60,153 bases of DNA from Microcoleus sp. Aus8_D1. Lineage in GTDB: Bacteria > Cyanobacteriota > Cyanobacteriia > Cyanobacteriales > Microcoleaceae. The notes beneath the pieces are model-generated. The model did not search any database. It saw only the letters and a program-made list of their open reading frames with translations, and was not told the origin of the DNA. A program made the translations under genes and the position numbers. Positions within the stretch are counted from its first letter, which is position 1; each line of letters opens with the position of its first letter. This document shows, one piece after another, positions 1 to 60,153 of this stretch. The stretch covers positions 92,186 through 152,338 of the forward strand of contig NZ_JAUBUO010000016.1 of the NCBI RefSeq assembly GCF_036702645.1, written 5' to 3'.

Positions 1-519
1 TTTGCGATCGATTTCCGAGTAGGGAGTGAGGGCTCTACCGATGAGGCTGGCTGGATACAGGATTTGTTGGCTAGCGTCTGAGGAAGATGGCAAAGCTGGA
101 TATGGCATGAATTCTGGGGAATCTGCCGGCAATTCTGCGGGTTTGTCAGACAGCAGCCTGCCCATAACTAAGACTTTTGTAGCTTTGCCGTTTGAGTCGA
201 TCGCCGGAGTGACTGTCAAGTCGAAGAGAAAATATTGTCCGGCGTGGCAAAATGGATAGCTGAACCGTTGCGGTACGAGGGTTTCGAGCGCCCGCCGCAG
301 CCGATGGAGATAAGGCGCAGGGGCGATCGGTTGCAGGGTTTCCCTGAGAGGGCGATCGACAATTTGCTCTGCTTTAAGGTTATAGTGCTCGGCTTTTTGC
401 CAGTAAAAAGATAGGTATCGACCCCTGGCGTCTTGGGTAAATACTAATTCTGCCCCTAACTCTTGAAAAAAGGCTGTAGAGGCGAGGCTCGATCGCCGGA
501 AATCGGTGTTAGAGTCCAT
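1..519 (-). CDS. Partial CDS (N-terminal part in window) encoding a PAS-fold sensory domain protein; continues beyond position 1
   Basis: Minus-strand ATG at 517-519 opens a frame with no stop to position 1. Translation MDSNTDFRRSSLASTAFFQELGAELVFTQDARGRYLSFYWQKAEHYNLKAEQIVDRPLRETLQ...FLFDLTVTPAIDSNGKATKVLVMGRLL has a PAS-like beta/alpha pattern. Absent from the ORF track because it has no stop in the window. Confidence 0.45.
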   Translation of the reverse strand, partial: MDSNTDFRRSSLASTAFFQELGAELVFTQDARGRYLSFYWQKAEHYNLKAEQIVDRPLRETLQPIAPAPYLHRLRRALETLVPQRFSYPFCHAGQYFLFDLTVTPAIDSNGKATKVLVMGRLLSDKPAELPADSPEFMPYPALPSSSDASQQILYPASLIGRALTPYSEIDRK

Positions 520-1352
520 CAGAGTTGGGGATGAAAGTAGTTCTGATTTATTAATTTTATGTTTTTCTAGCAGATGTTGAAGTCAGAAGGCTTTAGTTAT
601 CGTCGCGAAATCGGGCTTTAGTTATCCTCGCGAGATCGGCACTCGACCGCAGGGGGAAATGGCCATTAAGAACCTTCTCACCGTCGGGCGCGGTTGCTAT
701 AATTCTCAACTCAAGACTCAAAATTGTTTTGGGCTTCGACCGTTAATTTGTGAGCGATCGCAGAAAGAAGAAGTCCTGCAGGTCGGCGGAAGAAGGAATA
801 AACAATATCAGAGTTCATGTTTCAGTAATTAAGAGCTTCCTAACTTTCGGGCGCGGTTGCTATCTTAATTAACTAAAAAGTTGTCGCCTCTTTAATTAAT
901 AATTTCACAGCTCAAAACTCACTCTTCACAACTTTTTTACGCTTCTGCCATTGCGTTTTGAGTTATTAATGAACTAAAAAAAATCTGAATTCTTTAATTC
1001 ACAACTTAACTCAAAACCCACAACTATTTGTTGTCAGCCGTTTTGGGTAATTAACAAAGCAAAATTAAGATTTAGGAATTAGTAGTCTGCACTGATTAAC
1101 GATCTCGTTTGAAAATTTAGCCAAAATTTGAGGCTGCGAACAATTCAAGTCGAGGACTGCCGATCGCATTTTGTCCGTCACAATAGAAGAGTTCCGAGGT
1201 TTTAAGTTAGCCCAGTTCGCTCCGAACAACCTGTAGCTTTCGCCCTGAAATCTGCCGGAACTCGAAGCCGGAGCTCGCGCGATCGAAATTTCACACCCAT
1301 AAATTTCATAGCCAGCAGATTGGCGCGTCTCCGGCTTTGACAGGAGAGAACC

Positions 1353-1580
1353 TCAGTCGTTCCACTCGCCACGGGGCGGGACTGGGGGGGTGCGGCGCAA
1401 ACTCATAGCCTGATCGTCTTCGCGACGCTCGCCTCTGAGCCACTGCTTGATTGCTGTTTCAATGACTTTGCTGGGGTCATTTGTCAAGTGCTTAATTTGG
1501 TCTAGCAGTTCAGAATCGATATGGATAGACAGTTCCACTTTTTCTGACGAACTGTGGGAGGGTATACTTGACTCGCTCAT
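1353..1580 (-). CDS. Small ribbon-helix-helix (CopG/antitoxin-like) DNA-binding protein, orphan
   Basis: 75 aa; KVELSIHIDSELLDQIKHL...SKVIETAIKQWL matches the beta-strand/helix/helix RHH pattern. No partner toxin ORF visible downstream. Confidence 0.4.
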   Translation of the reverse strand: MSESSIPSHSSSEKVELSIHIDSELLDQIKHLTNDPSKVIETAIKQWLRGERREDDQAMSLRRTPPVPPRGEWND

Positions 1581-2327
1581 AGTTAAAAAATCCTAGTTTT
1601 AATTCTTTAGTTTCAATTCCTTCTAGGAATTTACGCCTTTTTGTTTTGAAGGAAGTGTGTTGAAGGAAGTGATGGCCTACCTCTAGTAGAGATGCACAGC
1701 GGATGAAAACCTATATTTTTTACACCCTTACCGTCCCGCTTCCGTCATTTGACCAAATTATCTGCTTCTTGTCAAGCGCTAGCAACTTCTCACCAATATT
1801 TTTAAGTTGGCGATCGCCCTCTATAGAACAACCTGACCCCAAAAATCGATACCGTGCCACGTACAAGCGTCGTGAGCCGCCCAAAATTTGAGATCCGAGT
1901 TCCTGCTCCCAAATTCACGGAGCTGCAAGAAGTAAATCTCAAATCGTTCTCCTCTAGCGTGACTCTCCTCTAGCGCTCGCTAAACGTCTCGCCGAACGTC
2001 TCACGCCGAAGTCTCAAATCTCAAATCGAAAAATGGAAAAATGGAAAATCGACTGACTGGGCTGGGGGTGGAGGACGGATGCTGGCGATCGGGAATATTC
2101 CCTACCGTTCAACAGCTTTTTGTACAGTAACAGAGAGAAAAGTTTTTTCCTGGGAGGGCGTCTTGGAGCAACAGGGGATAATCAAGATAGCATAAATACA
2201 ATGGCTATGTCAACCCATAGCCGAGAAAAAATTAAATTGTATCTAAGTCTCTAAATGACTATAAATGACTGTAGATTGAATGAAGTTTTATAATACAACA
2301 AAAGTCAATCTTTTGCCGATAGGTTTT

Positions 2328-4142
2328 ATGACAAACGTTCCTGTATCTCGCATTCGTAATTTTTCGATTATTGCTCACATCGACCACGGAAAATCCACTT
2401 TGGCCGATCGCCTGTTGCAGGCGACTGGAACTGTGCAAGCACGGGAGATGAAGGAGCAGTTTTTAGACAATATGGATATCGAACGCGAACGTGGCATTAC
2501 GATCAAGCTGCAAGCGGCTCGGATGAATTACACTGCCAAGGACGGTCAGGAGTACGTGCTGAACCTGATCGACACTCCCGGACACGTTGACTTCTCCTAC
2601 GAGGTTTCGCGATCGCTCGCTGCTTGCGAAGGGGCGCTGCTGGTGGTAGACGCATCTCAAGGCGTGGAAGCACAAACCTTGGCAAATGTCTACCTTGCCT
2701 TGGGAAACAATTTGGAAATTATTCCGGTTCTAAATAAAATTGACCTACCGGGAGCGGAACCGGAACGGGTAAAAGGGGAAATTGAAGAAATTATCGGTCT
2801 GGACTGTAGCGGGGCGATTGAGGCTTCGGCTAAGGAAGGAATTGGTATTGATGAGATTTTGGAGGCGATCGTCGAATTGGTGCCGCCGCCGCAGGATACT
2901 GTTGACAAACCGCTGCGGGCGCTAATTTTTGACAGTTATTACGATGCTTATCGCGGGGTAATTGTGTATTTCCGGGTGATGGACGGAAGTGTTAAAAAGG
3001 GCGATCGGGTGTTGTTGATGGTTTCGGGGAAGGAATATGTCATTGATGAATTGGGCATCCTGTCACCGACACAAGTACAAGTAGATGAATTGCACGCGGG
3101 GGAAGTTGGTTATCTAGGCGCGGCAATTAAGGCGGTAGCTGATGCTCGCGTCGGGGATACGATTACTTTGGTCAAAAAGCCTGCACCAGAGCCTTGGCCT
3201 GGTTATACGGAGGCTAAGCCGATGGTTTTTTGTGGCTTATTCCCGATCGATGCCGACCAATTTCCCGACTTGCGGGAAGCTTTGGAAAAACTGGAACTCA
3301 ACGATGCGGCGCTTTCCTACGAACCGGAAACTTCTAGCGCGATGGGATTTGGTTTCCGCTGCGGTTTCTTGGGTTTGCTGCACATGGAAATTGTGCAGGA
3401 AAGACTGGAAAGAGAATACAATTTGGATTTGATTGTTACGGCTCCTTCTGTGGTTTATCAAGTCACAACAATCAAGGGAGAAGTGTTAACAATTGACAAT
3501 CCGAGCCACTTGCCAGATCCTCAGTATCGGGAGAAGATTGAGGAACCTTACGTGCGGGTAGAAATGCTGTCGCCGGAAACTTATGTGGGCGCGCTGATGG
3601 AGTTATCTCAAAGTCGGCGGGGCATTTTTATGGATATGAAGTATCTGAGTCAGGGGCGGACTACCTTGGTTTACGAGTTACCTTTGGCGGAGGTGGTGAC
3701 GGACTTTTTCGATCAGATGAAATCGCGATCGCGCGGTTATGCGAGTATGGAGTATCACATCATCGGTTATCGCGAAAATCCGTTGGTGAAATTGGACATT
3801 TTAATTAATGGCGATCCGGTTGATGCTTTGGCGATGATCGTGCACCGGGATAAGGCTTACAATGTGGGGCGCGGCTTGACGGAGAAACTGAAGGAGTTGA
3901 TTCCCCGCCACCAGTTTAAGGTGCCGATTCAAGCGACTATTGGCGCTAAGGTGATTGCTTCGGAACATATTCCGGCTTTGCGGAAAGATGTGTTGGCGAA
4001 GTGTTACGGCGGCGATATTTCGCGGAAGAAGAAGTTGCTACAAAAGCAGGCGAAGGGTAAGAAGCGGATGAAGTCTGTTGGTACTGTGGATGTGCCGCAG
4101 GAGGCTTTTATGGCTGTGCTGAAGCTCGATCGCGATTCGTAA
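2328..4142 (+). CDS. lepA: Elongation factor 4 (LepA), translational GTPase
   Basis: [31 protein letters not shown]1 motif, [13 protein letters not shown], and the LepA-specific C-terminal domain. Start moved from the ORF-track 2280 to Met17, the canonical LepA N-terminus. Confidence 0.95.
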
Positions 4143-4212
4143 TTTGTGTGTTGGGGCGATCGCACTTTTTACCGAAGGGCGATCGCACTTTCAGCTAATA
4201 AATGATTGCAGA

Positions 4213-4515
4213 TTACTCATCATCATCCTCATCATCCGGGCCAAATAAGTCGCTAGCCTTACTACCCAAAAGTCCAAAAATCGCACCCACGCCCATATTC
4301 CAAGTCGTATTGCAACTCTCAAAAATCCGAACTTGTTGGGGAGATAGACTATCCTTAGTACCAAGCGATACACACACGCCTCCAGAAAGTAAGGTAAAAC
4401 AAATCACGCTGAAGAAGACTTGCTGGAAAACTGGGGGAATTTGAGGAGGAGTATTTTTAGGACTCATTTGAGTAGATTTGGGTTTAGCGGGTGTGATATT
4501 AGATTTAGTTTTCAC
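4213..4515 (-). CDS. Hypothetical small protein with one predicted TM helix and an acidic C-terminal tail (DDEDDDE)
   Basis: 100-aa ORF with hydrophobic stretch VFFSVICFTLLSGGVCVSLG. No recognisable family; could be spurious. Confidence 0.25.
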   Translation of the reverse strand: MKTKSNITPAKPKSTQMSPKNTPPQIPPVFQQVFFSVICFTLLSGGVCVSLGTKDSLSPQQVRIFESCNTTWNMGVGAIFGLLGSKASDLFGPDDEDDDE

Positions 4516-4672
4516 CGTGGCTACCTTTGATTGAATATGTTTTAATCTTAAAGACTCAAAGCTGGAAAGTCAGCCTGTGTATAGGTTTCAGTTACTATGA
4601 GTTTGGTATGCGTTTGGGATGTGTTTGGTTGGCGATGCTCGCTATAATACTTAAAAGGTTTGTAATTTGGCT

Positions 4673-5728
4673 ATGGCGTCGCTCAAAGCATCCGAGGCAG
4701 GAATCGAAAAAATAAATATACGTTTTACAGACAAAGGCTGGAGTCGCCAAGACTTAGCCGATCGAGTTGTAATAGGGGAGGGCAAAAAGTCCAAGGAAGG
4801 GATTGATATTCAAGTTATTCATAAGTTTTTTACCCAGAAGAGTGTCAGCAGCCAGTATTTTGTGGGAATTTGCAAGGCTTTAGAGTTGGATTGGCAGGAA
4901 ATTCGAGAACCCAATGGAACGCCACCGCCCCCAATACTACCAAATCACAATCCCATCCCAGAAATAGAACAGCCAAATATCAAATACGATAATCCCTTTC
5001 GTCCGACAAGTGGCAAAATAGACGATCGCCGCTTTTTCTTTGGCAGACAGCGGGAAATTCGGCGGGTATTCGAGACTCTGAATAGTGGCAGTAGTGTAGC
5101 AATTGTTGGCGAAAGAGCGATCGGCAAAAGTTCTCTGCTACAAGCCATTTACCAACAAGCACCAAATCAACTCCGTCCTCCGCGCCAACCCATTTACCTC
5201 AACTTGCAAGATGTTTATGATGAAGATGATTTTTACTGTGCTTTGTGCAGCGAAGTCAATATAGATATAGCGAAGGGATATTTACTAAAACGGGCTTTAG
5301 AATCGCACCGACTGCTGTTGCTTTTAGATGAAGTTGAGAAAATGAACTGGAATGGATTTACTAACCAAATACGCGGTCAATTGCGGGGTTTAGCGGAGGG
5401 AACAAACGCACCTTTGCGTCTAGTTGTCGCCGCCTGCACCTCTCTCGATACGCTGTTTCCTGACAGTCAAGACCAAAATATGACATCTCCTTTCAAAGGA
5501 ATTTGCATTGAGGAAACTCTGAAGCGATGGGATGATGAAATCAGTCGCAAATTTATTGCAAGCCGCCTCCAGGCTGATTGGTTAACACCTGTTGCCCAAC
5601 CCGTGAGTTTTACAGAGGATGAAATTGCGAGTTTAATTGCTGAAAGTGGTGGCTATCCTCAGAAATTGATGCAGTTGTGCTATCAAACTTACGATCGCTA
5701 TCTTTGCGATCGATCCAATATTTTGTAG
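4673..5728 (+). CDS. XRE-type HTH domain fused to a minimal AAA-like/STAND-type P-loop NTPase
   Basis: N-terminus KGWSRQDLADRVV is a typical HTH_XRE helix, followed by a Pro-rich linker. FFGRQREIRRVFETL then Walker A GERAIGKSSLL and Walker B LLLLDEVEK. First in-frame ATG is at 4673 (the ORF track starts at TTG 4667). TATAAT at 4643-4648. Confidence 0.7.
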   Translation: MASLKASEAGIEKINIRFTDKGWSRQDLADRVVIGEGKKSKEGIDIQVIHKFFTQKSVSSQYFVGICKALELDWQEIREPNGTPPPPILPNHNPIPEIEQPNIKYDNPFRPTSGKIDDRRFFFGRQREIRRVFETLNSGSSVAIVGERAIGKSSLLQAIYQQAPNQLRPPRQPIYLNLQDVYDEDDFYCALCSEVNIDIAKGYLLKRALESHRLLLLLDEVEKMNWNGFTNQIRGQLRGLAEGTNAPLRLVVAACTSLDTLFPDSQDQNMTSPFKGICIEETLKRWDDEISRKFIASRLQADWLTPVAQPVSFTEDEIASLIAESGGYPQKLMQLCYQTYDRYLCDRSNIL

Positions 5729-6125
5729 GGGCAGGTTCACCAACAATAATTGTCGCCAACCAACAATTCTGATAAACCTGCCCCCACCCAACGACAAATC
5801 CCAATCTACCAATAACCAAATATCCAGTAGGGGCAGGTTCACCAACAATAATTGCCACCAACCAACAAATCTGATAAACCTGCCCCCACCCAACGATAAA
5901 TCCCAATCTACCAATAACCAAATATCCAGTAGGGGCAGGTTCGCCAACAATAATTGCCACCAACCGACAATTATCATAAACCTGCCCCCACCCAACGACA
6001 AATCCCAATCTACCAATAACCAAATATCCAGTAGGGGCAGGTTCGCCAACAATAATTGCCATTAACCAACAAATCTCATAAACCTGCCCTCACTCACCCA
6101 ACGACAAATCCCTATCTACCTTCTT
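5726..6125. repeat. Tandem array of four ~102-bp direct repeats. Each unit carries a 10-bp-stem hairpin, GGGGCAGGTT-(N38)-AACCTGCCCC
   Basis: Units start at 5726, 5828, 5930 and 6032 with a few substitutions. Lies in the intergenic region between the two NTPase genes. Open frames on the minus strand (5610..6062, 5633..6052) are repeat artefacts. Confidence 0.9.
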
Positions 6126-6162
6126 TTCAAACACTGAACGGTATTCGAGCATAATACATAGG

Positions 6163-6226
6163 CCGGGGCGGGTTTTTGAAATTGTCGATTTTTGGCAATG
6201 ATTGTTGGTGAACCCGCCCCTACGGA
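6163..6226. repeat. Inverted, diverged copy of the 102-bp unit hairpin, GGGGCGGGTT...AACCCGCCCC
   Basis: Reverse complement taggggcgggttcaccaacaatcattg matches the unit start taggggcaggttcaccaacaataattg. Confidence 0.7.
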
Positions 6227-6328
6227 AATAACGCTCGATCGACCTGAAATAATCAGTTACAAAATCAGTTGCCGAACTTCCTTCTGCTATATAACCAATC
6301 CTAAATTTTATTTATCTCCACCTATTTT

Positions 6329-8992
6329 ATGAATCAAAACCATCACCCCGTTCCTCGATTAGATTTAGCTCCCAAACTGAAGCGTCCTCTTTCTTTGTCG
6401 AATCCTTTAGATTACCTGCGATTGTTATATTGGGTGTTTTTCTTTCCTCAAGCTGTGCGGTGGTATGAGTTTATTTTTGGGGGTGAATCTAATTTAAAAG
6501 ATGCCAAAACGTGGCGAGAAAGGTGGGATTGGTTGCGTCAAAATCCAGTCCAGCGTCAGTTAATTTTGCAAGCTTTGATATTAATACTTGCTATCACTCT
6601 AGGTTTTAATATATTTTTTTTAGGCCTCAGTATTCCTATTAATTGGTGGGTTGTAGTGTTAGGCGTAGGGTTCCCTGTTGCCTATGGCGTGGGGTTGGCC
6701 GTGGAGTTCGGCGTAGCATCCGGTGTGGCATTCGGCATGGCGTTCGGCATGGTTTTGGGCATGACCTACGGCGCGGCCTCCGGCATAGCGTCCAGCGTGG
6801 CGTCCGGCCTGGGGTTAGGCCTGGCATTAGGTATTAGCTTGGGCGTGAGGTCAGGTGTGGGAGTGGGCGTGGCGTCTGCTGTAGGGATGGGTGCGGGGTT
6901 GGGTGTGGGTTTGGGCGTATTGTCCGGTGTGGGTTCCGGCGTGAGGTTTGGCGTGGCGTTGGGCTTGGGGTTAGGATTGGCGTCAGTCGTGGCGATCGCA
7001 CGTCCTGAAAATTGGCTGTTCGCTTTACCGTCTATCCTACTCCAGCGCCAACAGCAAAATAGACAATTTCCTCACATTACCCCGCTTCCCCTTCCTTACC
7101 TGTCTGCTCAAATAGCTAATTGGCTGAGGCGGGATTGGGAAACAGGATTGCACAACATTGACGAACTACTAAAATTTACTCTTCAGTTTATCCCGGTTAT
7201 TAAAGCTGTAAATTGCGTACTAGCAGAGACACCAAAAGACCAAATCATCTATCGCCTCGCTCAATTATCAGAAAATCCTTATGATTGGAATTTAGTGCGT
7301 TTTGCCTCAGCTTCTCTTAGTCAAAAAATGAAGTTAGAAGCAGTGGCAGGTTTTTTCAGCTTCATACCTTGGAAACAACAAATTCAAGCTCGTTTTCAAA
7401 CAGAAATTCGTTTAAATACTCCTGCCCGTGCCTCTGCCGCTGGTTTCTGGTATCTCCACGAACAGGAACCAGACAAAGCTACAGCAGCTTTTGCTGTAGT
7501 CCGAGATTTGCTTTATGGAGAGGAGATGTTTGCCTTAGCGCAAATTCTCACAAGTTGTCACCAAACAGCAGAACTAGCCGAGATTGCCGCCTTGAAACTG
7601 CCACCTTCCCCAAATCCACCTCTGCTTCGCGGGACTACTTGGGAAGCAATTGCCTCTCTGCGTCGGGTAATAGTCGATGTTCAACTTATCCAGAATAGTG
7701 TATCTCTTTTTGCCCGTTCTCTTGCCAGCAACCGAGCATTAGGTCAGCTTAAAACTATCTTAAATCAAGCTGGAGTTATACCTATATCTGAACGAAATTT
7801 AATTGTCAAAATAGTCAAAAAATGGTTAGAGATATTACTGCAATTCACAGTTGAAATAGGAGATATTTCAATTACTCAACCTGTCAGCAACCCCTATACC
7901 ATAGGCGATCCAGTCCAAGGCAATCAGTTTGTCGGCCGCGAAGACATCATCAGAGAGCTAGAGGAGTTGTGGGTACAGGGCGATCGCCTGCAATCTGTTG
8001 CTCTCTACGGTCATCGGCGGATGGGGAAAACTTCAATTTTGTTGAATGCTAGCAACTGCCTCGGAGCAAAGGTACAGGTAGCCTATGTCAATGTGTCGCT
8101 GGTGGCAGATTGTTCTCAGGGAGTCGGCGAATTGCTCATATTCGTTACCGATGCCATTGCCAAAACAGTCAAAATTGCACCTCCGGGCGATCGCGATTTA
8201 CTCGATTTGCCCTATATCACTTTTCGACGCTATATCGAACAAGTCATCGGAAATATAGAAGGCGGATTGATCGTTGCTTTAGACGAGTTTGAAAAAATCG
8301 AAGAATTGATCGACGCTGGGAAAATCGATCGCGATTTTATCGGTTTCTTGCGCGGCATGGTGCAAATGAGTTCTAAAATAGCCTTTGCGTTTGCCGGATT
8401 GCACACCTTAGACGAAATGACCGAGGATTATTTCAATCCTTTTTTTGCTAGCATTATCCCCATCCGAGTCGGTTTCCTGAGTTTGGGTGCAACTCGCCAA
8501 GTTTTAGCCAATCCCGATGATGATTTCCTCCTCGACTACAAACCGGAAGCACTCGATCGCATTTACGAACTAACAGGCGGCCAACCCTATCTCACGCAAT
8601 TAATCGGATTTCTATTAGTCCGCCACTACAACGACCAAGTATTTGAAATGGGACACCCCCGCGATCCAATGTTTAGCATAGAAGATGTGGAAACAGTCAT
8701 CAATGACCCGGATTTTTTCAGCAGAGGTCGCTACTATTTTACAGGAATTTGGGGTCAAGCAATGGAAGGTGCACCGGGACAACAGCAGATTTTAAGAGCA
8801 CTAGCACCTCACTTAGACGGAATGAATTTCGACAGGCTGAGTGCAGAAATAGGGATGGATAGAAAAAGTTTAGAGGAAGCATTAAAAACCCTGGAACGTC
8901 ACGATGTGGTTCAACAAAGTGATGGTTGCTACTGTATTAGTGTGGAACTATTTCGCCGTTGGGTTCAGATGTCATTGGGAGGGAACGGGTAA
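6329..8992 (+). CDS. Large membrane-anchored AAA-like/STAND-type NTPase. N-terminus has Gly/Ala/Val-rich small-residue TM helices; the C-terminal half carries an ORC/Cdc6-like P-loop ATPase
   Basis: Residues ~75-230 are hydrophobic GxxxG-rich repeats (GVGFPVAYGVGLAVEFGVASGVAFGMAFGMVLG...). Later come FVGREDIIRELEELW, Walker A GHRRMGKTSILLN and Walker B LIVALDEFEKI, typical of the cyanobacterial AAA-like domain family. Confidence 0.75.
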   Translation: MNQNHHPVPRLDLAPKLKRPLSLSNPLDYLRLLYWVFFFPQAVRWYEFIFGGESNLKDAKTWRERWDWLRQNPVQRQLILQALILILAITLGFNIFFLGLSIPINWWVVVLGVGFPVAYGVGLAVEFGVASGVAFGMAFGMVLGMTYGAASGIASSVASGLGLGLALGISLGVRSGVGVGVASAVGMGAGLGVGLGVLSGVGSGVRFGVALGLGLGLASVVAIARPENWLFALPSILLQRQQQNRQFPHITPLPLPYLSAQIANWLRRDWETGLHNIDELLKFTLQFIPVIKAVNCVLAETPKDQIIYRLAQLSENPYDWNLVRFASASLSQKMKLEAVAGFFSFIPWKQQIQARFQTEIRLNTPARASAAGFWYLHEQEPDKATAAFAVVRDLLYGEEMFALAQILTSCHQTAELAEIAALKLPPSPNPPLLRGTTWEAIASLRRVIVDVQLIQNSVSLFARSLASNRALGQLKTILNQAGVIPISERNLIVKIVKKWLEILLQFTVEIGDISITQPVSNPYTIGDPVQGNQFVGREDIIRELEELWVQGDRLQSVALYGHRRMGKTSILLNASNCLGAKVQVAYVNVSLVADCSQGVGELLIFVTDAIAKTVKIAPPGDRDLLDLPYITFRRYIEQVIGNIEGGLIVALDEFEKIEELIDAGKIDRDFIGFLRGMVQMSSKIAFAFAGLHTLDEMTEDYFNPFFASIIPIRVGFLSLGATRQVLANPDDDFLLDYKPEALDRIYELTGGQPYLTQLIGFLLVRHYNDQVFEMGHPRDPMFSIEDVETVINDPDFFSRGRYYFTGIWGQAMEGAPGQQQILRALAPHLDGMNFDRLSAEIGMDRKSLEEALKTLERHDVVQQSDGCYCISVELFRRWVQMSLGGNG

Positions 8993-9013
8993 ATAGTTAT
9001 GTTGGAAGCATCT

Positions 9014-9250
9014 CAAGCTCTGTAGGGTGTGGATCCATTGACAATTCTCAAGAAAAAAGCGACCATCTAATAGCGACGCACCTCTTTTTTTCAAGCTCTG
9101 TAGGGTGTGGATCCATTGACAATTCTCAAGAAAAAAGCGACCATCTAATAGCGACGCACCTCTTTTTTTCAAGCTCTGTAGGGTGTGGATCCATTGACAA
9201 TTCTCAAGAAAAAAGCGACCATCTAATAGCGACGCACCTGTTCTTTTCAA
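9014..9250. repeat. Tandem array of three 78-bp direct repeats, each ending in a T-run
   Basis: caagctctgtagggtgtggatccattgacaattctcaagaaaaaagcgaccatctaatagcgacgcacctcttttttt occurs at 9014, 9092 and 9170. ORFs 8959..9300 and 8972..9274 are artefacts of this array. Confidence 0.9.
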
Positions 9251-9382
9251 GAATCCAGGACACAAACCCAACATTTTTGTGGTATCAAGCTTTTTTATAA
9301 ACCGATTGGTAGGGTGAAGCGACTAAAGTCTGGAAGTGCGATCGCACTTCCACAGTGCTAATACCATTTCCGCCCCTTCCCT

Positions 9383-9706
9383 TCAAATCCCTTCTTCCTC
9401 TTCACCGCTAGACTCGCCTGAAAAAAGTAATTCTATATCCCGATAACCGCTGACTATTCTCACAATTTCAATATTTCCACTGACAGCTCGATAAAAAATC
9501 AAGTAATCTTCTACTAAAAAACTCCGCAAACCCAGCTCCAATTCATCCCGACTTCTCCCTATACTTGGAAAATCAACCAATAACTTGCACTGCTGCTTAA
9601 TCGCTTCCTTGAGTCTTTTCGCAGAATCCGGGTTAAACTGAGCAATATAGCGGACAATCTCTTTCAATTCACGCTTCGCTGAAGGTGCTAAAATATACCG
9701 AGTCAT
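9383..9706 (-). CDS. parE: Type II toxin, ParE/RelE family
   Basis: MTRYILAPSAKRELKEIVRYIAQFNPDSAKRL...YLIFYRAVSGNIEIVRIVSGYRD matches the ParE toxin fold pattern. Overlaps the upstream antitoxin gene by 1 nt. Confidence 0.8.
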   Translation of the reverse strand: MTRYILAPSAKRELKEIVRYIAQFNPDSAKRLKEAIKQQCKLLVDFPSIGRSRDELELGLRSFLVEDYLIFYRAVSGNIEIVRIVSGYRDIELLFSGESSGEEEEGI

Positions 9707-10014
9707 TACTTGACCTCCTCAGCTTGCTGCATTTGCGCCTCTATCCGACAAATATCTTCCTCGATTTCATCAAATACCTCTTCGCCATCAATCCCTTCAC
9801 CGCGATCTAATTCTTCTATCCCTACTCGAATTTTTTCCTTCAAGTCAGCAAGACGCTTCTCCTTAATGCGATCGCGCTCCCACAACAACCGCAAAGCTTC
9901 CCCCACCATCTCACTCGCTGAGGAATATTTACCTTTTTTTACCTGTTCTTGGATTAACCGTTCGAGTTCTGAAGTCAAAGATATATTCATCACAATTTGC
10001 TCCGCTATCGACAT
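9706..10014 (-). CDS. parD: Type II antitoxin, ParD family
   Basis: NISLTSELERLIQEQVKKGKYSSASEMVGEALRLLWERD is the ParD antitoxin signature. Start could instead be Met9 at 9990. Confidence 0.75.
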   Translation of the reverse strand: MSIAEQIVMNISLTSELERLIQEQVKKGKYSSASEMVGEALRLLWERDRIKEKRLADLKEKIRVGIEELDRGEGIDGEEVFDEIEEDICRIEAQMQQAEEVK

Positions 10015-10258
10015 TTTTATGATACCGCTTTTAATATCAGTTGCACAGTTTAATCCTTACTTTTTGGCAGCCTTAAGTAGGTAGGTGCAAATAAACTTTA
10101 CCGCTGGTTACAGAATGTGTATTGCTGTCATAACCCCTGCGATTGCTTCGTTTCACTGCGTTTCACTCGCAATGACATACATACATATTTTCCGACTCAT
10201 CTACTTAGCTCAAACGAAGTGCGTAGGCGTAGCCAGCCACAGGCATCGCCCAACCCAG

Positions 10259-10299
10259 CAAAAGTACGCGCGGCGCAGCTATCCCTCTTCGTGAATCGC
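10259..10299. repeat. Left 41-bp terminal inverted repeat of a small cassette
   Basis: aaaagtacgcgcggcgcagctatccctcttcgtgaatcgcc. Its perfect reverse complement lies at 11131..11171. Confidence 0.85.
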
Positions 10300-10326
10300 C
10301 CAACCCACCCGCCTCAACTCCCCAGA

Positions 10327-10524
10327 CTATTCCACCAAATCTTCGATCGAGAATTTCAGTAAATCACACAGCGCCTTCATCTGTACGGGGTAAAGCTTGG
10401 GTACGTGTCTGTCAGTCTCCCAGTTGATCACCGTCGATTGCACAACATGGCACGCCTTTGCCACTTGTATCCGAGTTAAACGGAGACTTTCACGTCGTTT
10501 TCTTAGCTTTTGTCCCAGCGTCAT
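10327..10524 (-). CDS. XRE-family HTH transcriptional regulator, 65 aa
   Basis: LGQKLRKRRESLRLTRIQVAKACHVVQSTVINWETDRHVP is a classic HTH_XRE. A divergent promoter region with three operator-like palindromes lies immediately upstream. Confidence 0.7.
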   Translation of the reverse strand: MTLGQKLRKRRESLRLTRIQVAKACHVVQSTVINWETDRHVPKLYPVQMKALCDLLKFSIEDLVE

Positions 10525-10540
10525 TATCTATCCCTCATGC

Positions 10541-10616
10541 AGTTGATTATATGTATTCAGTTGACTATATGTAGTCAACTGAAGATCTACATTAATTGAC
10601 TATATATAGTTAATTA
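10541..10616. promoter_or_regulatory. Three operator-like palindromes, TTGACTATAT(G/A)TAGTCAA type, in the divergent intergenic region
   Basis: agttgattatatgta (10541-10555), cagttgactatatgtagtcaactg (10557-10582) and taattgactatatatagttaatta (10593-10616). Probably binding sites for the adjacent XRE regulator. Confidence 0.45.
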
Positions 10617-10824
10617 TTTTAGGCAATTTTTGTCAAAAACTATTGACTTTATAGAAAGCCATTGGTAAAAATAGGAACTACAAACAACCTAATTTCTCTA
10701 GTCTTCTCTGAAATTAGGAACTAGACGCGCCAAGTCTGAAAAAAAGTCAAAAGCCAGTCCGCGCCCTCGACAAGCATTGAACTGGCTTTGGCGACCATTC
10801 CCGTGCAGAAAAATCCAACACTAA

Positions 10825-11052
10825 ATGGAGACCAACTTAATTATGCCTTACAAAGACCGCCTCAACAGGTGGCTGATAGTTCGTTTGCTGCCCAATATGC
10901 AGCGAATTACTGTAGCCCATTTTTTCAGGCATTCTGATGCTGACGGCCATCTGCGGATTATCCGACAGTTAATCCCGAATGCTCACTTTGTCATTGTGTT
11001 TAATGCTGATGTCAATCCTTACGCTGTTCCTAGCAGTAGCGAAAGCAGCTAG
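10825..11052 (+). CDS. Hypothetical 75-aa protein inside the IR-bounded cassette
   Basis: ORF divergent from the XRE gene; no recognisable motif. Confidence 0.3.
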   Translation: METNLIMPYKDRLNRWLIVRLLPNMQRITVAHFFRHSDADGHLRIIRQLIPNAHFVIVFNADVNPYAVPSSSESS

Positions 11053-11130
11053 AAGTTTGTCATAAAGGGCGATCGCACTTCTCGATCGCCCGATCGCCCT
11101 TTTCTGTCTTAGCTTAAACCAATTGCGAGG

Positions 11131-11171
11131 GCGATTCACGAAGAGGGATAGCTGCGCCGCGCGTACTTTTT
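11131..11171. repeat. Right 41-bp terminal inverted repeat of the cassette
   Basis: Perfect reverse complement of 10259..10299. Confidence 0.85.
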
Positions 11172-11238
11172 CGACAAAACTTACGCAACTTCTTGAGAGC
11201 GCAAAAACTCAGCAAGTCTATTTGTAGCATTTCGTAGG

Positions 11239-11272
11239 GGCAATCCCCCCGTGGTTGCCCCTATTTTTTTGA
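11239..11272 (+). terminator. Hairpin GGGGCAA-tccccccgtgg-TTGCCCC followed by a T-run; putative intrinsic terminator
   Basis: 7-bp stem then TATTTTTTT. The same core tccccccgtggttgcccc recurs at 40744..40762. Confidence 0.35.
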
Positions 11273-11283
11273 TCAACCCTAAA

Positions 11284-13491
11284 TCACACTCTCTTCTGAT
11301 TTTTACTCGGACTTTGTACTTGAGTGTACGACTCATTCGTAAAATAATAATGACTGTGCGGTTCATTCTTCGGACTCACCCCATTCACTACCATACCGAG
11401 TACGTGTTGACTAGATTTCTTTAACAAATCTTTAGCAAAAGCCACACTACCAGAATACAGCACTCCCGGCCGCGCCACCAATAAAATACCATCTGCCTTT
11501 TTACCCAGGATCAGAGCATCAGCAGCTACGTTCAAAGAAGGACTATCAATAACGACTAAATCGTAATTACTCGAAAATTGTTTAATTAATGAAGTTATCC
11601 GCTGCGATTCCAATAGAGCCATTGGGTTAGGCGGAATCACCCCACAACTGAGCACATCTAAATTATCCATCACTTGGGCGATCGCACTTTTCAACTCAGC
11701 TTGTCCCACAATCACATTGCTCAAACCCACCTGATTAGCAAGTTCCCAAATTCGGTGCTGAACCGGGCGGTGCATATCCGCATCTACCAGCAAAACCCTT
11801 CGTCCCAATTGAGCCACCGTCGCAGCCAAATTAGCAGCTACCGTAGACTTCCCCTCATGCGGGAGTGAACTGCTAACCACAATCACCTTTAGTTGTGTAT
11901 CCGAACTAAGAAACCTCAGATTTGCTTGAAGCATCCGGTAAGCAGCACTGACATTAGTGTGAGGAGTATCTTTCACAACAATTTGTCGAGAAGATGGTTC
12001 CGAATCCCCAGCACCAGAACTAGGCCGCAGGAAATTTCGCCAGCTATTTTTTTGAAATTTATGAGCAGGAATCACGCCCAGCAAGGTGAGTCCAAACAAT
12101 TCCTTTGCTTCCTCAATAGTTTTGACAGATTTGTCTTGAGATTCTAAAGCTATAGCCGTAGCTATACCTAGCAAGGTTCCCAGCAAACTACCCGAAACTA
12201 GCAATAGAGATTTGCGAGAAGCAATTGGTTCTTGAGGAACACTAGCTTTTTGGATAATGCGAGCGTTACCCACTTTCTGACTTTCTGCGATCCGAATTTC
12301 CTGAAGTTTTTTTTGCAATTCTGCATAAGCAGATTCGGTTTCTTGCAGTTTTCTGGATAGCTCGCGCTGTTCTTTCTCCAGCTTGGGCAAATTATGTACC
12401 CGCTGCTTGTAGCTAGCTAGCGCGTTTGATAAAATAGAAACTCGCTCAGCTAAACCTTGCCGCTCTACATCTACTTTGACAAACTCTTCGATCAGTCTTG
12501 GCTTCACTTCTCCTATCTGCAAATTTCCGTCATACCCTTGTTGCTGACCACCCGGAACCTGCTGTATTTGCTTGTCCAGTAGAGCTTTCAGGGTAGATTT
12601 CTTAGTTTCTAGCCTAGTTATTATAGGTGAAGTATCCAGATAGCGATTTTGCTCGAGTTTCAACTGCCGTTCTATCTGCTGGTATTCTTTCAAAGCTTCC
12701 TGCACAGCACTAGACTGGCTGAGGTTGCTCGCAGTTAATGCCTGCTGCGGATTCATCTGCAATTCTTTTTGGAATGCTTCGGACTTAGCACTTGCTTTGA
12801 CAAAATCCGACTTAGCGTCATCTATTTGGCTTTCTAAACGCGCCATAACTGACACGGCAGATCTAGCTTCTTCTTCTAAATTAACTACTTTATTGCCTTC
12901 TTTAAATCTGCTCAGTTCTGCTGCGGCTTTCCGCATTGAGTTTTCAGCAGTAGGTAATTTTTTTTCAATAAACTGGCGGACAGCCACAGCTTCTAGTCGA
13001 TTGACTTGGACATTATTTTCTATATAAAAATCCATCATGTTCTTGACAACATCTGCGGCTTCTTTGGATTTTTTACTTTTGTAAGAAACCGTCAGGATAT
13101 CTGCTCCCCGAATAGTTGTCACTGTCAGGTTTTTCAAAAAGCTTTTGCTTGTTAGAGGGTCGCCTTTTTGATCCTTGAGGTTGAGCTTGTTTATGGTCTT
13201 TGCTGCAAGTTCAACAGAACGAATTAGCTCGATTTCGGTAGTCAAGGGGTTGCTTTGCTCTGCTGCTGGAGTCAACTGTCCTATTTCTTTTCCCAATTCT
13301 GTTAAAGCAGAGGCAGGATTTGTCTTTTTAAATAAAAGCTTGCCTTCGGCTTCATAGACAGGCTTTTCCTTGAGTACACTATAGCTAGTTAATGCGAGAA
13401 CCGAGGCAAATACGACTAAGGCGGGCAGCCAGCGCCGCTTGATAATTTGCCAGTATTGCTGAAACCCTATACCAGTTTCTGCGGACTCCAT
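11284..13491 (-). CDS. wzc: Polysaccharide chain-length determinant / tyrosine autokinase (Wzc/ExoP/GumC family)
   Basis: N-terminal TM followed by Wzz-like coiled-coil periplasmic region. C-terminal P-loop kinase VIVVSSSLPHEGKSTVAANLA...LLVDADMHRP and Y-rich tail. Confidence 0.85.
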   Translation of the reverse strand: MESAETGIGFQQYWQIIKRRWLPALVVFASVLALTSYSVLKEKPVYEAEGKLLFKKTNPASALTELGKEIGQLTPAAEQSNPLTTEIELIRSVELAAKTINKLNLKDQKGDPLTSKSFLKNLTVTTIRGADILTVSYKSKKSKEAADVVKNMMDFYIENNVQVNRLEAVAVRQFIEKKLPTAENSMRKAAAELSRFKEGNKVVNLEEEARSAVSVMARLESQIDDAKSDFVKASAKSEAFQKELQMNPQQALTASNLSQSSAVQEALKEYQQIERQLKLEQNRYLDTSPIITRLETKKSTLKALLDKQIQQVPGGQQQGYDGNLQIGEVKPRLIEEFVKVDVERQGLAERVSILSNALASYKQRVHNLPKLEKEQRELSRKLQETESAYAELQKKLQEIRIAESQKVGNARIIQKASVPQEPIASRKSLLLVSGSLLGTLLGIATAIALESQDKSVKTIEEAKELFGLTLLGVIPAHKFQKNSWRNFLRPSSGAGDSEPSSRQIVVKDTPHTNVSAAYRMLQANLRFLSSDTQLKVIVVSSSLPHEGKSTVAANLAATVAQLGRRVLLVDADMHRPVQHRIWELANQVGLSNVIVGQAELKSAIAQVMDNLDVLSCGVIPPNPMALLESQRITSLIKQFSSNYDLVVIDSPSLNVAADALILGKKADGILLVARPGVLYSGSVAFAKDLLKKSSQHVLGMVVNGVSPKNEPHSHYYFTNESYTQVQSPSKNQKRV

Positions 13492-14047
13492 AAATTCCTC
13501 CTGAACTTATGACATAAAATGGTTCTATCATATCATATTTCGTCGCCTATGTCAATAATACTTAAGTATTATATTTTTTTGATATATTTAGTATTATTAG
13601 AAAAAAAATAATCTGTAGCGGTCAATAAGTGAAAGATTAACCGTGTCTATACTATACGAATTCCATGTAACAGAGGTGCCAATTTATACATATATCTAAA
13701 TATTATTGGTTTGATAAAGTATTTAACATACTAGAACAACAGCAAGAGGTTGGTGGGATAATAAAGAGCGTACATCAAAGTGGAATCAAAAAGATGGCAG
13801 ATAGTAGAGCTTCTCTATGCGATCTGGTTTCAGCGATCTGCTTTAGGTTCTCCCCCCGAAGCGGTTAAAAATTTGAGCGTGCGGGTGTGGGTCTACGAAT
13901 AGCTTATAACAAGTGGCAGTCAAAGGTAGATAAATAGGATAAGTAGGATAAGTAGGATTCTCCCAGACAAGAGGGAAGGAAGATTCTACATTTTAAAGAA
14001 GCAATTTGGTACGAGCGTAAGCTGTAGTTGTTGTTGTAGGGCGTGTT

Positions 14048-16855
14048 ATGAACCGGATAATCAGAAAAATCAGCCAAGGTTTGCTGAGATTGAGGAACCG
14101 TCATTTTTTGTTGATTGACACGATTTGTTTGGCGATCGCCCCCGTATTGGCGCTAGCTATTCGTTTAGATGATTCTTTTACTCTTGCACCCTACTTGTAC
14201 GGGCTAGCGGTAGCTACGGTATTGTTCGTTGCAGTAAAGCTAACTGTATTTTATAGCTTCGGGTTCTACAGGCGTTACTGGCGGTATGCCGGTATTGACG
14301 AATTGGCACAAATAGCGGTGCTGATCGGTGTGGCTTTAGCCTTAGAAACTATACTGTTCCAAGGGCTGGCTCACCTGAGTATTTTTGGGGTCAACAAACT
14401 GCCGCGATCGCTGCCACTGCTCGATGCGATGCTGAGCTTTTTGTTTATTGGCGGCATTCGTTTCAGCATTCCCGCGATCGAAAGGTTGAGCCAAAGACGC
14501 CGGAAATTTCAGCGGTGCGATCGCTTGCTGATAGTCGGTGCAGGGAGTGCAGGCATTTCTTTGATGCAGAAAATGCAGCGGAGTTCCCAGCTAGGACTTT
14601 ACCCCGCAGCTTTCATTGACGACGACCCGAAAAAGCTCAACTTGCGGATTCGCGGAGTAAGTGTAGTAGGCGATCGCCATCAAATTCCCCAAATAGTTAG
14701 GTCGTTAAATATCTCTAAAGTTATCATTGCCATACCCACAGCCCCGGGAAGAGAAATTAGAGAAATCGTAGAAATTTGTCAGTCAATTGGAGTGCCAACC
14801 AGTACACTGCCCGGTATCAATGAAATCATCAACTGCCGCGTCAGCTTGGGCAGCGTCAGGGAAGTACAAATTGAGGACTTGCTCCGTCGCGAATCCATCC
14901 AAACTGATGTCGAGAAAGTTTCCGAATTTATCATAGGCAAAAAAGTTCTAATTACCGGAGCTGGTGGCTCGATCGGCAGCGAACTTTGCCGACAAGTTTT
15001 AAAATCAGAACCTGCGGAAATGATCCTTGTAGGACACGGAGAAAACTCTGTATTCAACATTCAACAAGAACTAAACCGGGTGATTTCCCAACTCCAAAAA
15101 GCAGGCGAACTCAAAATACATATCCCTCAATTAACAACATTCATAGCCGATATTCGCTTTGTCGATCGCTTAGAGTACGTGTTTGACAAAGTTAGACCAG
15201 ATATTGTGTTTCACGCGGCGGCTCACAAACACGTACCCATGATGGAATTAAACCCGCCTGAAGCCATTACTAATAATGTGCGGGGAACAAAAAACCTGTT
15301 GGATATGGCATTGAAGTACGATGTCGAACATTTTGTGATGATTTCGACTGACAAGGCCGTGAATCCAACTAACATTATGGGCGCCAGCAAAAGAGTTGCA
15401 GAAATGCTGGTGCTGCAAGCTGCAAAAAAAAGCGGGAAACCCTTTGTAGTTGTACGTTTTGGCAATGTTCTCGGCAGTCGCGGCAGCGTCGTCCCCACCT
15501 TCAAACGGCAAATTGCTGAAGGCGGCCCGATCACCATTACCCATCCAGATATCAGCCGGTATTTCATGACAATTCCCGAAGCAGTGCAACTGCTGTTGCA
15601 GGCGGCAGTGCTCGGTGACGGGGGTCAAGTATTCATGCTCGACATGGGGCAGCCAGTCAGAATTGTTGACTTGGCAAAAGATTTAATTCGCCTTTCGGGA
15701 TATGAGTTGGGCAAAGACATTGATATTGTCTTCACGGGGCTGCGGCCTGGAGAAAAATTGTTTGAAGAACTGTTTATTCCCGGGGAAACCTACGACAAAA
15801 CTGAACATGAAAAAATTCTGATTCTCGGCAATGCCAGCCGCATTGTCCGAGAAAATATTGAGCAGGACATAGAAGCCCTTTGTCAAGCAGCTCATCGAAA
15901 TGATGCCAATTTAATTGTGTTTTTGCTAGAGCAGTTAGTGCCTGAATACATACCGGGATATTCAACTGTTAATTTGCACGCCAATATAGCCCAAGAAAAA
16001 ACGGATATCGCAGAAAATTCTCCGCAGGTTCAGACAAATTCCAACAGTGTTGTATCTGTTGACGTAGAGAATGATTTGAGGCAAGCTCTTAAACTTCAGG
16101 AGTTTCGCCTTTACTATCAACCGATAGTATGCCTGGAAACTCATAAGATTACAGGTTTTGAGGGGCTGCTGCGCTGGCAGCACCCGACTCGTGGATTTCT
16201 TGTCCCAGACGAGTTTATTCCAGCGGCAGAAGCCACGGGGTTGATTGTGCCTATTGGCGAGTGGGTGTTGCGTCAAGCTTGCAGCCAGTTGCGAATTTGG
16301 CAACAGCGATTTGATATTGACGATCCCTTAACAGTCAGCGTGAATCTGACTAGCAAACAGTTTTTCCAACCTGATTTAAGCGAGGTACTCTACCAAATTC
16401 TAACGGAAACTAAGCTTGATGCTTCTAGTTTAAAGATAGAGATTCCGGAGCAAGTTGCGATCGACAATTCTGAGCTAGCTACCGCTGTGTTTGTTAAACT
16501 CAAAGCTTTAGGGGTGCAATTGCAAATCGATCACTGCGGTTTGAGCGATCGATCTTTAACTCGCCTCCACCGCTTGATACGCATGAAGTATGGGAAGTTC
16601 GACAGTTTGAAGCTAGATTGTTCTGTGGTCAGCGGGCTGGAGGGTAATGACGCTAACTTAGAAACTCTCCAAAAAATTATTGCGATCGCGCAGGAGCTAG
16701 ATATGGGTATGATTGCAACTGGGGTGGAAACCTGCGAGCAAATAGCTCAGCTCAAAGCGCTGAAATGCGTCTACGGCCAGGGATACTTTTTCTCGAAGCC
16801 CGTGGAAGGCTCTAAGATAGAGACATTGATTGGCACTATGACTGCTCATAGTTAA
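14048..16855 (+). CDS. Fusion of a membrane-bound UDP-sugar 4,6-dehydratase (WbpM/CapD/PglF Polysacc_synt_2) with a C-terminal degenerate EAL (c-di-GMP phosphodiesterase-like) domain
   Basis: Four N-terminal TM helices and Rossmann LITGAGGSIGSEL. The EAL domain begins ~16090 (QEFRLYYQPIVCL...FEGLLRWQHP). The DDFGTGYSS motif is replaced by DHCGLSDRS and EAL by EGL. Confidence 0.85.
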   Translation: MNRIIRKISQGLLRLRNRHFLLIDTICLAIAPVLALAIRLDDSFTLAPYLYGLAVATVLFVAVKLTVFYSFGFYRRYWRYAGIDELAQIAVLIGVALALETILFQGLAHLSIFGVNKLPRSLPLLDAMLSFLFIGGIRFSIPAIERLSQRRRKFQRCDRLLIVGAGSAGISLMQKMQRSSQLGLYPAAFIDDDPKKLNLRIRGVSVVGDRHQIPQIVRSLNISKVIIAIPTAPGREIREIVEICQSIGVPTSTLPGINEIINCRVSLGSVREVQIEDLLRRESIQTDVEKVSEFIIGKKVLITGAGGSIGSELCRQVLKSEPAEMILVGHGENSVFNIQQELNRVISQLQKAGELKIHIPQLTTFIADIRFVDRLEYVFDKVRPDIVFHAAAHKHVPMMELNPPEAITNNVRGTKNLLDMALKYDVEHFVMISTDKAVNPTNIMGASKRVAEMLVLQAAKKSGKPFVVVRFGNVLGSRGSVVPTFKRQIAEGGPITITHPDISRYFMTIPEAVQLLLQAAVLGDGGQVFMLDMGQPVRIVDLAKDLIRLSGYELGKDIDIVFTGLRPGEKLFEELFIPGETYDKTEHEKILILGNASRIVRENIEQDIEALCQAAHRNDANLIVFLLEQLVPEYIPGYSTVNLHANIAQEKTDIAENSPQVQTNSNSVVSVDVENDLRQALKLQEFRLYYQPIVCLETHKITGFEGLLRWQHPTRGFLVPDEFIPAAEATGLIVPIGEWVLRQACSQLRIWQQRFDIDDPLTVSVNLTSKQFFQPDLSEVLYQILTETKLDASSLKIEIPEQVAIDNSELATAVFVKLKALGVQLQIDHCGLSDRSLTRLHRLIRMKYGKFDSLKLDCSVVSGLEGNDANLETLQKIIAIAQELDMGMIATGVETCEQIAQLKALKCVYGQGYFFSKPVEGSKIETLIGTMTAHS

Positions 16856-16978
16856 TGGGGAATTTATTGAGAATTTTCAAACTTACTCAATTTCCCCCAT
16901 AAAATAGGTTTATCAGTAGGTTAATCCCAGTCTTATGACTTAGCGATCGCAGAATCAACAGTGGAAGGCAGGAAAATT

Positions 16979-18424
16979 ATGAATTTGGCAAAATATATAA
17001 AGTTTCCTTTGGGGTCAATCTTGTTGTTTGCGATCGCTTCATACCAACCGACTGTTGCTACTGTTCCTTCTAATCAAACCACAGTAACGTATGAAAGCAG
17101 TTCTGAGGATTTTCCCAATCCAGAAAGAGGTTTCTTCGTACCGTTTAACCCTATCGGTAATAACCCAGTTTCTCCCTTGCAGTTATCTGACTTGCAAAAA
17201 GTGAGAACTCAGAACATGAGTTTGGTGCGCAGAATTTACCTGCTTTCAGAATTTCGAGAAAAACCGCTATCACAATCTTTCCTAGAGATGATTTCGCAGG
17301 ACTGCGAGACAGCCCGCCAAGCAGGGGTAAAATTGATTATCAAATTTTCCTACAATTGGCTAGAAGGTGGTTCTGATGCTCCGCGCGACAGAATTATCTC
17401 ACACTTGGAGCAGTTGAGACCAATTTTGGCAGAGAACTACGACGCGATCGCATACATCCATGCAGGTTTTATTGGTTACTGGGGGGAATGGAATCGTTCG
17501 ACCAACAATCTGCTAAATACTCAGGACATGAGAACCATTTTATTTAAAATTTTATCGGTACTTCCAGCAGACAGAATGGTAGCGCTACGTTACTCCAAAA
17601 ATAAAAGAGATATTTATGACAATCAAAATCCCCTTACTCCTGAAGACGCCTTCAACGGTACTTATCGCGCCAGAACAGGTGCTAATAACGAGTGTTTCTT
17701 AGCTAGTATAGATGATTGGGGTACATATATGAGTACAGATCCCACAATTGTAGAAAGAGAAAAGAATTTTTTAAACCTGGATAACAGCTATCTAGTTCAA
17801 GGAGGGGAAACTTGTAACGCTGACAGAGAAGCACAACCTTATATTGGTTGCCTTAATGCTTTAAAAGATTTACGACAAATGCGCTGGAGTGACTTAAACT
17901 CTAGATTTGACCAAGAAGTATTGAAAGTTTGGGAGGATCAAGGCTGTATGCCCGAAATCAAGCGTCGTTTAGGCTACCGCTTTCGTCTTTTGAATTCGGT
18001 GATTCCCCACACAATAAAACCTGGTGGTAGCTTTTCAATAAATTTGACACTTGTCAATGATGGATGGGCTAGTCCATACAACCCGCGACGACTAGAAGCG
18101 ATTTTGCGTAACCGTCAAACCCGAAAAGAATACTATTTGCCAGTACCAGAAGAGCCTCGTCTGTGGATGCCAGGAACTACTAAAATCGTAAATATTAAAG
18201 GTGGTATCCCAGCAAATATACCTCCAGGAGTTTATGAAGTATTATTGAACTTACCAGATCCCACTACCAAATTATATAATCGTCCTGAATATTCAATAAG
18301 ATTTGCTAATCTTAATGTGTGGGAACCATCCACAGGCTATAATTACTTACAAACAAGTGTGATTGTAGCTCCTAAAGCATCAGGAGGTGACTATTCAGGC
18401 AAGGATTTTTTTAGGACACGTTAG
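16979..18424 (+). CDS. Secreted protein, putative glycoside-hydrolase-like (DUF4874/DUF4832-like)
   Basis: Signal peptide MNLAKYIKFPLGSILLFAIASYQPTVA. Conserved YIHAGFIGYWGEWN motif. Start chosen at the ATG after the GGAAGG RBS; the ORF track begins at GTG 16961. Confidence 0.5.
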   Translation: MNLAKYIKFPLGSILLFAIASYQPTVATVPSNQTTVTYESSSEDFPNPERGFFVPFNPIGNNPVSPLQLSDLQKVRTQNMSLVRRIYLLSEFREKPLSQSFLEMISQDCETARQAGVKLIIKFSYNWLEGGSDAPRDRIISHLEQLRPILAENYDAIAYIHAGFIGYWGEWNRSTNNLLNTQDMRTILFKILSVLPADRMVALRYSKNKRDIYDNQNPLTPEDAFNGTYRARTGANNECFLASIDDWGTYMSTDPTIVEREKNFLNLDNSYLVQGGETCNADREAQPYIGCLNALKDLRQMRWSDLNSRFDQEVLKVWEDQGCMPEIKRRLGYRFRLLNSVIPHTIKPGGSFSINLTLVNDGWASPYNPRRLEAILRNRQTRKEYYLPVPEEPRLWMPGTTKIVNIKGGIPANIPPGVYEVLLNLPDPTTKLYNRPEYSIRFANLNVWEPSTGYNYLQTSVIVAPKASGGDYSGKDFFRTR

Positions 18425-18518
18425 GCGATCGTGCAAATAGAAGCTCAAGTGGTTGTAACGATGATGCCGCTAATAAAAAATGAGCGTCCAAAATTAACAA
18501 AAAACGGATCTGTATTTA

Positions 18519-19883
18519 ATGAAAATTTTGCGCTATAAAAAATGGCTAGATTTTTGGAAAAACTTGACAACTGGGTCTCCCAATCGTCAAATTTTAGGTG
18601 CAGCTTTAATAGTTGCTATAGGAACAGCATTAGTCAAATTAGCAGCTTTAGCTAAAGAATTGGCGGTTGCTTGGAAATTTGGCACTACCGATGCCTTGGA
18701 TGCATTCTTAATTGCTTTAGTGATTCCTTCTTTTATAGTTAATGTTGTAGCCAACTCTTTTAATGTTGCACTGATACCTACCTATATTAAAGTACGAGAA
18801 CAAGAAGGTATAACAGTAGCTCAAAAACTTTTTTCTGGAGCCACAGTCTGGAGTCTCGGACTACTAGGAATTACGACTCTAGCAATGGTGATGACTGCAC
18901 CACTGTATTTACCGTGGATTGCAGGTGGGTTCAGTGATGAAAAGTTAGACCTGACATTTAAGCTGCTATGCGCGATCGCGCCAATGGTTCTACTCAGTGG
19001 GATGCTCACTATATGGGGTGCTGTTTTGAATGCAGGAGAGCGTTTCGCTTTAGCAGCTATTTCTCCCATTATTACCCCAGCTATTACTATCATATTATTA
19101 TTGTTAGCCAATTCCTGGGGAGTCTTTGCCTTAGCAGCCGGACTCGTGTTTGGTCAAATATTAGAAATTGTTATTTTAGGAGTGGCATTAAAGAAGCAAC
19201 ACATTTCATTAATGCCAAAATGGTATGGATTTGATACTCATCTGCGTCAGGTAGCTAACCAATATGCTCCGATGATTGCTGGAGGACTTTTAATGTGTAG
19301 TGCCGGCTTGGTCGATCAAGCTATGGCAGCACAATTACCATCGGGAAGTGTGGCAGCATTGAACTATGGTAATCGAATAATTGCCTTGCCGATCACCCTA
19401 ACAACCACAGCCTTAAGCACTGCTGTAATACCATATTTTTCCAAAATGGTTGCGAGTGAAGATTGGAACGCTATACGTCATACATTGAGGCGCTATCTTT
19501 TTTTAATCTTTCTCATAACTGTACCATTGGTAGCATTTTTCTATCTGGGATCTGACAAAATTGTTGAGTTCATGTTCCAAAGAGGGACATTTAGTAGCAA
19601 AGATACTATTATAGTAGCTCAAATACAAGCATTTTATGCCTTGCAGATTCCTTTTTATGTGGCGAATATTTTGGTTGTAAGGCTGATTTCAGCCTTACAG
19701 GCTAATCATATTCTAATGTGGGGATCGGCGATTAACTTAATAGTCAATATCGGCTTAAACTACATTTTCATGAAAGTGCTTGGAATTAGCGGAATTGCAT
19801 TATCTACAAGTTGTTTATATATGATATGCTTGAGTTTTACATCATACTGGTGTTTCTATTTGTTAAGGAGGCAAAATGACTAA
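18519..19883 (+). CDS. MOP-superfamily flippase (MurJ/MviN-like; probable oligosaccharide-unit flippase)
   Basis: Polytopic membrane protein whose N-terminus is typical of MurJ/Wzx proteins. Confidence 0.75.
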   Translation: MKILRYKKWLDFWKNLTTGSPNRQILGAALIVAIGTALVKLAALAKELAVAWKFGTTDALDAFLIALVIPSFIVNVVANSFNVALIPTYIKVREQEGITVAQKLFSGATVWSLGLLGITTLAMVMTAPLYLPWIAGGFSDEKLDLTFKLLCAIAPMVLLSGMLTIWGAVLNAGERFALAAISPIITPAITIILLLLANSWGVFALAAGLVFGQILEIVILGVALKKQHISLMPKWYGFDTHLRQVANQYAPMIAGGLLMCSAGLVDQAMAAQLPSGSVAALNYGNRIIALPITLTTTALSTAVIPYFSKMVASEDWNAIRHTLRRYLFLIFLITVPLVAFFYLGSDKIVEFMFQRGTFSSKDTIIVAQIQAFYALQIPFYVANILVVRLISALQANHILMWGSAINLIVNIGLNYIFMKVLGISGIALSTSCLYMICLSFTSYWCFYLLRRQND

Positions 19884-20694
19884 TAGTAAAGCCAGCAAAG
19901 AATTATGGGATAGCTGGTGGGAAACAGGTGAGCTACCAGAACCAATGAACCCCCACCATCCTCATTTCAGAAATTATCGGGAACTTCGTCTACATCGATA
20001 TTTTTCTGAGATTTTTTCCAAGTTGGATGCAAAGGAGATGCGATTACTTGAAATCGGCTGTGCTAGATCTGATAAGCTTCCATATTTTGCTAAAGAATTT
20101 GATTTTCAAGTTTTTGGTCTAGACTATTCTGAATTAGGGTGTCAACAGGCAGAAAAAATACTGCAAAAAGCTGAAATAAAAGGAAAAATTGTTTGTTCTG
20201 ACTTTTTCAATCCAGCAGAAAATCTATTGGAAAGCTTTGATGTAGTGATTTCCTTTGGTGTTGCTGAACACTTTCCAGATACCGTTGGCTGTATTACAGC
20301 CTTTTCCAGATTTCTCAAGCCTAATGGGATTTTGATTACTCTGATTCCTAACCAGACAGGAAGTATTGGATTTTTCCAGAAAATTTTGGACAGGCAGACG
20401 TATGACATACACGTTCTCTTAGATCAGCATCTACTTCAGCTTGTACATGAAGATGCTGGTTTAAAGGTTAACAAATGCGGTTACTTTATGAGTACGCATT
20501 TTGGGGTGCTAAATTTAAGCCATCTTAATCCACAACATTCAACAACTAAAATAAAGGCTTTTGTGATGAATAGTCTCAGTCGGATTTCTAAATTGGTTTG
20601 GGCTATAGAATACTATACAGCGCCTCTCCCAGAAACTAAGATATTTGCACCATACATTATTTCTGTGGCACAGAAAATAGTTTTGAATCATTAA
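19876..20694 (+). CDS. Class I SAM-dependent methyltransferase
   Basis: LLEIGCARSD motif I and FGVAEHF. GGAGG RBS. Overlaps the upstream gene by 8 nt. Confidence 0.75.
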   Translation: MTNSKASKELWDSWWETGELPEPMNPHHPHFRNYRELRLHRYFSEIFSKLDAKEMRLLEIGCARSDKLPYFAKEFDFQVFGLDYSELGCQQAEKILQKAEIKGKIVCSDFFNPAENLLESFDVVISFGVAEHFPDTVGCITAFSRFLKPNGILITLIPNQTGSIGFFQKILDRQTYDIHVLLDQHLLQLVHEDAGLKVNKCGYFMSTHFGVLNLSHLNPQHSTTKIKAFVMNSLSRISKLVWAIEYYTAPLPETKIFAPYIISVAQKIVLNH

Positions 20695-20742
20695 ACTGTG
20701 TGTTGAAGCTATCTTATTAACTCTAGTTATCATCTAAAAATA

Positions 20743-21858
20743 ATGCGACTGACTTTACTAACTTCATCCCTTTCCTGTGGCGGTGCCGAGCGAGCAGCGA
20801 TTTTGATCGCTGAAGGATTGCTTAAAAAAGGTCATCAAGTTTCCTTTGTAACAATTGCTGGAACCGAGAGAGATTTCTACAAAGTACCAGATGGAGTTCA
20901 TAGATTAGCTCTGGATCTAGCTGGAATTTCACCAACACCATTCCATGCTTTGTGGAATAATCTGTACCGCCTTCGGGTATTAAGACAAACAATTCGAGCG
21001 CTTCAGCCAGATGCAGTCATCTCGTTTATGGCTGAAATAAATATCTTGACATTGTTAGCTCTTACCCAGACAAACTATCCTGTTATAGTTAATGAGCAGA
21101 ATAATCCAGATACTGACACTCAAAACTTGTGGAAGCAATTGCGTCGTTGGATATACCCACGAGCTAACAAAGTGGTGAGCGTCAGTGAAGGAGTCGATAA
21201 TTATTTTGATGACTGGTTGCCAAAAACACAAAGAGCAGTTATCTTTAACCCGTTGCAACCAATTAACGGTGAGACAGGTACGTTCGATTTACCTCAAGGA
21301 GCAGATCCAAATAAAAAATGGGCGATAGCAATGGGTCGTCTGGTATATCAAAAGAATTTTGAACTGCTGCTATCAGCATTTCATAAAATTATCGATCGCT
21401 ATCCAGACTGGCAATTACTGATATTTGGGGAAGGAGAAATGAGAAAAGAACTTGAACATTTAAGAGATCATTTTGGTTTAGGCGAGCAAGTTCTATTGCC
21501 GGGACAAACTAAAAATCCGATCGCAGTTTTCAAATCCTCACAGCTATTCATTTTATCATCTCGTTGGGAGGGATTACCAGCAGTTTTGTTTGAAGCATTA
21601 GCCTGTGGATTACCCGTAGTTTCCACAGATTGTCCTAGCGGGCCACGAGAAATTATCCGCGATGGGGTAGATGGTATATTAGTACCAACCGAAGATATGT
21701 TAGCCTTAGCTACAGCAATGGATTCTTTAATGTCTGATGAAGAAAAGCGAACAACTCTAGCTGCTCGTGCGCCAGAGGTTAAAGAACGGTTCAGCTTAGA
21801 AAAAATAGTAGAAAAGTGGGAAGAATTATTAAAGCAAATTGTGGAGGTTCCGCGATGA
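20743..21858 (+). CDS. Glycosyltransferase family 4
   Basis: GGAERAAILIAEGL N-terminus and C-terminal EGLPAVLFEALACGLPVVSTD. Confidence 0.85.
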   Translation: MRLTLLTSSLSCGGAERAAILIAEGLLKKGHQVSFVTIAGTERDFYKVPDGVHRLALDLAGISPTPFHALWNNLYRLRVLRQTIRALQPDAVISFMAEINILTLLALTQTNYPVIVNEQNNPDTDTQNLWKQLRRWIYPRANKVVSVSEGVDNYFDDWLPKTQRAVIFNPLQPINGETGTFDLPQGADPNKKWAIAMGRLVYQKNFELLLSAFHKIIDRYPDWQLLIFGEGEMRKELEHLRDHFGLGEQVLLPGQTKNPIAVFKSSQLFILSSRWEGLPAVLFEALACGLPVVSTDCPSGPREIIRDGVDGILVPTEDMLALATAMDSLMSDEEKRTTLAARAPEVKERFSLEKIVEKWEELLKQIVEVPR

Positions 21859-22985
21859 GACAAAATGTTGTATTCCTGATCCGGGATTTAAACTATGGTG
21901 GCGCTCAAAGGCAATTAGTCACTTTAGTAAAAGGGCTTAACAAACAAAGCTTCGATGTAATAGTCTTATGCTTTTATCGCGGTGGCCCTTTAGAAAAAGA
22001 GCTTAAAGACAATGAAATCCCACTAATATGTTTGGAAAAACGGGAACGTTGGGATATATTCGGTTTCTTTTGGCGTTTGTTTCAACATCTTAAACACATA
22101 CAACCTGATGTCTTGCACGGATACCTCGGCGAATCAAATGTATTAACAATATTCTTAAAGCCATTATTCCCCTCAACCAAAATGATTTGGGGAATCCGTG
22201 GCAGCAACACCGATCCCGATCTTTACGGATGGCTGGGGCGTGTACTATCTCAGCTAGAGAGTCTTTTATCTCCCTTTGCCGACTCGATCATTGTTAATTC
22301 CCACGCTGGTAAAACCTATTACCTAACACATGGATTTCCATCTGACAAAATGGTGGTAATTCCTAACGGTCTGGATACTAAACGTTTTCAGCCTGATTCA
22401 GAAGCTAGGGCAAAAGTAAGAGCAGAATGGAAAATTTCCGAAAACACTATTCTGATTGGCTTGGTGGGGCGATTAAACCCGATGAAAGACCATCCAAACT
22501 TTCTCAAAGCAGCAGCATTAATCTGCAAACAAAGACAGGATGTCCACTTTGTTTGTGTTGGTACAGGACTGGAAAACTATGCACAGGAATTGTATGAATT
22601 AACGTCTAAATTAGGTATTAATGAACGAGTTATTTGGGCAGGAGCGCGACCAGATATGCCTGCGGTACACAACGCCTTAGATATCGCTACTTCTGCTTCT
22701 GCCTATGGCGAAGGATTTGCTAATGTGATTGGAGAGGCAATGGCTTGTGGTGTACCATGTGTAGTAACAGATGTAGGAGATTCCAAGTGGATTGTCGGAG
22801 ATGCAGGAGTGGTAGTAGCGCCTAGCAATGCTCAAGCTTTATTTGCGGGGTGGTTAGAAATATTACAGATGAATAGAGAAAAGTTATCTATAATGGCTAG
22901 AACACGCATTAAGGAAAATTTCCAAACTAAGGTACTTTATGAAAAAACCGAAAACATATTAATATCTGTAATCAGACAAAGGTAG
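21855..22985 (+). CDS. Glycosyltransferase family 4
   Basis: MRQNVVFLIRDLNYGGAQRQ...EGFANVIGEAMACGVPCVVTDVGD. ATGA start/stop overlap with the upstream GT. Confidence 0.85.
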   Translation: MRQNVVFLIRDLNYGGAQRQLVTLVKGLNKQSFDVIVLCFYRGGPLEKELKDNEIPLICLEKRERWDIFGFFWRLFQHLKHIQPDVLHGYLGESNVLTIFLKPLFPSTKMIWGIRGSNTDPDLYGWLGRVLSQLESLLSPFADSIIVNSHAGKTYYLTHGFPSDKMVVIPNGLDTKRFQPDSEARAKVRAEWKISENTILIGLVGRLNPMKDHPNFLKAAALICKQRQDVHFVCVGTGLENYAQELYELTSKLGINERVIWAGARPDMPAVHNALDIATSASAYGEGFANVIGEAMACGVPCVVTDVGDSKWIVGDAGVVVAPSNAQALFAGWLEILQMNREKLSIMARTRIKENFQTKVLYEKTENILISVIRQR

Positions 22986-22991
22986 TTTGAA

Positions 22992-24335
22992 ATGCTAGAT
23001 TCTGCTTACTTGGTTTTGCTATTTATTATACCATTAATTGAAATATTTAGAAGGAAAGAAAATCCCATAGATTTTCTAACCATGTTTAATTGTGCTTTTA
23101 TAATGTGGTATGTTTTACCTGCTTTTCTAATAGCTTTTGACCCTGAAAATACAGTCACAGGTTCGTGGATAAATATTATTGGTTATACAAACAAAATACA
23201 AACTGCTTTAGCAATATTTGTCGGATATTTTTTTGTACTAATTGGCTTTTATTCAAAGTCAGCTAAAAAGTTTGGACAACGTATAGTGGTAAACGCTCGT
23301 AACAATTTGATGATTTTGGGATATGCCATTTTTTTGCTTCTATTTTCTGCTATGTCAGTTCAGATATATAGTTCAGCTTTTGGTGGAGTTGTCAATGCAA
23401 TCACACAGTCAATAGCCGTTAGATCTGGTACAGAACAGGCCGGTTCACTAGGATTTTTCATCAGATTTCTAGGAGCAGCAAGCTTCTCATCTTATTTATT
23501 ATGTGCTTTTGTATTTACGAAGGATATCAAGACCAAGACAGGAAAATTGTTGATAATTCTATCATTTGCTTTCTCACTAGTCGTAACAGTTTCTTCTTTT
23601 TTGGTGAGGGCTGGGCGCTTTGACGTTCTCTACTACTTTCTTGGATTTTACCAAATTTATATACTTAAAACCAGAAAAATACCCTGGTTGTTTAGTGTTA
23701 TTTTGGTTGTTTTAATGGTGTTATTCTTATTTTATGGTAAAAATCTTTTCTCTAGCTTAGCGGCTATTCCAGACGGTATTGATGCTGTTATTGATAGATT
23801 TAACAAATCTGCTGAGGGTAGCACAGATGGTGAAGGATTTAGTTTATACAAGTTTATGGACAACTTTTTTTTTACCGTTTTTTCGCTGGACACAGCTTTT
23901 GGTGCAGACTATGAAATACGCTGGTTCGTAGATTTGATCTATGGGTTTCTTTCTTTAGTCCCAGATCGTTTACTAGGTACGGAATCACCGGAAACAATAT
24001 TAGCTTATAACACCAGGTATATTACAGGAGCATTTGATTATTCGATACCAACAGGCTTTCTTGCTTTTGGTATATATAGTCTGTGGTGGCCAGGACTGAT
24101 TATAGTTTGTTTAACTTATGGGTGGTTAGGTGGGTACTTACAATCTGTGATGGAAAAGCATATCCAAGATGTATTTTGGATGCCGTCTTTTTATACAGCA
24201 GTAGCTCAAATATGGGCAATCATGCAAACAGCCGATCCAGAAACATTTTTGCAATCTCAATTCATATTATTAGTATCAAGTACGTTATTGATATTGGTAG
24301 GAACTAAAATATCTATTCTGCGACAGAAAAGTTAA
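22992..24335 (+). CDS. Wzy-like polysaccharide polymerase / O-antigen-ligase-like polytopic membrane protein
   Basis: About 10-12 predicted TM helices with a large loop. Sits among GT genes in the cluster. Confidence 0.55.
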   Translation: MLDSAYLVLLFIIPLIEIFRRKENPIDFLTMFNCAFIMWYVLPAFLIAFDPENTVTGSWINIIGYTNKIQTALAIFVGYFFVLIGFYSKSAKKFGQRIVVNARNNLMILGYAIFLLLFSAMSVQIYSSAFGGVVNAITQSIAVRSGTEQAGSLGFFIRFLGAASFSSYLLCAFVFTKDIKTKTGKLLIILSFAFSLVVTVSSFLVRAGRFDVLYYFLGFYQIYILKTRKIPWLFSVILVVLMVLFLFYGKNLFSSLAAIPDGIDAVIDRFNKSAEGSTDGEGFSLYKFMDNFFFTVFSLDTAFGADYEIRWFVDLIYGFLSLVPDRLLGTESPETILAYNTRYITGAFDYSIPTGFLAFGIYSLWWPGLIIVCLTYGWLGGYLQSVMEKHIQDVFWMPSFYTAVAQIWAIMQTADPETFLQSQFILLVSSTLLILVGTKISILRQKS

Positions 24336-24548
24336 TATATAACCAAAGCTATGTATAGCCTTTCTCACAAAGGTGAGGTATGCCAGATTCTATGTACATC
24401 AAGGTTTTCGACCTTTGATATATACCTCATCTATCTGAGAACCGCTATATGTTCTTTATTGGCCCAGCAAAATAAGTCCTTTTTGTATTAAAATTAATAT
24501 CAGACAAATCGATGTATGCTAAGATAGTGCAGAAATAAAATTAAAACT

Positions 24549-25718
24549 ATGGGTAATAAAAATATTTCCGAGAAAAAAGTGTCAATTATATATATCACTA
24601 CCGGACTGTCAACAGGTGGTGCAGAGAGAATGCTCTACAATTTGCTGTCCAGAATAAATCGGGAGCGGTTTAGTCCTGTTGTGGTTTCTTTAATGGATCG
24701 TGGGACGTGGGGCGATCGCATTGAAGCTTTAGGCATCCCTGTCTATATAATGGGCATGAAGCAAGGTAAACCTACACCAAAATCTATTTGGCAATTTATT
24801 CATCAAATCCGCCAATTAAAACCTGACCTTATACTAGGCTGGATGTATCATGCTAATTTAGCGGCACAGTTAGCTGGTATTTTTACCTTAAAATCTATAC
24901 CTGTAGTGTGGAACATTCGTCATTCTATTTACTCATTGGATTACGAAAAACCAGCTACATCAGCTATAATTAAGATTCTAGCTAAAATTAGTAGTTTTCC
25001 TGAAAAAATCTTATATAACTCAAAAACAGGTGCTAGTCAACACGAACAACTTGGATACCAAGCCTCTAAAACCCTTGTAATTTCCAATGGCTTTGATCCA
25101 GAAAATTTTATGCCTTCACTTGAGTTTCGGACTAGTCTTATAAAAGAACTCGGACTAGAAAGTGATACTTTTTTAATTGGTCGGTTTGCTCGCTATCATC
25201 TAATGAAAGACTTTGCTAACTTCCTTGAAGCGGCAGCAATCTTACTCAAAGATTATCCCGACGTACATTTTTTATTGGCTGGGGATGAAGTTAATTGGGA
25301 GAACCAAATATTATCTCAACTAATCCATGAGTTAAAAATTGTCGATCGCATTCACTTACTTGGCGATAGACAGGATATTCCTCGTCTTACTGCGGCCTTA
25401 GATATCGCTTCTTCTTCTTCATTCTATGGAGAAGCTTTTCCTAATGTTATTGGTGAAGCCATGTCCTGTGGCGTACCTTGCGTTGTCACGGATGTTGGCG
25501 ATTCAGCTTGGATTGTCTCTAATACTGGAAGAATAGTATCTCCAAAGAATCCAAAGGCATTGGCTGATGCTTGGAAAGAGTTAATCAAAGTTGGTTTAGA
25601 AGGCAGGAATGCTTTAGGAAAGGCGGCAAGAACCAGAATTATCGAAAATTTTTCCTTAGATTCTATTGTAGCTCAGTATGAGGAATTGTATGAAAGTGTG
25701 TTAATTAAAAAAAAATAA
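24549..25718 (+). CDS. Glycosyltransferase family 4
   Basis: TTGLSTGGAERMLYNL...EAFPNVIGEAMSCGVPCVVTDVGD. Confidence 0.85.
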   Translation: MGNKNISEKKVSIIYITTGLSTGGAERMLYNLLSRINRERFSPVVVSLMDRGTWGDRIEALGIPVYIMGMKQGKPTPKSIWQFIHQIRQLKPDLILGWMYHANLAAQLAGIFTLKSIPVVWNIRHSIYSLDYEKPATSAIIKILAKISSFPEKILYNSKTGASQHEQLGYQASKTLVISNGFDPENFMPSLEFRTSLIKELGLESDTFLIGRFARYHLMKDFANFLEAAAILLKDYPDVHFLLAGDEVNWENQILSQLIHELKIVDRIHLLGDRQDIPRLTAALDIASSSSFYGEAFPNVIGEAMSCGVPCVVTDVGDSAWIVSNTGRIVSPKNPKALADAWKELIKVGLEGRNALGKAARTRIIENFSLDSIVAQYEELYESVLIKKK

Positions 25719-25890
25719 AAATTTACCACCACATTGAATTAGTTGTCATCCAAAGGTGAATAATATGATAGGTAATTTTTTTTATGCTACATATCATCAG
25801 AGAACTTTCAACAGGCGGTACAGATAAAATGCTTTATAATTGGCTATTCTGGGATAAATTTGCTCAATTTTTATAGGTTTAGAGAATTAA

Positions 25891-27840
25891 ATGTGTGGAA
25901 TAACTGGTTTGTTTGATGCCGTTCAGCAAATGTCTGCTCAAGAAATGGGGTCTGTAGCTGAAAAGATGTCGGATAGCCTCGAACATCGGGGACCAGACGA
26001 TCGTGGCATTTGGGTAGATGCCCAGAAAGGTATTGCTTTGGGACATCGACGCCTCGCTATTATTGATATCTCGCCGGAAGGACACCAACCGATGGTATGT
26101 GCGGACGGTCGTTATGCGATCGCGTTTAATGGCGAGATTTATAACTTTTTAGAGTTAAGAGGCGAACTTGAGCGGTTAGGTCACCGCTTCCGGGGTCATT
26201 CTGATACTGAGGTAATGCTGGCTAGCTTTAGCGAGTGGGGGCTAGATCGGGCAATTCGGCGTTTCAACGGAATGTTTGCCTTTGCCTTGTGGGACTGTCA
26301 AGAGGGGGTTCTGCATTTGGGGCGCGATCGCTTAGGAGAAAAACCCCTTTATTACGGCTGGGTGGATCAAACTTTTTTGTTTGGCTCTGAACTAAAAGCT
26401 CTGAAAGCTTATCCTCATTTTCAGGCGGAAATCAACCGAGATGCTTTGACATTGTTTCTTCGGTATAGCTACATTCCTGCGCCCTATTCAATCTACCAAG
26501 GCATCTACAAGTTACCTCCCGGAACAATCCTCACTTGTAAAAGTGCAGGTACTCATCAGGAGCCAGTACCTTATTGGTCTATCAAGGAAGTGGCGACATT
26601 CGGTGTTGCCAATCCTTTCACAGGTTCGGAATCGGAAGCAGTGGCAGAGTTAGATGCGCTCCTGTGGAATGCAGTGGGGCTTCGAGTAGTTGCAGATGTA
26701 CCTTTAGGCGCTTTCCTTTCAGGAGGGATTGACTCCTCCACAGTGGTAGCTTTGATGCAGGCTCAAAGTAGTCAACCAGTGAAAACTTTTAGTATCGGTT
26801 TTGATGAGGATGCCTACAATGAAGCCAAGTATGCCAAGGCTGTAGCACAGCACCTGGGTACAGACCACACAGAACTTTATCTGACTCCAGAAGAGGTGCT
26901 GGGAGTCATCCCGAAGTTGCCAAGTTTATATGATGAACCCTTTTCCGATGTCTCTCAAGTACCTACCTTTCTGGTATCACAGTTAGCTAGACAGCAGGTA
27001 ACAGTAAGTCTTTCAGGCGATGGTGGCGATGAAATCTTTGCTGGGTACGAACGCTATTTTTTGGCTAACAGCATTAGGCAGAAGATAGACTGGATACCCT
27101 CAGGACTGAGATCGATGGTCGCGCATAGCTTGACTAGCTTATCTCCTCAAACTTGGGATCGAATTCTGCCTAACTTTAGTGCTTTACTGCCACTGAACCT
27201 TAGAAACTCTGTCTCAGGTGATAGATTGCACAAACTCGCTGAAATTGTGGCAGATGCCAATTACAAAGCTATGTACAGAAATTTTGTTTCTCACTGGAAA
27301 GACCCAGCAGAATTAATTATTGGTGGCTCAGAGCCACTGACAGCTATGAACGATCGCTTTGACAGAGCTGATTTCCCAAATTTCATAGAATGGATGATGT
27401 ATCTCGATACCGCCACCTTTTTACCGGACGATATCCTTGTCAAGGTAGACCGAGCTAGCATGGGTGTGAGTTTGGAAGTTCGCGTACCGCTATTAGACCA
27501 TCGGTTGGTGGAATTAGCTTGGCGAATGCCACTATCTATGAAAGTCCGTCATGGTCAAAGCAAATGGTTGTTGCGTCAGGTATTATACAAATACGTGCCT
27601 AGAAACTTGGTAGAGCGGCCAAAAATGGGATTTGGTGTTCCGATTGATAGCTGGTTGCGCGGTTCTTTGCGGGATTGGGCAGAAGCGTTGCTAGATGAAA
27701 AACGGTTGCGCAGAGAAGGGTTTTTTAATCCACAGCCAATTCGCCAAAAGTGGGCAGAACACCTGGCGGGCGATCGCGATTGGAAATACTGTTTATGGAA
27801 TGTGTTGATGTTCCAAGCTTGGTTAGAGGAAAATTATTAA
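25891..27840 (+). CDS. asnB: Asparagine synthase (glutamine-hydrolysing), WbpS-like amidotransferase
   Basis: MCGITG N-terminal nucleophile, HRGPDD, SGGIDSS PP-loop. Confidence 0.9.
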   Translation: MCGITGLFDAVQQMSAQEMGSVAEKMSDSLEHRGPDDRGIWVDAQKGIALGHRRLAIIDISPEGHQPMVCADGRYAIAFNGEIYNFLELRGELERLGHRFRGHSDTEVMLASFSEWGLDRAIRRFNGMFAFALWDCQEGVLHLGRDRLGEKPLYYGWVDQTFLFGSELKALKAYPHFQAEINRDALTLFLRYSYIPAPYSIYQGIYKLPPGTILTCKSAGTHQEPVPYWSIKEVATFGVANPFTGSESEAVAELDALLWNAVGLRVVADVPLGAFLSGGIDSSTVVALMQAQSSQPVKTFSIGFDEDAYNEAKYAKAVAQHLGTDHTELYLTPEEVLGVIPKLPSLYDEPFSDVSQVPTFLVSQLARQQVTVSLSGDGGDEIFAGYERYFLANSIRQKIDWIPSGLRSMVAHSLTSLSPQTWDRILPNFSALLPLNLRNSVSGDRLHKLAEIVADANYKAMYRNFVSHWKDPAELIIGGSEPLTAMNDRFDRADFPNFIEWMMYLDTATFLPDDILVKVDRASMGVSLEVRVPLLDHRLVELAWRMPLSMKVRHGQSKWLLRQVLYKYVPRNLVERPKMGFGVPIDSWLRGSLRDWAEALLDEKRLRREGFFNPQPIRQKWAEHLAGDRDWKYCLWNVLMFQAWLEENY

Positions 27841-27856
27841 GTCACAAAGCCAACTT

Positions 27857-28999
27857 ATGAATAGCCTTTTGATTGTCACTACCATTCCAGCTACTCTCCA
27901 GGCATTTCTTCTCCCTTTTGCTCTTCACTTCCGCAAAAAAGGCTGGAAAGTAGATGCAATGGCTCAAGGAATTTCTGAGTCTGCTGAATGCTTGCAAGCA
28001 TTCGATCGCGTCTGGGATGTAAAGTGGTCTCGCAATCCTCTAGATCCCCGCAATTTAATTCTTGCTCCTCAAATAATTAGAGAGGTCGTCGCCCAGGAAG
28101 CATACGACATAATTCACGTACACACCCCTGTAGCAGCTTTCGTTACCCGGTATGCCCTCAAAGATTTGAAAAAGCAGGCAAAATTCAAAGTAATTTACAC
28201 GGCTCACGGCTTTCACTTTTATCGCGGCGGGAAACCTCTAAAAAATACCGTCTTTCTCAATTTAGAAAAATTGGCTGGAGCTTGGACTGATTACTTAGTA
28301 GTAATTAATCGCGAAGATGAAGAGGCTGCAAAGCGCTATGGTATCCTGCCATCAGAACGAGTCCGCTATATGCCGGGAATTGGCGTAGATATCGATTATT
28401 ACAGTCCCGATGCTATTTCTGAAACTGATGTTAAACAAGTACGTCAGGAAATGGGAATCACCCAAGAAAATCCTCTATTCCTGTCAGTAGCCGAATTTAT
28501 TCCCCGCAAGCATCATCGGGATGTGATCCTAGCGTTTGCTAAGTTAGAGCGATCGCAAGTCCATTTAGCCTTGGCCGGCGACGGCCCGCTGATGTCAGAA
28601 ATGCGGCAATTAGCATCTGATCTAAAAGTAGAAAAACGGGTGCATTTTCTAGGGGAACGCCGGGATATTCCCACTTTGAGCCGTGCCTCAGCAGCTACGC
28701 TGCTGGCTTCTGAACAAGAAGGACTTCCCAGATGTGTAATGGAGTCTTTTTGCCTCGAAATTCCGGTCATCGGAACAGACATTCGGGGTATCCAGGATTT
28801 GCTGGAGGGAGACTGTGGCTTTTTGATTAAGGTAGGAGATGTGGAAAAACTTGCTGAAGCAATGGCTTGGATATTAGATCACCCAGAAGATGCCTTGGCG
28901 ATGGGCAAGCGTGGGCGATCGCGCATGGCTACACATGATTTGCAGAACATTATCAAACTGCATGAAACTTTGTATAACGAGGCGATGCACTTATCATAA
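27857..28999 (+). CDS. Glycosyltransferase family 4
   Basis: C-terminal EGLPRCVMESFCLEIPVIGTD. Its C-terminal ~30 aa (MGKRGRSRMATHDLQNIIKLHETLYNEA) recur as fragments at 30390-30497 and 32835-32950. Confidence 0.8.
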   Translation: MNSLLIVTTIPATLQAFLLPFALHFRKKGWKVDAMAQGISESAECLQAFDRVWDVKWSRNPLDPRNLILAPQIIREVVAQEAYDIIHVHTPVAAFVTRYALKDLKKQAKFKVIYTAHGFHFYRGGKPLKNTVFLNLEKLAGAWTDYLVVINREDEEAAKRYGILPSERVRYMPGIGVDIDYYSPDAISETDVKQVRQEMGITQENPLFLSVAEFIPRKHHRDVILAFAKLERSQVHLALAGDGPLMSEMRQLASDLKVEKRVHFLGERRDIPTLSRASAATLLASEQEGLPRCVMESFCLEIPVIGTDIRGIQDLLEGDCGFLIKVGDVEKLAEAMAWILDHPEDALAMGKRGRSRMATHDLQNIIKLHETLYNEAMHLS

Positions 29000-29149
29000 A
29001 TTCTGCAAAATTATGATGAGCGGTTAGTCTTCCAGCGACCAGCAGAATTTTATCGGGAATTAGGCGTATCCTATCTTGAAATTGCTGACTTATGAGTACA
29101 GAGATGAAGCCCATAGTTAGGTCAAGGAAGTTTTTTCCAAGTTTATGTT

Positions 29150-29986
29150 TTATTTGATAGTGGCACAAAAAATGTTGGGTATTAAATATTTTGCAACAAC
29201 TCTTATGTATTGCCTTGGGAATAAACCTAGCACTTTTTCACAGACTTCAAAATAGAAATTAGGCATTCTGAATTTTATGCTTTTTGCGCACCAATATGAA
29301 TCAAGTTTTGAATACCCTAACTGGCTCAGGATTTGATGTAGTTCGGCATAAGTCCACTCTTTCAAATGAAAGCATTCTGGCTCATCGGAAAAATAGGCAG
29401 ATACATCATGCGGACCTCTGAATGCGTGTGGTGTTATAAATATGTACTTGCCACCTTTTTTGAGAATACGATATGCTAATTGAAAATGAAGCTGAGTTTC
29501 TTCGGGATGAAAGTGTTCGATTATTTGATCGCTAAACAAGATGTCAATGGAATTTTCTTCGATCCCTTCAAGAGAGTAACCATCATATATAATTAATTTG
29601 AAATTATCAGGCGCATTGTGGTTTGGGTTGCGCTGATCTGAAATATCTATGCCATATGCACAGTTAACATATTTGGCAACTTCCATAGCAAATCGGCAGT
29701 CCCCAGGACCAAATTCTGCGAAGACAGTTGATTGATCTATAAGCCCACTGAGGGTAGCCAATTTGTTCTTATTTGCTATTAGAGTAAGTTGTTCATTGTC
29801 TCTTCTAGTCAATCTTGGGTGATCTGGTACTTTACCAAATAATTCATCATACATCGTGGCATAGATAAGTTTTCGGTCTTCAAGACTAGATACCTTGATT
29901 CTGTCGGCAATGGCTTTCTCCACCAAATAGTGATTTTGAATTTGTTCAAAACTCCGATTAGGAGGTAATGTTTTTTTTAATTTCAT
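29150..29986 (-). CDS. Class I SAM-dependent methyltransferase
   Basis: FAEFGPGDCRFAMEV motif I and ILFSDQIIEHF. Confidence 0.7.
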   Translation of the reverse strand: MKLKKTLPPNRSFEQIQNHYLVEKAIADRIKVSSLEDRKLIYATMYDELFGKVPDHPRLTRRDNEQLTLIANKNKLATLSGLIDQSTVFAEFGPGDCRFAMEVAKYVNCAYGIDISDQRNPNHNAPDNFKLIIYDGYSLEGIEENSIDILFSDQIIEHFHPEETQLHFQLAYRILKKGGKYIFITPHAFRGPHDVSAYFSDEPECFHLKEWTYAELHQILSQLGYSKLDSYWCAKSIKFRMPNFYFEVCEKVLGLFPRQYIRVVAKYLIPNIFCATIK

Positions 29987-30607
29987 GGTAGTTTTTTTGT
30001 AAACTTATACTCTTGATTGTTTGCACCTAATCTTAACACGTCCGTGAAATTGTCGGAGCGAGAATTCGTTACTCATTACCAAAATTTAATAATTCTTAAT
30101 ATTTTTGACTTGCGTAAATAATTTGATACAAAAAATAACTATTTTTGACATAAATCAACTTAGCTTGTGCAATGATTTACTCATTTGCCTCTATAATGGT
30201 AATTGTTTGTGGGTATCGCCATTTGTTTTTTTTACTGCAATACTTAGATATATAGCGGTTCTCACCAACATGAGGTGTACCAGATTCTATGAATTTCAGG
30301 ATTTTCGAGCATTTGTCTGTACCTCACCTACCTGAGAAAGGCTATAGTGGCGATCTCGATTTACATCCATTTACATATGTATCGTCCTGAAGATGCTTCC
30401 ATCATGGCAAAGCGCGGACGAGAAGGAATGACGGAGTATGGATTGCCACAGATCCTGAAAGTATATGAAGCTCTTTATACTGAAGCTCTATCGGTGTAAA
30501 TTATGCAGTCTTTTATTAAATTAAGAAACTTAGATATTAGAAATGACCAATGATTCAATAGCGATTCAACCGAACATGAAATTACTTATTATTTAGGAGT
30601 GCATAAA

Positions 30608-31681
30608 ATGCAAATTCAAGTAATTGGTTTATCAGACTCTTTGTGGTTAGAGACTCTGCAAAAAATTCGCCACGATATCTATCATTTGCCTGAATATCTA
30701 TATTTGGAGTCGATTCGGAACAACGCCCTAGCAGAAGCTATTGTGATAGCTGAAGATGACAAAATCTTTTTTATACCTTATTTTTTGCGTCCGTGCTATG
30801 ATATATTTGACCAAAGCTTGGCAACACAAGATGTTTTTGATGTTGTCTCCCCTTATGGTTATCCAGGAATTCTGTTGAGTGAGAAGGCAGCTAGTACAAA
30901 AGATTTTTTAGAGTTGGCAATGAATCAGCTAATCTCTGTATTGCGTGCCAAGGGAGTCTGTTCGGCATTTTTTCGGCTGCATCCGATACTTAACAGCGGA
31001 TTTAAGGAAATTTTATCGCCCGATATTTGCAAATTAAATGGAGAAACTGTATCTGTGAATTTGAAACTCTCCGAAGCGGAAATATGGAGTCAAACTAGAT
31101 CGGAACACCGCACGAGTATTAATAAGTTAAAGCGCTCTGAGATGACAGCAAAAATCGTTCCATTTCAGGACTATATCAGCGAGTTTATTTCGATTTACCA
31201 TGAAACAATGGATCGGGTAGAGGCTGGGCGATCGTACTATTTTGATGATGAATATTTTTCACATTTCTCTAAACTAGGTGAAAAAGTTCACTTGTGTATA
31301 GTATAATTAGAGGATAAAGTTACTTGTTCAGGGATATTTACCGAGTGTTGTGGAATAATTCAATATCACTTGGGAGGAACCAGAAGCGAGTTTTTTAAAC
31401 AAGCACCTAGCAAACTGATGTTTGATTATATTCGATTCTGGGCTAAAGAACGCGGCAATCAACTTTTTCATCTAGGGGGAGGTTTAGGAGGTTTCCAGGA
31501 CAGTCTCTACCATTTCAAGGCAGGTTTTTCCAAGCAAAGACATACTTTTTTGACGCTGCGGATAATTACAGAGCGAACTAAATATCTCGAACTGATTGAA
31601 CTGCGTGCAAGATTTTTGAACACAGAAGCAGATAAACTGCTAGTTACGGATTTTTTTCCGGTCTATCGTTCTCTTTATTGA
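30608..31681 (+). pseudogene. FemAB/CelD-like GNAT acyltransferase, interrupted by an in-frame TAA at 31306-31308; paralogue of 33999..35063
   Basis: ORFs 30599..31306 and 31370..31681 are colinear and in frame with the intact paralogue. The single nonsense codon falls where the paralogue has Glu (HLCIV*LEDKVTCSG vs HLCMVELNGEITCGG). Confidence 0.65.
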
Positions 31682-31691
31682 TGGTAAGTTT

Positions 31692-32450
31692 ATGAGTGAC
31701 AACAAGGAAGTTTACAGCACTGTAGCATTTGAGGAGTGGGCTTATAAAAAACGTTTACTCACTCAGGAAAAATTTTTGCTCGAAAACTATTTAGATAAAA
31801 GAGCAAAAACTTTAGAAGCTGGAACCGCAGGAGGAAGAATTTTGTTAGAGATGAAAAAAATTGGTTTTACATCTCTTTACGGTTATGACTACGTGCCAGA
31901 ATTCATTGAGCAGGCAAGACAGAAAGATTCGAGCGGCAGTATTTATTTTGAGGTGGAGGATGCAACTAGATTAAATTACAAAGATAATGATTTCGATCAG
32001 ATCATTTATTTACAGCAAATAATTTCTTCTATTGATGATGCCGAAGCCAGGTTAAAAGCCCTGAAGGAGGCTTATCGAATTCTCAAAAATGAGGGAACGG
32101 CTTTATTTTCGTTTCTAAGTTTTGATGCCAGAAAGAGCAGTGTTATGTATTCGTTGTTCTTGATGTATTTGGGTATGTTTAGGAATTTGCGGGGATCGAA
32201 TCGGACAATTCAGTATCTGCCTTGGCTTAAGCATGGTGGGAAAGTAAACTTGTCGGCGCTTGTCGATCGGGAACCTTATGTCTATTGGTACAAGGTTGAA
32301 GAGGTTTACCAGCTTTTAAGAGAAGTCAATTTTGAAGTGGTTGCTATTGGTTCTGATTTTCAGATTAAACAAGGCAAAATGCACCAGTCAATTGAAACAT
32401 TAGTCAAAGAACCGATTGCAGGGATGCTTTACTTTGTGTGCAAAAAGTAA
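31692..32450 (+). CDS. Class I SAM-dependent methyltransferase (paralogue of 35077..35838)
   Basis: LEAGTAGGRILLEMKKIGF motif I; ~60% identical to the downstream paralogue. Confidence 0.7.
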   Translation: MSDNKEVYSTVAFEEWAYKKRLLTQEKFLLENYLDKRAKTLEAGTAGGRILLEMKKIGFTSLYGYDYVPEFIEQARQKDSSGSIYFEVEDATRLNYKDNDFDQIIYLQQIISSIDDAEARLKALKEAYRILKNEGTALFSFLSFDARKSSVMYSLFLMYLGMFRNLRGSNRTIQYLPWLKHGGKVNLSALVDREPYVYWYKVEEVYQLLREVNFEVVAIGSDFQIKQGKMHQSIETLVKEPIAGMLYFVCKK

Positions 32451-32914
32451 ATTTTAGTTAATTAAGACTTTCGCACACCAAACATAGGCAAAAAATAGTT
32501 TAAGGTGGTATTAACTTGAGTTAAAGTATCAGGAATTACGCAGATACGCTATATACAACATATTCGATGTATATGTGATGCACAATCTTTTGGATCTACC
32601 TATGTAGCGGGTTTGCCAATAGTTGCTACTGTACTTCATAAACCTGGGATATGCTGTATATAGTGTTTTGTAGGGTAATCCGTGCGCGAGCGCCCCTATC
32701 CGTCAATGGAAAATAATGGTTTCAGACTACGAAATAAAAACTGTCCGAACTATTGATAAAGTGATATTCATAGTGTAGCAAAAGAAGGAGTAGTAACAAC
32801 AGAGATTTTAGACCATCCAGAGGAAGCTCAACATATGGGCAAGCGCGGACGAGAAAATATGGTTAATTATGACCTACCACATATCCTCAAGCAATACGAG
32901 GCTTTGTATGCTGA

Positions 32915-32948
32915 AGTCAACAATCAACAATCAACAATCAACAATCAA
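32915..32948. repeat. Heptanucleotide STR (CAATCAA)x4.5 ending 3 bp before the epimerase start
   Basis: gtcaacaatcaacaatcaacaatcaacaatcaaccc. Confidence 0.8.
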
Positions 32949-32951
32949 CCC

Positions 32952-33899
32952 ATGAGTAATATTGTTACAGGCGCGGCAGGTTTTATCGGCTCTAACTTAG
33001 TCGAAACTCTTTTAAACCAAGGTGAACAAGTAATCGGTGTTGATGAAGTCAACGATTACTACAATCCCGAATTGAAGAGAAAAAATCTCGCTCATTTTGA
33101 AAAAAATCCGAATTTTCAACTAATTGAGGGCAATATCTTATCTTTGGATTGGAAACCGCTATTAGCAAATGCAGAAGTCATTTACCACCAAGCAGCCCAA
33201 GCAGGAGTCCGTGCTAGTTGGGGAGACGGTTTCCGCAGCTATACGGAACGCAATATCAATGCAACTCAGGTACTCCTAGAAGCCGCAAAAGATGCACCGC
33301 AACTGAAAAAGTTTGTATTGGCTTCGTCTTCGTCGGTGTACGGCAATGCTGAAACTTTTCCTACTTCCGAAACTGCCTGCCCTCAACCAGTTTCTCCCTA
33401 CGGGATTACCAAATTAGCCGCTGAACGTTTGGCTTCGCTTTATCATCACAATTTTGGCGTTCCCGCAACCATGCTGCGGTATTTCACTGTTTACGGGCCT
33501 CGCCAGCGTCCCGATATGGCATTTCACATATTTTTTAAGTCAATTTTGCGCGGCGAAGCGATTTCAATTTACGGAGACGGACAGCAAACGCGAGATTTTA
33601 CATTTATCAGCGATTGCGTTGCCGCTAATTTAGCTGCCGCTAAAGTGCCGGAAGCTGTCGGGGAAATATTTAATATTGGAGGGGGAAGTCGAGTTGCTTT
33701 GGCGGAAGTTATTCAGACTATGGAAAGCATTGTCGATCGCCCGATTCGCATCAATTACCTAGAATCGAGCAAAGGAGATGCGCGAGATACTAGCGCTGAC
33801 GTATCGAAAGCTCAGAAAATCTTGGGATATCAGGCACAGGTTTCTTTGAGGGAAGGGTTGAAGCAAGAATGGGAATGGGTGCAGTCTTTGTACGGCTAG
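32952..33899 (+). CDS. NAD-dependent nucleotide-sugar epimerase/dehydratase (extended SDR)
   Basis: MSNIVTGAAGFIGSNL Rossmann motif and YGITK catalytic YxxxK. The ORF-track extension back to 32835 is a fossil of a GT4 C-terminus. Confidence 0.85.
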   Translation: MSNIVTGAAGFIGSNLVETLLNQGEQVIGVDEVNDYYNPELKRKNLAHFEKNPNFQLIEGNILSLDWKPLLANAEVIYHQAAQAGVRASWGDGFRSYTERNINATQVLLEAAKDAPQLKKFVLASSSSVYGNAETFPTSETACPQPVSPYGITKLAAERLASLYHHNFGVPATMLRYFTVYGPRQRPDMAFHIFFKSILRGEAISIYGDGQQTRDFTFISDCVAANLAAAKVPEAVGEIFNIGGGSRVALAEVIQTMESIVDRPIRINYLESSKGDARDTSADVSKAQKILGYQAQVSLREGLKQEWEWVQSLYG

Positions 33900-33998
33900 A
33901 AGGTGCTGAACCTACTCATCTGCTGAAGTGCTAAGTCAGCAGATGAGGTTATATGCACAGTAAATCTTCGCGAATAATCAACTTAAAATTATCAAGCC

Positions 33999-35063
33999 AT
34001 GAAAATCCAATTTATTGATTTAAGCAGTCCTTTGTGGCTAGAAACTCTGGATAATCTCAGACATGATTTTTATCATTTACCTGGCTATGTGGATTTAGAA
34101 GCAAAAAGAACCGAAGCAACCGCAGAAGCTATTTTGATTGCTGATGATGACAAAATATTCTTTTTGCCTTATTTATTGCGAAAGTGCAATAATTTATTTG
34201 CAGAGACAGTAGAAGTTTTTGATGTTATATCGCCCTATGGCTATCCGGGATTTTTGTTAAATGAAGCCGCAGCTAGCACTCCTGATTTTTTTATCTTGGC
34301 AATCGAAAATTTAACACAGGCCTGGCGCGATCGCAATATTTGTTCGGCTTTTTTACGGCTGCATCCTATTCTCAACAAGGATGTTAATACTTCGATAAAC
34401 AATGACTTGTTTACACTCAATGGAGAAACAGTTTCTGTAGATTTAACACTCGAACGAAGTGAAATATGGAGTCAAACTCGCTCTGAACATCGCAATAAAA
34501 TAAATAGATGCGTCCGCGAAGGTTTTTCGGCTAAAATGGTTCCTATTCAGGAATATATTAATGATTTCAACGCGATTTATGAGGAAACAATGGCTCGGGT
34601 TGGGGCTGCAAAGTTATATTATTTCGGAACTAATTATCTGGTAAAACTCATCGATGTATTAGGAGATAAATTGCATTTATGTATGGTAGAATTGAATGGA
34701 GAAATTACCTGTGGTGGTTTGTTTACTGAGTGCTGCGGCATCGTTCAGTATCATCTGGGTGGTACGAAGTCAAGCTTTTTGAAACAAGCACCCACTAAAC
34801 TAATGTTTGATTATGTTCGATTCTGGGCTAAGGAACGCGGTAATCAAGTTTTCCATCTAGGCGGTGGTTTAGGAGGTTCGCAAGATAGTCTCTACCATTT
34901 CAAAGCAGGTTTCTCTAAGCAAAGACACACTTTTTTCACCCGACGCTTAATTACAGATGAAGAAAAATATCTTCATTTAGTTAACCTACGTGCAAAATAT
35001 CTGAAGATCGAGGTGGAGCATCTACTGAATACCAATTTTTTCCCTGCATATCGCTCTAACTGA
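33999..35063 (+). CDS. FemAB/CelD-like GNAT acyltransferase, intact copy
   Basis: Conserved YHLGGTKSSFLKQAPTKLMFDYVRFWAKERGNQVFHLGGGLGGSQDSLYHFKAGFSKQ block typical of the FemAB-like Acetyltransf_6 family. Confidence 0.7.
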   Translation: MKIQFIDLSSPLWLETLDNLRHDFYHLPGYVDLEAKRTEATAEAILIADDDKIFFLPYLLRKCNNLFAETVEVFDVISPYGYPGFLLNEAAASTPDFFILAIENLTQAWRDRNICSAFLRLHPILNKDVNTSINNDLFTLNGETVSVDLTLERSEIWSQTRSEHRNKINRCVREGFSAKMVPIQEYINDFNAIYEETMARVGAAKLYYFGTNYLVKLIDVLGDKLHLCMVELNGEITCGGLFTECCGIVQYHLGGTKSSFLKQAPTKLMFDYVRFWAKERGNQVFHLGGGLGGSQDSLYHFKAGFSKQRHTFFTRRLITDEEKYLHLVNLRAKYLKIEVEHLLNTNFFPAYRSN

Positions 35064-35076
35064 TTAGGAGAATTGT

Positions 35077-35838
35077 ATGATGGACAACAAGCAAGTTTAC
35101 AGCACAGTAGAATTTGAGAGTTGGGCAGACAAAGAACAATTGATTGAGGAAGAAAAGTATCTAATAGAAACTTATTTAGCTCGAACAGGAAAAATACTCG
35201 AAGCTGGAACAGCAGGAGGAAGAATTTTATTAGAAATGAAACAGATGGGTTTTACATCTCTTGCCGGTTATGATTACGTGCCAGAATTTATTGAGCAGGC
35301 AAAAAAAAGAGATGCGACGCAGAGTATTTCTTTTGAAGTTCAGGATGCAACTAGCTTAAACTACGAAGATGCTAGTTTCGATCAGATAATTTATCTTCAA
35401 CAAATTATTTGTTTGATCGAAAATGATTCAAGCAGATTAAAGGCGATGGAAGAGGCTTATCGTATCCTCAAAATGGGGGGGATTGCATTATTCTCATTCC
35501 TCAGCTTTGAAACGAGAGTTAGAAGTCCCATCTACAAGTCATATTTATCTTATCTCAGCCTGATACGGAAGCTTCGCGGCTCAAATCGTTCTCTTCAATA
35601 TATTCCTTGGCTGAAGCTTGGTGGAAAACCAAACTGGTTATGCCTTCTGGATCGAGGCCCTTATCCTTATTGGTATCAAGTTGCAGAGGCTGAACAGATT
35701 ATAAAAAAAGTTGGTTTTCATGTAGTTGCTGTGGGTTCTAGTTATCAGATCAAACAAGAAGGAAGAATGCCAGAATCAATTGAAACATTAGCGAATGAAC
35801 GCCTACAAGGAATGCTTTACTTTGTCTGTAAAAAATGA
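35077..35838 (+). CDS. Class I SAM-dependent methyltransferase
   Basis: LEAGTAGGRILLEMKQMGF motif I. Confidence 0.7.
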   Translation: MMDNKQVYSTVEFESWADKEQLIEEEKYLIETYLARTGKILEAGTAGGRILLEMKQMGFTSLAGYDYVPEFIEQAKKRDATQSISFEVQDATSLNYEDASFDQIIYLQQIICLIENDSSRLKAMEEAYRILKMGGIALFSFLSFETRVRSPIYKSYLSYLSLIRKLRGSNRSLQYIPWLKLGGKPNWLCLLDRGPYPYWYQVAEAEQIIKKVGFHVVAVGSSYQIKQEGRMPESIETLANERLQGMLYFVCKK

Positions 35839-35855
35839 ATGATGAGCAATGAACC

Positions 35856-36494
35856 ATGAATAATCACCGATCGCCAATCACCAAATTCAGCAGATTAGTT
35901 AAGTGGGTATTAGATAGATTAGTTGCCGCGATCGCCCTACTAATTTTCTCTCCCATCGTTTTAATAGTGGCGATCGCCATTTACATCCGCATGGGTTCTC
36001 CCGTTGTGTTCACACAACCGAGGCCAGGTAAAGATAGCCACGTCTTCAAGTTCTACAAATTTCGCACGATGACGAGCGATCGCGATCGCGAAGGAAACTT
36101 GCTCCCCGACGAACAACGCCTGACTGCGATCGGTCAATTCTTGCGAAAAACCAGTTTGGACGAACTTCCCCAACTGTGGAATGTTCTCAAAGGCGACATG
36201 AGCTTTGTTGGCCCTCGTCCCTTGTTAGTACGATACCTAGAACGCTACAGCCCAGAACAAGCACGCCGCCATGATGTGATGCCCGGAATCACCGGGTGGG
36301 CCCAGGTGAACGGTCGCCGACTTCTAGATGGTAATTGGCCGGAGAAATTTAGGCTCGATGTTTGGTATGTGGATAATTGGAACCTGTGGCTGGATTTGAA
36401 AATACTTTTCCTGACAGTAGGTCAAGTCTTGGGACAAAAAGAAATCAGCCAAGAAGGTCATCTTACAAGTGAAGAGTTTAAAGGTAATGAATGA
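35856..36494 (+). CDS. Undecaprenyl-phosphate sugar phosphotransferase (PglC/WbaP C-terminal type; priming sugar transferase)
   Basis: Single N-terminal TM; KFRTM, DELPQLWNVLKGDMSFVGPRP. Confidence 0.85.
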   Translation: MNNHRSPITKFSRLVKWVLDRLVAAIALLIFSPIVLIVAIAIYIRMGSPVVFTQPRPGKDSHVFKFYKFRTMTSDRDREGNLLPDEQRLTAIGQFLRKTSLDELPQLWNVLKGDMSFVGPRPLLVRYLERYSPEQARRHDVMPGITGWAQVNGRRLLDGNWPEKFRLDVWYVDNWNLWLDLKILFLTVGQVLGQKEISQEGHLTSEEFKGNE

Positions 36495-37638
36495 AGTCTC
36501 CCCAATGACCAAACAAATCCTCCTCTCAACGCCGCACATGGGCGAACTAGAACAAAAGTTTGTCCAAGAAGCCTTTGACACCAACTGGATCGCCCCCGTC
36601 GGCCCCCATGTCGATGCTTTCGAGCGGGAATTCTGCGATGTTGTCGGTTCCAGCCACGCCGCTGCTCTGAGTTCGGGCACTGCGGCTTTACATTTAGCTT
36701 TACAATTAATTGGTGTCAGTGCAGGCGATGAGGTTTTTTGCTCGACTCTGACGTTTATTGCTACGGCGAGTCCGATTACTTATTTAGGCGCCAAACCGGT
36801 TTTCATTGATAGCGATCGCACTACATGGAACATGAATCCAGAATTGTTGCGAGAAGCCCTGGACAAACGAGCCAAATTAGGAAAGTTGCCCAAAGCTGTG
36901 GCGATCGTACACCTCTACGGTCAAAGTGCCGATATTGACCCTATTTTAGCAGTTTGCAATGACTATGAAATACCCCTAATTGAAGATGCGGCCGAATCCC
37001 TAGGAGCTACTTACAAAAACCGTTCTCCGGGAACTTTTGGCAAAATCGGGATTTTCTCATTCAACGGTAATAAAATTATCACCACTTCCGGCGGCGGAAT
37101 GTTAGTTTCTGACGACCAAAAACTGGTAGAAAAAGCCCGTTTCTTGGCGACGCAAGCCCGCGATCCTGCTCCTCACTACCAACACACCGAAATCGGCTAT
37201 AACTACCGCCTCAGCAACGTTTTAGCGGGGATTGGGATTGGTCAATTGCGGGTTTTGGAGGATAGAGTTGAGGCGAGACGGCACAATTTTGAGGTTTACA
37301 AACAAGCTTTGGGAAATTTGCCGGGAATCGAATTTATGCCGGAAGCTGATTTCGGACGCGCTACTCGCTGGCTGACTTGTTTGACAATTAATCCTGCTGC
37401 TTTCGGTGCGGATAGAGAACTTGTTCGCCTCGCACTGGCGAAGGAGAAAATAGAAGCGCGTCCGGTTTGGAAACCTTTGCATTTGCAGCCAGTATTTGCT
37501 GAGTGTGAATCTATCGGAGGCGAAGTTGCTGAAGAGTTATTTGAACATGGTCTTTGCTTGCCTTCTGGCTCGAATTTAACTGAAGAAGATTTAGAACGAG
37601 TCACCAGTGCGATCGCAGAAATTCATCGAACAGCTTGA
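36487..37638 (+). CDS. DegT/DnrJ/EryC1/StrS-family PLP-dependent sugar aminotransferase
   Basis: Family-typical N-terminus and SFNGNKIITTSGGGML PLP-lysine region. Start uncertain: 36487 (8-nt overlap) or 36505. Confidence 0.85.
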   Translation: MNEVSPMTKQILLSTPHMGELEQKFVQEAFDTNWIAPVGPHVDAFEREFCDVVGSSHAAALSSGTAALHLALQLIGVSAGDEVFCSTLTFIATASPITYLGAKPVFIDSDRTTWNMNPELLREALDKRAKLGKLPKAVAIVHLYGQSADIDPILAVCNDYEIPLIEDAAESLGATYKNRSPGTFGKIGIFSFNGNKIITTSGGGMLVSDDQKLVEKARFLATQARDPAPHYQHTEIGYNYRLSNVLAGIGIGQLRVLEDRVEARRHNFEVYKQALGNLPGIEFMPEADFGRATRWLTCLTINPAAFGADRELVRLALAKEKIEARPVWKPLHLQPVFAECESIGGEVAEELFEHGLCLPSGSNLTEEDLERVTSAIAEIHRTA

Positions 37639-37667
37639 GGGATGAAAGGCGATTCAGCTCAACGAAA

Positions 37668-37700
37668 AAAAACCTGTTTCTTCAAGAAACCGGGTTTTGA
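37668..37700. terminator. Bidirectional hairpin between convergent genes
   Basis: aaaaaaaacctgtttcttcaagaaaccgggtttt has an imperfect ~11-bp stem flanked by A-run and T-run. Confidence 0.4.
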
Positions 37701-37725
37701 GATGGTCTCGAAGTTGGTCGCTGAA

Positions 37726-38412
37726 TTAGGCTGAAAGAATGCGATCGGTTTCCGGTACTCTATTTAAGTTTAAGCGATCGCGCACTTCTGCCAGCGGCGT
37801 TTCCCACAGCTTATTCCACTCAATTCCAAATAGCAGTTTAGCCTGTTTTCCCCGCAACCAACCTCGGCATAGCGCATCCATATAATCGCCGCTGGTTTCA
37901 ATGTCTTGTAATGTAGATTTTAACAAATTTTTAGCAAGGAGTGCCAGCCAAAAACGAGAAGCCGACATCTGCGCCACATAAAAAGCCTCTAACTCAATTT
38001 CTCCTGTTATATGGGTGCTGCAACCGGTGACGACGTGCCAACAGTCATGGGTTTCAGTAGTATGCACAGCCAAAAATGCCAAGTCATCATCAGGGATTTC
38101 TTTGGCTGACAAAACTTTGAGGTTATTGCTTAGCATATGAACTGCATAATGATAACCGAGCGTATTTTTCGGCAATTGGTGGAGTGCTTCCAAATCGACA
38201 TTTCCCAAACGCGGACGTTCTTTAAATGCCCGTTTTGCTTGAGGTTCCTGGGAAAGAATATCTATTATTAGCTGGAGGCTATAACCATCGCTCGCAGCTT
38301 TGAACAAGTGTCCGAGAGCCTCAAAGTCTCCGTCAGGAGATTTCACCATGTTAATAAAAGCTTCCAGAAGCTGCGCTTCCCGCTGCTGTTTTTCTGTGAC
38401 GATGTTCTCCAT
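37726..38412 (-). CDS. Coq4-family protein (HDxxH...E zinc motif)
   Basis: THDCWHVVTG...EIELEAF matches the Coq4 HDxxH-(x11)-E motif. Start placed at MENIV, preceded by AAGGAGGA; the ORF track extends to 38514. Confidence 0.5.
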   Translation of the reverse strand: MENIVTEKQQREAQLLEAFINMVKSPDGDFEALGHLFKAASDGYSLQLIIDILSQEPQAKRAFKERPRLGNVDLEALHQLPKNTLGYHYAVHMLSNNLKVLSAKEIPDDDLAFLAVHTTETHDCWHVVTGCSTHITGEIELEAFYVAQMSASRFWLALLAKNLLKSTLQDIETSGDYMDALCRGWLRGKQAKLLFGIEWNKLWETPLAEVRDRLNLNRVPETDRILSA

Positions 38413-39039
38413 TTGCTCATCCTCCTTTGCTAAAAATATTTCTGGTAACTGATGCAGTATTTTAGCACGCATTTTTATTTGATAACAATAGTCCGGACAG
38501 TTTGCGATCGCCAACGGTAGAATGAGGGTTTCAGTTTCATCAGAATCAGAAATATTAACGGTAGAATGCGGGTTTTAGCGGCTAATCTCAAAACAGTCCG
38601 GAGTATTGATTTGATAAGTGCCCGCCAAGTTACACCATTCTATTGTATATTGAGAAATTTTGAGATTTTTATCACTTCTAGCTAAGGACTTGACGGGAGC
38701 ATCTAATACCATGCGTGAAAAAATGTTGCAACAATAAAATTTTGGGGTTTGTTTCGTTCACCTAATGTGTAAGGTGCGGAGCTATTAGATTTTCACTCTT
38801 TTTTAGAGATTGTCGATGGCTCCACACCCTACATATACTGTTGCATTAATGCATGAAAATTGGTATAACTTGAGACTTGAGGATAGGGTTATACCAATTT
38901 AGATTTGAGATTAAAGAATGGATATTAAAGAATTGAATAATGGGGAATCACTTACTGCATAAGGGTTCGGAGCAGGAGCCTACAGTTGCATTATTTTTGG
39001 GGAAACTGGTATTAGATGCGATCGCCCGTCATGTTCTCA

Positions 39040-39300
39040 AAAAAGTACGCGCGGCGCAGCATCCCGTAGGGCATCGCCCTGTTATTGATTAGCCCTCGCA
39101 AAAGTACGCGCGGCCCAGCTATCCCCCAAGGCTGAATTGCCCAACCCACCCCGCCTCAACTCCCCAGACTATTCTACCAAATCGGCGATCGAGAACTTCA
39201 GTAAGTCACACAGCGCCTTCATCTGTGCTGGGTAAAGCTTGGGTAGGTGTCTGTCTTCGAGTCGATCGCCGTGGACTGCACAACATTATACGCTTCTACT
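39040..39300 (-). pseudogene. Degraded second copy of the cassette end: duplicated terminus plus XRE regulator remnant
   Basis: ~85% nucleotide identity to 10258..10465 in the same orientation. Terminus aaaagtacgcgcggc occurs twice. An internal indel destroys the HTH reading frame. Confidence 0.6.
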
Positions 39301-39781
39301 TTGGTCGATCTAAACTAGATCAACATTTTCATCCATGAGATATTTGAGCATTGTTCGCCAAATTGACTTCTCTTTCTGCCTTTAACTGCATCAGAATGTG
39401 GGTGGGTGGCGGCGCGGTTAAGATTTATCTATTTGTTACCCCATTCCATCGCCTCACCCAACTCACGCTACAATAGGTTCTGTTGGCTAACTATATTTTT
39501 TTAAAATAAAAATATATTATATATTCACTTTGAAGATCGTGTCAAGAGTATTGTTGGAAAAATATCGAAGTCTCCGTAAAATTAACGAGCTTAGCTCCAG
39601 TGTCGATCGCACTCAGGTGAATATATTTTAAAATGCTAAGTTAATTAAAGATTGTATGAAGGTTGCGGATAAGTCTTTACATTGTCGCTCTAAATTTTGT
39701 TATTGTATTAGCAAGTTTGATTCGATCGACTGAATTATTGTACCACAGTCTTGCACTCTAAACAGAACGGCAGTTTCCCCC

Positions 39782-40720
39782 ATGAGAATTTTAGTCACAG
39801 GCGGTGCGGGTTTCATCGGTTCCCATCTGATCGATCGCTTAATGGCCCAAGGACACGAGGTAGTCTGCCTGGATAACTTTTACACCGGGACTAAGCGCAA
39901 TATCCTCAAATGGCTGGACAACCCCTATTTTGAGCTGATCCGCCACGACATCACGGAACCCATTCGGTTAGAGGTAGATCAGATTTACCATCTGGCTTGT
40001 CCGGCTTCGCCAGTACACTATCAGTTCAACCCCGTCAAGACAATCAAAACGAATGTCATCGGGACACTAAATATGCTGGGATTGGCGAAACGGGTAAAAG
40101 CAAGATTTTTTCTGGCTTCCACATCAGAAGTTTACGGCGATCCGGATGTCCATCCCCAAACAGAAGACTATCGCGGCAACGTTAATTGTATCGGTATTCG
40201 GAGCTGTTACGACGAGGGGAAGCGAGTAGCTGAAACCCTATCTTTTGACTACCACCGCCAAAATGGGGTAGACATTCGAGTTGTACGAATTTTTAATACC
40301 TACGGCCCGCGAATGTTAGAAAATGATGGCCGAGTTGTCAGCAATTTTATTGTTCAAGCTTTGCGCAATCAACCGCTGACTGTGTATGGCGATGGTTCCC
40401 AAACACGGAGTTTTTGCTACGTTTCTGATTTGGTGGAAGGATTTATGCGCTTGATGAATAGCGACGAAATCGGGCCGATGAATTTGGGGAATCCCGGCGA
40501 ATACACTATCTTGGAACTGGCCCAGAAAATTCAAAACATGATTAATCCTGGGGCGGAAATCATCTTCAAACCGCTGCCACAAGACGATCCAAAACAGCGA
40601 CAACCGGATATTACTCGTGCTAAAAGTTGGTTGGGGTGGGAGCCAACTATTCCGCTGGATCAAGGTTTAGAGTTGACTGTGAAAGATTTTCGCGATCGTA
40701 TCGAGGGAAACCAAAAGTAG
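39782..40720 (+). CDS. uxs: UDP-glucuronate decarboxylase (UDP-xylose synthase, extended SDR)
   Basis: [20 protein letters not shown]...[10 protein letters not shown]...[14 protein letters not shown]...[11 protein letters not shown] is strongly UXS-like. Confidence 0.9.
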
Positions 40721-40861
40721 ATACTGGGGGATTGTAGGGGCTTTCCCCCCGTGGTTGCCCCCTGCTGCTGCAGAAGAGTGGTTGCCCCCTGCTGCTGCAG
40801 AAGAGGGTAGGCACGGCGAGGCACTACCCCTACAAATTGTTCGCAATTCATAATTGAGGAC

Positions 40862-40925
40862 TATACCAATTCCCAATTCCCAATTCCCAATTCCCAATTC
40901 CCAATTCCCAATTCCCGATTCCCAA
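40862..40925. repeat. Heptanucleotide STR (CCCAATT)x~9, cyanobacterial STRR-like
   Basis: ccaattcccaattcccaattcccaattcccaattcccaattcccgattcccaattccc, ~45 bp upstream of the ugd start. Confidence 0.85.
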
Positions 40926-40970
40926 TTCCCATTCCTACCTGATTTATTTACTAACTTTGAGGAGATTTCT

Positions 40971-42359
40971 ATGCGTGTTTGCGTCATCGGTACAGGATAC
41001 GTTGGCTTAGTCACCGGCACTTGCTTGGCCCACATCGGACATCATGTCATTTGTGTAGACAACAACGAAGAAAAAGTTAAATTAATGAAGTCCGGACAGT
41101 CTCCTATTTTTGAACCCGGACTGTCTGAATTAATGTCCTCTGCTTCTCAATCGGGAAATCTAGAATTTACTTCAGATTTAGCAGCAGGAGTGGCTCACGG
41201 GGAGATTTTATTCATTGCGGTAGGGACTCCTCCTTTGCCCACTGGAGAAAGCGATACTCGCTACGTGGAAGCGGTTGCGCGCGGCATTGGCGCTCATCTC
41301 GACGGCGATTACAAAGTGATCGTAAACAAATCAACTGTACCCATCGGTTCGGGGGATTGGGTGCGGAGGATTGTATTAGACGGTTTGGCTGAACGTCAAA
41401 AAGCTCAAAGCGGTGAGGGCGTTACAGGTGAGGAAGTAGCAGCAAAAATAGGTGCTGATTTTGATGTGGTTAGCAATCCAGAGTTTTTGCGGGAGGGTTG
41501 CGCGGTTTTCGATACGTTTAATCCCGATCGCATTGTTCTCGGCAGCAACTCTCAGCGGGCGATGGATATGATGCTACAATTATACACGCCAATTGTCGAT
41601 CGCAAGTTTGCAGAAAATCCGTCTTTGCCTGTGGTACCTGTAGTGATGACTGATATCAGTTCGGCGGAGATGATTAAGTACGCAGCTAATGCTTTTTTGG
41701 CGACTAAGATTAGCTTTATCAATGAAGTGGCTAATATTTGCGATCGTGTCGGCGCAGATGTTACCCAAGTAGCCAAAGGTATCGGTTTAGATTCGCGAAT
41801 TGGCGGCAAGTTTTTGCAGGCTGGTATCGGTTGGGGCGGTTCTTGTTTCCCCAAAGATGTCTCGGCATTAGTTCACACTGCTGAGGATTACGGCTACGAG
41901 GCGCATTTGCTGAAAGCGGCGGTGGAAGTTAACGAACGCCAGCGCTTGATTGCAATTGAAAAGTTGCAGCAAGTTTTGAAGATTCTCAAAGGTAAAACAG
42001 TCGGACTTTTGGGTTTGACTTTCAAGCCGGATACTGACGATTTGCGGGATGCCCCAGCGCTGAATTTAATCGATAATTTGAACAGATTGGGAGCGAAAGT
42101 TAAAGCTTACGATCCGATTGTTTCTCAAACTGGGATGCGTCACGGTTTGTCCGGTGTTTTGGTGGAAACCGATCCGGAAAGGTTGGCTGATGGTTGCGAT
42201 GCTTTGGTGTTGGTGACTGACTGGGAACAGTTTCGTAATTTAGATTACGATAAAATGGCCAAATTGATGGCTCATGCAGTGATGATTGACGGCCGCAATT
42301 TCTTGGACAAGAAGGTTTTAGAAGCTGCTGGTTTCCAATATGTAGGGATTGGAAGATAA
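40971..42359 (+). CDS. ugd: UDP-glucose 6-dehydrogenase
   Basis: [30 protein letters not shown] and catalytic [17 protein letters not shown]. The ORF-track start 40854 runs through the STR. Confidence 0.9.
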
Positions 42360-42457
42360 GAAAGAGTTTTGAGGATAATATCTATCCTGTAGGGTGCGCT
42401 ATGCGCACCTTACAAAACTCGCAGCCAACAATCGCGCGTTTGCTCGCCCCGCCTGCT

Positions 42458-42928
42458 TTAGAAACTTTCCATTAAGGTTTTTTCTTGAGCGTAAACATCT
42501 CGTAGTTGTTGCAGTGCTGAGGCAGAAATTACCGATTTAACTGTAGCGACTAATGTACCCCATTCCAGCAAGCTGTCAACTGAAACAGCGGCTTTGAAGT
42601 TGTACGTATAGAATTTAGTCCAAAATTCTGGTGCTTGGGTGCGTTTCCAGCGTTTGTACCAGCCGAGAAAATCTTGAGCGCAGGCTGGTTTTACTTCTAA
42701 GATTGGGGGGAAATCGGCGTAGCTGACAAATCTACTCAGGCCTTTGGCGTGTACGTACACCATGTTGTGACAGCATTCGATTCGGTAAATTTGGTCGGGC
42801 GTGATGTTGAACAAAAGTGCTACTGTTTCTTCGGTGACAAATCTCGATCGCGGATTGACTATTGACGATTTGTGAATAATTTTTGAGGCGCCGATCGCTG
42901 ACGACCTTAACTGATTCTCTGATATCAT
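42458..42928 (-). CDS. Hypothetical protein, 156 aa
   Basis: Clean ORF with HIP1 sites; no recognisable family. Confidence 0.4.
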   Translation of the reverse strand: MISENQLRSSAIGASKIIHKSSIVNPRSRFVTEETVALLFNITPDQIYRIECCHNMVYVHAKGLSRFVSYADFPPILEVKPACAQDFLGWYKRWKRTQAPEFWTKFYTYNFKAAVSVDSLLEWGTLVATVKSVISASALQQLRDVYAQEKTLMESF

Positions 42929-43093
42929 TGTAGTTGCATCTGGTGGTGGTAGCTCAATCTATCTGCTAGGTGCGACCGACTGAAATTATCTGTCAGAATT
43001 AATTTTAACAGGCGATCGCCTTTAGTTTCGCTGACCGGGGGCGATCGCTTTTTGCTATATTATACTAAATCCAAAATTTTGTAAATAGTTTAT

Positions 43094-43312
43094 ATGAGTA
43101 AAGGTTTAGTCAGGTTGCGGGTTCGAGAGTTGGCGGCCGAGAAGGGATGGACGCTGAAGGAGGTTGCGGAGCGATCGGGCGTCGGCTACAGTACGATTAG
43201 CAATTATGCCCGCTCTCAGGGGATGGCGATGGTTGACTTTGCGGCAGTGTACAAGTTGGCCCGCACCTTTGATGTGCTGATTGAGGATTTTGTGATCATC
43301 ATGGAAAAGTAG
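43094..43312 (+). CDS. XRE-family HTH transcriptional regulator, 72 aa
   Basis: KGWTLKEVAERSGVGYSTISNYARSQ is an HTH_XRE signature. C-terminus resembles that of 10327..10524. Confidence 0.65.
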   Translation: MSKGLVRLRVRELAAEKGWTLKEVAERSGVGYSTISNYARSQGMAMVDFAAVYKLARTFDVLIEDFVIIMEK

Positions 43313-43423
43313 GTGCTTTTTGGCGATCGAGTTTTGTTTTTGCGATCGACCTTTTTGTCGAAATTATAGCAGTTTTAAATCGGATCAACAATTGCCCCGA
43401 AATTCGGACACGGTAGTAATCGT

Positions 43424-43745
43424 AGGGTGTGTCGCCTGCGAAGAATCCCTAACTAAATATCGAAAATCTCAAAGCTCCGCACCTGTCAACTCGCCCGATC
43501 GCCAATAAAGTCGATCGCCTACAATCAAGTATTCGGGTGTGTCGCCACAAAAAATCCTTAGCCAAACATGAAAAATCTCAAAGCGACGCACCTGTGAACT
43601 CGCCCGATCGCCAATAAAGTCGATCGCCTACAATCAAGTATTCGGGTGTGTCGCCACAGAAAATCCTTAGCCAAACATCGAAAATCTCAAAGCGACGCAC
43701 CTGTCAACTCGCCCGATCGCCACTAAAGTCGATCGCCTACAATCA
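43424..43745. repeat. Tandem array of ~3 copies of a 109-bp unit immediately upstream of the NACHT gene
   Basis: acctgt(c/g)aactcgcccgatcgccaataaagtcgatcgcctacaatcaag... recurs at 43481, 43590 and 43699. ORF 43320..43508 and the 43648 start extension are repeat artefacts. Confidence 0.85.
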
Positions 43746-43785
43746 AACTAACCCGCTTCGAGCAGCGCATCAGGAGAACCGTCAA

Positions 43786-46700
43786 ATGTCAGATCCGATT
43801 ACCTTGGGCTTGCTTTTCACAGTCGCTTGGCAAGGCATACTAGGAACTCAAGTTAATGATGCAGCAAAACATCTCTGTTTGACAGGCATTAAAAAGATAT
43901 CGCGAAACGGTAAAATTGTCAATCACGATTTAGAAAAAGCGCTGAAAACATCTTTCCTGAAAGCTCAGCAGCAAATCGCCTCAGAATGCAAGCAGGAAAT
44001 CGATCCGAAAAATAGCGCTAACCGAGAGAGTTTTAGCTATTCGCTGCAAGACAGGCGGCGCGATTTTGATTGGTTGAAACGAAAGCTCGAAAAGCTCAAA
44101 TTAGATTTAGAACAGGTTAATAAAGAAACAGTCCCGTCTGGGATTCCGATTGAGGGTTTAGATGAGATAGAATTGCTGCTGACTGCCACAGATGAGTTAA
44201 AGCAGAATCGGGTAGCAGCAGTTGAGCAAAAATTGCTGGAAGTTGCCCTCGAAAATTGCGATGTCGCACATTACAAAACGAAGTTAGAGCAAGAGTTGTT
44301 TGCCTTGGTGGCTGCATACTTTGCTCAAGAAATCAAGGAAAATGAAAAGGTTTTTCAGATATTCACCGGGCAAACTTTGACGCGAATTGATACCACAACC
44401 CAAGAGATGTATGCTTGGCTTGAGGAGATTGTGCAAAAGAGCCGCATTGTTTACCAACCGATTGACTGGCGGGCTATTTGTCAGCAGATTTTAGACGAGA
44501 AAGAACAGCAGCGGCTCAGTAGCAATCAGCTAACTTTTGGCGATCGTCAAATTGATGATGTTTATGTGCCGCTGGGATTGGTTGAACGGCACAAAGTGAC
44601 TCAGCGCCGGGAGGATTTGGCGGCGGAGGAAGGTTCGGATTTGTACCGGGAAAAAGAAGTAACTCAAACCTTTGAAAATAAGGAGTTTCTGGAGCAAGTT
44701 TTGCGGGGAGGAAGTAGCCCGAAGAGCAATGGGAAGCGGTTAGCAATTATTGGGGAACCGGGGGCGGGGAAAACTACGCTGTTGCGGCAGATTGCTAATT
44801 GGGTGGCGGAGGAAATTTCCGAGGCGATTGTTATTTGGGTTGCTTTGGCGGATTTGCAGGGGAAAGATTTAGAATCGTATTTATTTGATACTTGGTTGCT
44901 GGCGGCAATTAAGAGGGTTGGGAAAGCTGAGGCGACGGCGGATATTAAAGATGATTTTTTAGCACAGTTTAATGCTGAGCGGGTTTGGTTGGTGTTGGAT
45001 GGCGCGGATGAGATGGCTGCGGGTGATGGGAATCCTTTGGCGGAAATTCAGCGACAAGTTAGAACGGGCGGCTGTGTTCAAAGGGCGCGGATTGTGCTAA
45101 GTTGTCGGCAGAATGTTTGGGATGCGATCGGCTCTGCCTTGGATACTTTTGATACTTATCGTACTCTGGAGTTTTCCTATCCCGAACAGGTGGAAATGTT
45201 TATCGATAAGTGGTTTGGAACCCCCCCTAACCCCCCCTTGCTAAGGGGGGGGACAAGAGAAGAAGGGGATACTTTTGCTCGTGGTTTATCAACGCAGGCG
45301 ACAGGAGAAGGGAACACTCTTACTCCCCCCTTAGCAAGGGGGGCTGGGGGGGTTCTTCCTCCCTCCATCCCAACCCAAAATACAGAAGAAACTCTTACTC
45401 CCCCCTTAGCAAGGGGGGCTGGGGGGGTGCTTTCCCAACAGCTACGGGAAGCATTAGCAGCATCGGGGAAAGAGCGAATTCAAGACTTAGTAAAAAATCC
45501 GCTGAGATGTTCGCTGCTGTGCGGTACTTGGCAGTCGTTGGATGGGGATTTGCCGGATACTAAGGCTAAGCTTTATCGGCGGTTTGTGACTGCTTTGTAT
45601 CAGTGGAAGGAACCGCGCCTGAATTGGAGTCAGCAGCAGGATTTGAATGCGGCTTTGGGGAAATTGGCTCTGGCTGGGATGTTAAATGAAACGGATCGGT
45701 TTCAGTTACGAGAAAGTGTGGGATATCGGGTGATGGGTGCATCGCAGTTTGAGATAGCTTGCCGCTTGGGTTGGCTGAATTTGGTGGCGAGGGATGCGGA
45801 GACGGCGGAAGGGATTTATGCTTTTTATCATCCGACTTTTCAGGAATATTTTGCGGCGTTGGCGGCTGAGGATTGGCATTTTTTCTTGAATCATTTTCCT
45901 GGGAATCCGCAGCATCCTGATGCTCGATATCGGATTTTTGAGAAGCAGTGGAAGGAGGTTATTTTGCTGTGGTTGGGCCGTGAGGAGGTTGGGAAGGAGG
46001 AGAAGGAAGCGTTTATTAAGGCGTTGGTTGAGTTTGAGGATGGGTGTGGTAAATTTTATGGAGATCGGGCATATTTTCTCGCGGCTGCGGGGATTGCTGA
46101 GTTTAAGGATTGCAGTTTTGCTGATGAGATTGTGTCGCAGGTTATTAAGTGGGGGTTTGGTTATTTTGATGAGGAAAAGCAGGAGTGGCAAACATTTATC
46201 GCTCCACTGGCAGAGAGTTCATGGGATATACTGAAGGAGACGGATCGGAAAAGGGCGATCGTAGCTTTAGTTGAGTCAATCCGCAATTCAGGTAATGAAA
46301 AAACCCGGTGGATAGCGGCAAATATATTAGGGGAAATAAGCAAAGATAATCCAGTTGCGATCGAAGCTTTCGTCGAGTTAATCCGTAATTCTCAGGATGA
46401 AAATACCCGGAGGGAGGCGGCAGCTAGCTTAGGAACAATAGGCAAATCTAACCCTGTTGCGATCGAAGCTTTAGTCGAGTTAATCCGTAGTTCTCAGGAT
46501 GAAGATACTTGGAAGCAAGCGGCAAAAAGCTTAGGAGAAATAGGTGAAGATAACCCAGTTGCAATCTCCGGGTTAGTCAAGTTAATTCGCAATTCAGGCG
46601 AACAAAATACCCGGATGACAGCGGCAAATAGCTTAGGAAAAATTGACATAAATAACTTAGTTATACTTGTAAATTTTGATGAACTGAGTGCTACTTCTGA

Positions 46701-47607
46701 AGATGACAATACGATGATTAAATTGGCATATAGCTTGTCAAAATCAGTAACAAACAACTCTCTGATACTCGCAAATTTAGATAATTGCGACGAGCTTATT
46801 GGTACTTCTGAGGATGACAATACCTGGAGAAATGCCCTAAATATCTTAGGAAAAATCGAAAAAGATAACTCAGTTGCGCTCTCAGCTTTAGTCGAGTTAA
46901 TCGGTACTTTTCAGGATAAAAATACCCGGAGGAGAGCGACTGTAAGCCTAGGGCAAATATGCAAAAACAACCCGGATGCGATCGCCGCTTTAGTCGAGTT
47001 AATCAGCAATTCAGGTGATAGACATATCCGTAGTATAGCGGCAGATAGCTTAGGTGAAATCATGAAAGATAAACACTTCGCGATCGCAGTCTCTGGTTTG
47101 AAAGATTGCCTAACTTCCGAAATCTACAAAAACGACTTTACTCTTTATCACAAGTGCTGCCTCGTCATCTCTGACTGTGCCCAAAGCAAGACTTACCCAG
47201 AATTTTATCAAGCATGGCACACTCAACCCACCAATTCCCCAATACCGGACAACCACCCACAAAATCCAGATATCCCCACACTCCTAAAACAACTCAAACC
47301 CACAGATAAAACCTTCCCCGTACCCCTCAACATTCGCGCGTTAGAAGGCGAAACCGATATAAGCCCGATCGCCCAAGAACTCTGTACCCAACTATATCAA
47401 ACAATCTTCCCCGCAGATACAGACATCCCCGCCATCCGCAACGCCCCGGAATTCAAGCGATTAATCCCCCAACTCAAACACCGGCTGCAAAAACCGCACA
47501 TCGCCTTAATCTTGCACTCGTGCCCGTGCGAAAATGCGCTTTCGTCTTTCACCCGCAAACTCGCCGACTCTCACATGGGTATTCATATCGCCTGGATTAG
47601 CGATTAA
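43786..47607 (+). CDS. STAND NTPase: unknown N-terminal domain + NACHT + C-terminal HEAT (PBS-lyase-type) repeats
   Basis: Walker A GEPGAGKTTLLRQIANW and Walker B VWLVLDGADEM. At least 8 HEAT-like repeats (AIEALVELIRSSQDEDTWKQAAKSLGEIG...). Start at Met47 of the track ORF, after the CAGGAGAA RBS. Confidence 0.85.
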   Translation: MSDPITLGLLFTVAWQGILGTQVNDAAKHLCLTGIKKISRNGKIVNHDLEKALKTSFLKAQQQIASECKQEIDPKNSANRESFSYSLQDRRRDFDWLKRKLEKLKLDLEQVNKETVPSGIPIEGLDEIELLLTATDELKQNRVAAVEQKLLEVALENCDVAHYKTKLEQELFALVAAYFAQEIKENEKVFQIFTGQTLTRIDTTTQEMYAWLEEIVQKSRIVYQPIDWRAICQQILDEKEQQRLSSNQLTFGDRQIDDVYVPLGLVERHKVTQRREDLAAEEGSDLYREKEVTQTFENKEFLEQVLRGGSSPKSNGKRLAIIGEPGAGKTTLLRQIANWVAEEISEAIVIWVALADLQGKDLESYLFDTWLLAAIKRVGKAEATADIKDDFLAQFNAERVWLVLDGADEMAAGDGNPLAEIQRQVRTGGCVQRARIVLSCRQNVWDAIGSALDTFDTYRTLEFSYPEQVEMFIDKWFGTPPNPPLLRGGTREEGDTFARGLSTQATGEGNTLTPPLARGAGGVLPPSIPTQNTEETLTPPLARGAGGVLSQQLREALAASGKERIQDLVKNPLRCSLLCGTWQSLDGDLPDTKAKLYRRFVTALYQWKEPRLNWSQQQDLNAALGKLALAGMLNETDRFQLRESVGYRVMGASQFEIACRLGWLNLVARDAETAEGIYAFYHPTFQEYFAALAAEDWHFFLNHFPGNPQHPDARYRIFEKQWKEVILLWLGREEVGKEEKEAFIKALVEFEDGCGKFYGDRAYFLAAAGIAEFKDCSFADEIVSQVIKWGFGYFDEEKQEWQTFIAPLAESSWDILKETDRKRAIVALVESIRNSGNEKTRWIAANILGEISKDNPVAIEAFVELIRNSQDENTRREAAASLGTIGKSNPVAIEALVELIRSSQDEDTWKQAAKSLGEIGEDNPVAISGLVKLIRNSGEQNTRMTAANSLGKIDINNLVILVNFDELSATSEDDNTMIKLAYSLSKSVTNNSLILANLDNCDELIGTSEDDNTWRNALNILGKIEKDNSVALSALVELIGTFQDKNTRRRATVSLGQICKNNPDAIAALVELISNSGDRHIRSIAADSLGEIMKDKHFAIAVSGLKDCLTSEIYKNDFTLYHKCCLVISDCAQSKTYPEFYQAWHTQPTNSPIPDNHPQNPDIPTLLKQLKPTDKTFPVPLNIRALEGETDISPIAQELCTQLYQTIFPADTDIPAIRNAPEFKRLIPQLKHRLQKPHIALILHSCPCENALSSFTRKLADSHMGIHIAWISD
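45232..45425. repeat. Three copies of a near-palindromic mini-element CCCCCCTT(A/G)GC(A/T)AAGGGGGG embedded in frame in the NACHT gene
   Basis: 45232-45252 in one orientation; 45315-45352 and 45388-45425 as a 38-bp direct repeat in the other. They encode PPLLRGG / PPLARGAGG. Confidence 0.75.
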
Positions 47608-47640
47608 GCAGGCGAAAACCATGTTATACTGATTTTATGG

Positions 47641-47666
47641 TTTAACCCCTTAAATAAGGGGTTAAA
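47641..47666. repeat. Island palindrome family, copy 1 (TTTAACCCCTTAAATAAGGGGTTAAA)
   Basis: Perfect 11-bp arms. Related copies at 49302, 51469, 51682, 54661 and 57558. Confidence 0.8.
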
Positions 47667-47750
47667 TACCAGGCACATTCTAGTCATTATCTAGAAAGTA
47701 TCTAGAAACCCAGAACCTTGACAAACCAATAGTCACAGAGAGAACCTACC

Positions 47751-49202
47751 ATGAAAGCTCAATCTCAAAAGGCACAGTCCGCTTGTGATGTATCTGTTTA
47801 CTCTGACAAAGGGTCACTCGCCTTGCGCTTCCCCAAGCGCCATAGCACCCTGTGGGAGCTACTAGACGGTAAATCACTCAAGGGTAAGCCTAAGTGCTTA
47901 GGAATAGGCAAATACGGCTACTCTGATACCCCAGAGGATTGGAAGCGGGCTAGCCAAATTGCTGCTGCGATGGAGGCTGATTTAGACCATCCAGAGTGGG
48001 AAAAGCTGTTTGACCCTACCCTTGCTAAATATGGCTTAGGAGGGGGCAAATATGCTAAGTTAGCTGATGTACTTCAATTGCCGGGTACGACTCAAACCGT
48101 ACCTGAGATAACCGTAGGTGCGATGTGGGAAGCATATCTATTGTGGAAAAAAACAACCATAGAAGAAACTACTTTTGACACAACGTACAAAAAATATGGC
48201 AACATAATTTACGGTAAAATTTTTCAAAACAAGGGTAGTCAGTTGACACTATCTGACAACCCGCTAGCTACCGTTCATTTAAATGACAAACAGGGTATTG
48301 AAACCGCGCTTGATTCAATAACATCCAAACTCAAAACTTTGAGTTTGAGAGCGTTAAATCAAGCCTTTGAGTATGCCCAATCAAAAGGATTAATCGTTAA
48401 TTCGGCTACTAACAATCCTTTTGCTACTAACAAATTTAGCGTACCTGTTGTCACAACACAGCAAAAGTATGCTGACAAAGTAGTTAATGGTGAGATTGTA
48501 GAATGGCATGAAGTAGAGGATGAGAAAGCTTTAGAGAATGATAAGCGTGCCTTTACTAAGGATGAACGTGATATCATCATCAAAGCGTTTTATGAGTCTG
48601 ATAGCAATAGAACTCGCAAAGGTTCTATCATGTTTGCACCGTTTATCGAATTTCTGTTTTTAACGGGTTGTCGCCCTAGCGAAGTTTATGCACTAACTTG
48701 GCGTGACGTTAATTTTGAACGTCATGTTATCAAAATTAGTAAGTCACTAGGTGCTTCTACTCGCAAGGTTAAAAACACTAAGACGGGCGAGAGCCGCTTG
48801 TTTTATTTTGAAGATTTTGAACGTTTAAAAGCTTTGTTGTTAGAAATTAAAGGCGACAAAACAGAGGGTTTAATTTTTTCAAATGCCAATGGGGGGTATA
48901 TAGATACTTCTTCCCTAGGGAGAGTTTGGCGTGATTATGTAAAAAAACAAACTCTCAAATCAGGGGAAGAAGTAACGTATTTCTATCCCGGTATAGTCTC
49001 ACAATTGGCTCGTGAAGGCAAAATTAGTGGTTATTTAGCGTCCTATCATTGCCGTCACACTTACATCACGCTAACCGCGCAAGCTAATAGCCACAATAAC
49101 AACGCTCTGTTACGCATAGCTAGCAGTTGTGGCAACAGTGTGGATGTGATTCTAAGACATTACTTAGGTATTAATGAGTCAACAGAGTTAGTAGTAGTCT
49201 AA
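47751..49202 (+). CDS. int: Tyrosine-type site-specific recombinase / integrase
   Basis: Catalytic box SYHCRHTYITL (HxxR) and VILRHYLG (Tyr); LTGCRPSEVYALTWRDV arm. First gene of the HIP1-free, AT-rich region. Confidence 0.85.
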   Translation: MKAQSQKAQSACDVSVYSDKGSLALRFPKRHSTLWELLDGKSLKGKPKCLGIGKYGYSDTPEDWKRASQIAAAMEADLDHPEWEKLFDPTLAKYGLGGGKYAKLADVLQLPGTTQTVPEITVGAMWEAYLLWKKTTIEETTFDTTYKKYGNIIYGKIFQNKGSQLTLSDNPLATVHLNDKQGIETALDSITSKLKTLSLRALNQAFEYAQSKGLIVNSATNNPFATNKFSVPVVTTQQKYADKVVNGEIVEWHEVEDEKALENDKRAFTKDERDIIIKAFYESDSNRTRKGSIMFAPFIEFLFLTGCRPSEVYALTWRDVNFERHVIKISKSLGASTRKVKNTKTGESRLFYFEDFERLKALLLEIKGDKTEGLIFSNANGGYIDTSSLGRVWRDYVKKQTLKSGEEVTYFYPGIVSQLAREGKISGYLASYHCRHTYITLTAQANSHNNNALLRIASSCGNSVDVILRHYLGINESTELVVV

Positions 49203-49221
49203 CCCTACCCAGTACATACCT

Positions 49222-49249
49222 ACCTACCCTAACCCGGTAGGTTTTTTTG
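49222..49249 (+). terminator. Intrinsic terminator after the integrase gene
   Basis: ACCTACC-ctaaccc-GGTAGGT followed by TTTTTT. Confidence 0.55.
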
Positions 49250-49738
49250 TGCCTACTTACTGAGTGAACCTGTAGGTCATATCATCAGTAAATATATAAC
49301 TTTATCCCCCCCAATATGGGGGGATAAATAATAAAAATATTACAGCTACTAATCAAAACTGAACCCCCCTATATTTAAATAGATAAGTTTTATTAATGAA
49401 GTGAGTCGCTATCCTTTCCCTTCATTTTTTGCAATTTATAATCACTCATGCTCTTAATCGCCACAGAAACAGCCATTTTTGCCTCCTTTAAGGCTTGAAA
49501 GGTACAAAACCCTGGGGGGGATTTATTTTTCTTTACTACCTCTTTCTACCCACTATTTTTGTATCTCTCTGTTCATGTTTTTTATCTAGTTAGTTAGTTC
49601 TAATGCAATATTTCCGTTACATTGATTTACAATTACTCTAATTTTAATATTAATAAAACTTATCTATTGTACTCCCCTATACTCGTAAATGTTTACAAAT
49701 CTTACATATGTACATCACTTAAATAACACTGTTTAATG

Positions 49739-49767
49739 TTGACAACGATGTTACCAACCTATAAAGT
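49739..49767 (+). promoter_or_regulatory. Near-consensus sigma70-type promoter TTGACA-N17-TAAAGT inside the gene-poor AT-rich stretch
   Basis: Seen directly. No plus-strand ORF for ~800 bp downstream, so it may drive an ncRNA, possibly antisense to minus ORF 49862..50101. Confidence 0.3.
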
Positions 49768-50556
49768 TCCGTAATCCTGTACTACTAAATCCGCTTTATT
49801 TACCCACAAAAAAGTAGACCAACTGAGATTGACCTACTTTGATTTACGGTTTAATAGTGCTTTAGCCGTTACAGTAAACAAAACGGATAATAGCACCTTG
49901 TGGTTTCAAATGTTGGTTGTGTTCGTCTAATTTAATTTTCCACCATCTCCGACGGCATCTATCAATTATGCTATCGCCATCCTTAAGCGCTTCTAGCTTA
50001 TAAGCAGGGACGTACCTATTCTTTGTCAGGTAATGAGATGTTACTATGTGTTCCCAATAATGGGGCATAGAGACGGGTGTATTCTCGTAATTCACAATCA
50101 TTCTGCCACTTCCTTGTTCAGAATACTTTGCGCTTAAATCGCTGGCTGTTTTCAGTATATGTCAAAATATTTCAAAACCATATAGGTTTACAAAATCAGT
50201 ATAGCGTTAAAATGGACTAAAACAGGGTGTAAATAGTAAATATAAAAATAGCCAATAAAAAACCCTCCTATTCAACTTTTTTGTACCTTTTAGTCTAATT
50301 AAGTAAGCTATAATAAATAAACCATATTAGCGACTTACGCTACAAACAAAGGTTATATAACGAACTTTTATTTTTTCTGTACCATTACCCGTAACAAAAC
50401 TTTACAGAACTTAACGGTTATACCGTTGACAAGCGGCTGCAAACCTGCAATCGTGAGTAACTAAGGAAGATTGATGCGCGGTAATGCGGTTTTGACGAAC
50501 CACACTAACCACGACTTCCCCAAACGTTTACAACCAACGATTGGAACAGAATAACT

Positions 50557-51162
50557 ATGACAGATTTACCGTTATCAAGTGATTTGCGATCGCAAATCGT
50601 AACGTCCGCGTTAGAAGAGCGAGAAGAATACTGTTCGGCACGTAAAAGCCTAGGTTTCAACTCAGGTTTTGTTTTTGGTAACTTGGGTGCTGGGAGTTTC
50701 GAGTTCTACAAACAGCTTGCTAAGAAACTAAATATAGATTCCTATGCAAAATGTTTCGGCAATGTAACCATGACTGAAACATGGAAACGTCTAGTGCATT
50801 ATGAGGGTGAGTTTCCTCCTCCTGAATCGATAGAGCGAACAGAGCGAAAAGCGAAGTTACCGAATGAGAGTCCACATATCGCTCTTAAAAAAGCGACTGT
50901 AATGGAGGAATACTTAGGGAATTCCGACAAAGCTCAAATAAACATGGTAACTGACATCACCCCACAAAGTATTTTACAGTTACCGATATTGCCTCTTTCT
51001 TCACTCCATTTTTTACCTCCTTCTCGTGGTTTGTTCTTTGTGATGGTAAGCAAAACAGAACCAAAAGTTATTTATGTAGGCAAATCTCAAAACTTAAAAG
51101 TTTCTTGGGAACCTGTTTATACCCGTAGCAGGTGTCCAATTGCAGGACACAGAAAGCGATAG
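50557..51162 (+). CDS. Hypothetical protein with a GIY-YIG-like C-terminal motif, followed in the same frame after one TAG by ORF 51172..51402
   Basis: LFFVMVSKTEPKVIYVGKSQNLKVSW resembles the GIY...YVG motif. 51172 is in frame with 50557, so this may be a disrupted gene. Confidence 0.35.
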   Translation: MTDLPLSSDLRSQIVTSALEEREEYCSARKSLGFNSGFVFGNLGAGSFEFYKQLAKKLNIDSYAKCFGNVTMTETWKRLVHYEGEFPPPESIERTERKAKLPNESPHIALKKATVMEEYLGNSDKAQINMVTDITPQSILQLPILPLSSLHFLPPSRGLFFVMVSKTEPKVIYVGKSQNLKVSWEPVYTRSRCPIAGHRKR

Positions 51163-51400
51163 GTAACTACCTTGACCAACTTAGGACTTGACTTGTATAT
51201 TAGGTGGATACTTTTACCCGGCGGTAACGAACCTTCTGTGTGGCAAGAAGACATTGACAGTAGCCAACTTTCTTTGTGGCAAGCTCACGCCAACAAAGTG
51301 CTTAGTCCCTTCTTTTTGGGTAGGGAAATAGGAGATGAAATTACTTTAGACTGGGATTTACCAATGCCTCGCCACTGGCAACAAATCTCTAGAAAAGAGT

Positions 51401-51884
51401 AAGTTTGTCAGGTTAGGTAAAGTTAATATGCTAATGAGTCCTTTGGGTAGGGGGACTCATTTTTATTGTTTATCCCCTTATTTAAGGGGTTAAAGTTAAA
51501 TAATAGATTATCAATTATCCTACATATTTTTACTCTCACCAAGTCGAAAATCACTACTCTAGAGTCTGCCAAGCATAGCGATATTTGTACTTTGTGTTAT
51601 GGCCTAAAATCAAAACCGGGTTTTTCACCCCAAAACGTCATTTTAATTTTTTATAAATGGGGGTTTTGGGAGTGTTTATGATTTATCCCCTTATTTAAGG
51701 GGTTAAAGTTAAAGTGCAAGATACTAAGCTAGATTTTAGAGGGTGTGGTGTCTAGATTATGCCTAGAAAGTGACAAGCCACAATTAAGCAATCTCAACAA
51801 CTAGGATAACGTAAATAGGTTAAATGACTAGAAAGTATCTAGAAATCAAGGATAGGATGGCTGAAAGCATTGGTAAATGGTAAC
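51401..51884. repeat. Left arm of the long inverted repeat flanking ppk; carries a 195-bp insertion (51496..51690) bounded by duplicated palindromes
   Basis: Reverse complement of 54487..54753 aligns at >95% identity apart from the insertion. Confidence 0.85.
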
Positions 51885-52051
51885 TAATCTGGATTAGCGC
51901 CACACCGCTGGAATTGCCGTTAACAGGTTTTGCGGTGGATGCAGAGGATTTGTTGGAGGCGGTGCAGGATTGGATTGCGGGGATTGGTGCGTGATATGAT
52001 GTTATGCCTTTGGGGCGGGCTAGAAGCCCACCCCACAAGAGTTTATACTCG

Positions 52052-52152
52052 TTACCAGGCTCTGCCTGGTAACGCAGATCCGGGAGGCTCTGCCTCCATT
52101 TTACCAGCCGAGGCAGAGCCTCTGAATATGGGTTCCAAGGCTCTGCCTTGGA
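52052..52152. promoter_or_regulatory. Cluster of four hairpins in the ppk leader with a conserved GGCTCTGCC core and covarying stems
   Basis: ttaccaggCTCTGcctggtaa (52052-52072), ggaggCTCTGcctcc (52083-52097), gaggCAGAGcctc (52110-52122, opposite polarity), ttccaaggCTCTGccttggaa (52132-52152). Confidence 0.4.
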
Positions 52153-52305
52153 ACCAGTTAAGTTTTAATTTCTTCAACCCCTCTGAGCTCGGGTTTTGTC
52201 TGTGTCGGCGCGATTTCAATCGCCCGCAACCGCCCCACTACCGCAATACTACTGCAATACTAATGGTAAAGATACAATCGAGCCTCCCCAAGACTCCCGC
52301 AAACC

Positions 52306-54486
52306 ATGTCCAAGCAAAAAAAGACCCCAGCCAAAACCTACACCGAAATCAACCTCAGCGACCCGCAATACTACTTCAACCGAGAACAAAGCTGGCTAGA
52401 ATTCAACAACCGCGTGCTCCACGAAGCCCTAGACCCCCGCACGCCCCTCCTAGAAAGACTCAAATTTCTCGCTATTTTTAGCTCAAACTTAGACGAATAC
52501 TTCATGGTGCGAGTAGCCGCACTCAAACAGCAAGTAGAAGCAAAAGTCAGTAAATTGACCTCCGACGGCCGCACGCCCCAAGAACAGCTAGATGCCATCA
52601 ACAAGCGGCTTTTGCCGATGGTTACTCAGCAACACTCGTATTTTGAGCAAACTCTGCGGCCCAAATTAGCAGCAAACGGCATCCACATTCTCGACTACAT
52701 TGACCTCAATCAAGAACAGCGAAATTACTTGCATCGCTACTTCAAAGAACAAGTATTTCCTGTGCTCACACCCCTAGCAGTTGACCCCAGTCATCCCTTC
52801 CCATTTCTATCCAATCTCAGTCTTAATTTAGCAGTAGTTGTCAGAGACCCCGACACCCGCGAAGAACTATTTGCGCGCGTCAAAGTACCGCAGGTTCTGC
52901 CCAGATTTTTGCCCTTACCGGAGGACTTGCAGTGGCAGCAGAGGGGCAAATCTCCTGTGTGGACGGGGGTACCTCTCGAACAGGTAATCGCCCACAATTT
53001 AGAGGCTTTGTTTCCGGGGATGGACATTCAGGAATATCACCCGTTTCGGATTACTCGCAATTCCGATTTGACTGTGGAGGAAGATGAGGCAGATGATTTG
53101 CTGCTGGCCATTGAACAGGAACTCCGCAAACGCCGATTTACAGGTTCTGCGGTGCGCCTGGAAATTCCAGCGATTATGCCGCCTGCACTGCGAGATATGT
53201 TGATGGACGAGTTGGATCTCGGCGAGCAGGATGTTTACGCCGTGGAGGGGCTGCTAGGCCTCAAGGATTTGATGTCTTTTGTCGGGTTGCCGGTACCGGA
53301 ACTCAAAGATCCGCCTTGGACTCCGGTGGTGCCGCCCCGCTTGCGGAACTCGGAACCGCCCAGGATGGTAGGTAAATCGATGTTGGATGTTGAGGAGGGT
53401 GAGGATATTTTCACGGCCATCCGCCAGGGCGATTTGATGCTGCACCATCCCTATCACTCGTTTGCAGCCACTGTCCAGCGGTTTATTACTGAGGCGGCGA
53501 ACGATCGCTCGGTGTTAGCGATTAAGATGACTTTATACCGCACTTCTGGTGATTCGCCGATCGTCAGTTCTTTAATTCAAGCTGCGGAAAACGGCAAGCA
53601 AGTAGCCGTTTTAGTCGAGCTCAAAGCCCGGTTTGACGAAGAAAATAACATTAATTGGGCGCGCAAGTTAGAACAAGCGGGCGTGCACGTTGTCTACGGT
53701 TTGGTGGGACTCAAAACCCACACCAAGGTGGTGATGGTAGTCCGGCGCGAGGACAGTTGCATTCGCCGCTACGTCCACATCGGCACGGGAAATTACAACC
53801 CGAAAACTGCTGGACTGTATACGGATGTGGGTTTGTTGAGTTGTCGCGAAGATTTGGGTGCGGATTTGACGGACTTGTTTAATTATTTAACCGGTTATTC
53901 CCGACAGCTATCTTATCGTAAATTGTTGGTGGCGCCTGTCAATATGCGCGAGCGTTTTTTAGCATTAATCCGCCGCGAAGCCGACTTCTGCCGCTTACAG
54001 GCCGAAGGCGGCACCGGTAGCTGCGGCCGGATTGTCGCTAAAATGAATGCTTTAGTTGACCCTCAAATTATTGTTGCTTTGTACGAAGCTTCCCAAGCGG
54101 GTGTTAAAATTGATTTGATTATCCGGGGGATTTGTTGTTTGCGTCCGGGCGTTGAGGGTGTTAGCGAAAATATCAAAGTTATCAGTATTATCGGCCGCTT
54201 TTTAGAGCATTCTCGGATGTTTTATTTTTTCAACGGCGGCAACGAAGAGGTGTATATTGGTTCTGCTGACTGGATGCAGCGCAATCTCACAAGGCGGGTT
54301 GAGGCGATCGTGCAAGTGGAAGATCCGACTATAGTGATGGAGTTGCAAGAAATTTTGGGTGTGATGTTGGCGGACAACCGCCAAGCTTGGGATTTGCAGT
54401 CTGGGGGACACTACTCTCAGCGACGCCCGCCTGCTAATAACCCGGAGGTGAGCTCTCAGCAAATTTTGATGGATATGGTAAATTAA
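52306..54486 (+). CDS. ppk: Polyphosphate kinase 1
   Basis: DPQYYFNREQSWLEFNNRVL N-terminus and conserved PPK1 histidine regions. GC-rich, unlike the flanking DNA. The stop codon sits at the inner edge of the right inverted repeat. Confidence 0.92.
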   Translation: MSKQKKTPAKTYTEINLSDPQYYFNREQSWLEFNNRVLHEALDPRTPLLERLKFLAIFSSNLDEYFMVRVAALKQQVEAKVSKLTSDGRTPQEQLDAINKRLLPMVTQQHSYFEQTLRPKLAANGIHILDYIDLNQEQRNYLHRYFKEQVFPVLTPLAVDPSHPFPFLSNLSLNLAVVVRDPDTREELFARVKVPQVLPRFLPLPEDLQWQQRGKSPVWTGVPLEQVIAHNLEALFPGMDIQEYHPFRITRNSDLTVEEDEADDLLLAIEQELRKRRFTGSAVRLEIPAIMPPALRDMLMDELDLGEQDVYAVEGLLGLKDLMSFVGLPVPELKDPPWTPVVPPRLRNSEPPRMVGKSMLDVEEGEDIFTAIRQGDLMLHHPYHSFAATVQRFITEAANDRSVLAIKMTLYRTSGDSPIVSSLIQAAENGKQVAVLVELKARFDEENNINWARKLEQAGVHVVYGLVGLKTHTKVVMVVRREDSCIRRYVHIGTGNYNPKTAGLYTDVGLLSCREDLGADLTDLFNYLTGYSRQLSYRKLLVAPVNMRERFLALIRREADFCRLQAEGGTGSCGRIVAKMNALVDPQIIVALYEASQAGVKIDLIIRGICCLRPGVEGVSENIKVISIIGRFLEHSRMFYFFNGGNEEVYIGSADWMQRNLTRRVEAIVQVEDPTIVMELQEILGVMLADNRQAWDLQSGGHYSQRRPPANNPEVSSQQILMDMVN

Positions 54487-54753
54487 CCATTTACCAATGC
54501 TTTCAGCCATCCTATCCTTGATTTCTAGATACATTCTAGTCATTTAACCTATTTACGTCATCCTAGTTGTTGAGTTTGCTTAATTGTGGCTTGTCACTTT
54601 CTAGGCATAATCTAGACACCACACCCTCTAAAATCTAGCTTAGTATCTTGTACTTTAATTTTACCCCCTTAAATAAGGGGATAAACCATAAAAATGAGTC
54701 CCCCTACCCAAAGGACTCATTAGCATATTAACTTTACCTAACCCGACAAACTT
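54487..54753. repeat. Right arm of the long inverted repeat flanking ppk
   Basis: Reverse complement matches 51401..51495 plus 51691..51884. Includes palindrome copy 54661-54686 and hairpin ATGAGTCC...GGACTCAT. Confidence 0.85.
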
Positions 54754-54758
54754 GATAC

Positions 54759-54953
54759 TTAGAGCGGCATAGCCTCATTGTTGCCGATACCAAGATTTAA
54801 CGCTTCAACCTGACTTTTTAACCCCGCGATGTCTGATTCGGTTAAATCCGATTCATTATCCATTTTCAGTTCGTTCTGAATAGCCGCAAGTTGACTCTTA
54901 TGGTTAATTAGAATCTCTAAGATAGCCTTTACAACAGCGAGCAAGGTTTTCAT
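54759..54953 (-). CDS. Hypothetical small acidic protein (64 aa), last gene of the minus-strand operon
   Basis: ORF in the operon context. Confidence 0.3.
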   Translation of the reverse strand: MKTLLAVVKAILEILINHKSQLAAIQNELKMDNESDLTESDIAGLKSQVEALNLGIGNNEAMPL

Positions 54954-55005
54954 GCGATTTATGTCCTATTTGCGGTTCTAAAGTTATTGTAATAGTTGTG
55001 TCCGG

Positions 55006-55209
55006 TTAATTCAACCTTTTAGCTTTGGCAATTTTAAGTTTCTTAACCAAGTCCCGTACAAATGTTTTCATATCTCCTTCAATTTCCAGTCCCATATTGC
55101 GCCGCTCTAAAAGCATATCCAATTCCCGTAGACGTACTAACTCTTCTATTTTTGACTTGACCGCTTTACTGATGTACTTTTTAGTACCTTTATCACCTTT
55201 TTTCGCCAT
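55006..55209 (-). CDS. Hypothetical small Lys-rich basic protein (67 aa), possibly nucleic-acid binding
   Basis: MAKKGDKGTKKYISKAVKSKIEELVRLRELD... Start lies 2 nt from the upstream gene end. Confidence 0.35.
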   Translation of the reverse strand: MAKKGDKGTKKYISKAVKSKIEELVRLRELDMLLERRNMGLEIEGDMKTFVRDLVKKLKIAKAKRLN

Positions 55210-55210
55210 A

Positions 55211-57547
55211 CTACACTCCTCTTAAGGCTTTAGATATTGAGATATTATTGGGGTCAAATTTCCACTTAACAATAGGAATGTTGCTAGGTTGCAACATTTT
55301 ATTTAATACGGCCTCAACTTCATTATCCGTCTTAGCTTTGCTAATATTAATTTTTTTAGGCTCGGATTTTTGAAAACCTTTATGAGATTCATGGATAGTA
55401 AAGCTCACGGGTACATCTTCAGTGTCCAAAATAGGTTCATATCCAATAGCATCTATGATGTATTCAACTTTTCTGCTTGTCTCGGCTAACGCGCTCATTA
55501 ATTGCACTAATTGCATAATTGCACTAATCTCAAACTTCTGACTGCTGTCGCCATTGGACATACTTTCCGCAACCATCTCATATATTTGCGATGCCCACGC
55601 CGTCGCATTGACATTTTGCCACTCGTTGCCTAGTGGCTTGCTAATTGGATTAATGATTAATCCATTGGCAAGCATCCTAAATAATGCTTGCGTCACGGCG
55701 TAATAATCCTCACATTCTTGATTTCCCTTGCCTCCTGCTACCATAAAGGCTTTCGCAACTTTAAATTTATCTTTTTTCATCTTGGCAATACCAAGATATT
55801 TGTATATCTCTTTAATCTCTTTACAACAATCCATAGGTTTTATCTTTGTAGGTTTATTAGGTAAGCGGGGTGGCTTGTATTTAGGTGTTGGTACTGGAAT
55901 ACAAGTGCTATTAGCAATTGTAACCTTAATTGTGTGGGTATATTCATAAAATGCCCACACTCCACTAGGTTCAAAATGTCCGCCAGTGCTATGATGTAGA
56001 GTTGAAAGGTAATCATACATTGCTTGCTCATCACCTTTCAACTCTACAAGACCACCACCTATACTACGACGTTCAATCAAACCCCACCCACTGACTGTAT
56101 CAGGGCGAGGGTCTACAGGAATATTAACCGTTGTAGACTTGCTTCTTTTGTAATTGTATGTACCAGGATTAGGTTCCACAAGATTCAGGTGCAAAAAGTC
56201 TGTCTTAGAAACAACTGTACCCGTAAGAATACCATTGCTATCATATGTACCGTTTACAATTGAAGAGAAGTTATCCACAACATCTCCAAATTGATAAGGA
56301 GGATTACCCGAATAATCTCCTTTCCAGTCATAATGAATTTTTTCGTAATTGTAAATAAGTTTACAAAAACTTTTTGTACCTATAGGATAGATTGGTGCGG
56401 GTTCGATTGGTGGTCTAGGTGGTTTAGGGAATGGACTCCCTGTTGGAGTCGGAGTTGGCGTAGGCGTAGGCGTAGGCGTTGGAGTAGGTGTATCACGCGG
56501 CCATGGTGATGGTCTAGGTGTTTTGGGACGTGGGTTAGGTTTAGGAGGAGGAGCGGGTTTAGGTGTTTTTGGCGTAGGAGTTTTAGGTATAGCTGTTGGT
56601 TTAGGTGGTTTAGGTGGTTTAGGTGGTTTAGGTGGAGTTGAAGGCTTCTTTAAATTAATTGGCGATGTATCGATTGGTTTTTTAGGGTTTATAGGTGATT
56701 TTTTCTTTAAATCAATTACAGGTTTCTTTTTAAGGTCAATTGGTGATTTTTTCTTTAAATCAATTACAGGTTTCTTTTTAAGATTTGTAGGTGTGCGTTT
56801 TTTCTCGAAACCTGTTGGTTTCTTTTTGGTGTCAAGCTGTGGTTTTTTGTCTGTTTTGGGTTGATCCGGTTTAGGTGTTTTGGGACGTGGGTTAGGTTTA
56901 GGTGTATCTTTAGTAGGTGTATCGGATTTAGGTGTTTTTGGTTGTGGTTTTTTACGTGCAGATTTATTATCACTTGGTGCATTAGGTCTAGGTGGTCTAG
57001 GTGATTTTGGGGAACGTTCAAAGTCTAATCTTGGTAGCTTTAAAGTGCCTTCATTTTGTGGGTCTCCCTTGTCTCTACTAAAAGTGGTACAGGCCTCTAT
57101 AATTCCAATACCAAAACAAGTTTTTAAGGTTTTACTACCACCCGCATCTCGTGCTAATTCAATACCAATACCAAAACCTTGAATCGAAATTGACGCATCG
57201 CCCAGACTACTACCACTTATACCTCCGCCAAAACCCAAAAAACTACCCGCAATGTTACCACCTATGGAATTTATAGTTCCATTGTCATTAAATTGAACAC
57301 TTGCACCTATTTCTGCACCTAATTTATTTTTAGCAGAACCTATGCCTGCGCTAAGTCCTGCACCTTTATTTTCTGGGTCAATATAGCCCGTTACGCGGTT
57401 ATTCCTAATAAACGCATCAATTCCTATTTCTACACTTGCATCAGTACGAATACCGCCTAAAGAGCCTATCGTGCGCTCTCCTTCTAGTGAAAGCTTTACG
57501 GCTCCATTACTACTTTGTTGTTGGCGTGGACTTCTTGGTGTTCTCAT
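55211..57547 (-). CDS. Large ORFan protein: Gly-rich N-terminal domain, ~230-aa Pro/Thr/Lys-rich low-complexity linker with 10-aa repeats (IDLKKKPV), ~400-aa C-terminal domain
   Basis: Clean 778-aa ORF. (TP)n and (PKP)n tracts. Palindrome copy 57558-57583 immediately upstream of its start codon. Confidence 0.6.
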   Translation of the reverse strand: MRTPRSPRQQQSSNGAVKLSLEGERTIGSLGGIRTDASVEIGIDAFIRNNRVTGYIDPENKGAGLSAGIGSAKNKLGAEIGASVQFNDNGTINSIGGNIAGSFLGFGGGISGSSLGDASISIQGFGIGIELARDAGGSKTLKTCFGIGIIEACTTFSRDKGDPQNEGTLKLPRLDFERSPKSPRPPRPNAPSDNKSARKKPQPKTPKSDTPTKDTPKPNPRPKTPKPDQPKTDKKPQLDTKKKPTGFEKKRTPTNLKKKPVIDLKKKSPIDLKKKPVIDLKKKSPINPKKPIDTSPINLKKPSTPPKPPKPPKPPKPTAIPKTPTPKTPKPAPPPKPNPRPKTPRPSPWPRDTPTPTPTPTPTPTPTPTGSPFPKPPRPPIEPAPIYPIGTKSFCKLIYNYEKIHYDWKGDYSGNPPYQFGDVVDNFSSIVNGTYDSNGILTGTVVSKTDFLHLNLVEPNPGTYNYKRSKSTTVNIPVDPRPDTVSGWGLIERRSIGGGLVELKGDEQAMYDYLSTLHHSTGGHFEPSGVWAFYEYTHTIKVTIANSTCIPVPTPKYKPPRLPNKPTKIKPMDCCKEIKEIYKYLGIAKMKKDKFKVAKAFMVAGGKGNQECEDYYAVTQALFRMLANGLIINPISKPLGNEWQNVNATAWASQIYEMVAESMSNGDSSQKFEISAIMQLVQLMSALAETSRKVEYIIDAIGYEPILDTEDVPVSFTIHESHKGFQKSEPKKINISKAKTDNEVEAVLNKMLQPSNIPIVKWKFDPNNISISKALRGV

Positions 57548-57657
57548 ATTTTTATTGTTTACCCCCCTATTTATGGGGGTAAAATGGTTAATTATTAGAA
57601 AATTTATTTAGTTCTATTTTAAAGTAACGTAATGATGCTTTACTTTTATTGATTAAA

Positions 57658-58734
57658 TTAAGCTACGTATTCAATAACTACATAAAAAGGTTTAGAAAGA
57701 ATACCCGCCGAGTTGGCAGATTCGTTAGTAATATAAATATTTGTGGCATCTCTCGCAATAATAGTATTAAAATTAAACTGCTTTCCACATAAAGGAACTA
57801 AAGAATCAGTTGCGTAAAAAACAACTCCACACGCGCTTATTACTTTAGTTGAATTTATTCCGTGGGCTACAAATATTGATGCGCCTTCAGTCGCTGCTGT
57901 AGTACCACTGATTAATTTCTTTTTTATAGCAACATTATCGCCTAATGAGGTAAAACCAAACAGGCGGAAATTTCCACTCGAATCAACACTAAAAATGTTA
58001 GCGACAATAGCGGAATAATTATCTGAAAGCCTCCTCATTAATAAATTTCCCGAGCTTGTCAACCCACAGTCAATCACTTTTTGATTAGTTGGGGCTTGAG
58101 CAGCCGAAAGAAACCAATACCCACCGCCACCGATACCAGTAGCAAACAATCCGGCTTGATTTTCTTTACTTACATCTGCGAGACTTTCTACTCCTTGTGA
58201 GCGAATAGATTGTTTGCTCGTCAACGACAAAGTAAAAATTTTAATGCCGTTGATAACTTGGTTAAGCGAGGCACTAACAAATTCTAAAGGATTGTGCCAC
58301 GTTCTGTCACCTTTTAGTAAATAACTTTCTTCACCTGCGGAGGCTCCCTTAACCAGCCCATTAGTACCGCCTGCAATTGGCGTAGCAGCGCCGAACAAAT
58401 TTAATAGATTTTCTAATGCAGCCAGCCTATTTGTTAATTCTGTTAAATCATTTTTTTTTGAGATTTCTATGGTGCAACCAAAATCAATAGAAATAAAATC
58501 CGTATCCCATAGCAAACCATCACCATAATCGACTAGCTGTATTGCTATTGCATCATTTTTTTCCATTATGCGGGTTGGATATCCTGTATAGCTGCGTAAA
58601 TCTAAATAATCTTTACGTCCCCTATTTACCAAAATTATCTCGGCTGCTTCATTCCAATCACCCGTATTGTTCTTTCGTTTTAATATTTTTAAGCCTATTT
58701 TATTTGAATTTGCTTCTGATTTATTCAACAACAA
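57658..58734 (-). CDS. Hypothetical beta-rich, Gly/Ser/Thr/Asn-rich protein (358 aa); tail-fibre or adhesin-like composition
   Basis: Clean ORF in the operon; no recognisable motif. Confidence 0.5.
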   Translation of the reverse strand: MLLNKSEANSNKIGLKILKRKNNTGDWNEAAEIILVNRGRKDYLDLRSYTGYPTRIMEKNDAIAIQLVDYGDGLLWDTDFISIDFGCTIEISKKNDLTELTNRLAALENLLNLFGAATPIAGGTNGLVKGASAGEESYLLKGDRTWHNPLEFVSASLNQVINGIKIFTLSLTSKQSIRSQGVESLADVSKENQAGLFATGIGGGGYWFLSAAQAPTNQKVIDCGLTSSGNLLMRRLSDNYSAIVANIFSVDSSGNFRLFGFTSLGDNVAIKKKLISGTTAATEGASIFVAHGINSTKVISACGVVFYATDSLVPLCGKQFNFNTIIARDATNIYITNESANSAGILSKPFYVVIEYVA

Positions 58735-58740
58735 AACTTT

Positions 58741-58947
58741 TTATGTGTCAGATTCATCGCCTTCAAATGTTGGAAATTGAGCAATATTAAAACTCCCTAA
58801 ATCCCTACTCGCATTGGCTGTATCTAAATAAATTGCTATACGCTCATCCGCATCAAATGTCATGTCGCGAAAATGAATGATTTCTAAGATCGTACCCGCT
58901 ACATAACTAGGTACAAATTTGGTTCCAAAAGTACGTGTAATTGTCAT
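58741..58947 (-). CDS. Hypothetical 68-aa protein
   Basis: Packed between operon genes with 6-10-nt spacers. Confidence 0.4.
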   Translation of the reverse strand: MTITRTFGTKFVPSYVAGTILEIIHFRDMTFDADERIAIYLDTANASRDLGSFNIAQFPTFEGDESDT

Positions 58948-58957
58948 TGGTTTCCTC

Positions 58958-59920
58958 TTAAGTTAGTAAAATAAAATCAGACAAGCCGTCACCAAAACCT
59001 TCGATAAGCCCTTCTAAGAGGTTGCCAAATGCAGGGTCTTTTTCTGTAATCTTTTCAACCTTATCCTCTACTTTTTGTGCAATACTCCAAGTTTGGCTTT
59101 CTTGTAAGCCCCAATTTTTAATCTTTTCATCAATAACTTTAATACCAGTGCGGACATTTTGTCGCGCATATTTTCGCAATTCTAAGTAACCTAACTTACC
59201 CGCTAGCGTTGTCGCGTATCTCATAAAAATGTTGGCAAGCTGCGAAAGCTCTTCTACTAATTCTTCCTCAATATTACTACCGTCTTGTTTCGCCGTAATT
59301 ATTAATGCGGCGGTAGCGGTAATTGAAATATTTAATTTAGGATTAGCTTTCCCTCCTCCTAGTGCAAGGCCTGCTAACATTCTACCTGTGCTTTCACCTA
59401 AATTATTAAGAAAACCTAGATAAGAACCATTCAATTCTGCGAGTATCGCAGCATCAGACTTTGCCCAATCGATATTATATACCGTATTACCAGTAGATAC
59501 TATTGCCTGTTGCAAAGTTGGTAGCATTAAACTTACCGCAACCCCACCTATTTTTATAGCTCCTAACGATGTCCACATAGCAGAAATACCCGATGATGCT
59601 ACAGCAAATAAGCCACTTGCAGACCCAATAAACCAACCTGCTACCGCTACCGCACCCGCGCCTGCAAGCGCACTTTTGGGGTCATCTCGAAACCATTGTT
59701 TGAATATGTCCCAATCACCCCTACCAATAGCGCTAAGAAGTTCTTTCCCGCCCTCAAACATTCGTTTACCTAAATCAATAGCAGATGAAATTCCCGATTT
59801 TATCGCACTCCATACTGCACCTGCTGCATCTTGTATCCATTTGTCAGGAGTGACACCTTCCAAAGAAAAGGCGAGTGCACTGGATTCTAGAGTTACGCCT
59901 GAGTTTGTATTTGTAACCAT
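58958..59920 (-). CDS. Hypothetical protein with a hydrophobic Gly/Ala-rich central segment (probable 2-3 TM helices, GxxxG-rich)
   Basis: AGAGAVAVAGWFIGSASGLFAVASSGISAMWTSLGAIKIGGVAVSLMLP. Confidence 0.5.
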   Translation of the reverse strand: MVTNTNSGVTLESSALAFSLEGVTPDKWIQDAAGAVWSAIKSGISSAIDLGKRMFEGGKELLSAIGRGDWDIFKQWFRDDPKSALAGAGAVAVAGWFIGSASGLFAVASSGISAMWTSLGAIKIGGVAVSLMLPTLQQAIVSTGNTVYNIDWAKSDAAILAELNGSYLGFLNNLGESTGRMLAGLALGGGKANPKLNISITATAALIITAKQDGSNIEEELVEELSQLANIFMRYATTLAGKLGYLELRKYARQNVRTGIKVIDEKIKNWGLQESQTWSIAQKVEDKVEKITEKDPAFGNLLEGLIEGFGDGLSDFILLT

Positions 59921-59924
59921 AATT

Positions 59925-60153
59925 TTAAGTGATTAACCATTCTGTAGCATTCTCTGAAATTGTACCGTTTGTTCCTAGTAAAGTAGCATAAGGTAATGAT
60001 AAATTACCAGAAAAAATACAAAGCGAGTAATCAAAACTCATTTGTACCCCAGTTACTCTTTGAGGATTTTTAGTAACGTTTTTTTGCCAAACTAATGCGT
60101 AACTAATTGCGTCAATAAAATATTGAGCTAACGTAGTCCCTTTAATAGTCCCT
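59925..60153 (-). CDS. Partial CDS (C-terminal end in window); first visible gene of the minus-strand operon
   Basis: Minus-strand frame open from the window edge to a TAA complementary to 59925-59927 (...GTNGTISENATEWLIT*). Confidence 0.4.
   Translation of the reverse strand, partial: GTIKGTTLAQYFIDAISYALVWQKNVTKNPQRVTGVQMSFDYSLCIFSGNLSLPYATLLGTNGTISENATEWLIT

Follow-up and report, generated by a model that had tools for sequence, protein, structure and literature searches.

REPs, REPINs and the RAYT proteins that accompany them are well described (PMC3116915, PMC5581495). The Y1 enzymes TnpA_REP and IS200/IS605 TnpA read a single-stranded DNA hairpin together with a short 5′ tag, and then cleave and rejoin the strand (PMC6006769). 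Among the TnpA_REP subclasses, 2.4 is recognized by the signature NH[IFV]H, WQ and YIxNNP, and 2.6 by NH[LIV]H, WQ and YIH[QN]NP, with a mean length of 179 (Quentin et al. 2018, PMC6006769). They correspond to the Bertels RAYT groups 4 and 5, respectively, and group 4 (subclass 2.4) is reported to be common in Cyanobacteria (PMC6006769, PMC5581495). Subclass 2.6 is reported from Bacteroidetes and is described with "atypical secondary structures" (PMC6006769). As for the repeats themselves, the REP families GTAG-12, GTAG-15 and GTAG-16 have been reported in Cyanobacteria and others in Planctomycetes, often as dimers (Di Nocera et al. 2013, PMC3733652).

Here we analyze four hairpins located upstream of ppk in a 60,153-nt stretch of DNA from Microcoleus sp. 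Aus8_D1 (the whole stretch is referred to as the window). They very probably constitute a single REPIN, i.e., two REP modules placed tail-to-tail that form a non-autonomous palindromic DNA element of a RAYT-associated family. As in the REP-BIME/TnpA_REP system of E. coli (PDB 4ER8) and in the REPINs of Pseudomonas fluorescens (PMC3116915, PMC5581495, PMC6006769), the repeats are short extragenic palindromes that occur predominantly as inverted doublets. As in E. coli BIMEs, which combine Y and Z REPs, two module subtypes are paired, here with CTC...G and CTG...C feet. As in REP-RAYT systems, inverted copies flank a gene for a HUH/Y1 transposase (a REPtron), and stem pairing is kept by compensatory change. 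Unlike the E. coli and P. fluorescens REPs, the modules carry an invariant CT 5′ of the first hairpin in place of the GT[AG]G guide, and their unit is made of two hairpins sharing one GGC-TCT-GCC apex instead of one hairpin; the host, a filamentous cyanobacterium, differs as well.

Structure of the element upstream of ppk

A preliminary description of the window had reported four consecutive hairpins between positions 52052 and 52152, the third of them inverted, and both the sequence and its inverted repeats bear this out (Table 1). The four hairpins have in common an 11-nt core, AGGCTCTGCCT, which is inverted in the third one; the core had been given as GG-CTCTG-CC, and its conservation holds, but its length is 11 and not 9 nt. 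The motif GGCTCTGCC is present in five copies in the 60-kb window versus 0.32 expected, and none of 100 shuffled sequences reached five. When the window was scanned with R1, a covariance model of the module, exactly the two modules listed in Table 1 were found and nothing else. The fifth copy of GGCTCTGCC, at position 45130, was discarded as a member of the family: it lacks a stem, is internal to an ORF with a NACHT domain and scores 7.6 bits on R1.

Table 1. Features of the REPIN and of the neighboring ppk gene (positions refer to the window).
Feature	Position	Strand	Basis and remarks
Complete element (two modules)	52046-52159		Placed by covariance model; ~114 nt, inverted-repeat symmetry
REP module 1: 5′ CT tag, hairpin A, spacer GCAGATCCG, hairpin B	52046..52100	+	Covariance model R1, 75.2 bits, E 3.6e-17, full length
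Hairpin A1: 11-bp stem CGTTACCAGGC/GCCTGGTAACG, loop TCT	52050..52074 (arms 52050-52060 / 52064-52074)	+	Inverted repeat, 100% complementary; seen in DNA and RNA folds
Hairpin B1: GGAGGC-TCT-GCCTCC	52083..52097	+	Sequence; helix 2 of the family structure
5-nt spacer separating the convergent modules	52101..52105	.	R1 module boundaries; gaps in the family mostly 3-15 nt
REP module 2, inverted, CTG...C foot type, hairpin A loop flipped (AGA on module strand)	52106..52159	-	R1, 54.8 bits, E 4.3e-12, full length
Hairpin B2: GAGGC-AGA-GCCTC on + strand	52110..52122	-	Minus-strand core match; 13/13 complementary to B1
Hairpin A2: 11-bp stem GGTTCCAAGGC/GCCTTGGAACC, loop TCT on + strand	52131..52155 (arms 52131-52141 / 52145-52155)	-	Inverted repeat, 100% complementary
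ppk (polyphosphate kinase 1), neighbor, outside the element	52306..54486	+	All four PPK domains in Pfam

The stems had been listed as differing from one hairpin to the next. They do differ, but they are longer than stated and enclose loops of 3 nt, and the inner hairpins do not stand alone at minimum energy: in the minimum-energy folds, both as DNA and as RNA, B1 pairs with B2, so that three hairpins result and not four. The 126-nt region folds with -40.4 kcal/mol as DNA (z = -10.3 versus shuffles) and with -67.3 kcal/mol as RNA (z = -8.1 versus shuffles). Upon comparing the stems of A1 and A2, two compensated double changes are apparent.

Module 2 has the lower R1 score of the two modules and a flipped hairpin A loop, and the window copy may be decaying. 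Such flips were seen in about ten modules, in which the 3-nt loop of hairpin A is inverted when compared with that of its companion hairpin B (TCT versus AGA), the palindromic stem being unaltered. This flip/flop-like inversion is present in the window at 52131-52155 and at loci L018, L046, L050, L053, L068, L069, L083, L090 and L120. A further hairpin, GC-rich and imperfect (GGGCGGGC-TAGAA-GCCCACCC), is found a short way before the REPIN, at 52013-52033, and occurs a single time in the window.

Anatomy of the module and covariation of its stems

The repeat unit of the family is a 55-nt module consisting of an unpaired CT, hairpin A (stem of 11 bp), ~10-13 nt of spacer and hairpin B (stem of 5-6 bp); the apex GGC-TCT-GCC is the same in both hairpins. 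A second hairpin with the core GGCTCYGCC follows hairpin A at a fixed distance of 10-14 nt in 117 of 163 matches. The window element shows the short (about 20-65 nt) hairpin-forming palindromic repeats by which REPs are recognized.

For the analysis of covariation, 113 distinct modules were aligned and the six stem pairs free of any constraint from the search patterns were considered. The imposed structure is paired in 97.6% of the cells, and two-sided compensatory changes are found at all six unconstrained pairs (columns 5-29, 9-25, 11-23, 40-54, 41-53 and 42-52). Columns 5-29, 9-25 and 11-23 contain all four Watson-Crick pair types; pair 5-29, for instance, is CG in 78 modules, GC in 21, UA in 4 and AU in 2. 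The covariation score is 0.200, versus 0.046 ± 0.005 in shuffled alignments (0 of 500 reach 0.200) and 0.017-0.047 when the partners are slid. The covarying stems of the preliminary description are confirmed both by the compensated changes between A1 and A2 and by the covariation of six out of six pairs across the family. That description was right in kind to see the hairpins as a site recognized by its structure and not as an operator in double-stranded DNA.

Every hairpin is a near-perfect palindrome, which would suit double-stranded DNA operators bound by a dimeric transcription factor. The outer half-site positions, however, vary freely as long as they stay complementary, a behavior unexpected for base-specific contacts in a duplex, and the elements have no association to particular genes; we give the operator explanation practically no credence. 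By analogy with the known Y1 enzymes, the covarying stems would fit recognition of hairpin shape on single-stranded DNA, and a Y1 transposase working on DNA in this form, instead of an RNA-binding regulator, would be the most likely structure-specific reader.

The unpaired tag placed directly 5′ of hairpin A is nearly invariant, with C3 in 113 of 113 modules and T4 in 112 of 113, and in most modules CA directly follows hairpin A. The canonical 5′ GT[AG]G tetranucleotide was searched for in the same 113 modules and is present in six only, which is about the level expected by chance. As this tag is missing, the family is a non-canonical REP family. A search of Rfam gave no match at gathering thresholds, and in E-value mode it returned only sub-threshold miRNA look-alikes.

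Distribution and arrangement of the modules

A genome-wide search for the motif, suggested in the preliminary description together with the building of a covariance model, does find it elsewhere. A single pattern scan with GTTNCNAGGCTCTGCCTNGNAAC was performed over ~186,000 species genomes, and the figures derived from it are lower bounds. Matches were obtained in at least 120 stretches at unrelated loci, in both orientations and in several phyla. Among the matches listed, the cyanobacterial ones include many from Microcoleus and Tychonema, as well as from Hormoscilla, Calothrix, Nostocaceae, Heteroscytonema, Oscillatoria princeps and Microcystis. Planctomycetota are also represented by many of the matches listed (Pirellulaceae, Gemmataceae, Thermoguttaceae and Rhodopirellula). 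The few others listed come from Alcaligenaceae MAGs, one Desulfatirhabdium MAG and one Enterobacteriaceae MAG, assignments for which the binning of the MAGs is possibly faulty. Up to seven separate contigs of a single MAG bear the element among the matches listed.

The convergent (tail-to-tail) pair, the arrangement found in the window, is the commonest one among the cyanobacterial modules: 82 of 148 modules from 66 loci form 41 such pairs. Convergent pairs are present in non-cyanobacterial loci too, and single and tandem modules occur besides the doublets. In many doublets, that of the window included, one module is of the CTC...G type and the other of the CTG...C type. At the cyanobacterial loci, 15% of the hairpins lie within open frames of at least 150 aa, versus 75% of the bases.

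When compared with copies at unrelated loci, the window doublet is 84.6% identical over 123 nt to the one at L066 and 88.7% identical over 106 nt to the one at L021; the flanks of the window copy, compared with the loci of the other copies, gave no match. Extrapolation from the extra sites found in the flanks of the ascertained loci suggests a density of roughly one site per 50 kb, which agrees with the one site in the 60-kb window.

A RAYT gene flanked by inverted modules

In the Microcoleus locus L003/L004, at a distance of ~8 kb from ppk, three modules on the + strand and three on the - strand flank a gene of 179 aa, located at 1860-2396 in L003. One of the units flanking this gene in L003, CTCGTTCCCAGGCTCTGCCTGGTAACGCAGATCCAGAGGCTCCGCCTCG, is practically identical to module 1 of the window. 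In M. vaginatus DQ-U2 (L061), the layout of the modules around the gene is the same and the encoded protein is 90% identical to that of L003 (tblastn). In a Gemmatales MAG (L097), one module on each side converges on the gene, and the protein is 54% identical to that of L003 (tblastn). An Alcaligenaceae MAG (L037) has copies on both sides of a gene whose product is 53% identical (tblastn); the left copy is devoid of hairpin B and its orientation is ambiguous. The length of the module-flanked gene ranges from 173 to 179 aa in the related Microcoleus genomes and the Gemmatales MAG.

The product of the L003 gene scores 111 bits on the NCBIfam model NF047646 (REP_Tyr_transpos; cutoff 80), passes the Pfam model Y1_Tnp and aligns to E. 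coli TnpA_REP (PDB 4ER8) over the HUH and YxxxNP motifs. The HUH motif (H62-L-H64), WQEG and the catalytic Y140 are invariant in 10 out of 10 diverse homologs. The protein family comprises 2825 homologs at E < 1e-10; most of them come from cyanobacteria and measure ~177 aa, and many already bear the name REP-associated tyrosine transposase or RayT. With NHLH, WQ and YIHNNP motifs and 177-179 aa, the RAYT fits the published signatures of TnpA_REP subclasses 2.4 and 2.6 (PMC6006769), as judged by motif and length alone. GT[AG]G feet are part of the description of subclass 2.4 REPs and are missing from the modules analyzed here.

The way in which a Y1 HUH enzyme reads single-stranded hairpins and a short 5′ guide at the ends of IS200/IS605 elements is the mechanistic model used in this work. 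The element could in principle be a MITE moved by a DDE transposase, or a relic of IS200/IS605 ends, instead of a REPIN; its length of ~114 nt and its inverted-repeat symmetry agree with this, and IS605 OrfB/TnpB genes are found near ppk in relatives. The associated protein, however, fails the IS200 model NF033573 (17 bits, below the cutoff of 55), in contrast to its 111 bits as a RAYT. Several modules are present on each side of the RAYT gene, which is the layout of a REPtron and not that of single left and right insertion-sequence ends. Single and tandem modules also exist, and tnpB was searched for next to the module-flanked gene in L003 and none is adjacent. Taking this into account, the elements are not insertion-sequence ends in our reading, and a MITE or IS origin is very unlikely.

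Turning back to the REPIN, a tblastn search of the 60-kb window with the L003 protein found no RAYT homolog. The REPtron layout, with inverted copies around the RAYT gene, was met in relatives only (L003/L004, L061 and L097), and the source genome presumably contains a RAYT, as they do.

In L003 (1730-1785) and also in L004, five copies of a tandem 10-nt repeat, TTTTACCTAG, and repeated pieces of TTACCTCG are interspersed among the modules that precede the RAYT gene. The REP modules may be embedded in short tandem repeats there, or may be their source.

Relationship of the element to ppk

The Ppk proteins closest to that encoded in the window are 92-95% identical and belong to Microcoleus, Tychonema and other Oscillatoriales. 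The element is located 147-260 nt before the ppk ATG (-260 to -147). We compared the ppk loci L001/L002, L003/L004/L005, L006, L127, L128/L129, L130 and L131/L132. The module was searched for in the seven other Microcoleus and Tychonema ppk leaders (L001, L003, L006, L127, L128, L130 and L131) with the covariance model and with filters off, and none contains it. The sole block conserved among the ppk leaders extends from roughly -100 to the ATG; it holds CTACAATACTAAT and GAGCCTCCCCAAGACTCCC..AAACCATG, and the element lies upstream of it. TACAAT/TACTAAT-like -10 candidates are found in this block, downstream of the element, at about 52250-52270; a sigma-70 promoter scan of 51600-52400 gave no site on the + strand. 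For the nearest leader, that of L128, homology to the window ends at ~52160, which corresponds to the edge of the element.

The preliminary description had interpreted the hairpins as a repeated cis-regulatory RNA in the 5′ leader of ppk that an RNA-binding regulator would bind or that would act as an array of attenuators, and had itself made this depend on conservation in related ppk leaders. The hairpins are indeed strong, their stems covary, and within the intergenic region they are placed toward ppk, with 147 nt between them and its ATG. Nevertheless, as the related leaders are devoid of the element, a regulator specific for ppk is not supported by these comparisons. Conservation among the leaders is confined to the block downstream of the element, and the element, which also surrounds transposase genes, is found in either orientation at 120 or more unrelated loci. 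An inverted doublet has no single polarity, and Rfam gave no match. We consider a regulatory RNA array controlling ppk highly improbable.

The gene neighborhood upstream of ppk varies among relatives. A clean empty orthologous site was searched for in their ppk leaders and none was found; as the upstream sequence is different in every relative, neither a clean empty site nor a target duplication can be called. The intergenic region in which the window copy came to lie is variable and precedes the conserved ppk-proximal block, and any effect of the REPIN on ppk would, from the comparison of the leaders, be incidental.

An effect of the REPIN on its host at this site, secondary to its identity as a REPIN and compatible with it, is unlikely, although less so than the alternatives considered above. 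It would consist of a bidirectional terminator or insulator between ppk and the integrase island or gene remnant located upstream (see below), or of a stem-loop stabilizing the RNA if the element is transcribed. REPs are able to terminate transcription and to stabilize mRNA (PMC6006769), the RNA fold is very stable (-67 kcal/mol), and hairpin A2 with the AGTTAAGTTT after it was picked out by a simple scan as resembling a + strand terminator. The T-tract is poor, however, and the position of the element is kept in no relative, which gives no sign of selection acting on a local function.

Within the ppk-proximal block shared with L128, a direct repeat occurs three times with a phasing of 11 bp (CCGCCCCACTA / CCGCAATACTA / CTGCAATACTA) at 52230-52268, 40-75 nt upstream of the ppk ATG. 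As a candidate for a genuine ppk operator (e.g., of the response-regulator type) or a promoter element, these repeats are preferable to the hairpins.

Other mobile and repeated DNA around ppk

Between the NACHT gene, which ends at 47607, and ppk there is an island of ~4 kb (47634-51713) that starts with a tyrosine integrase gene (47751-49202; Pfam PF00589, PHROG 1). The island is bounded by imperfect direct repeats with the palindromic core TTTATGGTTTAACCCCTTAAATAAGGGGTTAAA, located at 47634, 51462 and 51675. In the relatives L001 and L131, the NACHT gene is directly upstream of ppk. The island is probably an integrated element.

The sequence 51890-51995 is a remnant of the 3′ end of a gene (...AVDAEDLLEAVQDWIAGIGA*). 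It shows 86-88% identity to the 3′ ends of the DUF6930/DUF7309 gene located upstream of ppk in L003 and L130, and of the NACHT gene in L131, which suggests that it arose by rearrangement or by an att-type duplication.

Inside the NACHT/HEAT ORF of 1319 aa, three CCCCCTTnnnnAAGGGGG palindromes are found at 45233-45417, with the frame intact and 0 expected by chance; a similar palindrome-rich stretch is present upstream of ppk in L131. The CCCCCTTnnnnAAGGGGG palindromes are a second, distinct family of small repeats, placed in frame within coding sequence. In other Microcoleus genomes, a gene for IS605 OrfB/TnpB (Cas12f-like) is located ~1.4 kb downstream of ppk (L131/L132, 5078-5181). As IS605 OrfB/TnpB genes are near ppk in relatives, the neighborhood of ppk is rich in mobile elements.

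Proposed recognition of the modules and implications

By analogy with E. coli TnpA_REP and IS200/IS605 TnpA, we propose that the modules would fold into hairpins when the DNA becomes single-stranded, and that the cognate RAYT, a HUH/Y1 enzyme, would then read the hairpin by its shape, its conserved apex and the tag on its 5′ side. Upon cutting and rejoining of the strand by the RAYT, the elements would spread and persist in intergenic DNA. What the enzyme reads directly would be the fixed apex and the CT tag. If the RAYT reads shape, apex and tag in this way, the apex is expected to be fixed and the outer stem positions merely paired. Binding and cleavage of the modules by the RAYT, as well as their present-day mobility, are inferred from the same known enzymes.

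The CT-tagged two-hairpin family is apparently undescribed. The cyanobacterial and planctomycete families of Di Nocera et al. (PMC3733652) are defined by a terminal GTAG tag, which is missing here, and the present family is set apart from them by that description and not by sequence comparison. A full-text string search of the literature for the motif returned only matches to eukaryotic primers or sequences and no microbial paper. Its three unusual traits are the absence of a GTAG tag, the unit of two hairpins and the presence of the same hairpin sequence across phyla.

For the annotation of this locus, the site should be labeled as a repeat element (REPIN), and following it up as a riboswitch or attenuator of ppk is not advisable; for the biology of ppk there is no new implication. 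With respect to mobile DNA, the family provides a clean cyanobacterial REPIN-RAYT pair in which natural covariation maps the positions that need only to pair and those that are read directly, and the covariance model can be used for a census in Microcoleus, Tychonema and planctomycete genomes. We tentatively suggest, as a possibility that we would not yet favor, that the CT-tagged two-hairpin module with the invariant GGC-TCT-GCC apex represents an undescribed REP/RAYT lineage, with a recognition sequence that has stayed practically unchanged in Cyanobacteria, Planctomycetota and some Proteobacteria even as the transposase diverged to ~53% identity. If true, a recognition sequence fixed across phyla would contradict the usual view of REPs as species-specific, and would imply either an unusually constrained code between protein and hairpin or repeated transfer between phyla.

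Follow-up and report, generated by a model that had tools for sequence, protein, structure and literature searches.

A 60,153-nt stretch of DNA from Microcoleus sp. Aus8_D1 (NZ_JAUBUO010000016.1:92186-152338; hereafter the window) ends in a block of minus-strand genes lying beside a polyphosphate kinase gene, and the question raised by this locus is what kind of genetic element the block belongs to. The initial annotation described seven ORFan genes with 2-10-nt spacers, starting at position 54759, and offered a phage tail-fibre or host-recognition module, a secreted adhesin system or something new as explanations. All of the listed ORFs are present on the minus strand (Table 1), and the compositional features reported for them, a Gly-rich and Pro/Lys/Thr-rich p778, a GxxxG-containing p320 and two small charged products, were borne out. 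The gene count, the spacers and the start required revision. The block comprises six genes, with the 68-aa and 358-aa ORFs forming one fibre gene split by an in-frame TAA, and the actual spacers are 4, 10, 6, 110, 1 and 52 nt, the 6-nt spacer being the in-frame stop region itself. The element begins at the ppk stop codon (54486) rather than at 54759, given a strong terminator below 54759 and a conserved terminal arm of ~130 nt that extends to that codon. As to ORFan status, the proteins are indeed unannotated but belong to families conserved in Microcoleus and, distantly, in other cyanobacteria.

Table 1. Features of the ppk-proximal end of the element and the adjoining host gene, in window coordinates.
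Feature	Position	Strand	Description
Host ppk (polyphosphate kinase 1, 726 aa)	52306..54486	+	Integration target; element adjoins stop codon
Conserved terminal arm (att-proximal)	54487..54610	.	Three-way alignment with L004 and L006 island ends
Dispersed 25-nt palindrome TTACCCCCTTAAATAAGGGGATAAA	54661..54685	.	Second hairpin after terminator
Intrinsic terminator closing the operon	54693..54721	-	12-bp stem, then T-run; fold confirmed
p64 (64 aa)	54759..54953	-	Acidic, net charge -4; hydrophobic N-terminal helix
p67 (67 aa)	55006..55209	-	1 nt downstream of p778; 21% Lys, net charge +10
p778 (778 aa)	55211..57547	-	Five parts, given in the next five rows
p778 conserved alpha/beta C-domain	55214-55822	-	Residues 576-778
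p778 second Pro stretch with invariant CC	CC at 55823-55828	-	C574-C575
p778 variable beta-rich middle domain		-	Residues 397-543
p778 Pro/Lys/Thr spacer	56360-57043	-	Residues 169-396; built from DNA tandem repeats
p778 Gly-rich N-domain	57044-57547	-	Residues 1-168; ends in C144-x8-C153
Palindrome copy	57558..57582	.	3 mismatches; within the 110-nt fibre/p778 gap
Fibre (receptor-binding protein) gene	57658..58947	-	TAA-interrupted at 58741-58743; from alignment, AF2 model and PHROG/PDB matches
358-aa ORF	57658-58734	-	TTG start; 3' part of fibre gene
Fibre C-terminal jelly-roll head	~57664-57993
Fibre coiled-coil neck
Fibre N-terminal anchor	58378-58947
68-aa ORF	58741-58947	-	5' part of fibre gene
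p320 (320 aa)	58958..59920	-	Most conserved core protein
p320 Gly/Ala-rich hydrophobic segments	59513-59659	-	Residues 88-109 and 118-136
p165	59925..60153	-	C-terminal 75 aa of a ~165-aa protein, cut by window end; homologs in all related loci

The gene order is the same in more than 100 homologous clusters, and the succession p165-p320-fibre-p778-small genes is invariant across related loci. Comparison with the orthologs of the related locus L002 indicated purifying selection, with dN/dS lowest for p320 (0.06) and the p165 fragment (0.07) and higher for the fibre (0.20) and p778 (0.24). The retained order and the low dN/dS together establish that the genes are real.

This operon forms the ppk-proximal end of an element that integrates site-specifically. 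A protein identical to the PPK of the window is annotated as PPK1 in unclassified Microcoleus, and the same ppk junction was found in M. anatoxicus (L006). After ...ILMDM the C-terminus of PPK is strain-dependent, ending in VN here, VF in L006 and VMN, VIN or AMN elsewhere. The terminal arm, with repeated TTCTAG(A) motifs at 54524, 54535, 54600 and 54611, is common to the window, L004 and L006, and in L004 it lies immediately internal to the 16-bp direct repeat flanking the island. Terminator and palindrome form tandem hairpins (folding z = -4.9), and the palindrome is present in five copies in the window against an expectation of zero. The window contains no tRNA.

Two complete Microcoleus genomes, L004 and L006, carry the element, which is ~15.8 kb long in one and of similar size in the other. 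The L004 island splits a SOUL-family gene, has its 16-bp direct repeats at positions 229 and 15991 and opens with a Phage_integrase gene. The L006 element sits at the ppk junction seen in the window and encodes an integrase at its far end; a P4-family primase domain was matched at 1.4e-21, below the curated cut-off, in a gene outside the window. The pairing of integrase and direct repeats typical of satellites is thus seen in L004, and an integrase at the same ppk site in L006; the corresponding end of the window's own copy lies beyond the window. Relatives encode a tyrosine integrase, a Dam methylase and a P-loop helicase-like protein, joined in some cases by a candidate P4-type primase. The P-loop protein (424 aa), encoded outside the window in the replication-side gene cluster of the element, had as its best PDB matches, all weak, a ‘pathogenicity island protein’ (8tch, E 0.024) and MCM helicases. 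The genes for p778, a ~90-aa product, p320 and p324 adjoin one another in distant elements, and L025 has p320 fused to p324. A 20.8-kb circular plasmid of Allocoleopsis is distantly related, and plasmid pMIC7113.08 is among the loci with p165 homologs. Candidate peptidoglycan-acting genes, weakly Tlde1-like or C39-like, were observed in some relatives. Some metagenomic copies have split genes and, considered with the broken fibre described below, part of the element family may be decaying.

Judged by its sequence, the interrupted gene is a phage-type receptor-binding fibre gene, and for this one gene the proposed tail-fibre or host-recognition module found support. Its two ORFs share one frame and are separated solely by the TAA, where all aligned homologs (380-605 aa) are uninterrupted and have Glu or Gly at the position of the stop. 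Because two NCBI assemblies list the 68-aa fragment as a protein in its own right, the stop is no one-off error, and the nonsense mutation has probably left this copy of the element impaired in adsorption. Members of the fibre family couple a conserved ~200-aa N-domain to at least four alternative C-terminal domains. PHROG tail-fibre families were matched by 11-12 of the 26 members (E to 1e-15) and a PHROG head-decoration family by eight; six homologs contain Peptidase_S74 (PF13884), and the fibres of L004 and L025 a tail-needle motif. The family profile also matches the solved fibres 9d93 (9e-6) and 6v8i (4e-3). The fibre of the window has no Pfam match and no PF13884 chaperone, with a decoration-like jelly-roll head instead. 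An AF2 model of the close homolog P0111 consists of an anchor domain, a helix and a jelly-roll head. The anchor domain has no counterpart in IMG/VR, and the window fibre no match in a collection of 50,697 phage genomes.

Foldseek with the P0111 model returned weak matches (E ~1e-3) to TNF/C1q-like trimers, the KHP40 phage cement protein and SH1 capsid proteins, and the C-region of p778, the only region folded among the orphan core proteins and modelled with moderate confidence, gave no fold relatives. This C-domain is the most conserved part of p778. The protein contains 17.8% Gly over residues 1-180, and 31.6% Pro, 20.9% Lys and 12.6% Thr over residues 181-395. Among relatives the tandem-repeat-encoded spacer ranges from 0 to 224 aa in length and the CC motif remains at a fixed distance from the C-terminus. 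No transmembrane helix is predicted in p778.

Both p165 and p320 precede the fibre at spacings of 4-10 nt, p165 being an invariant member of the core, and a further core protein, p324, is encoded outside the window. In p320 an amphipathic N-terminal region and a soluble C-terminal half were recognized, along with seven GxxxG motifs; the protein has no match in Pfam, PHROG, NCBIfam, the PDB or the phage collection, nor has p165 in the PDB or the phage collection. For the four orphan core proteins, p165, p320, p778 and p324, no sequence relative was found in Pfam, PHROGs, NCBIfam, the PDB, IMG/VR or the 50,697 phage genomes. Downstream of p778, p67 is 88% identical to its L002 ortholog, belongs to a p85/p67 family present in L002, L004, L006 and L017, and may bind DNA. 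Profile searches gave no family match for p64, and an ORF of ~60-67 aa, matched by position alone, occupies its place in L002, L004 and L006.

Hallmark genes of viruses were sought in the elements of relatives, the upstream part of the window's own copy lying beyond the window. Terminase, portal and capsid proteins, including the HK97 fold, were absent from the L004 and L006 islands, a plasmid (L027) and two further loci (L028 and L030) in Pfam, PHROG and NCBIfam searches. Sequence profiles from these databases and the PDB recognized none of these proteins and no packaging ATPase in any complete element; in particular there was none of the FtsK/HerA type, the sole P-loop protein being weakly MCM/SaPI-helicase-like, and none of this type in the available sequence of the serine-recombinase-type elements. 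Zot of Inoviridae had no Pfam or PHROG match in complete elements, and p165, p324, p196 and p320 had no sequence match to a double-jelly-roll capsid protein. The order tail tube, chaperone (with G/GT frameshift), tape measure and baseplate is also absent, p165 being followed by p320 and then the fibre, with no chaperone pair and no tube or tape-measure PHROG match for p165 or p320. Upstream in the relatives with complete context is a ~15-kb integrase/Dam/helicase island and not a full prophage with standard tail proteins, and since this island has no terminase, portal or capsid gene, something new is still a tenable description of most of the module.

The initial interpretation thus held in part, and on balance we lean towards a novel virus-like element of ~13-16 kb, specific to Microcoleus and related filamentous cyanobacteria, whose particle and host-entry module is formed by the operon; it may represent an undescribed kind of virus-like agent. 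The element inserts at the 3' end of ppk via site-specific recombination. From their composition and architecture, p165 and p320 are proposed to be conserved structural components of a particle, and p320 to be membrane-active through its Gly/Ala-rich hydrophobic hairpin. The fibre would be a trimeric receptor-binding protein anchored to the particle by its conserved N-terminal domain, with a head swapped by recombination with tailed-phage fibres. The architecture of p778 likewise suggests an envelope-spanning or penetration protein, in which a Pro/Lys-rich rod, altered in length by tandem-repeat expansion, would link an N-domain that is rich in Gly and probably inserts into membranes to a conserved C-domain retained on the particle. 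The two small charged proteins and the terminator close the operon. A signal-like N-terminus is absent from all products, which fits cytoplasmic assembly. With no relatives found in IMG/VR or the phage genomes, and no capsid, portal, terminase or packaging ATPase recognized, the particle is putative.

The main rival is a phage satellite that encodes functions for integration and replication, supplies its own fibre and accessory virion proteins, makes no capsid, and is packaged in helper cyanophage particles that the fibre retargets. Its size of ~15 kb, its backbone of integrase, candidate P4-family primase and P-loop protein, with the 8tch and MCM matches of the latter, and the missing capsid, terminase and portal genes all suit such an agent, as do fibre heads common to tailed phages, which fit attachment to a tailed helper. 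We nevertheless regard it as unlikely. PHROG and Pfam searches of every element found no helper-exploitation gene (small terminase, capsid-size redirection, Sid/Psu/Cpm/Ppi-like), conserved structural-like orphan genes take up ~9 kb, much more than virion proteins usually occupy in satellites, and the same block resides on a 20.8-kb autonomous circular replicon. With the anchor unmatched in IMG/VR and the window fibre in the phage collection, a helper with a compatible docking site is not apparent.

The block could also be a cell-surface or contact-dependent apparatus of a non-viral integrative plasmid or island, with the fibre as an adhesin, p778 as an envelope-spanning strut and p320 as a membrane anchor, serving adhesion, cell-to-cell transfer or bacteriocin-like killing. 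In its favour, no virus protein is related to most of the block, and one relative carries a plasmid annotation; the Pro-rich spacer of p778 is TonB-like, p320 contains a hydrophobic hairpin, and the two small charged genes after p778 are loosely toxin-immunity-like. What makes this quite improbable is the fibre family, typical of phage virions down to its S74 chaperone and tail-needle modules, and the p778 C-domain, conserved where polymorphic toxins vary; in distant relatives, moreover, the genes that come after p778 are p320 and p324 rather than small immunity-like ones. No hydrophobic N-terminal segment was found in p778, the fibre or p320, Pfam matched no transporter or beta-barrel in the operon or related elements, and secretion, pilus and conjugation components were not found in the elements, so that the secreted adhesin system suggested at the outset lacks both a signal-like N-terminus and a transporter partner. 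A decayed tail-fibre remnant of a conventional tailed prophage would account for the interrupted fibre and the split metagenomic genes, and the window holds only an end of the element. This explanation is already largely refuted and highly improbable, given that more than 100 protein clusters keep the gene set and order and are under strong purifying selection, that the island of one complete genome has defined ends separated by 15.8 kb, that neither complete-genome island contains another tailed-phage gene, and that no core protein has a match among the phage genomes.

The virus-like module favoured here resembles several known systems in part. With the modular fibres of tailed phages, such as the 80alpha upper fibre gp68 (6v8i), the ‘tail collar fibers gp4’ (9d93) and the P22-type tail needle, the fibre family shares the combination of a constant N-terminal anchor and an exchangeable head, a repeat region of the LNTLxELAxALxNDxNFA type, the S74 chaperone and the tail-needle C-terminal motif. 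It differs in that the ~200-aa anchor is specific to the element, tail and baseplate genes are missing beside the fibre, and the head in the window is a decoration-like jelly-roll rather than S74, in a stop-interrupted gene. The PRD1 P5-type vertex spikes of tailless membrane-containing phages consist of an N-terminal anchor, a shaft and a TNF-like trimeric head. A comparable anchor, coiled-coil or shaft and trimeric jelly-roll head are suggested for the fibre by the modelled homolog and its weak Foldseek matches, in a similarly small element with a putative membrane-active protein (p320), although the double-jelly-roll capsid and FtsK/HerA-type ATPase of such phages are undetected by sequence. 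In TonB and filamentous-phage g3p, Pro- or Gly-rich spacers bridge the layers of the cell envelope. By analogy, p778 has two conserved ends around a low-complexity Pro/Lys/Thr rod of variable length; it has no sequence or fold relationship to them and no predicted transmembrane helix, and its conserved cysteines (C144/C153 and C574/C575) flank the spacer. With satellites and integrative elements, represented by P4, PICI/SaPI, the Prochlorococcus tycheposons (bioRxiv 10.1101/2020.12.28.424599) and marine satellites (PMC9618062), the element shares its form as a ~15-kb island inserted site-specifically with direct repeats, a tyrosine integrase and the absence of capsid and terminase genes; its candidate P4-family primase or helicase-like P-loop protein may be a further similarity. 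Searches for satellite hallmark genes found none in it, and, unlike these elements, it targets protein-coding genes (the ppk 3' end and a SOUL-family gene), not tRNA genes, and devotes a large conserved block to structural-like orphan genes, its own fibre among them.

The minus-strand ORFs that the initial annotation had placed at the right-hand end of the window were all recovered at the coordinates listed in the table below, and the compositions it ascribed to them are accurate. They are genuine genes, given that p320 has 110 homologous clusters (essentially all Microcoleus), that the operon gene order is repeated in ~25 of the loci fetched, and that dN/dS values against L002, the closest relative of the element, are 0.06 (p320), 0.07 (p165 fragment), 0.20 (fibre) and 0.24 (p778). 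The proposed number of seven genes requires revision: the ORFs are real, but those of 68 and 358 aa belong to one fibre gene, as they share a reading frame and nothing but a TAA codon divides them. Spacers had been described as 2–10 nt; they measure 4, 10, 6, 110, 1 and 52 nt, with those of 110 and 52 nt outside that range. Nor does the unit start at 54759, as it continues through a strong terminator and then a conserved terminal arm as far as the ppk stop codon. Only the last 75 codons of p165 are visible at the window edge, and the window covers about one third of the element.

The 110-nt spacer holds one copy of a dispersed 25–27-nt palindrome (TTA[A/C]CCCCTTAAATAAGGGGATAAA; 25 nt here) that lies in intergenic regions of the host and also inside elements, with five copies observed in the window against zero expected. 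In Microcoleus it probably represents a REP-like hairpin or a terminator element. Elsewhere in the window, and unrelated to the operon, a 1319-aa ORF occupies a strongly G-skewed stretch (GC skew 0.28) and encodes PBS-lyase-type HEAT repeats at residues ~865–1000. Long same-strand gene runs in two stretches have a G+C of 0.37–0.39, compared with 0.44–0.51 elsewhere, and might represent a polysaccharide-type or horizontally acquired cluster.

Coordinates of features in the window and in loci carrying related modules (L numbers)
Feature	Sequence	Position
p165, 3’ fragment	window	59925-60153
p320	window	58958-59920
Fibre, 68-aa ORF	window	58741-58947
Fibre, in-frame TAA	window	58741-58743
Fibre, 358-aa ORF	window	57658-58734
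p778	window	55211-57547
p778, C144...C153	window	57089-57118
p778, C574-C575	window	55823-55828
p67	window	55006-55209
p64	window	54759-54953
Terminator	window	54721-54693
ppk stop codon	window	54486
Palindrome copies	window	47642-47666, 51469-51493, 51682-51706, 54661-54685, 57558-57582
Palindrome copies	L004	about 9947-9973, 3055-3082, 5848-5874
1319-aa ORF	window	43648-47607
Low-G+C gene runs	window	18000-26000, 30000-36000
16-bp direct repeat	L004	229 and 15991
Island, left part: Phage_integrase gene, three small ORFs, Dam-type methylase, 424-aa Walker A/B protein, several unknown genes	L004	
Island, right part: p324, p196, p123, p70, p165, p320, fibre, p778, two small genes	L004	
Differently arranged p324 segment	L001	338-3197
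Differently arranged p324 segment	L004	7173-9445
p320-p324 fusion	L025	991-2571
Group II intron reverse transcriptase	L002, and same position in L007	7681-9531
Weak Tlde1 (L,D-transpeptidase effector) domain and Peptidase_C39_2 domain	L003; L030	6081-6509; 14960-15553

Every homolog of the fibre is a single protein of 380–605 aa. Family members start with a conserved ~200-aa N-terminal domain, to which the 68-aa piece of the window belongs. A coiled-coil neck follows, and the C-terminal module is one of at least four alternatives. PHROG tail-fibre families were matched by 11–12 of 26 members (E to 1e-15), and a head-decoration family, corresponding to the head type of the window, by eight of the 26 (best E 2e-15). 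Peptidase_S74 is present in six homologs and a tail-needle motif in two, and the family profile matched the solved phage fibres 9d93 (E 9e-6) and 6v8i (E 4e-3). For P0111, the closest homolog that shares the head type of the window, an AF2 model showed a confident alpha/beta anchor domain, a helix and a confident beta head, with weak likeness to TNF/C1q-like trimers and to the trimeric KHP40 phage cement protein (E ~1e-3; the output does not specify the matching domain). Given the PHROG decoration match, this likeness would belong to the head. Swappable heads on a conserved anchor are the hallmark of a receptor-binding protein. The assignment of the fibre as a phage-type protein of this kind is well supported.

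The in-frame TAA stands in place of a Glu in the closest homolog (SDTEKVLLLNKSE, as against SDT*KVLLLNKSE in the window) and cuts the fibre one third of the way into its anchor domain; the other operon genes are all intact. The 68-aa fragment has its own annotation in two NCBI assemblies of unclassified Microcoleus, and the stop is accordingly not a one-off error. The stop could reflect recent inactivation, a readthrough site, or re-initiation at a TTG 6 nt downstream.

The p778 family comprises 71 clusters with a regular architecture throughout. A basic N-terminal end leads into Gly-rich beta-like repeats that close in C-x8-C, followed by a Pro/Lys/Thr spacer. The spacer ranges from 0 to 224 residues, with 212 in the window, and its DNA consists of tandem repeats with periods of 6, 9 and 48. 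Next come a middle domain that is beta-rich and variable, another Pro stretch and a conserved alpha/beta C-domain. The second Pro stretch contains an invariant CC, which within the Microcoleus clade lies 203–206 residues from the C-terminus. In the window, conserved cysteine motifs flank the Pro-rich spacer and middle domain, C-x8-C before and CC after. These motifs might tie the two ends of the protein together via disulfides or a metal site. As a hypothesis, p778 would bridge the thick cyanobacterial envelope with a rod tunable through its repeats. A Pfam Glutaminase match (E 2e-3), at 17.7 bits where the curated cut-off is 27, was judged spurious. A toxin-immunity reading of p778 and the small genes was also rejected, since the C-domain is the conserved part of p778, which in distant relatives is not adjacent to the small genes.

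The most conserved protein, p320, has two Gly/Ala-rich hydrophobic segments and no relatives in any library searched. It may, possibly with p324, a protein encoded outside the window in related elements, be a membrane-active structural component. In L025 a single 526-aa protein has a p320-like N-terminal half and a p324-like C-terminal half, and this Rosetta-stone fusion indicates that the two work together. For the p165, p324 and backbone proteins the only match was a weak, MCM/SaPI-like one of the P-loop protein; the 75-aa fragment of p165, used as a database query, also matched nothing. Among the proteins of the element, p165 is the leading candidate for a capsid or tube protein. Comparison among the core families by hhalign, as a check for paralogy, returned no match of at least 20% probability. 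Pfam matches of the 358-aa product to PorB and of p64 to coiled-coil families, together with an NCBIfam match to PedR, were below cut-off and regarded as spurious; the rejected weak matches all sit in helical or low-complexity regions.

That the operon belongs to a site-specific integrative element is well supported. In the complete Microcoleus genome L004 (CP181291.1) the window-type module forms the right-hand part of a 15.8-kb island, flanked by the direct repeat and interrupting a SOUL-family gene (...NPLFQHI / island / LFQHISNNQIAMTTPVE...). In L006 (M. anatoxicus, CP120853.1), also complete, the element adjoins ppk exactly as in the window, with an integrase at its far end and a P4-family primase at its near end. 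Homology between the window and L006 runs through ppk to window position 54588. The ~100–130 nt past the ppk stop, a segment with repeated TTCTAG(A) motifs, can also be aligned to the L004 island at its inner end. Since ppk is absent there, this segment belongs to the element. Past ...ILMDM, PPK1 ends in VMN, VIN or AMN in most strains, VN in the window and VF in L006, which is only suggestive of the element supplying the last ppk codons. The ppk 3’ end (GATATGGTAAATTAA) resembles the direct repeat of L004 (GATATGTTGGAATAAG), but a common att core was rejected because their orientation relative to the element is opposite. The palindrome near the element end (27 nt) was rejected as an att site because it is a dispersed intergenic hairpin, also present inside the related elements.

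L001 and L017 have a backbone of a second type, in which a serine recombinase is found instead. Distant versions of the core were found on pMIC7113.08, a circular plasmid of 20.8 kb from Allocoleopsis franciscana PCC 7113, in metagenomic elements that encode primases (D5_N/DUF5906), recombinases of tyrosine or XisA/C type, HTH regulators and a C39-like peptidase, and in L025, the locus with the p320–p324 fusion. Terminal overlaps expected of circular episomal contigs were present in none of 31 loci. The segment with p324 and p196/p123/p70 is arranged differently in L001 and L003 than in L004, on opposite strands relative to p165; it might be inverted by serine-recombinase-type elements, or may be an old rearrangement. 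Directly beyond the module end, L002 and L007 carry a group II intron reverse transcriptase (RVT_N, RVT_1, GIIM). Candidate cell-wall-acting enzymes at the edges of the structural-like block in L003 and L030 could be lysis or entry enzymes.

Terminase, portal, capsid and packaging ATPase genes were not recognisable in any element. We infer that the whole block builds a particle, since the fibre needs something as an anchor point and shows tight co-conservation with the orphan genes, the element is an autonomous circle in one strain, and signal-like N-termini are absent from all products. Tentatively, and with considerable doubt, the elements may be temperate viruses or virus-like transfer agents that form an unrecognised lineage in filamentous cyanobacteria. 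Their particle, made of p165, p320, p324, p778, p196 and p123, would be unrelated in sequence to known capsid, packaging and tail machinery and would have only the receptor-binding heads of the fibre in common with tailed phages, with p778 as a new envelope-spanning entry protein whose reach is set by tandem-repeat expansion. The main rival is a phage satellite using the capsid of a helper, for which the backbone is suitably satellite-like; however, helper-exploitation genes were not found and the orphan block exceeds the usual satellite load. Readings as a non-viral apparatus at the cell surface or as the decayed remains of a tailed prophage are less likely.

Although Microcoleus is dominant in desert biocrusts and in toxic river mats, to our knowledge few of its viruses and mobile elements have been described. 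The element family is widespread: genomes and metagenomes of Microcoleus yield >100 p320 clusters, and more distant versions come from other cyanobacteria and from a plasmid. It has been missed by standard virus detection; nearly all its proteins are conserved without known relatives. If particles form, they would constitute a new virion architecture and a new gene-transfer vehicle in an ecologically important group, and the swappable fibre heads would report host-receptor specificity. A satellite would be a first example for filamentous cyanobacteria, and unusual in having its own fibre. The defined att site at ppk is a possible integration tool for Microcoleus genetics.

The family had no match in IMG/VR or among 50,697 phage genomes, and no description of it was found in the searchable literature. 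The sole Microcoleus phage paper found describes a ~70-kb siphovirus prophage and myoviruses, which differ from the present element. An integrative virus-like element is a known kind of entity; its gene content, besides the fibre, is new.
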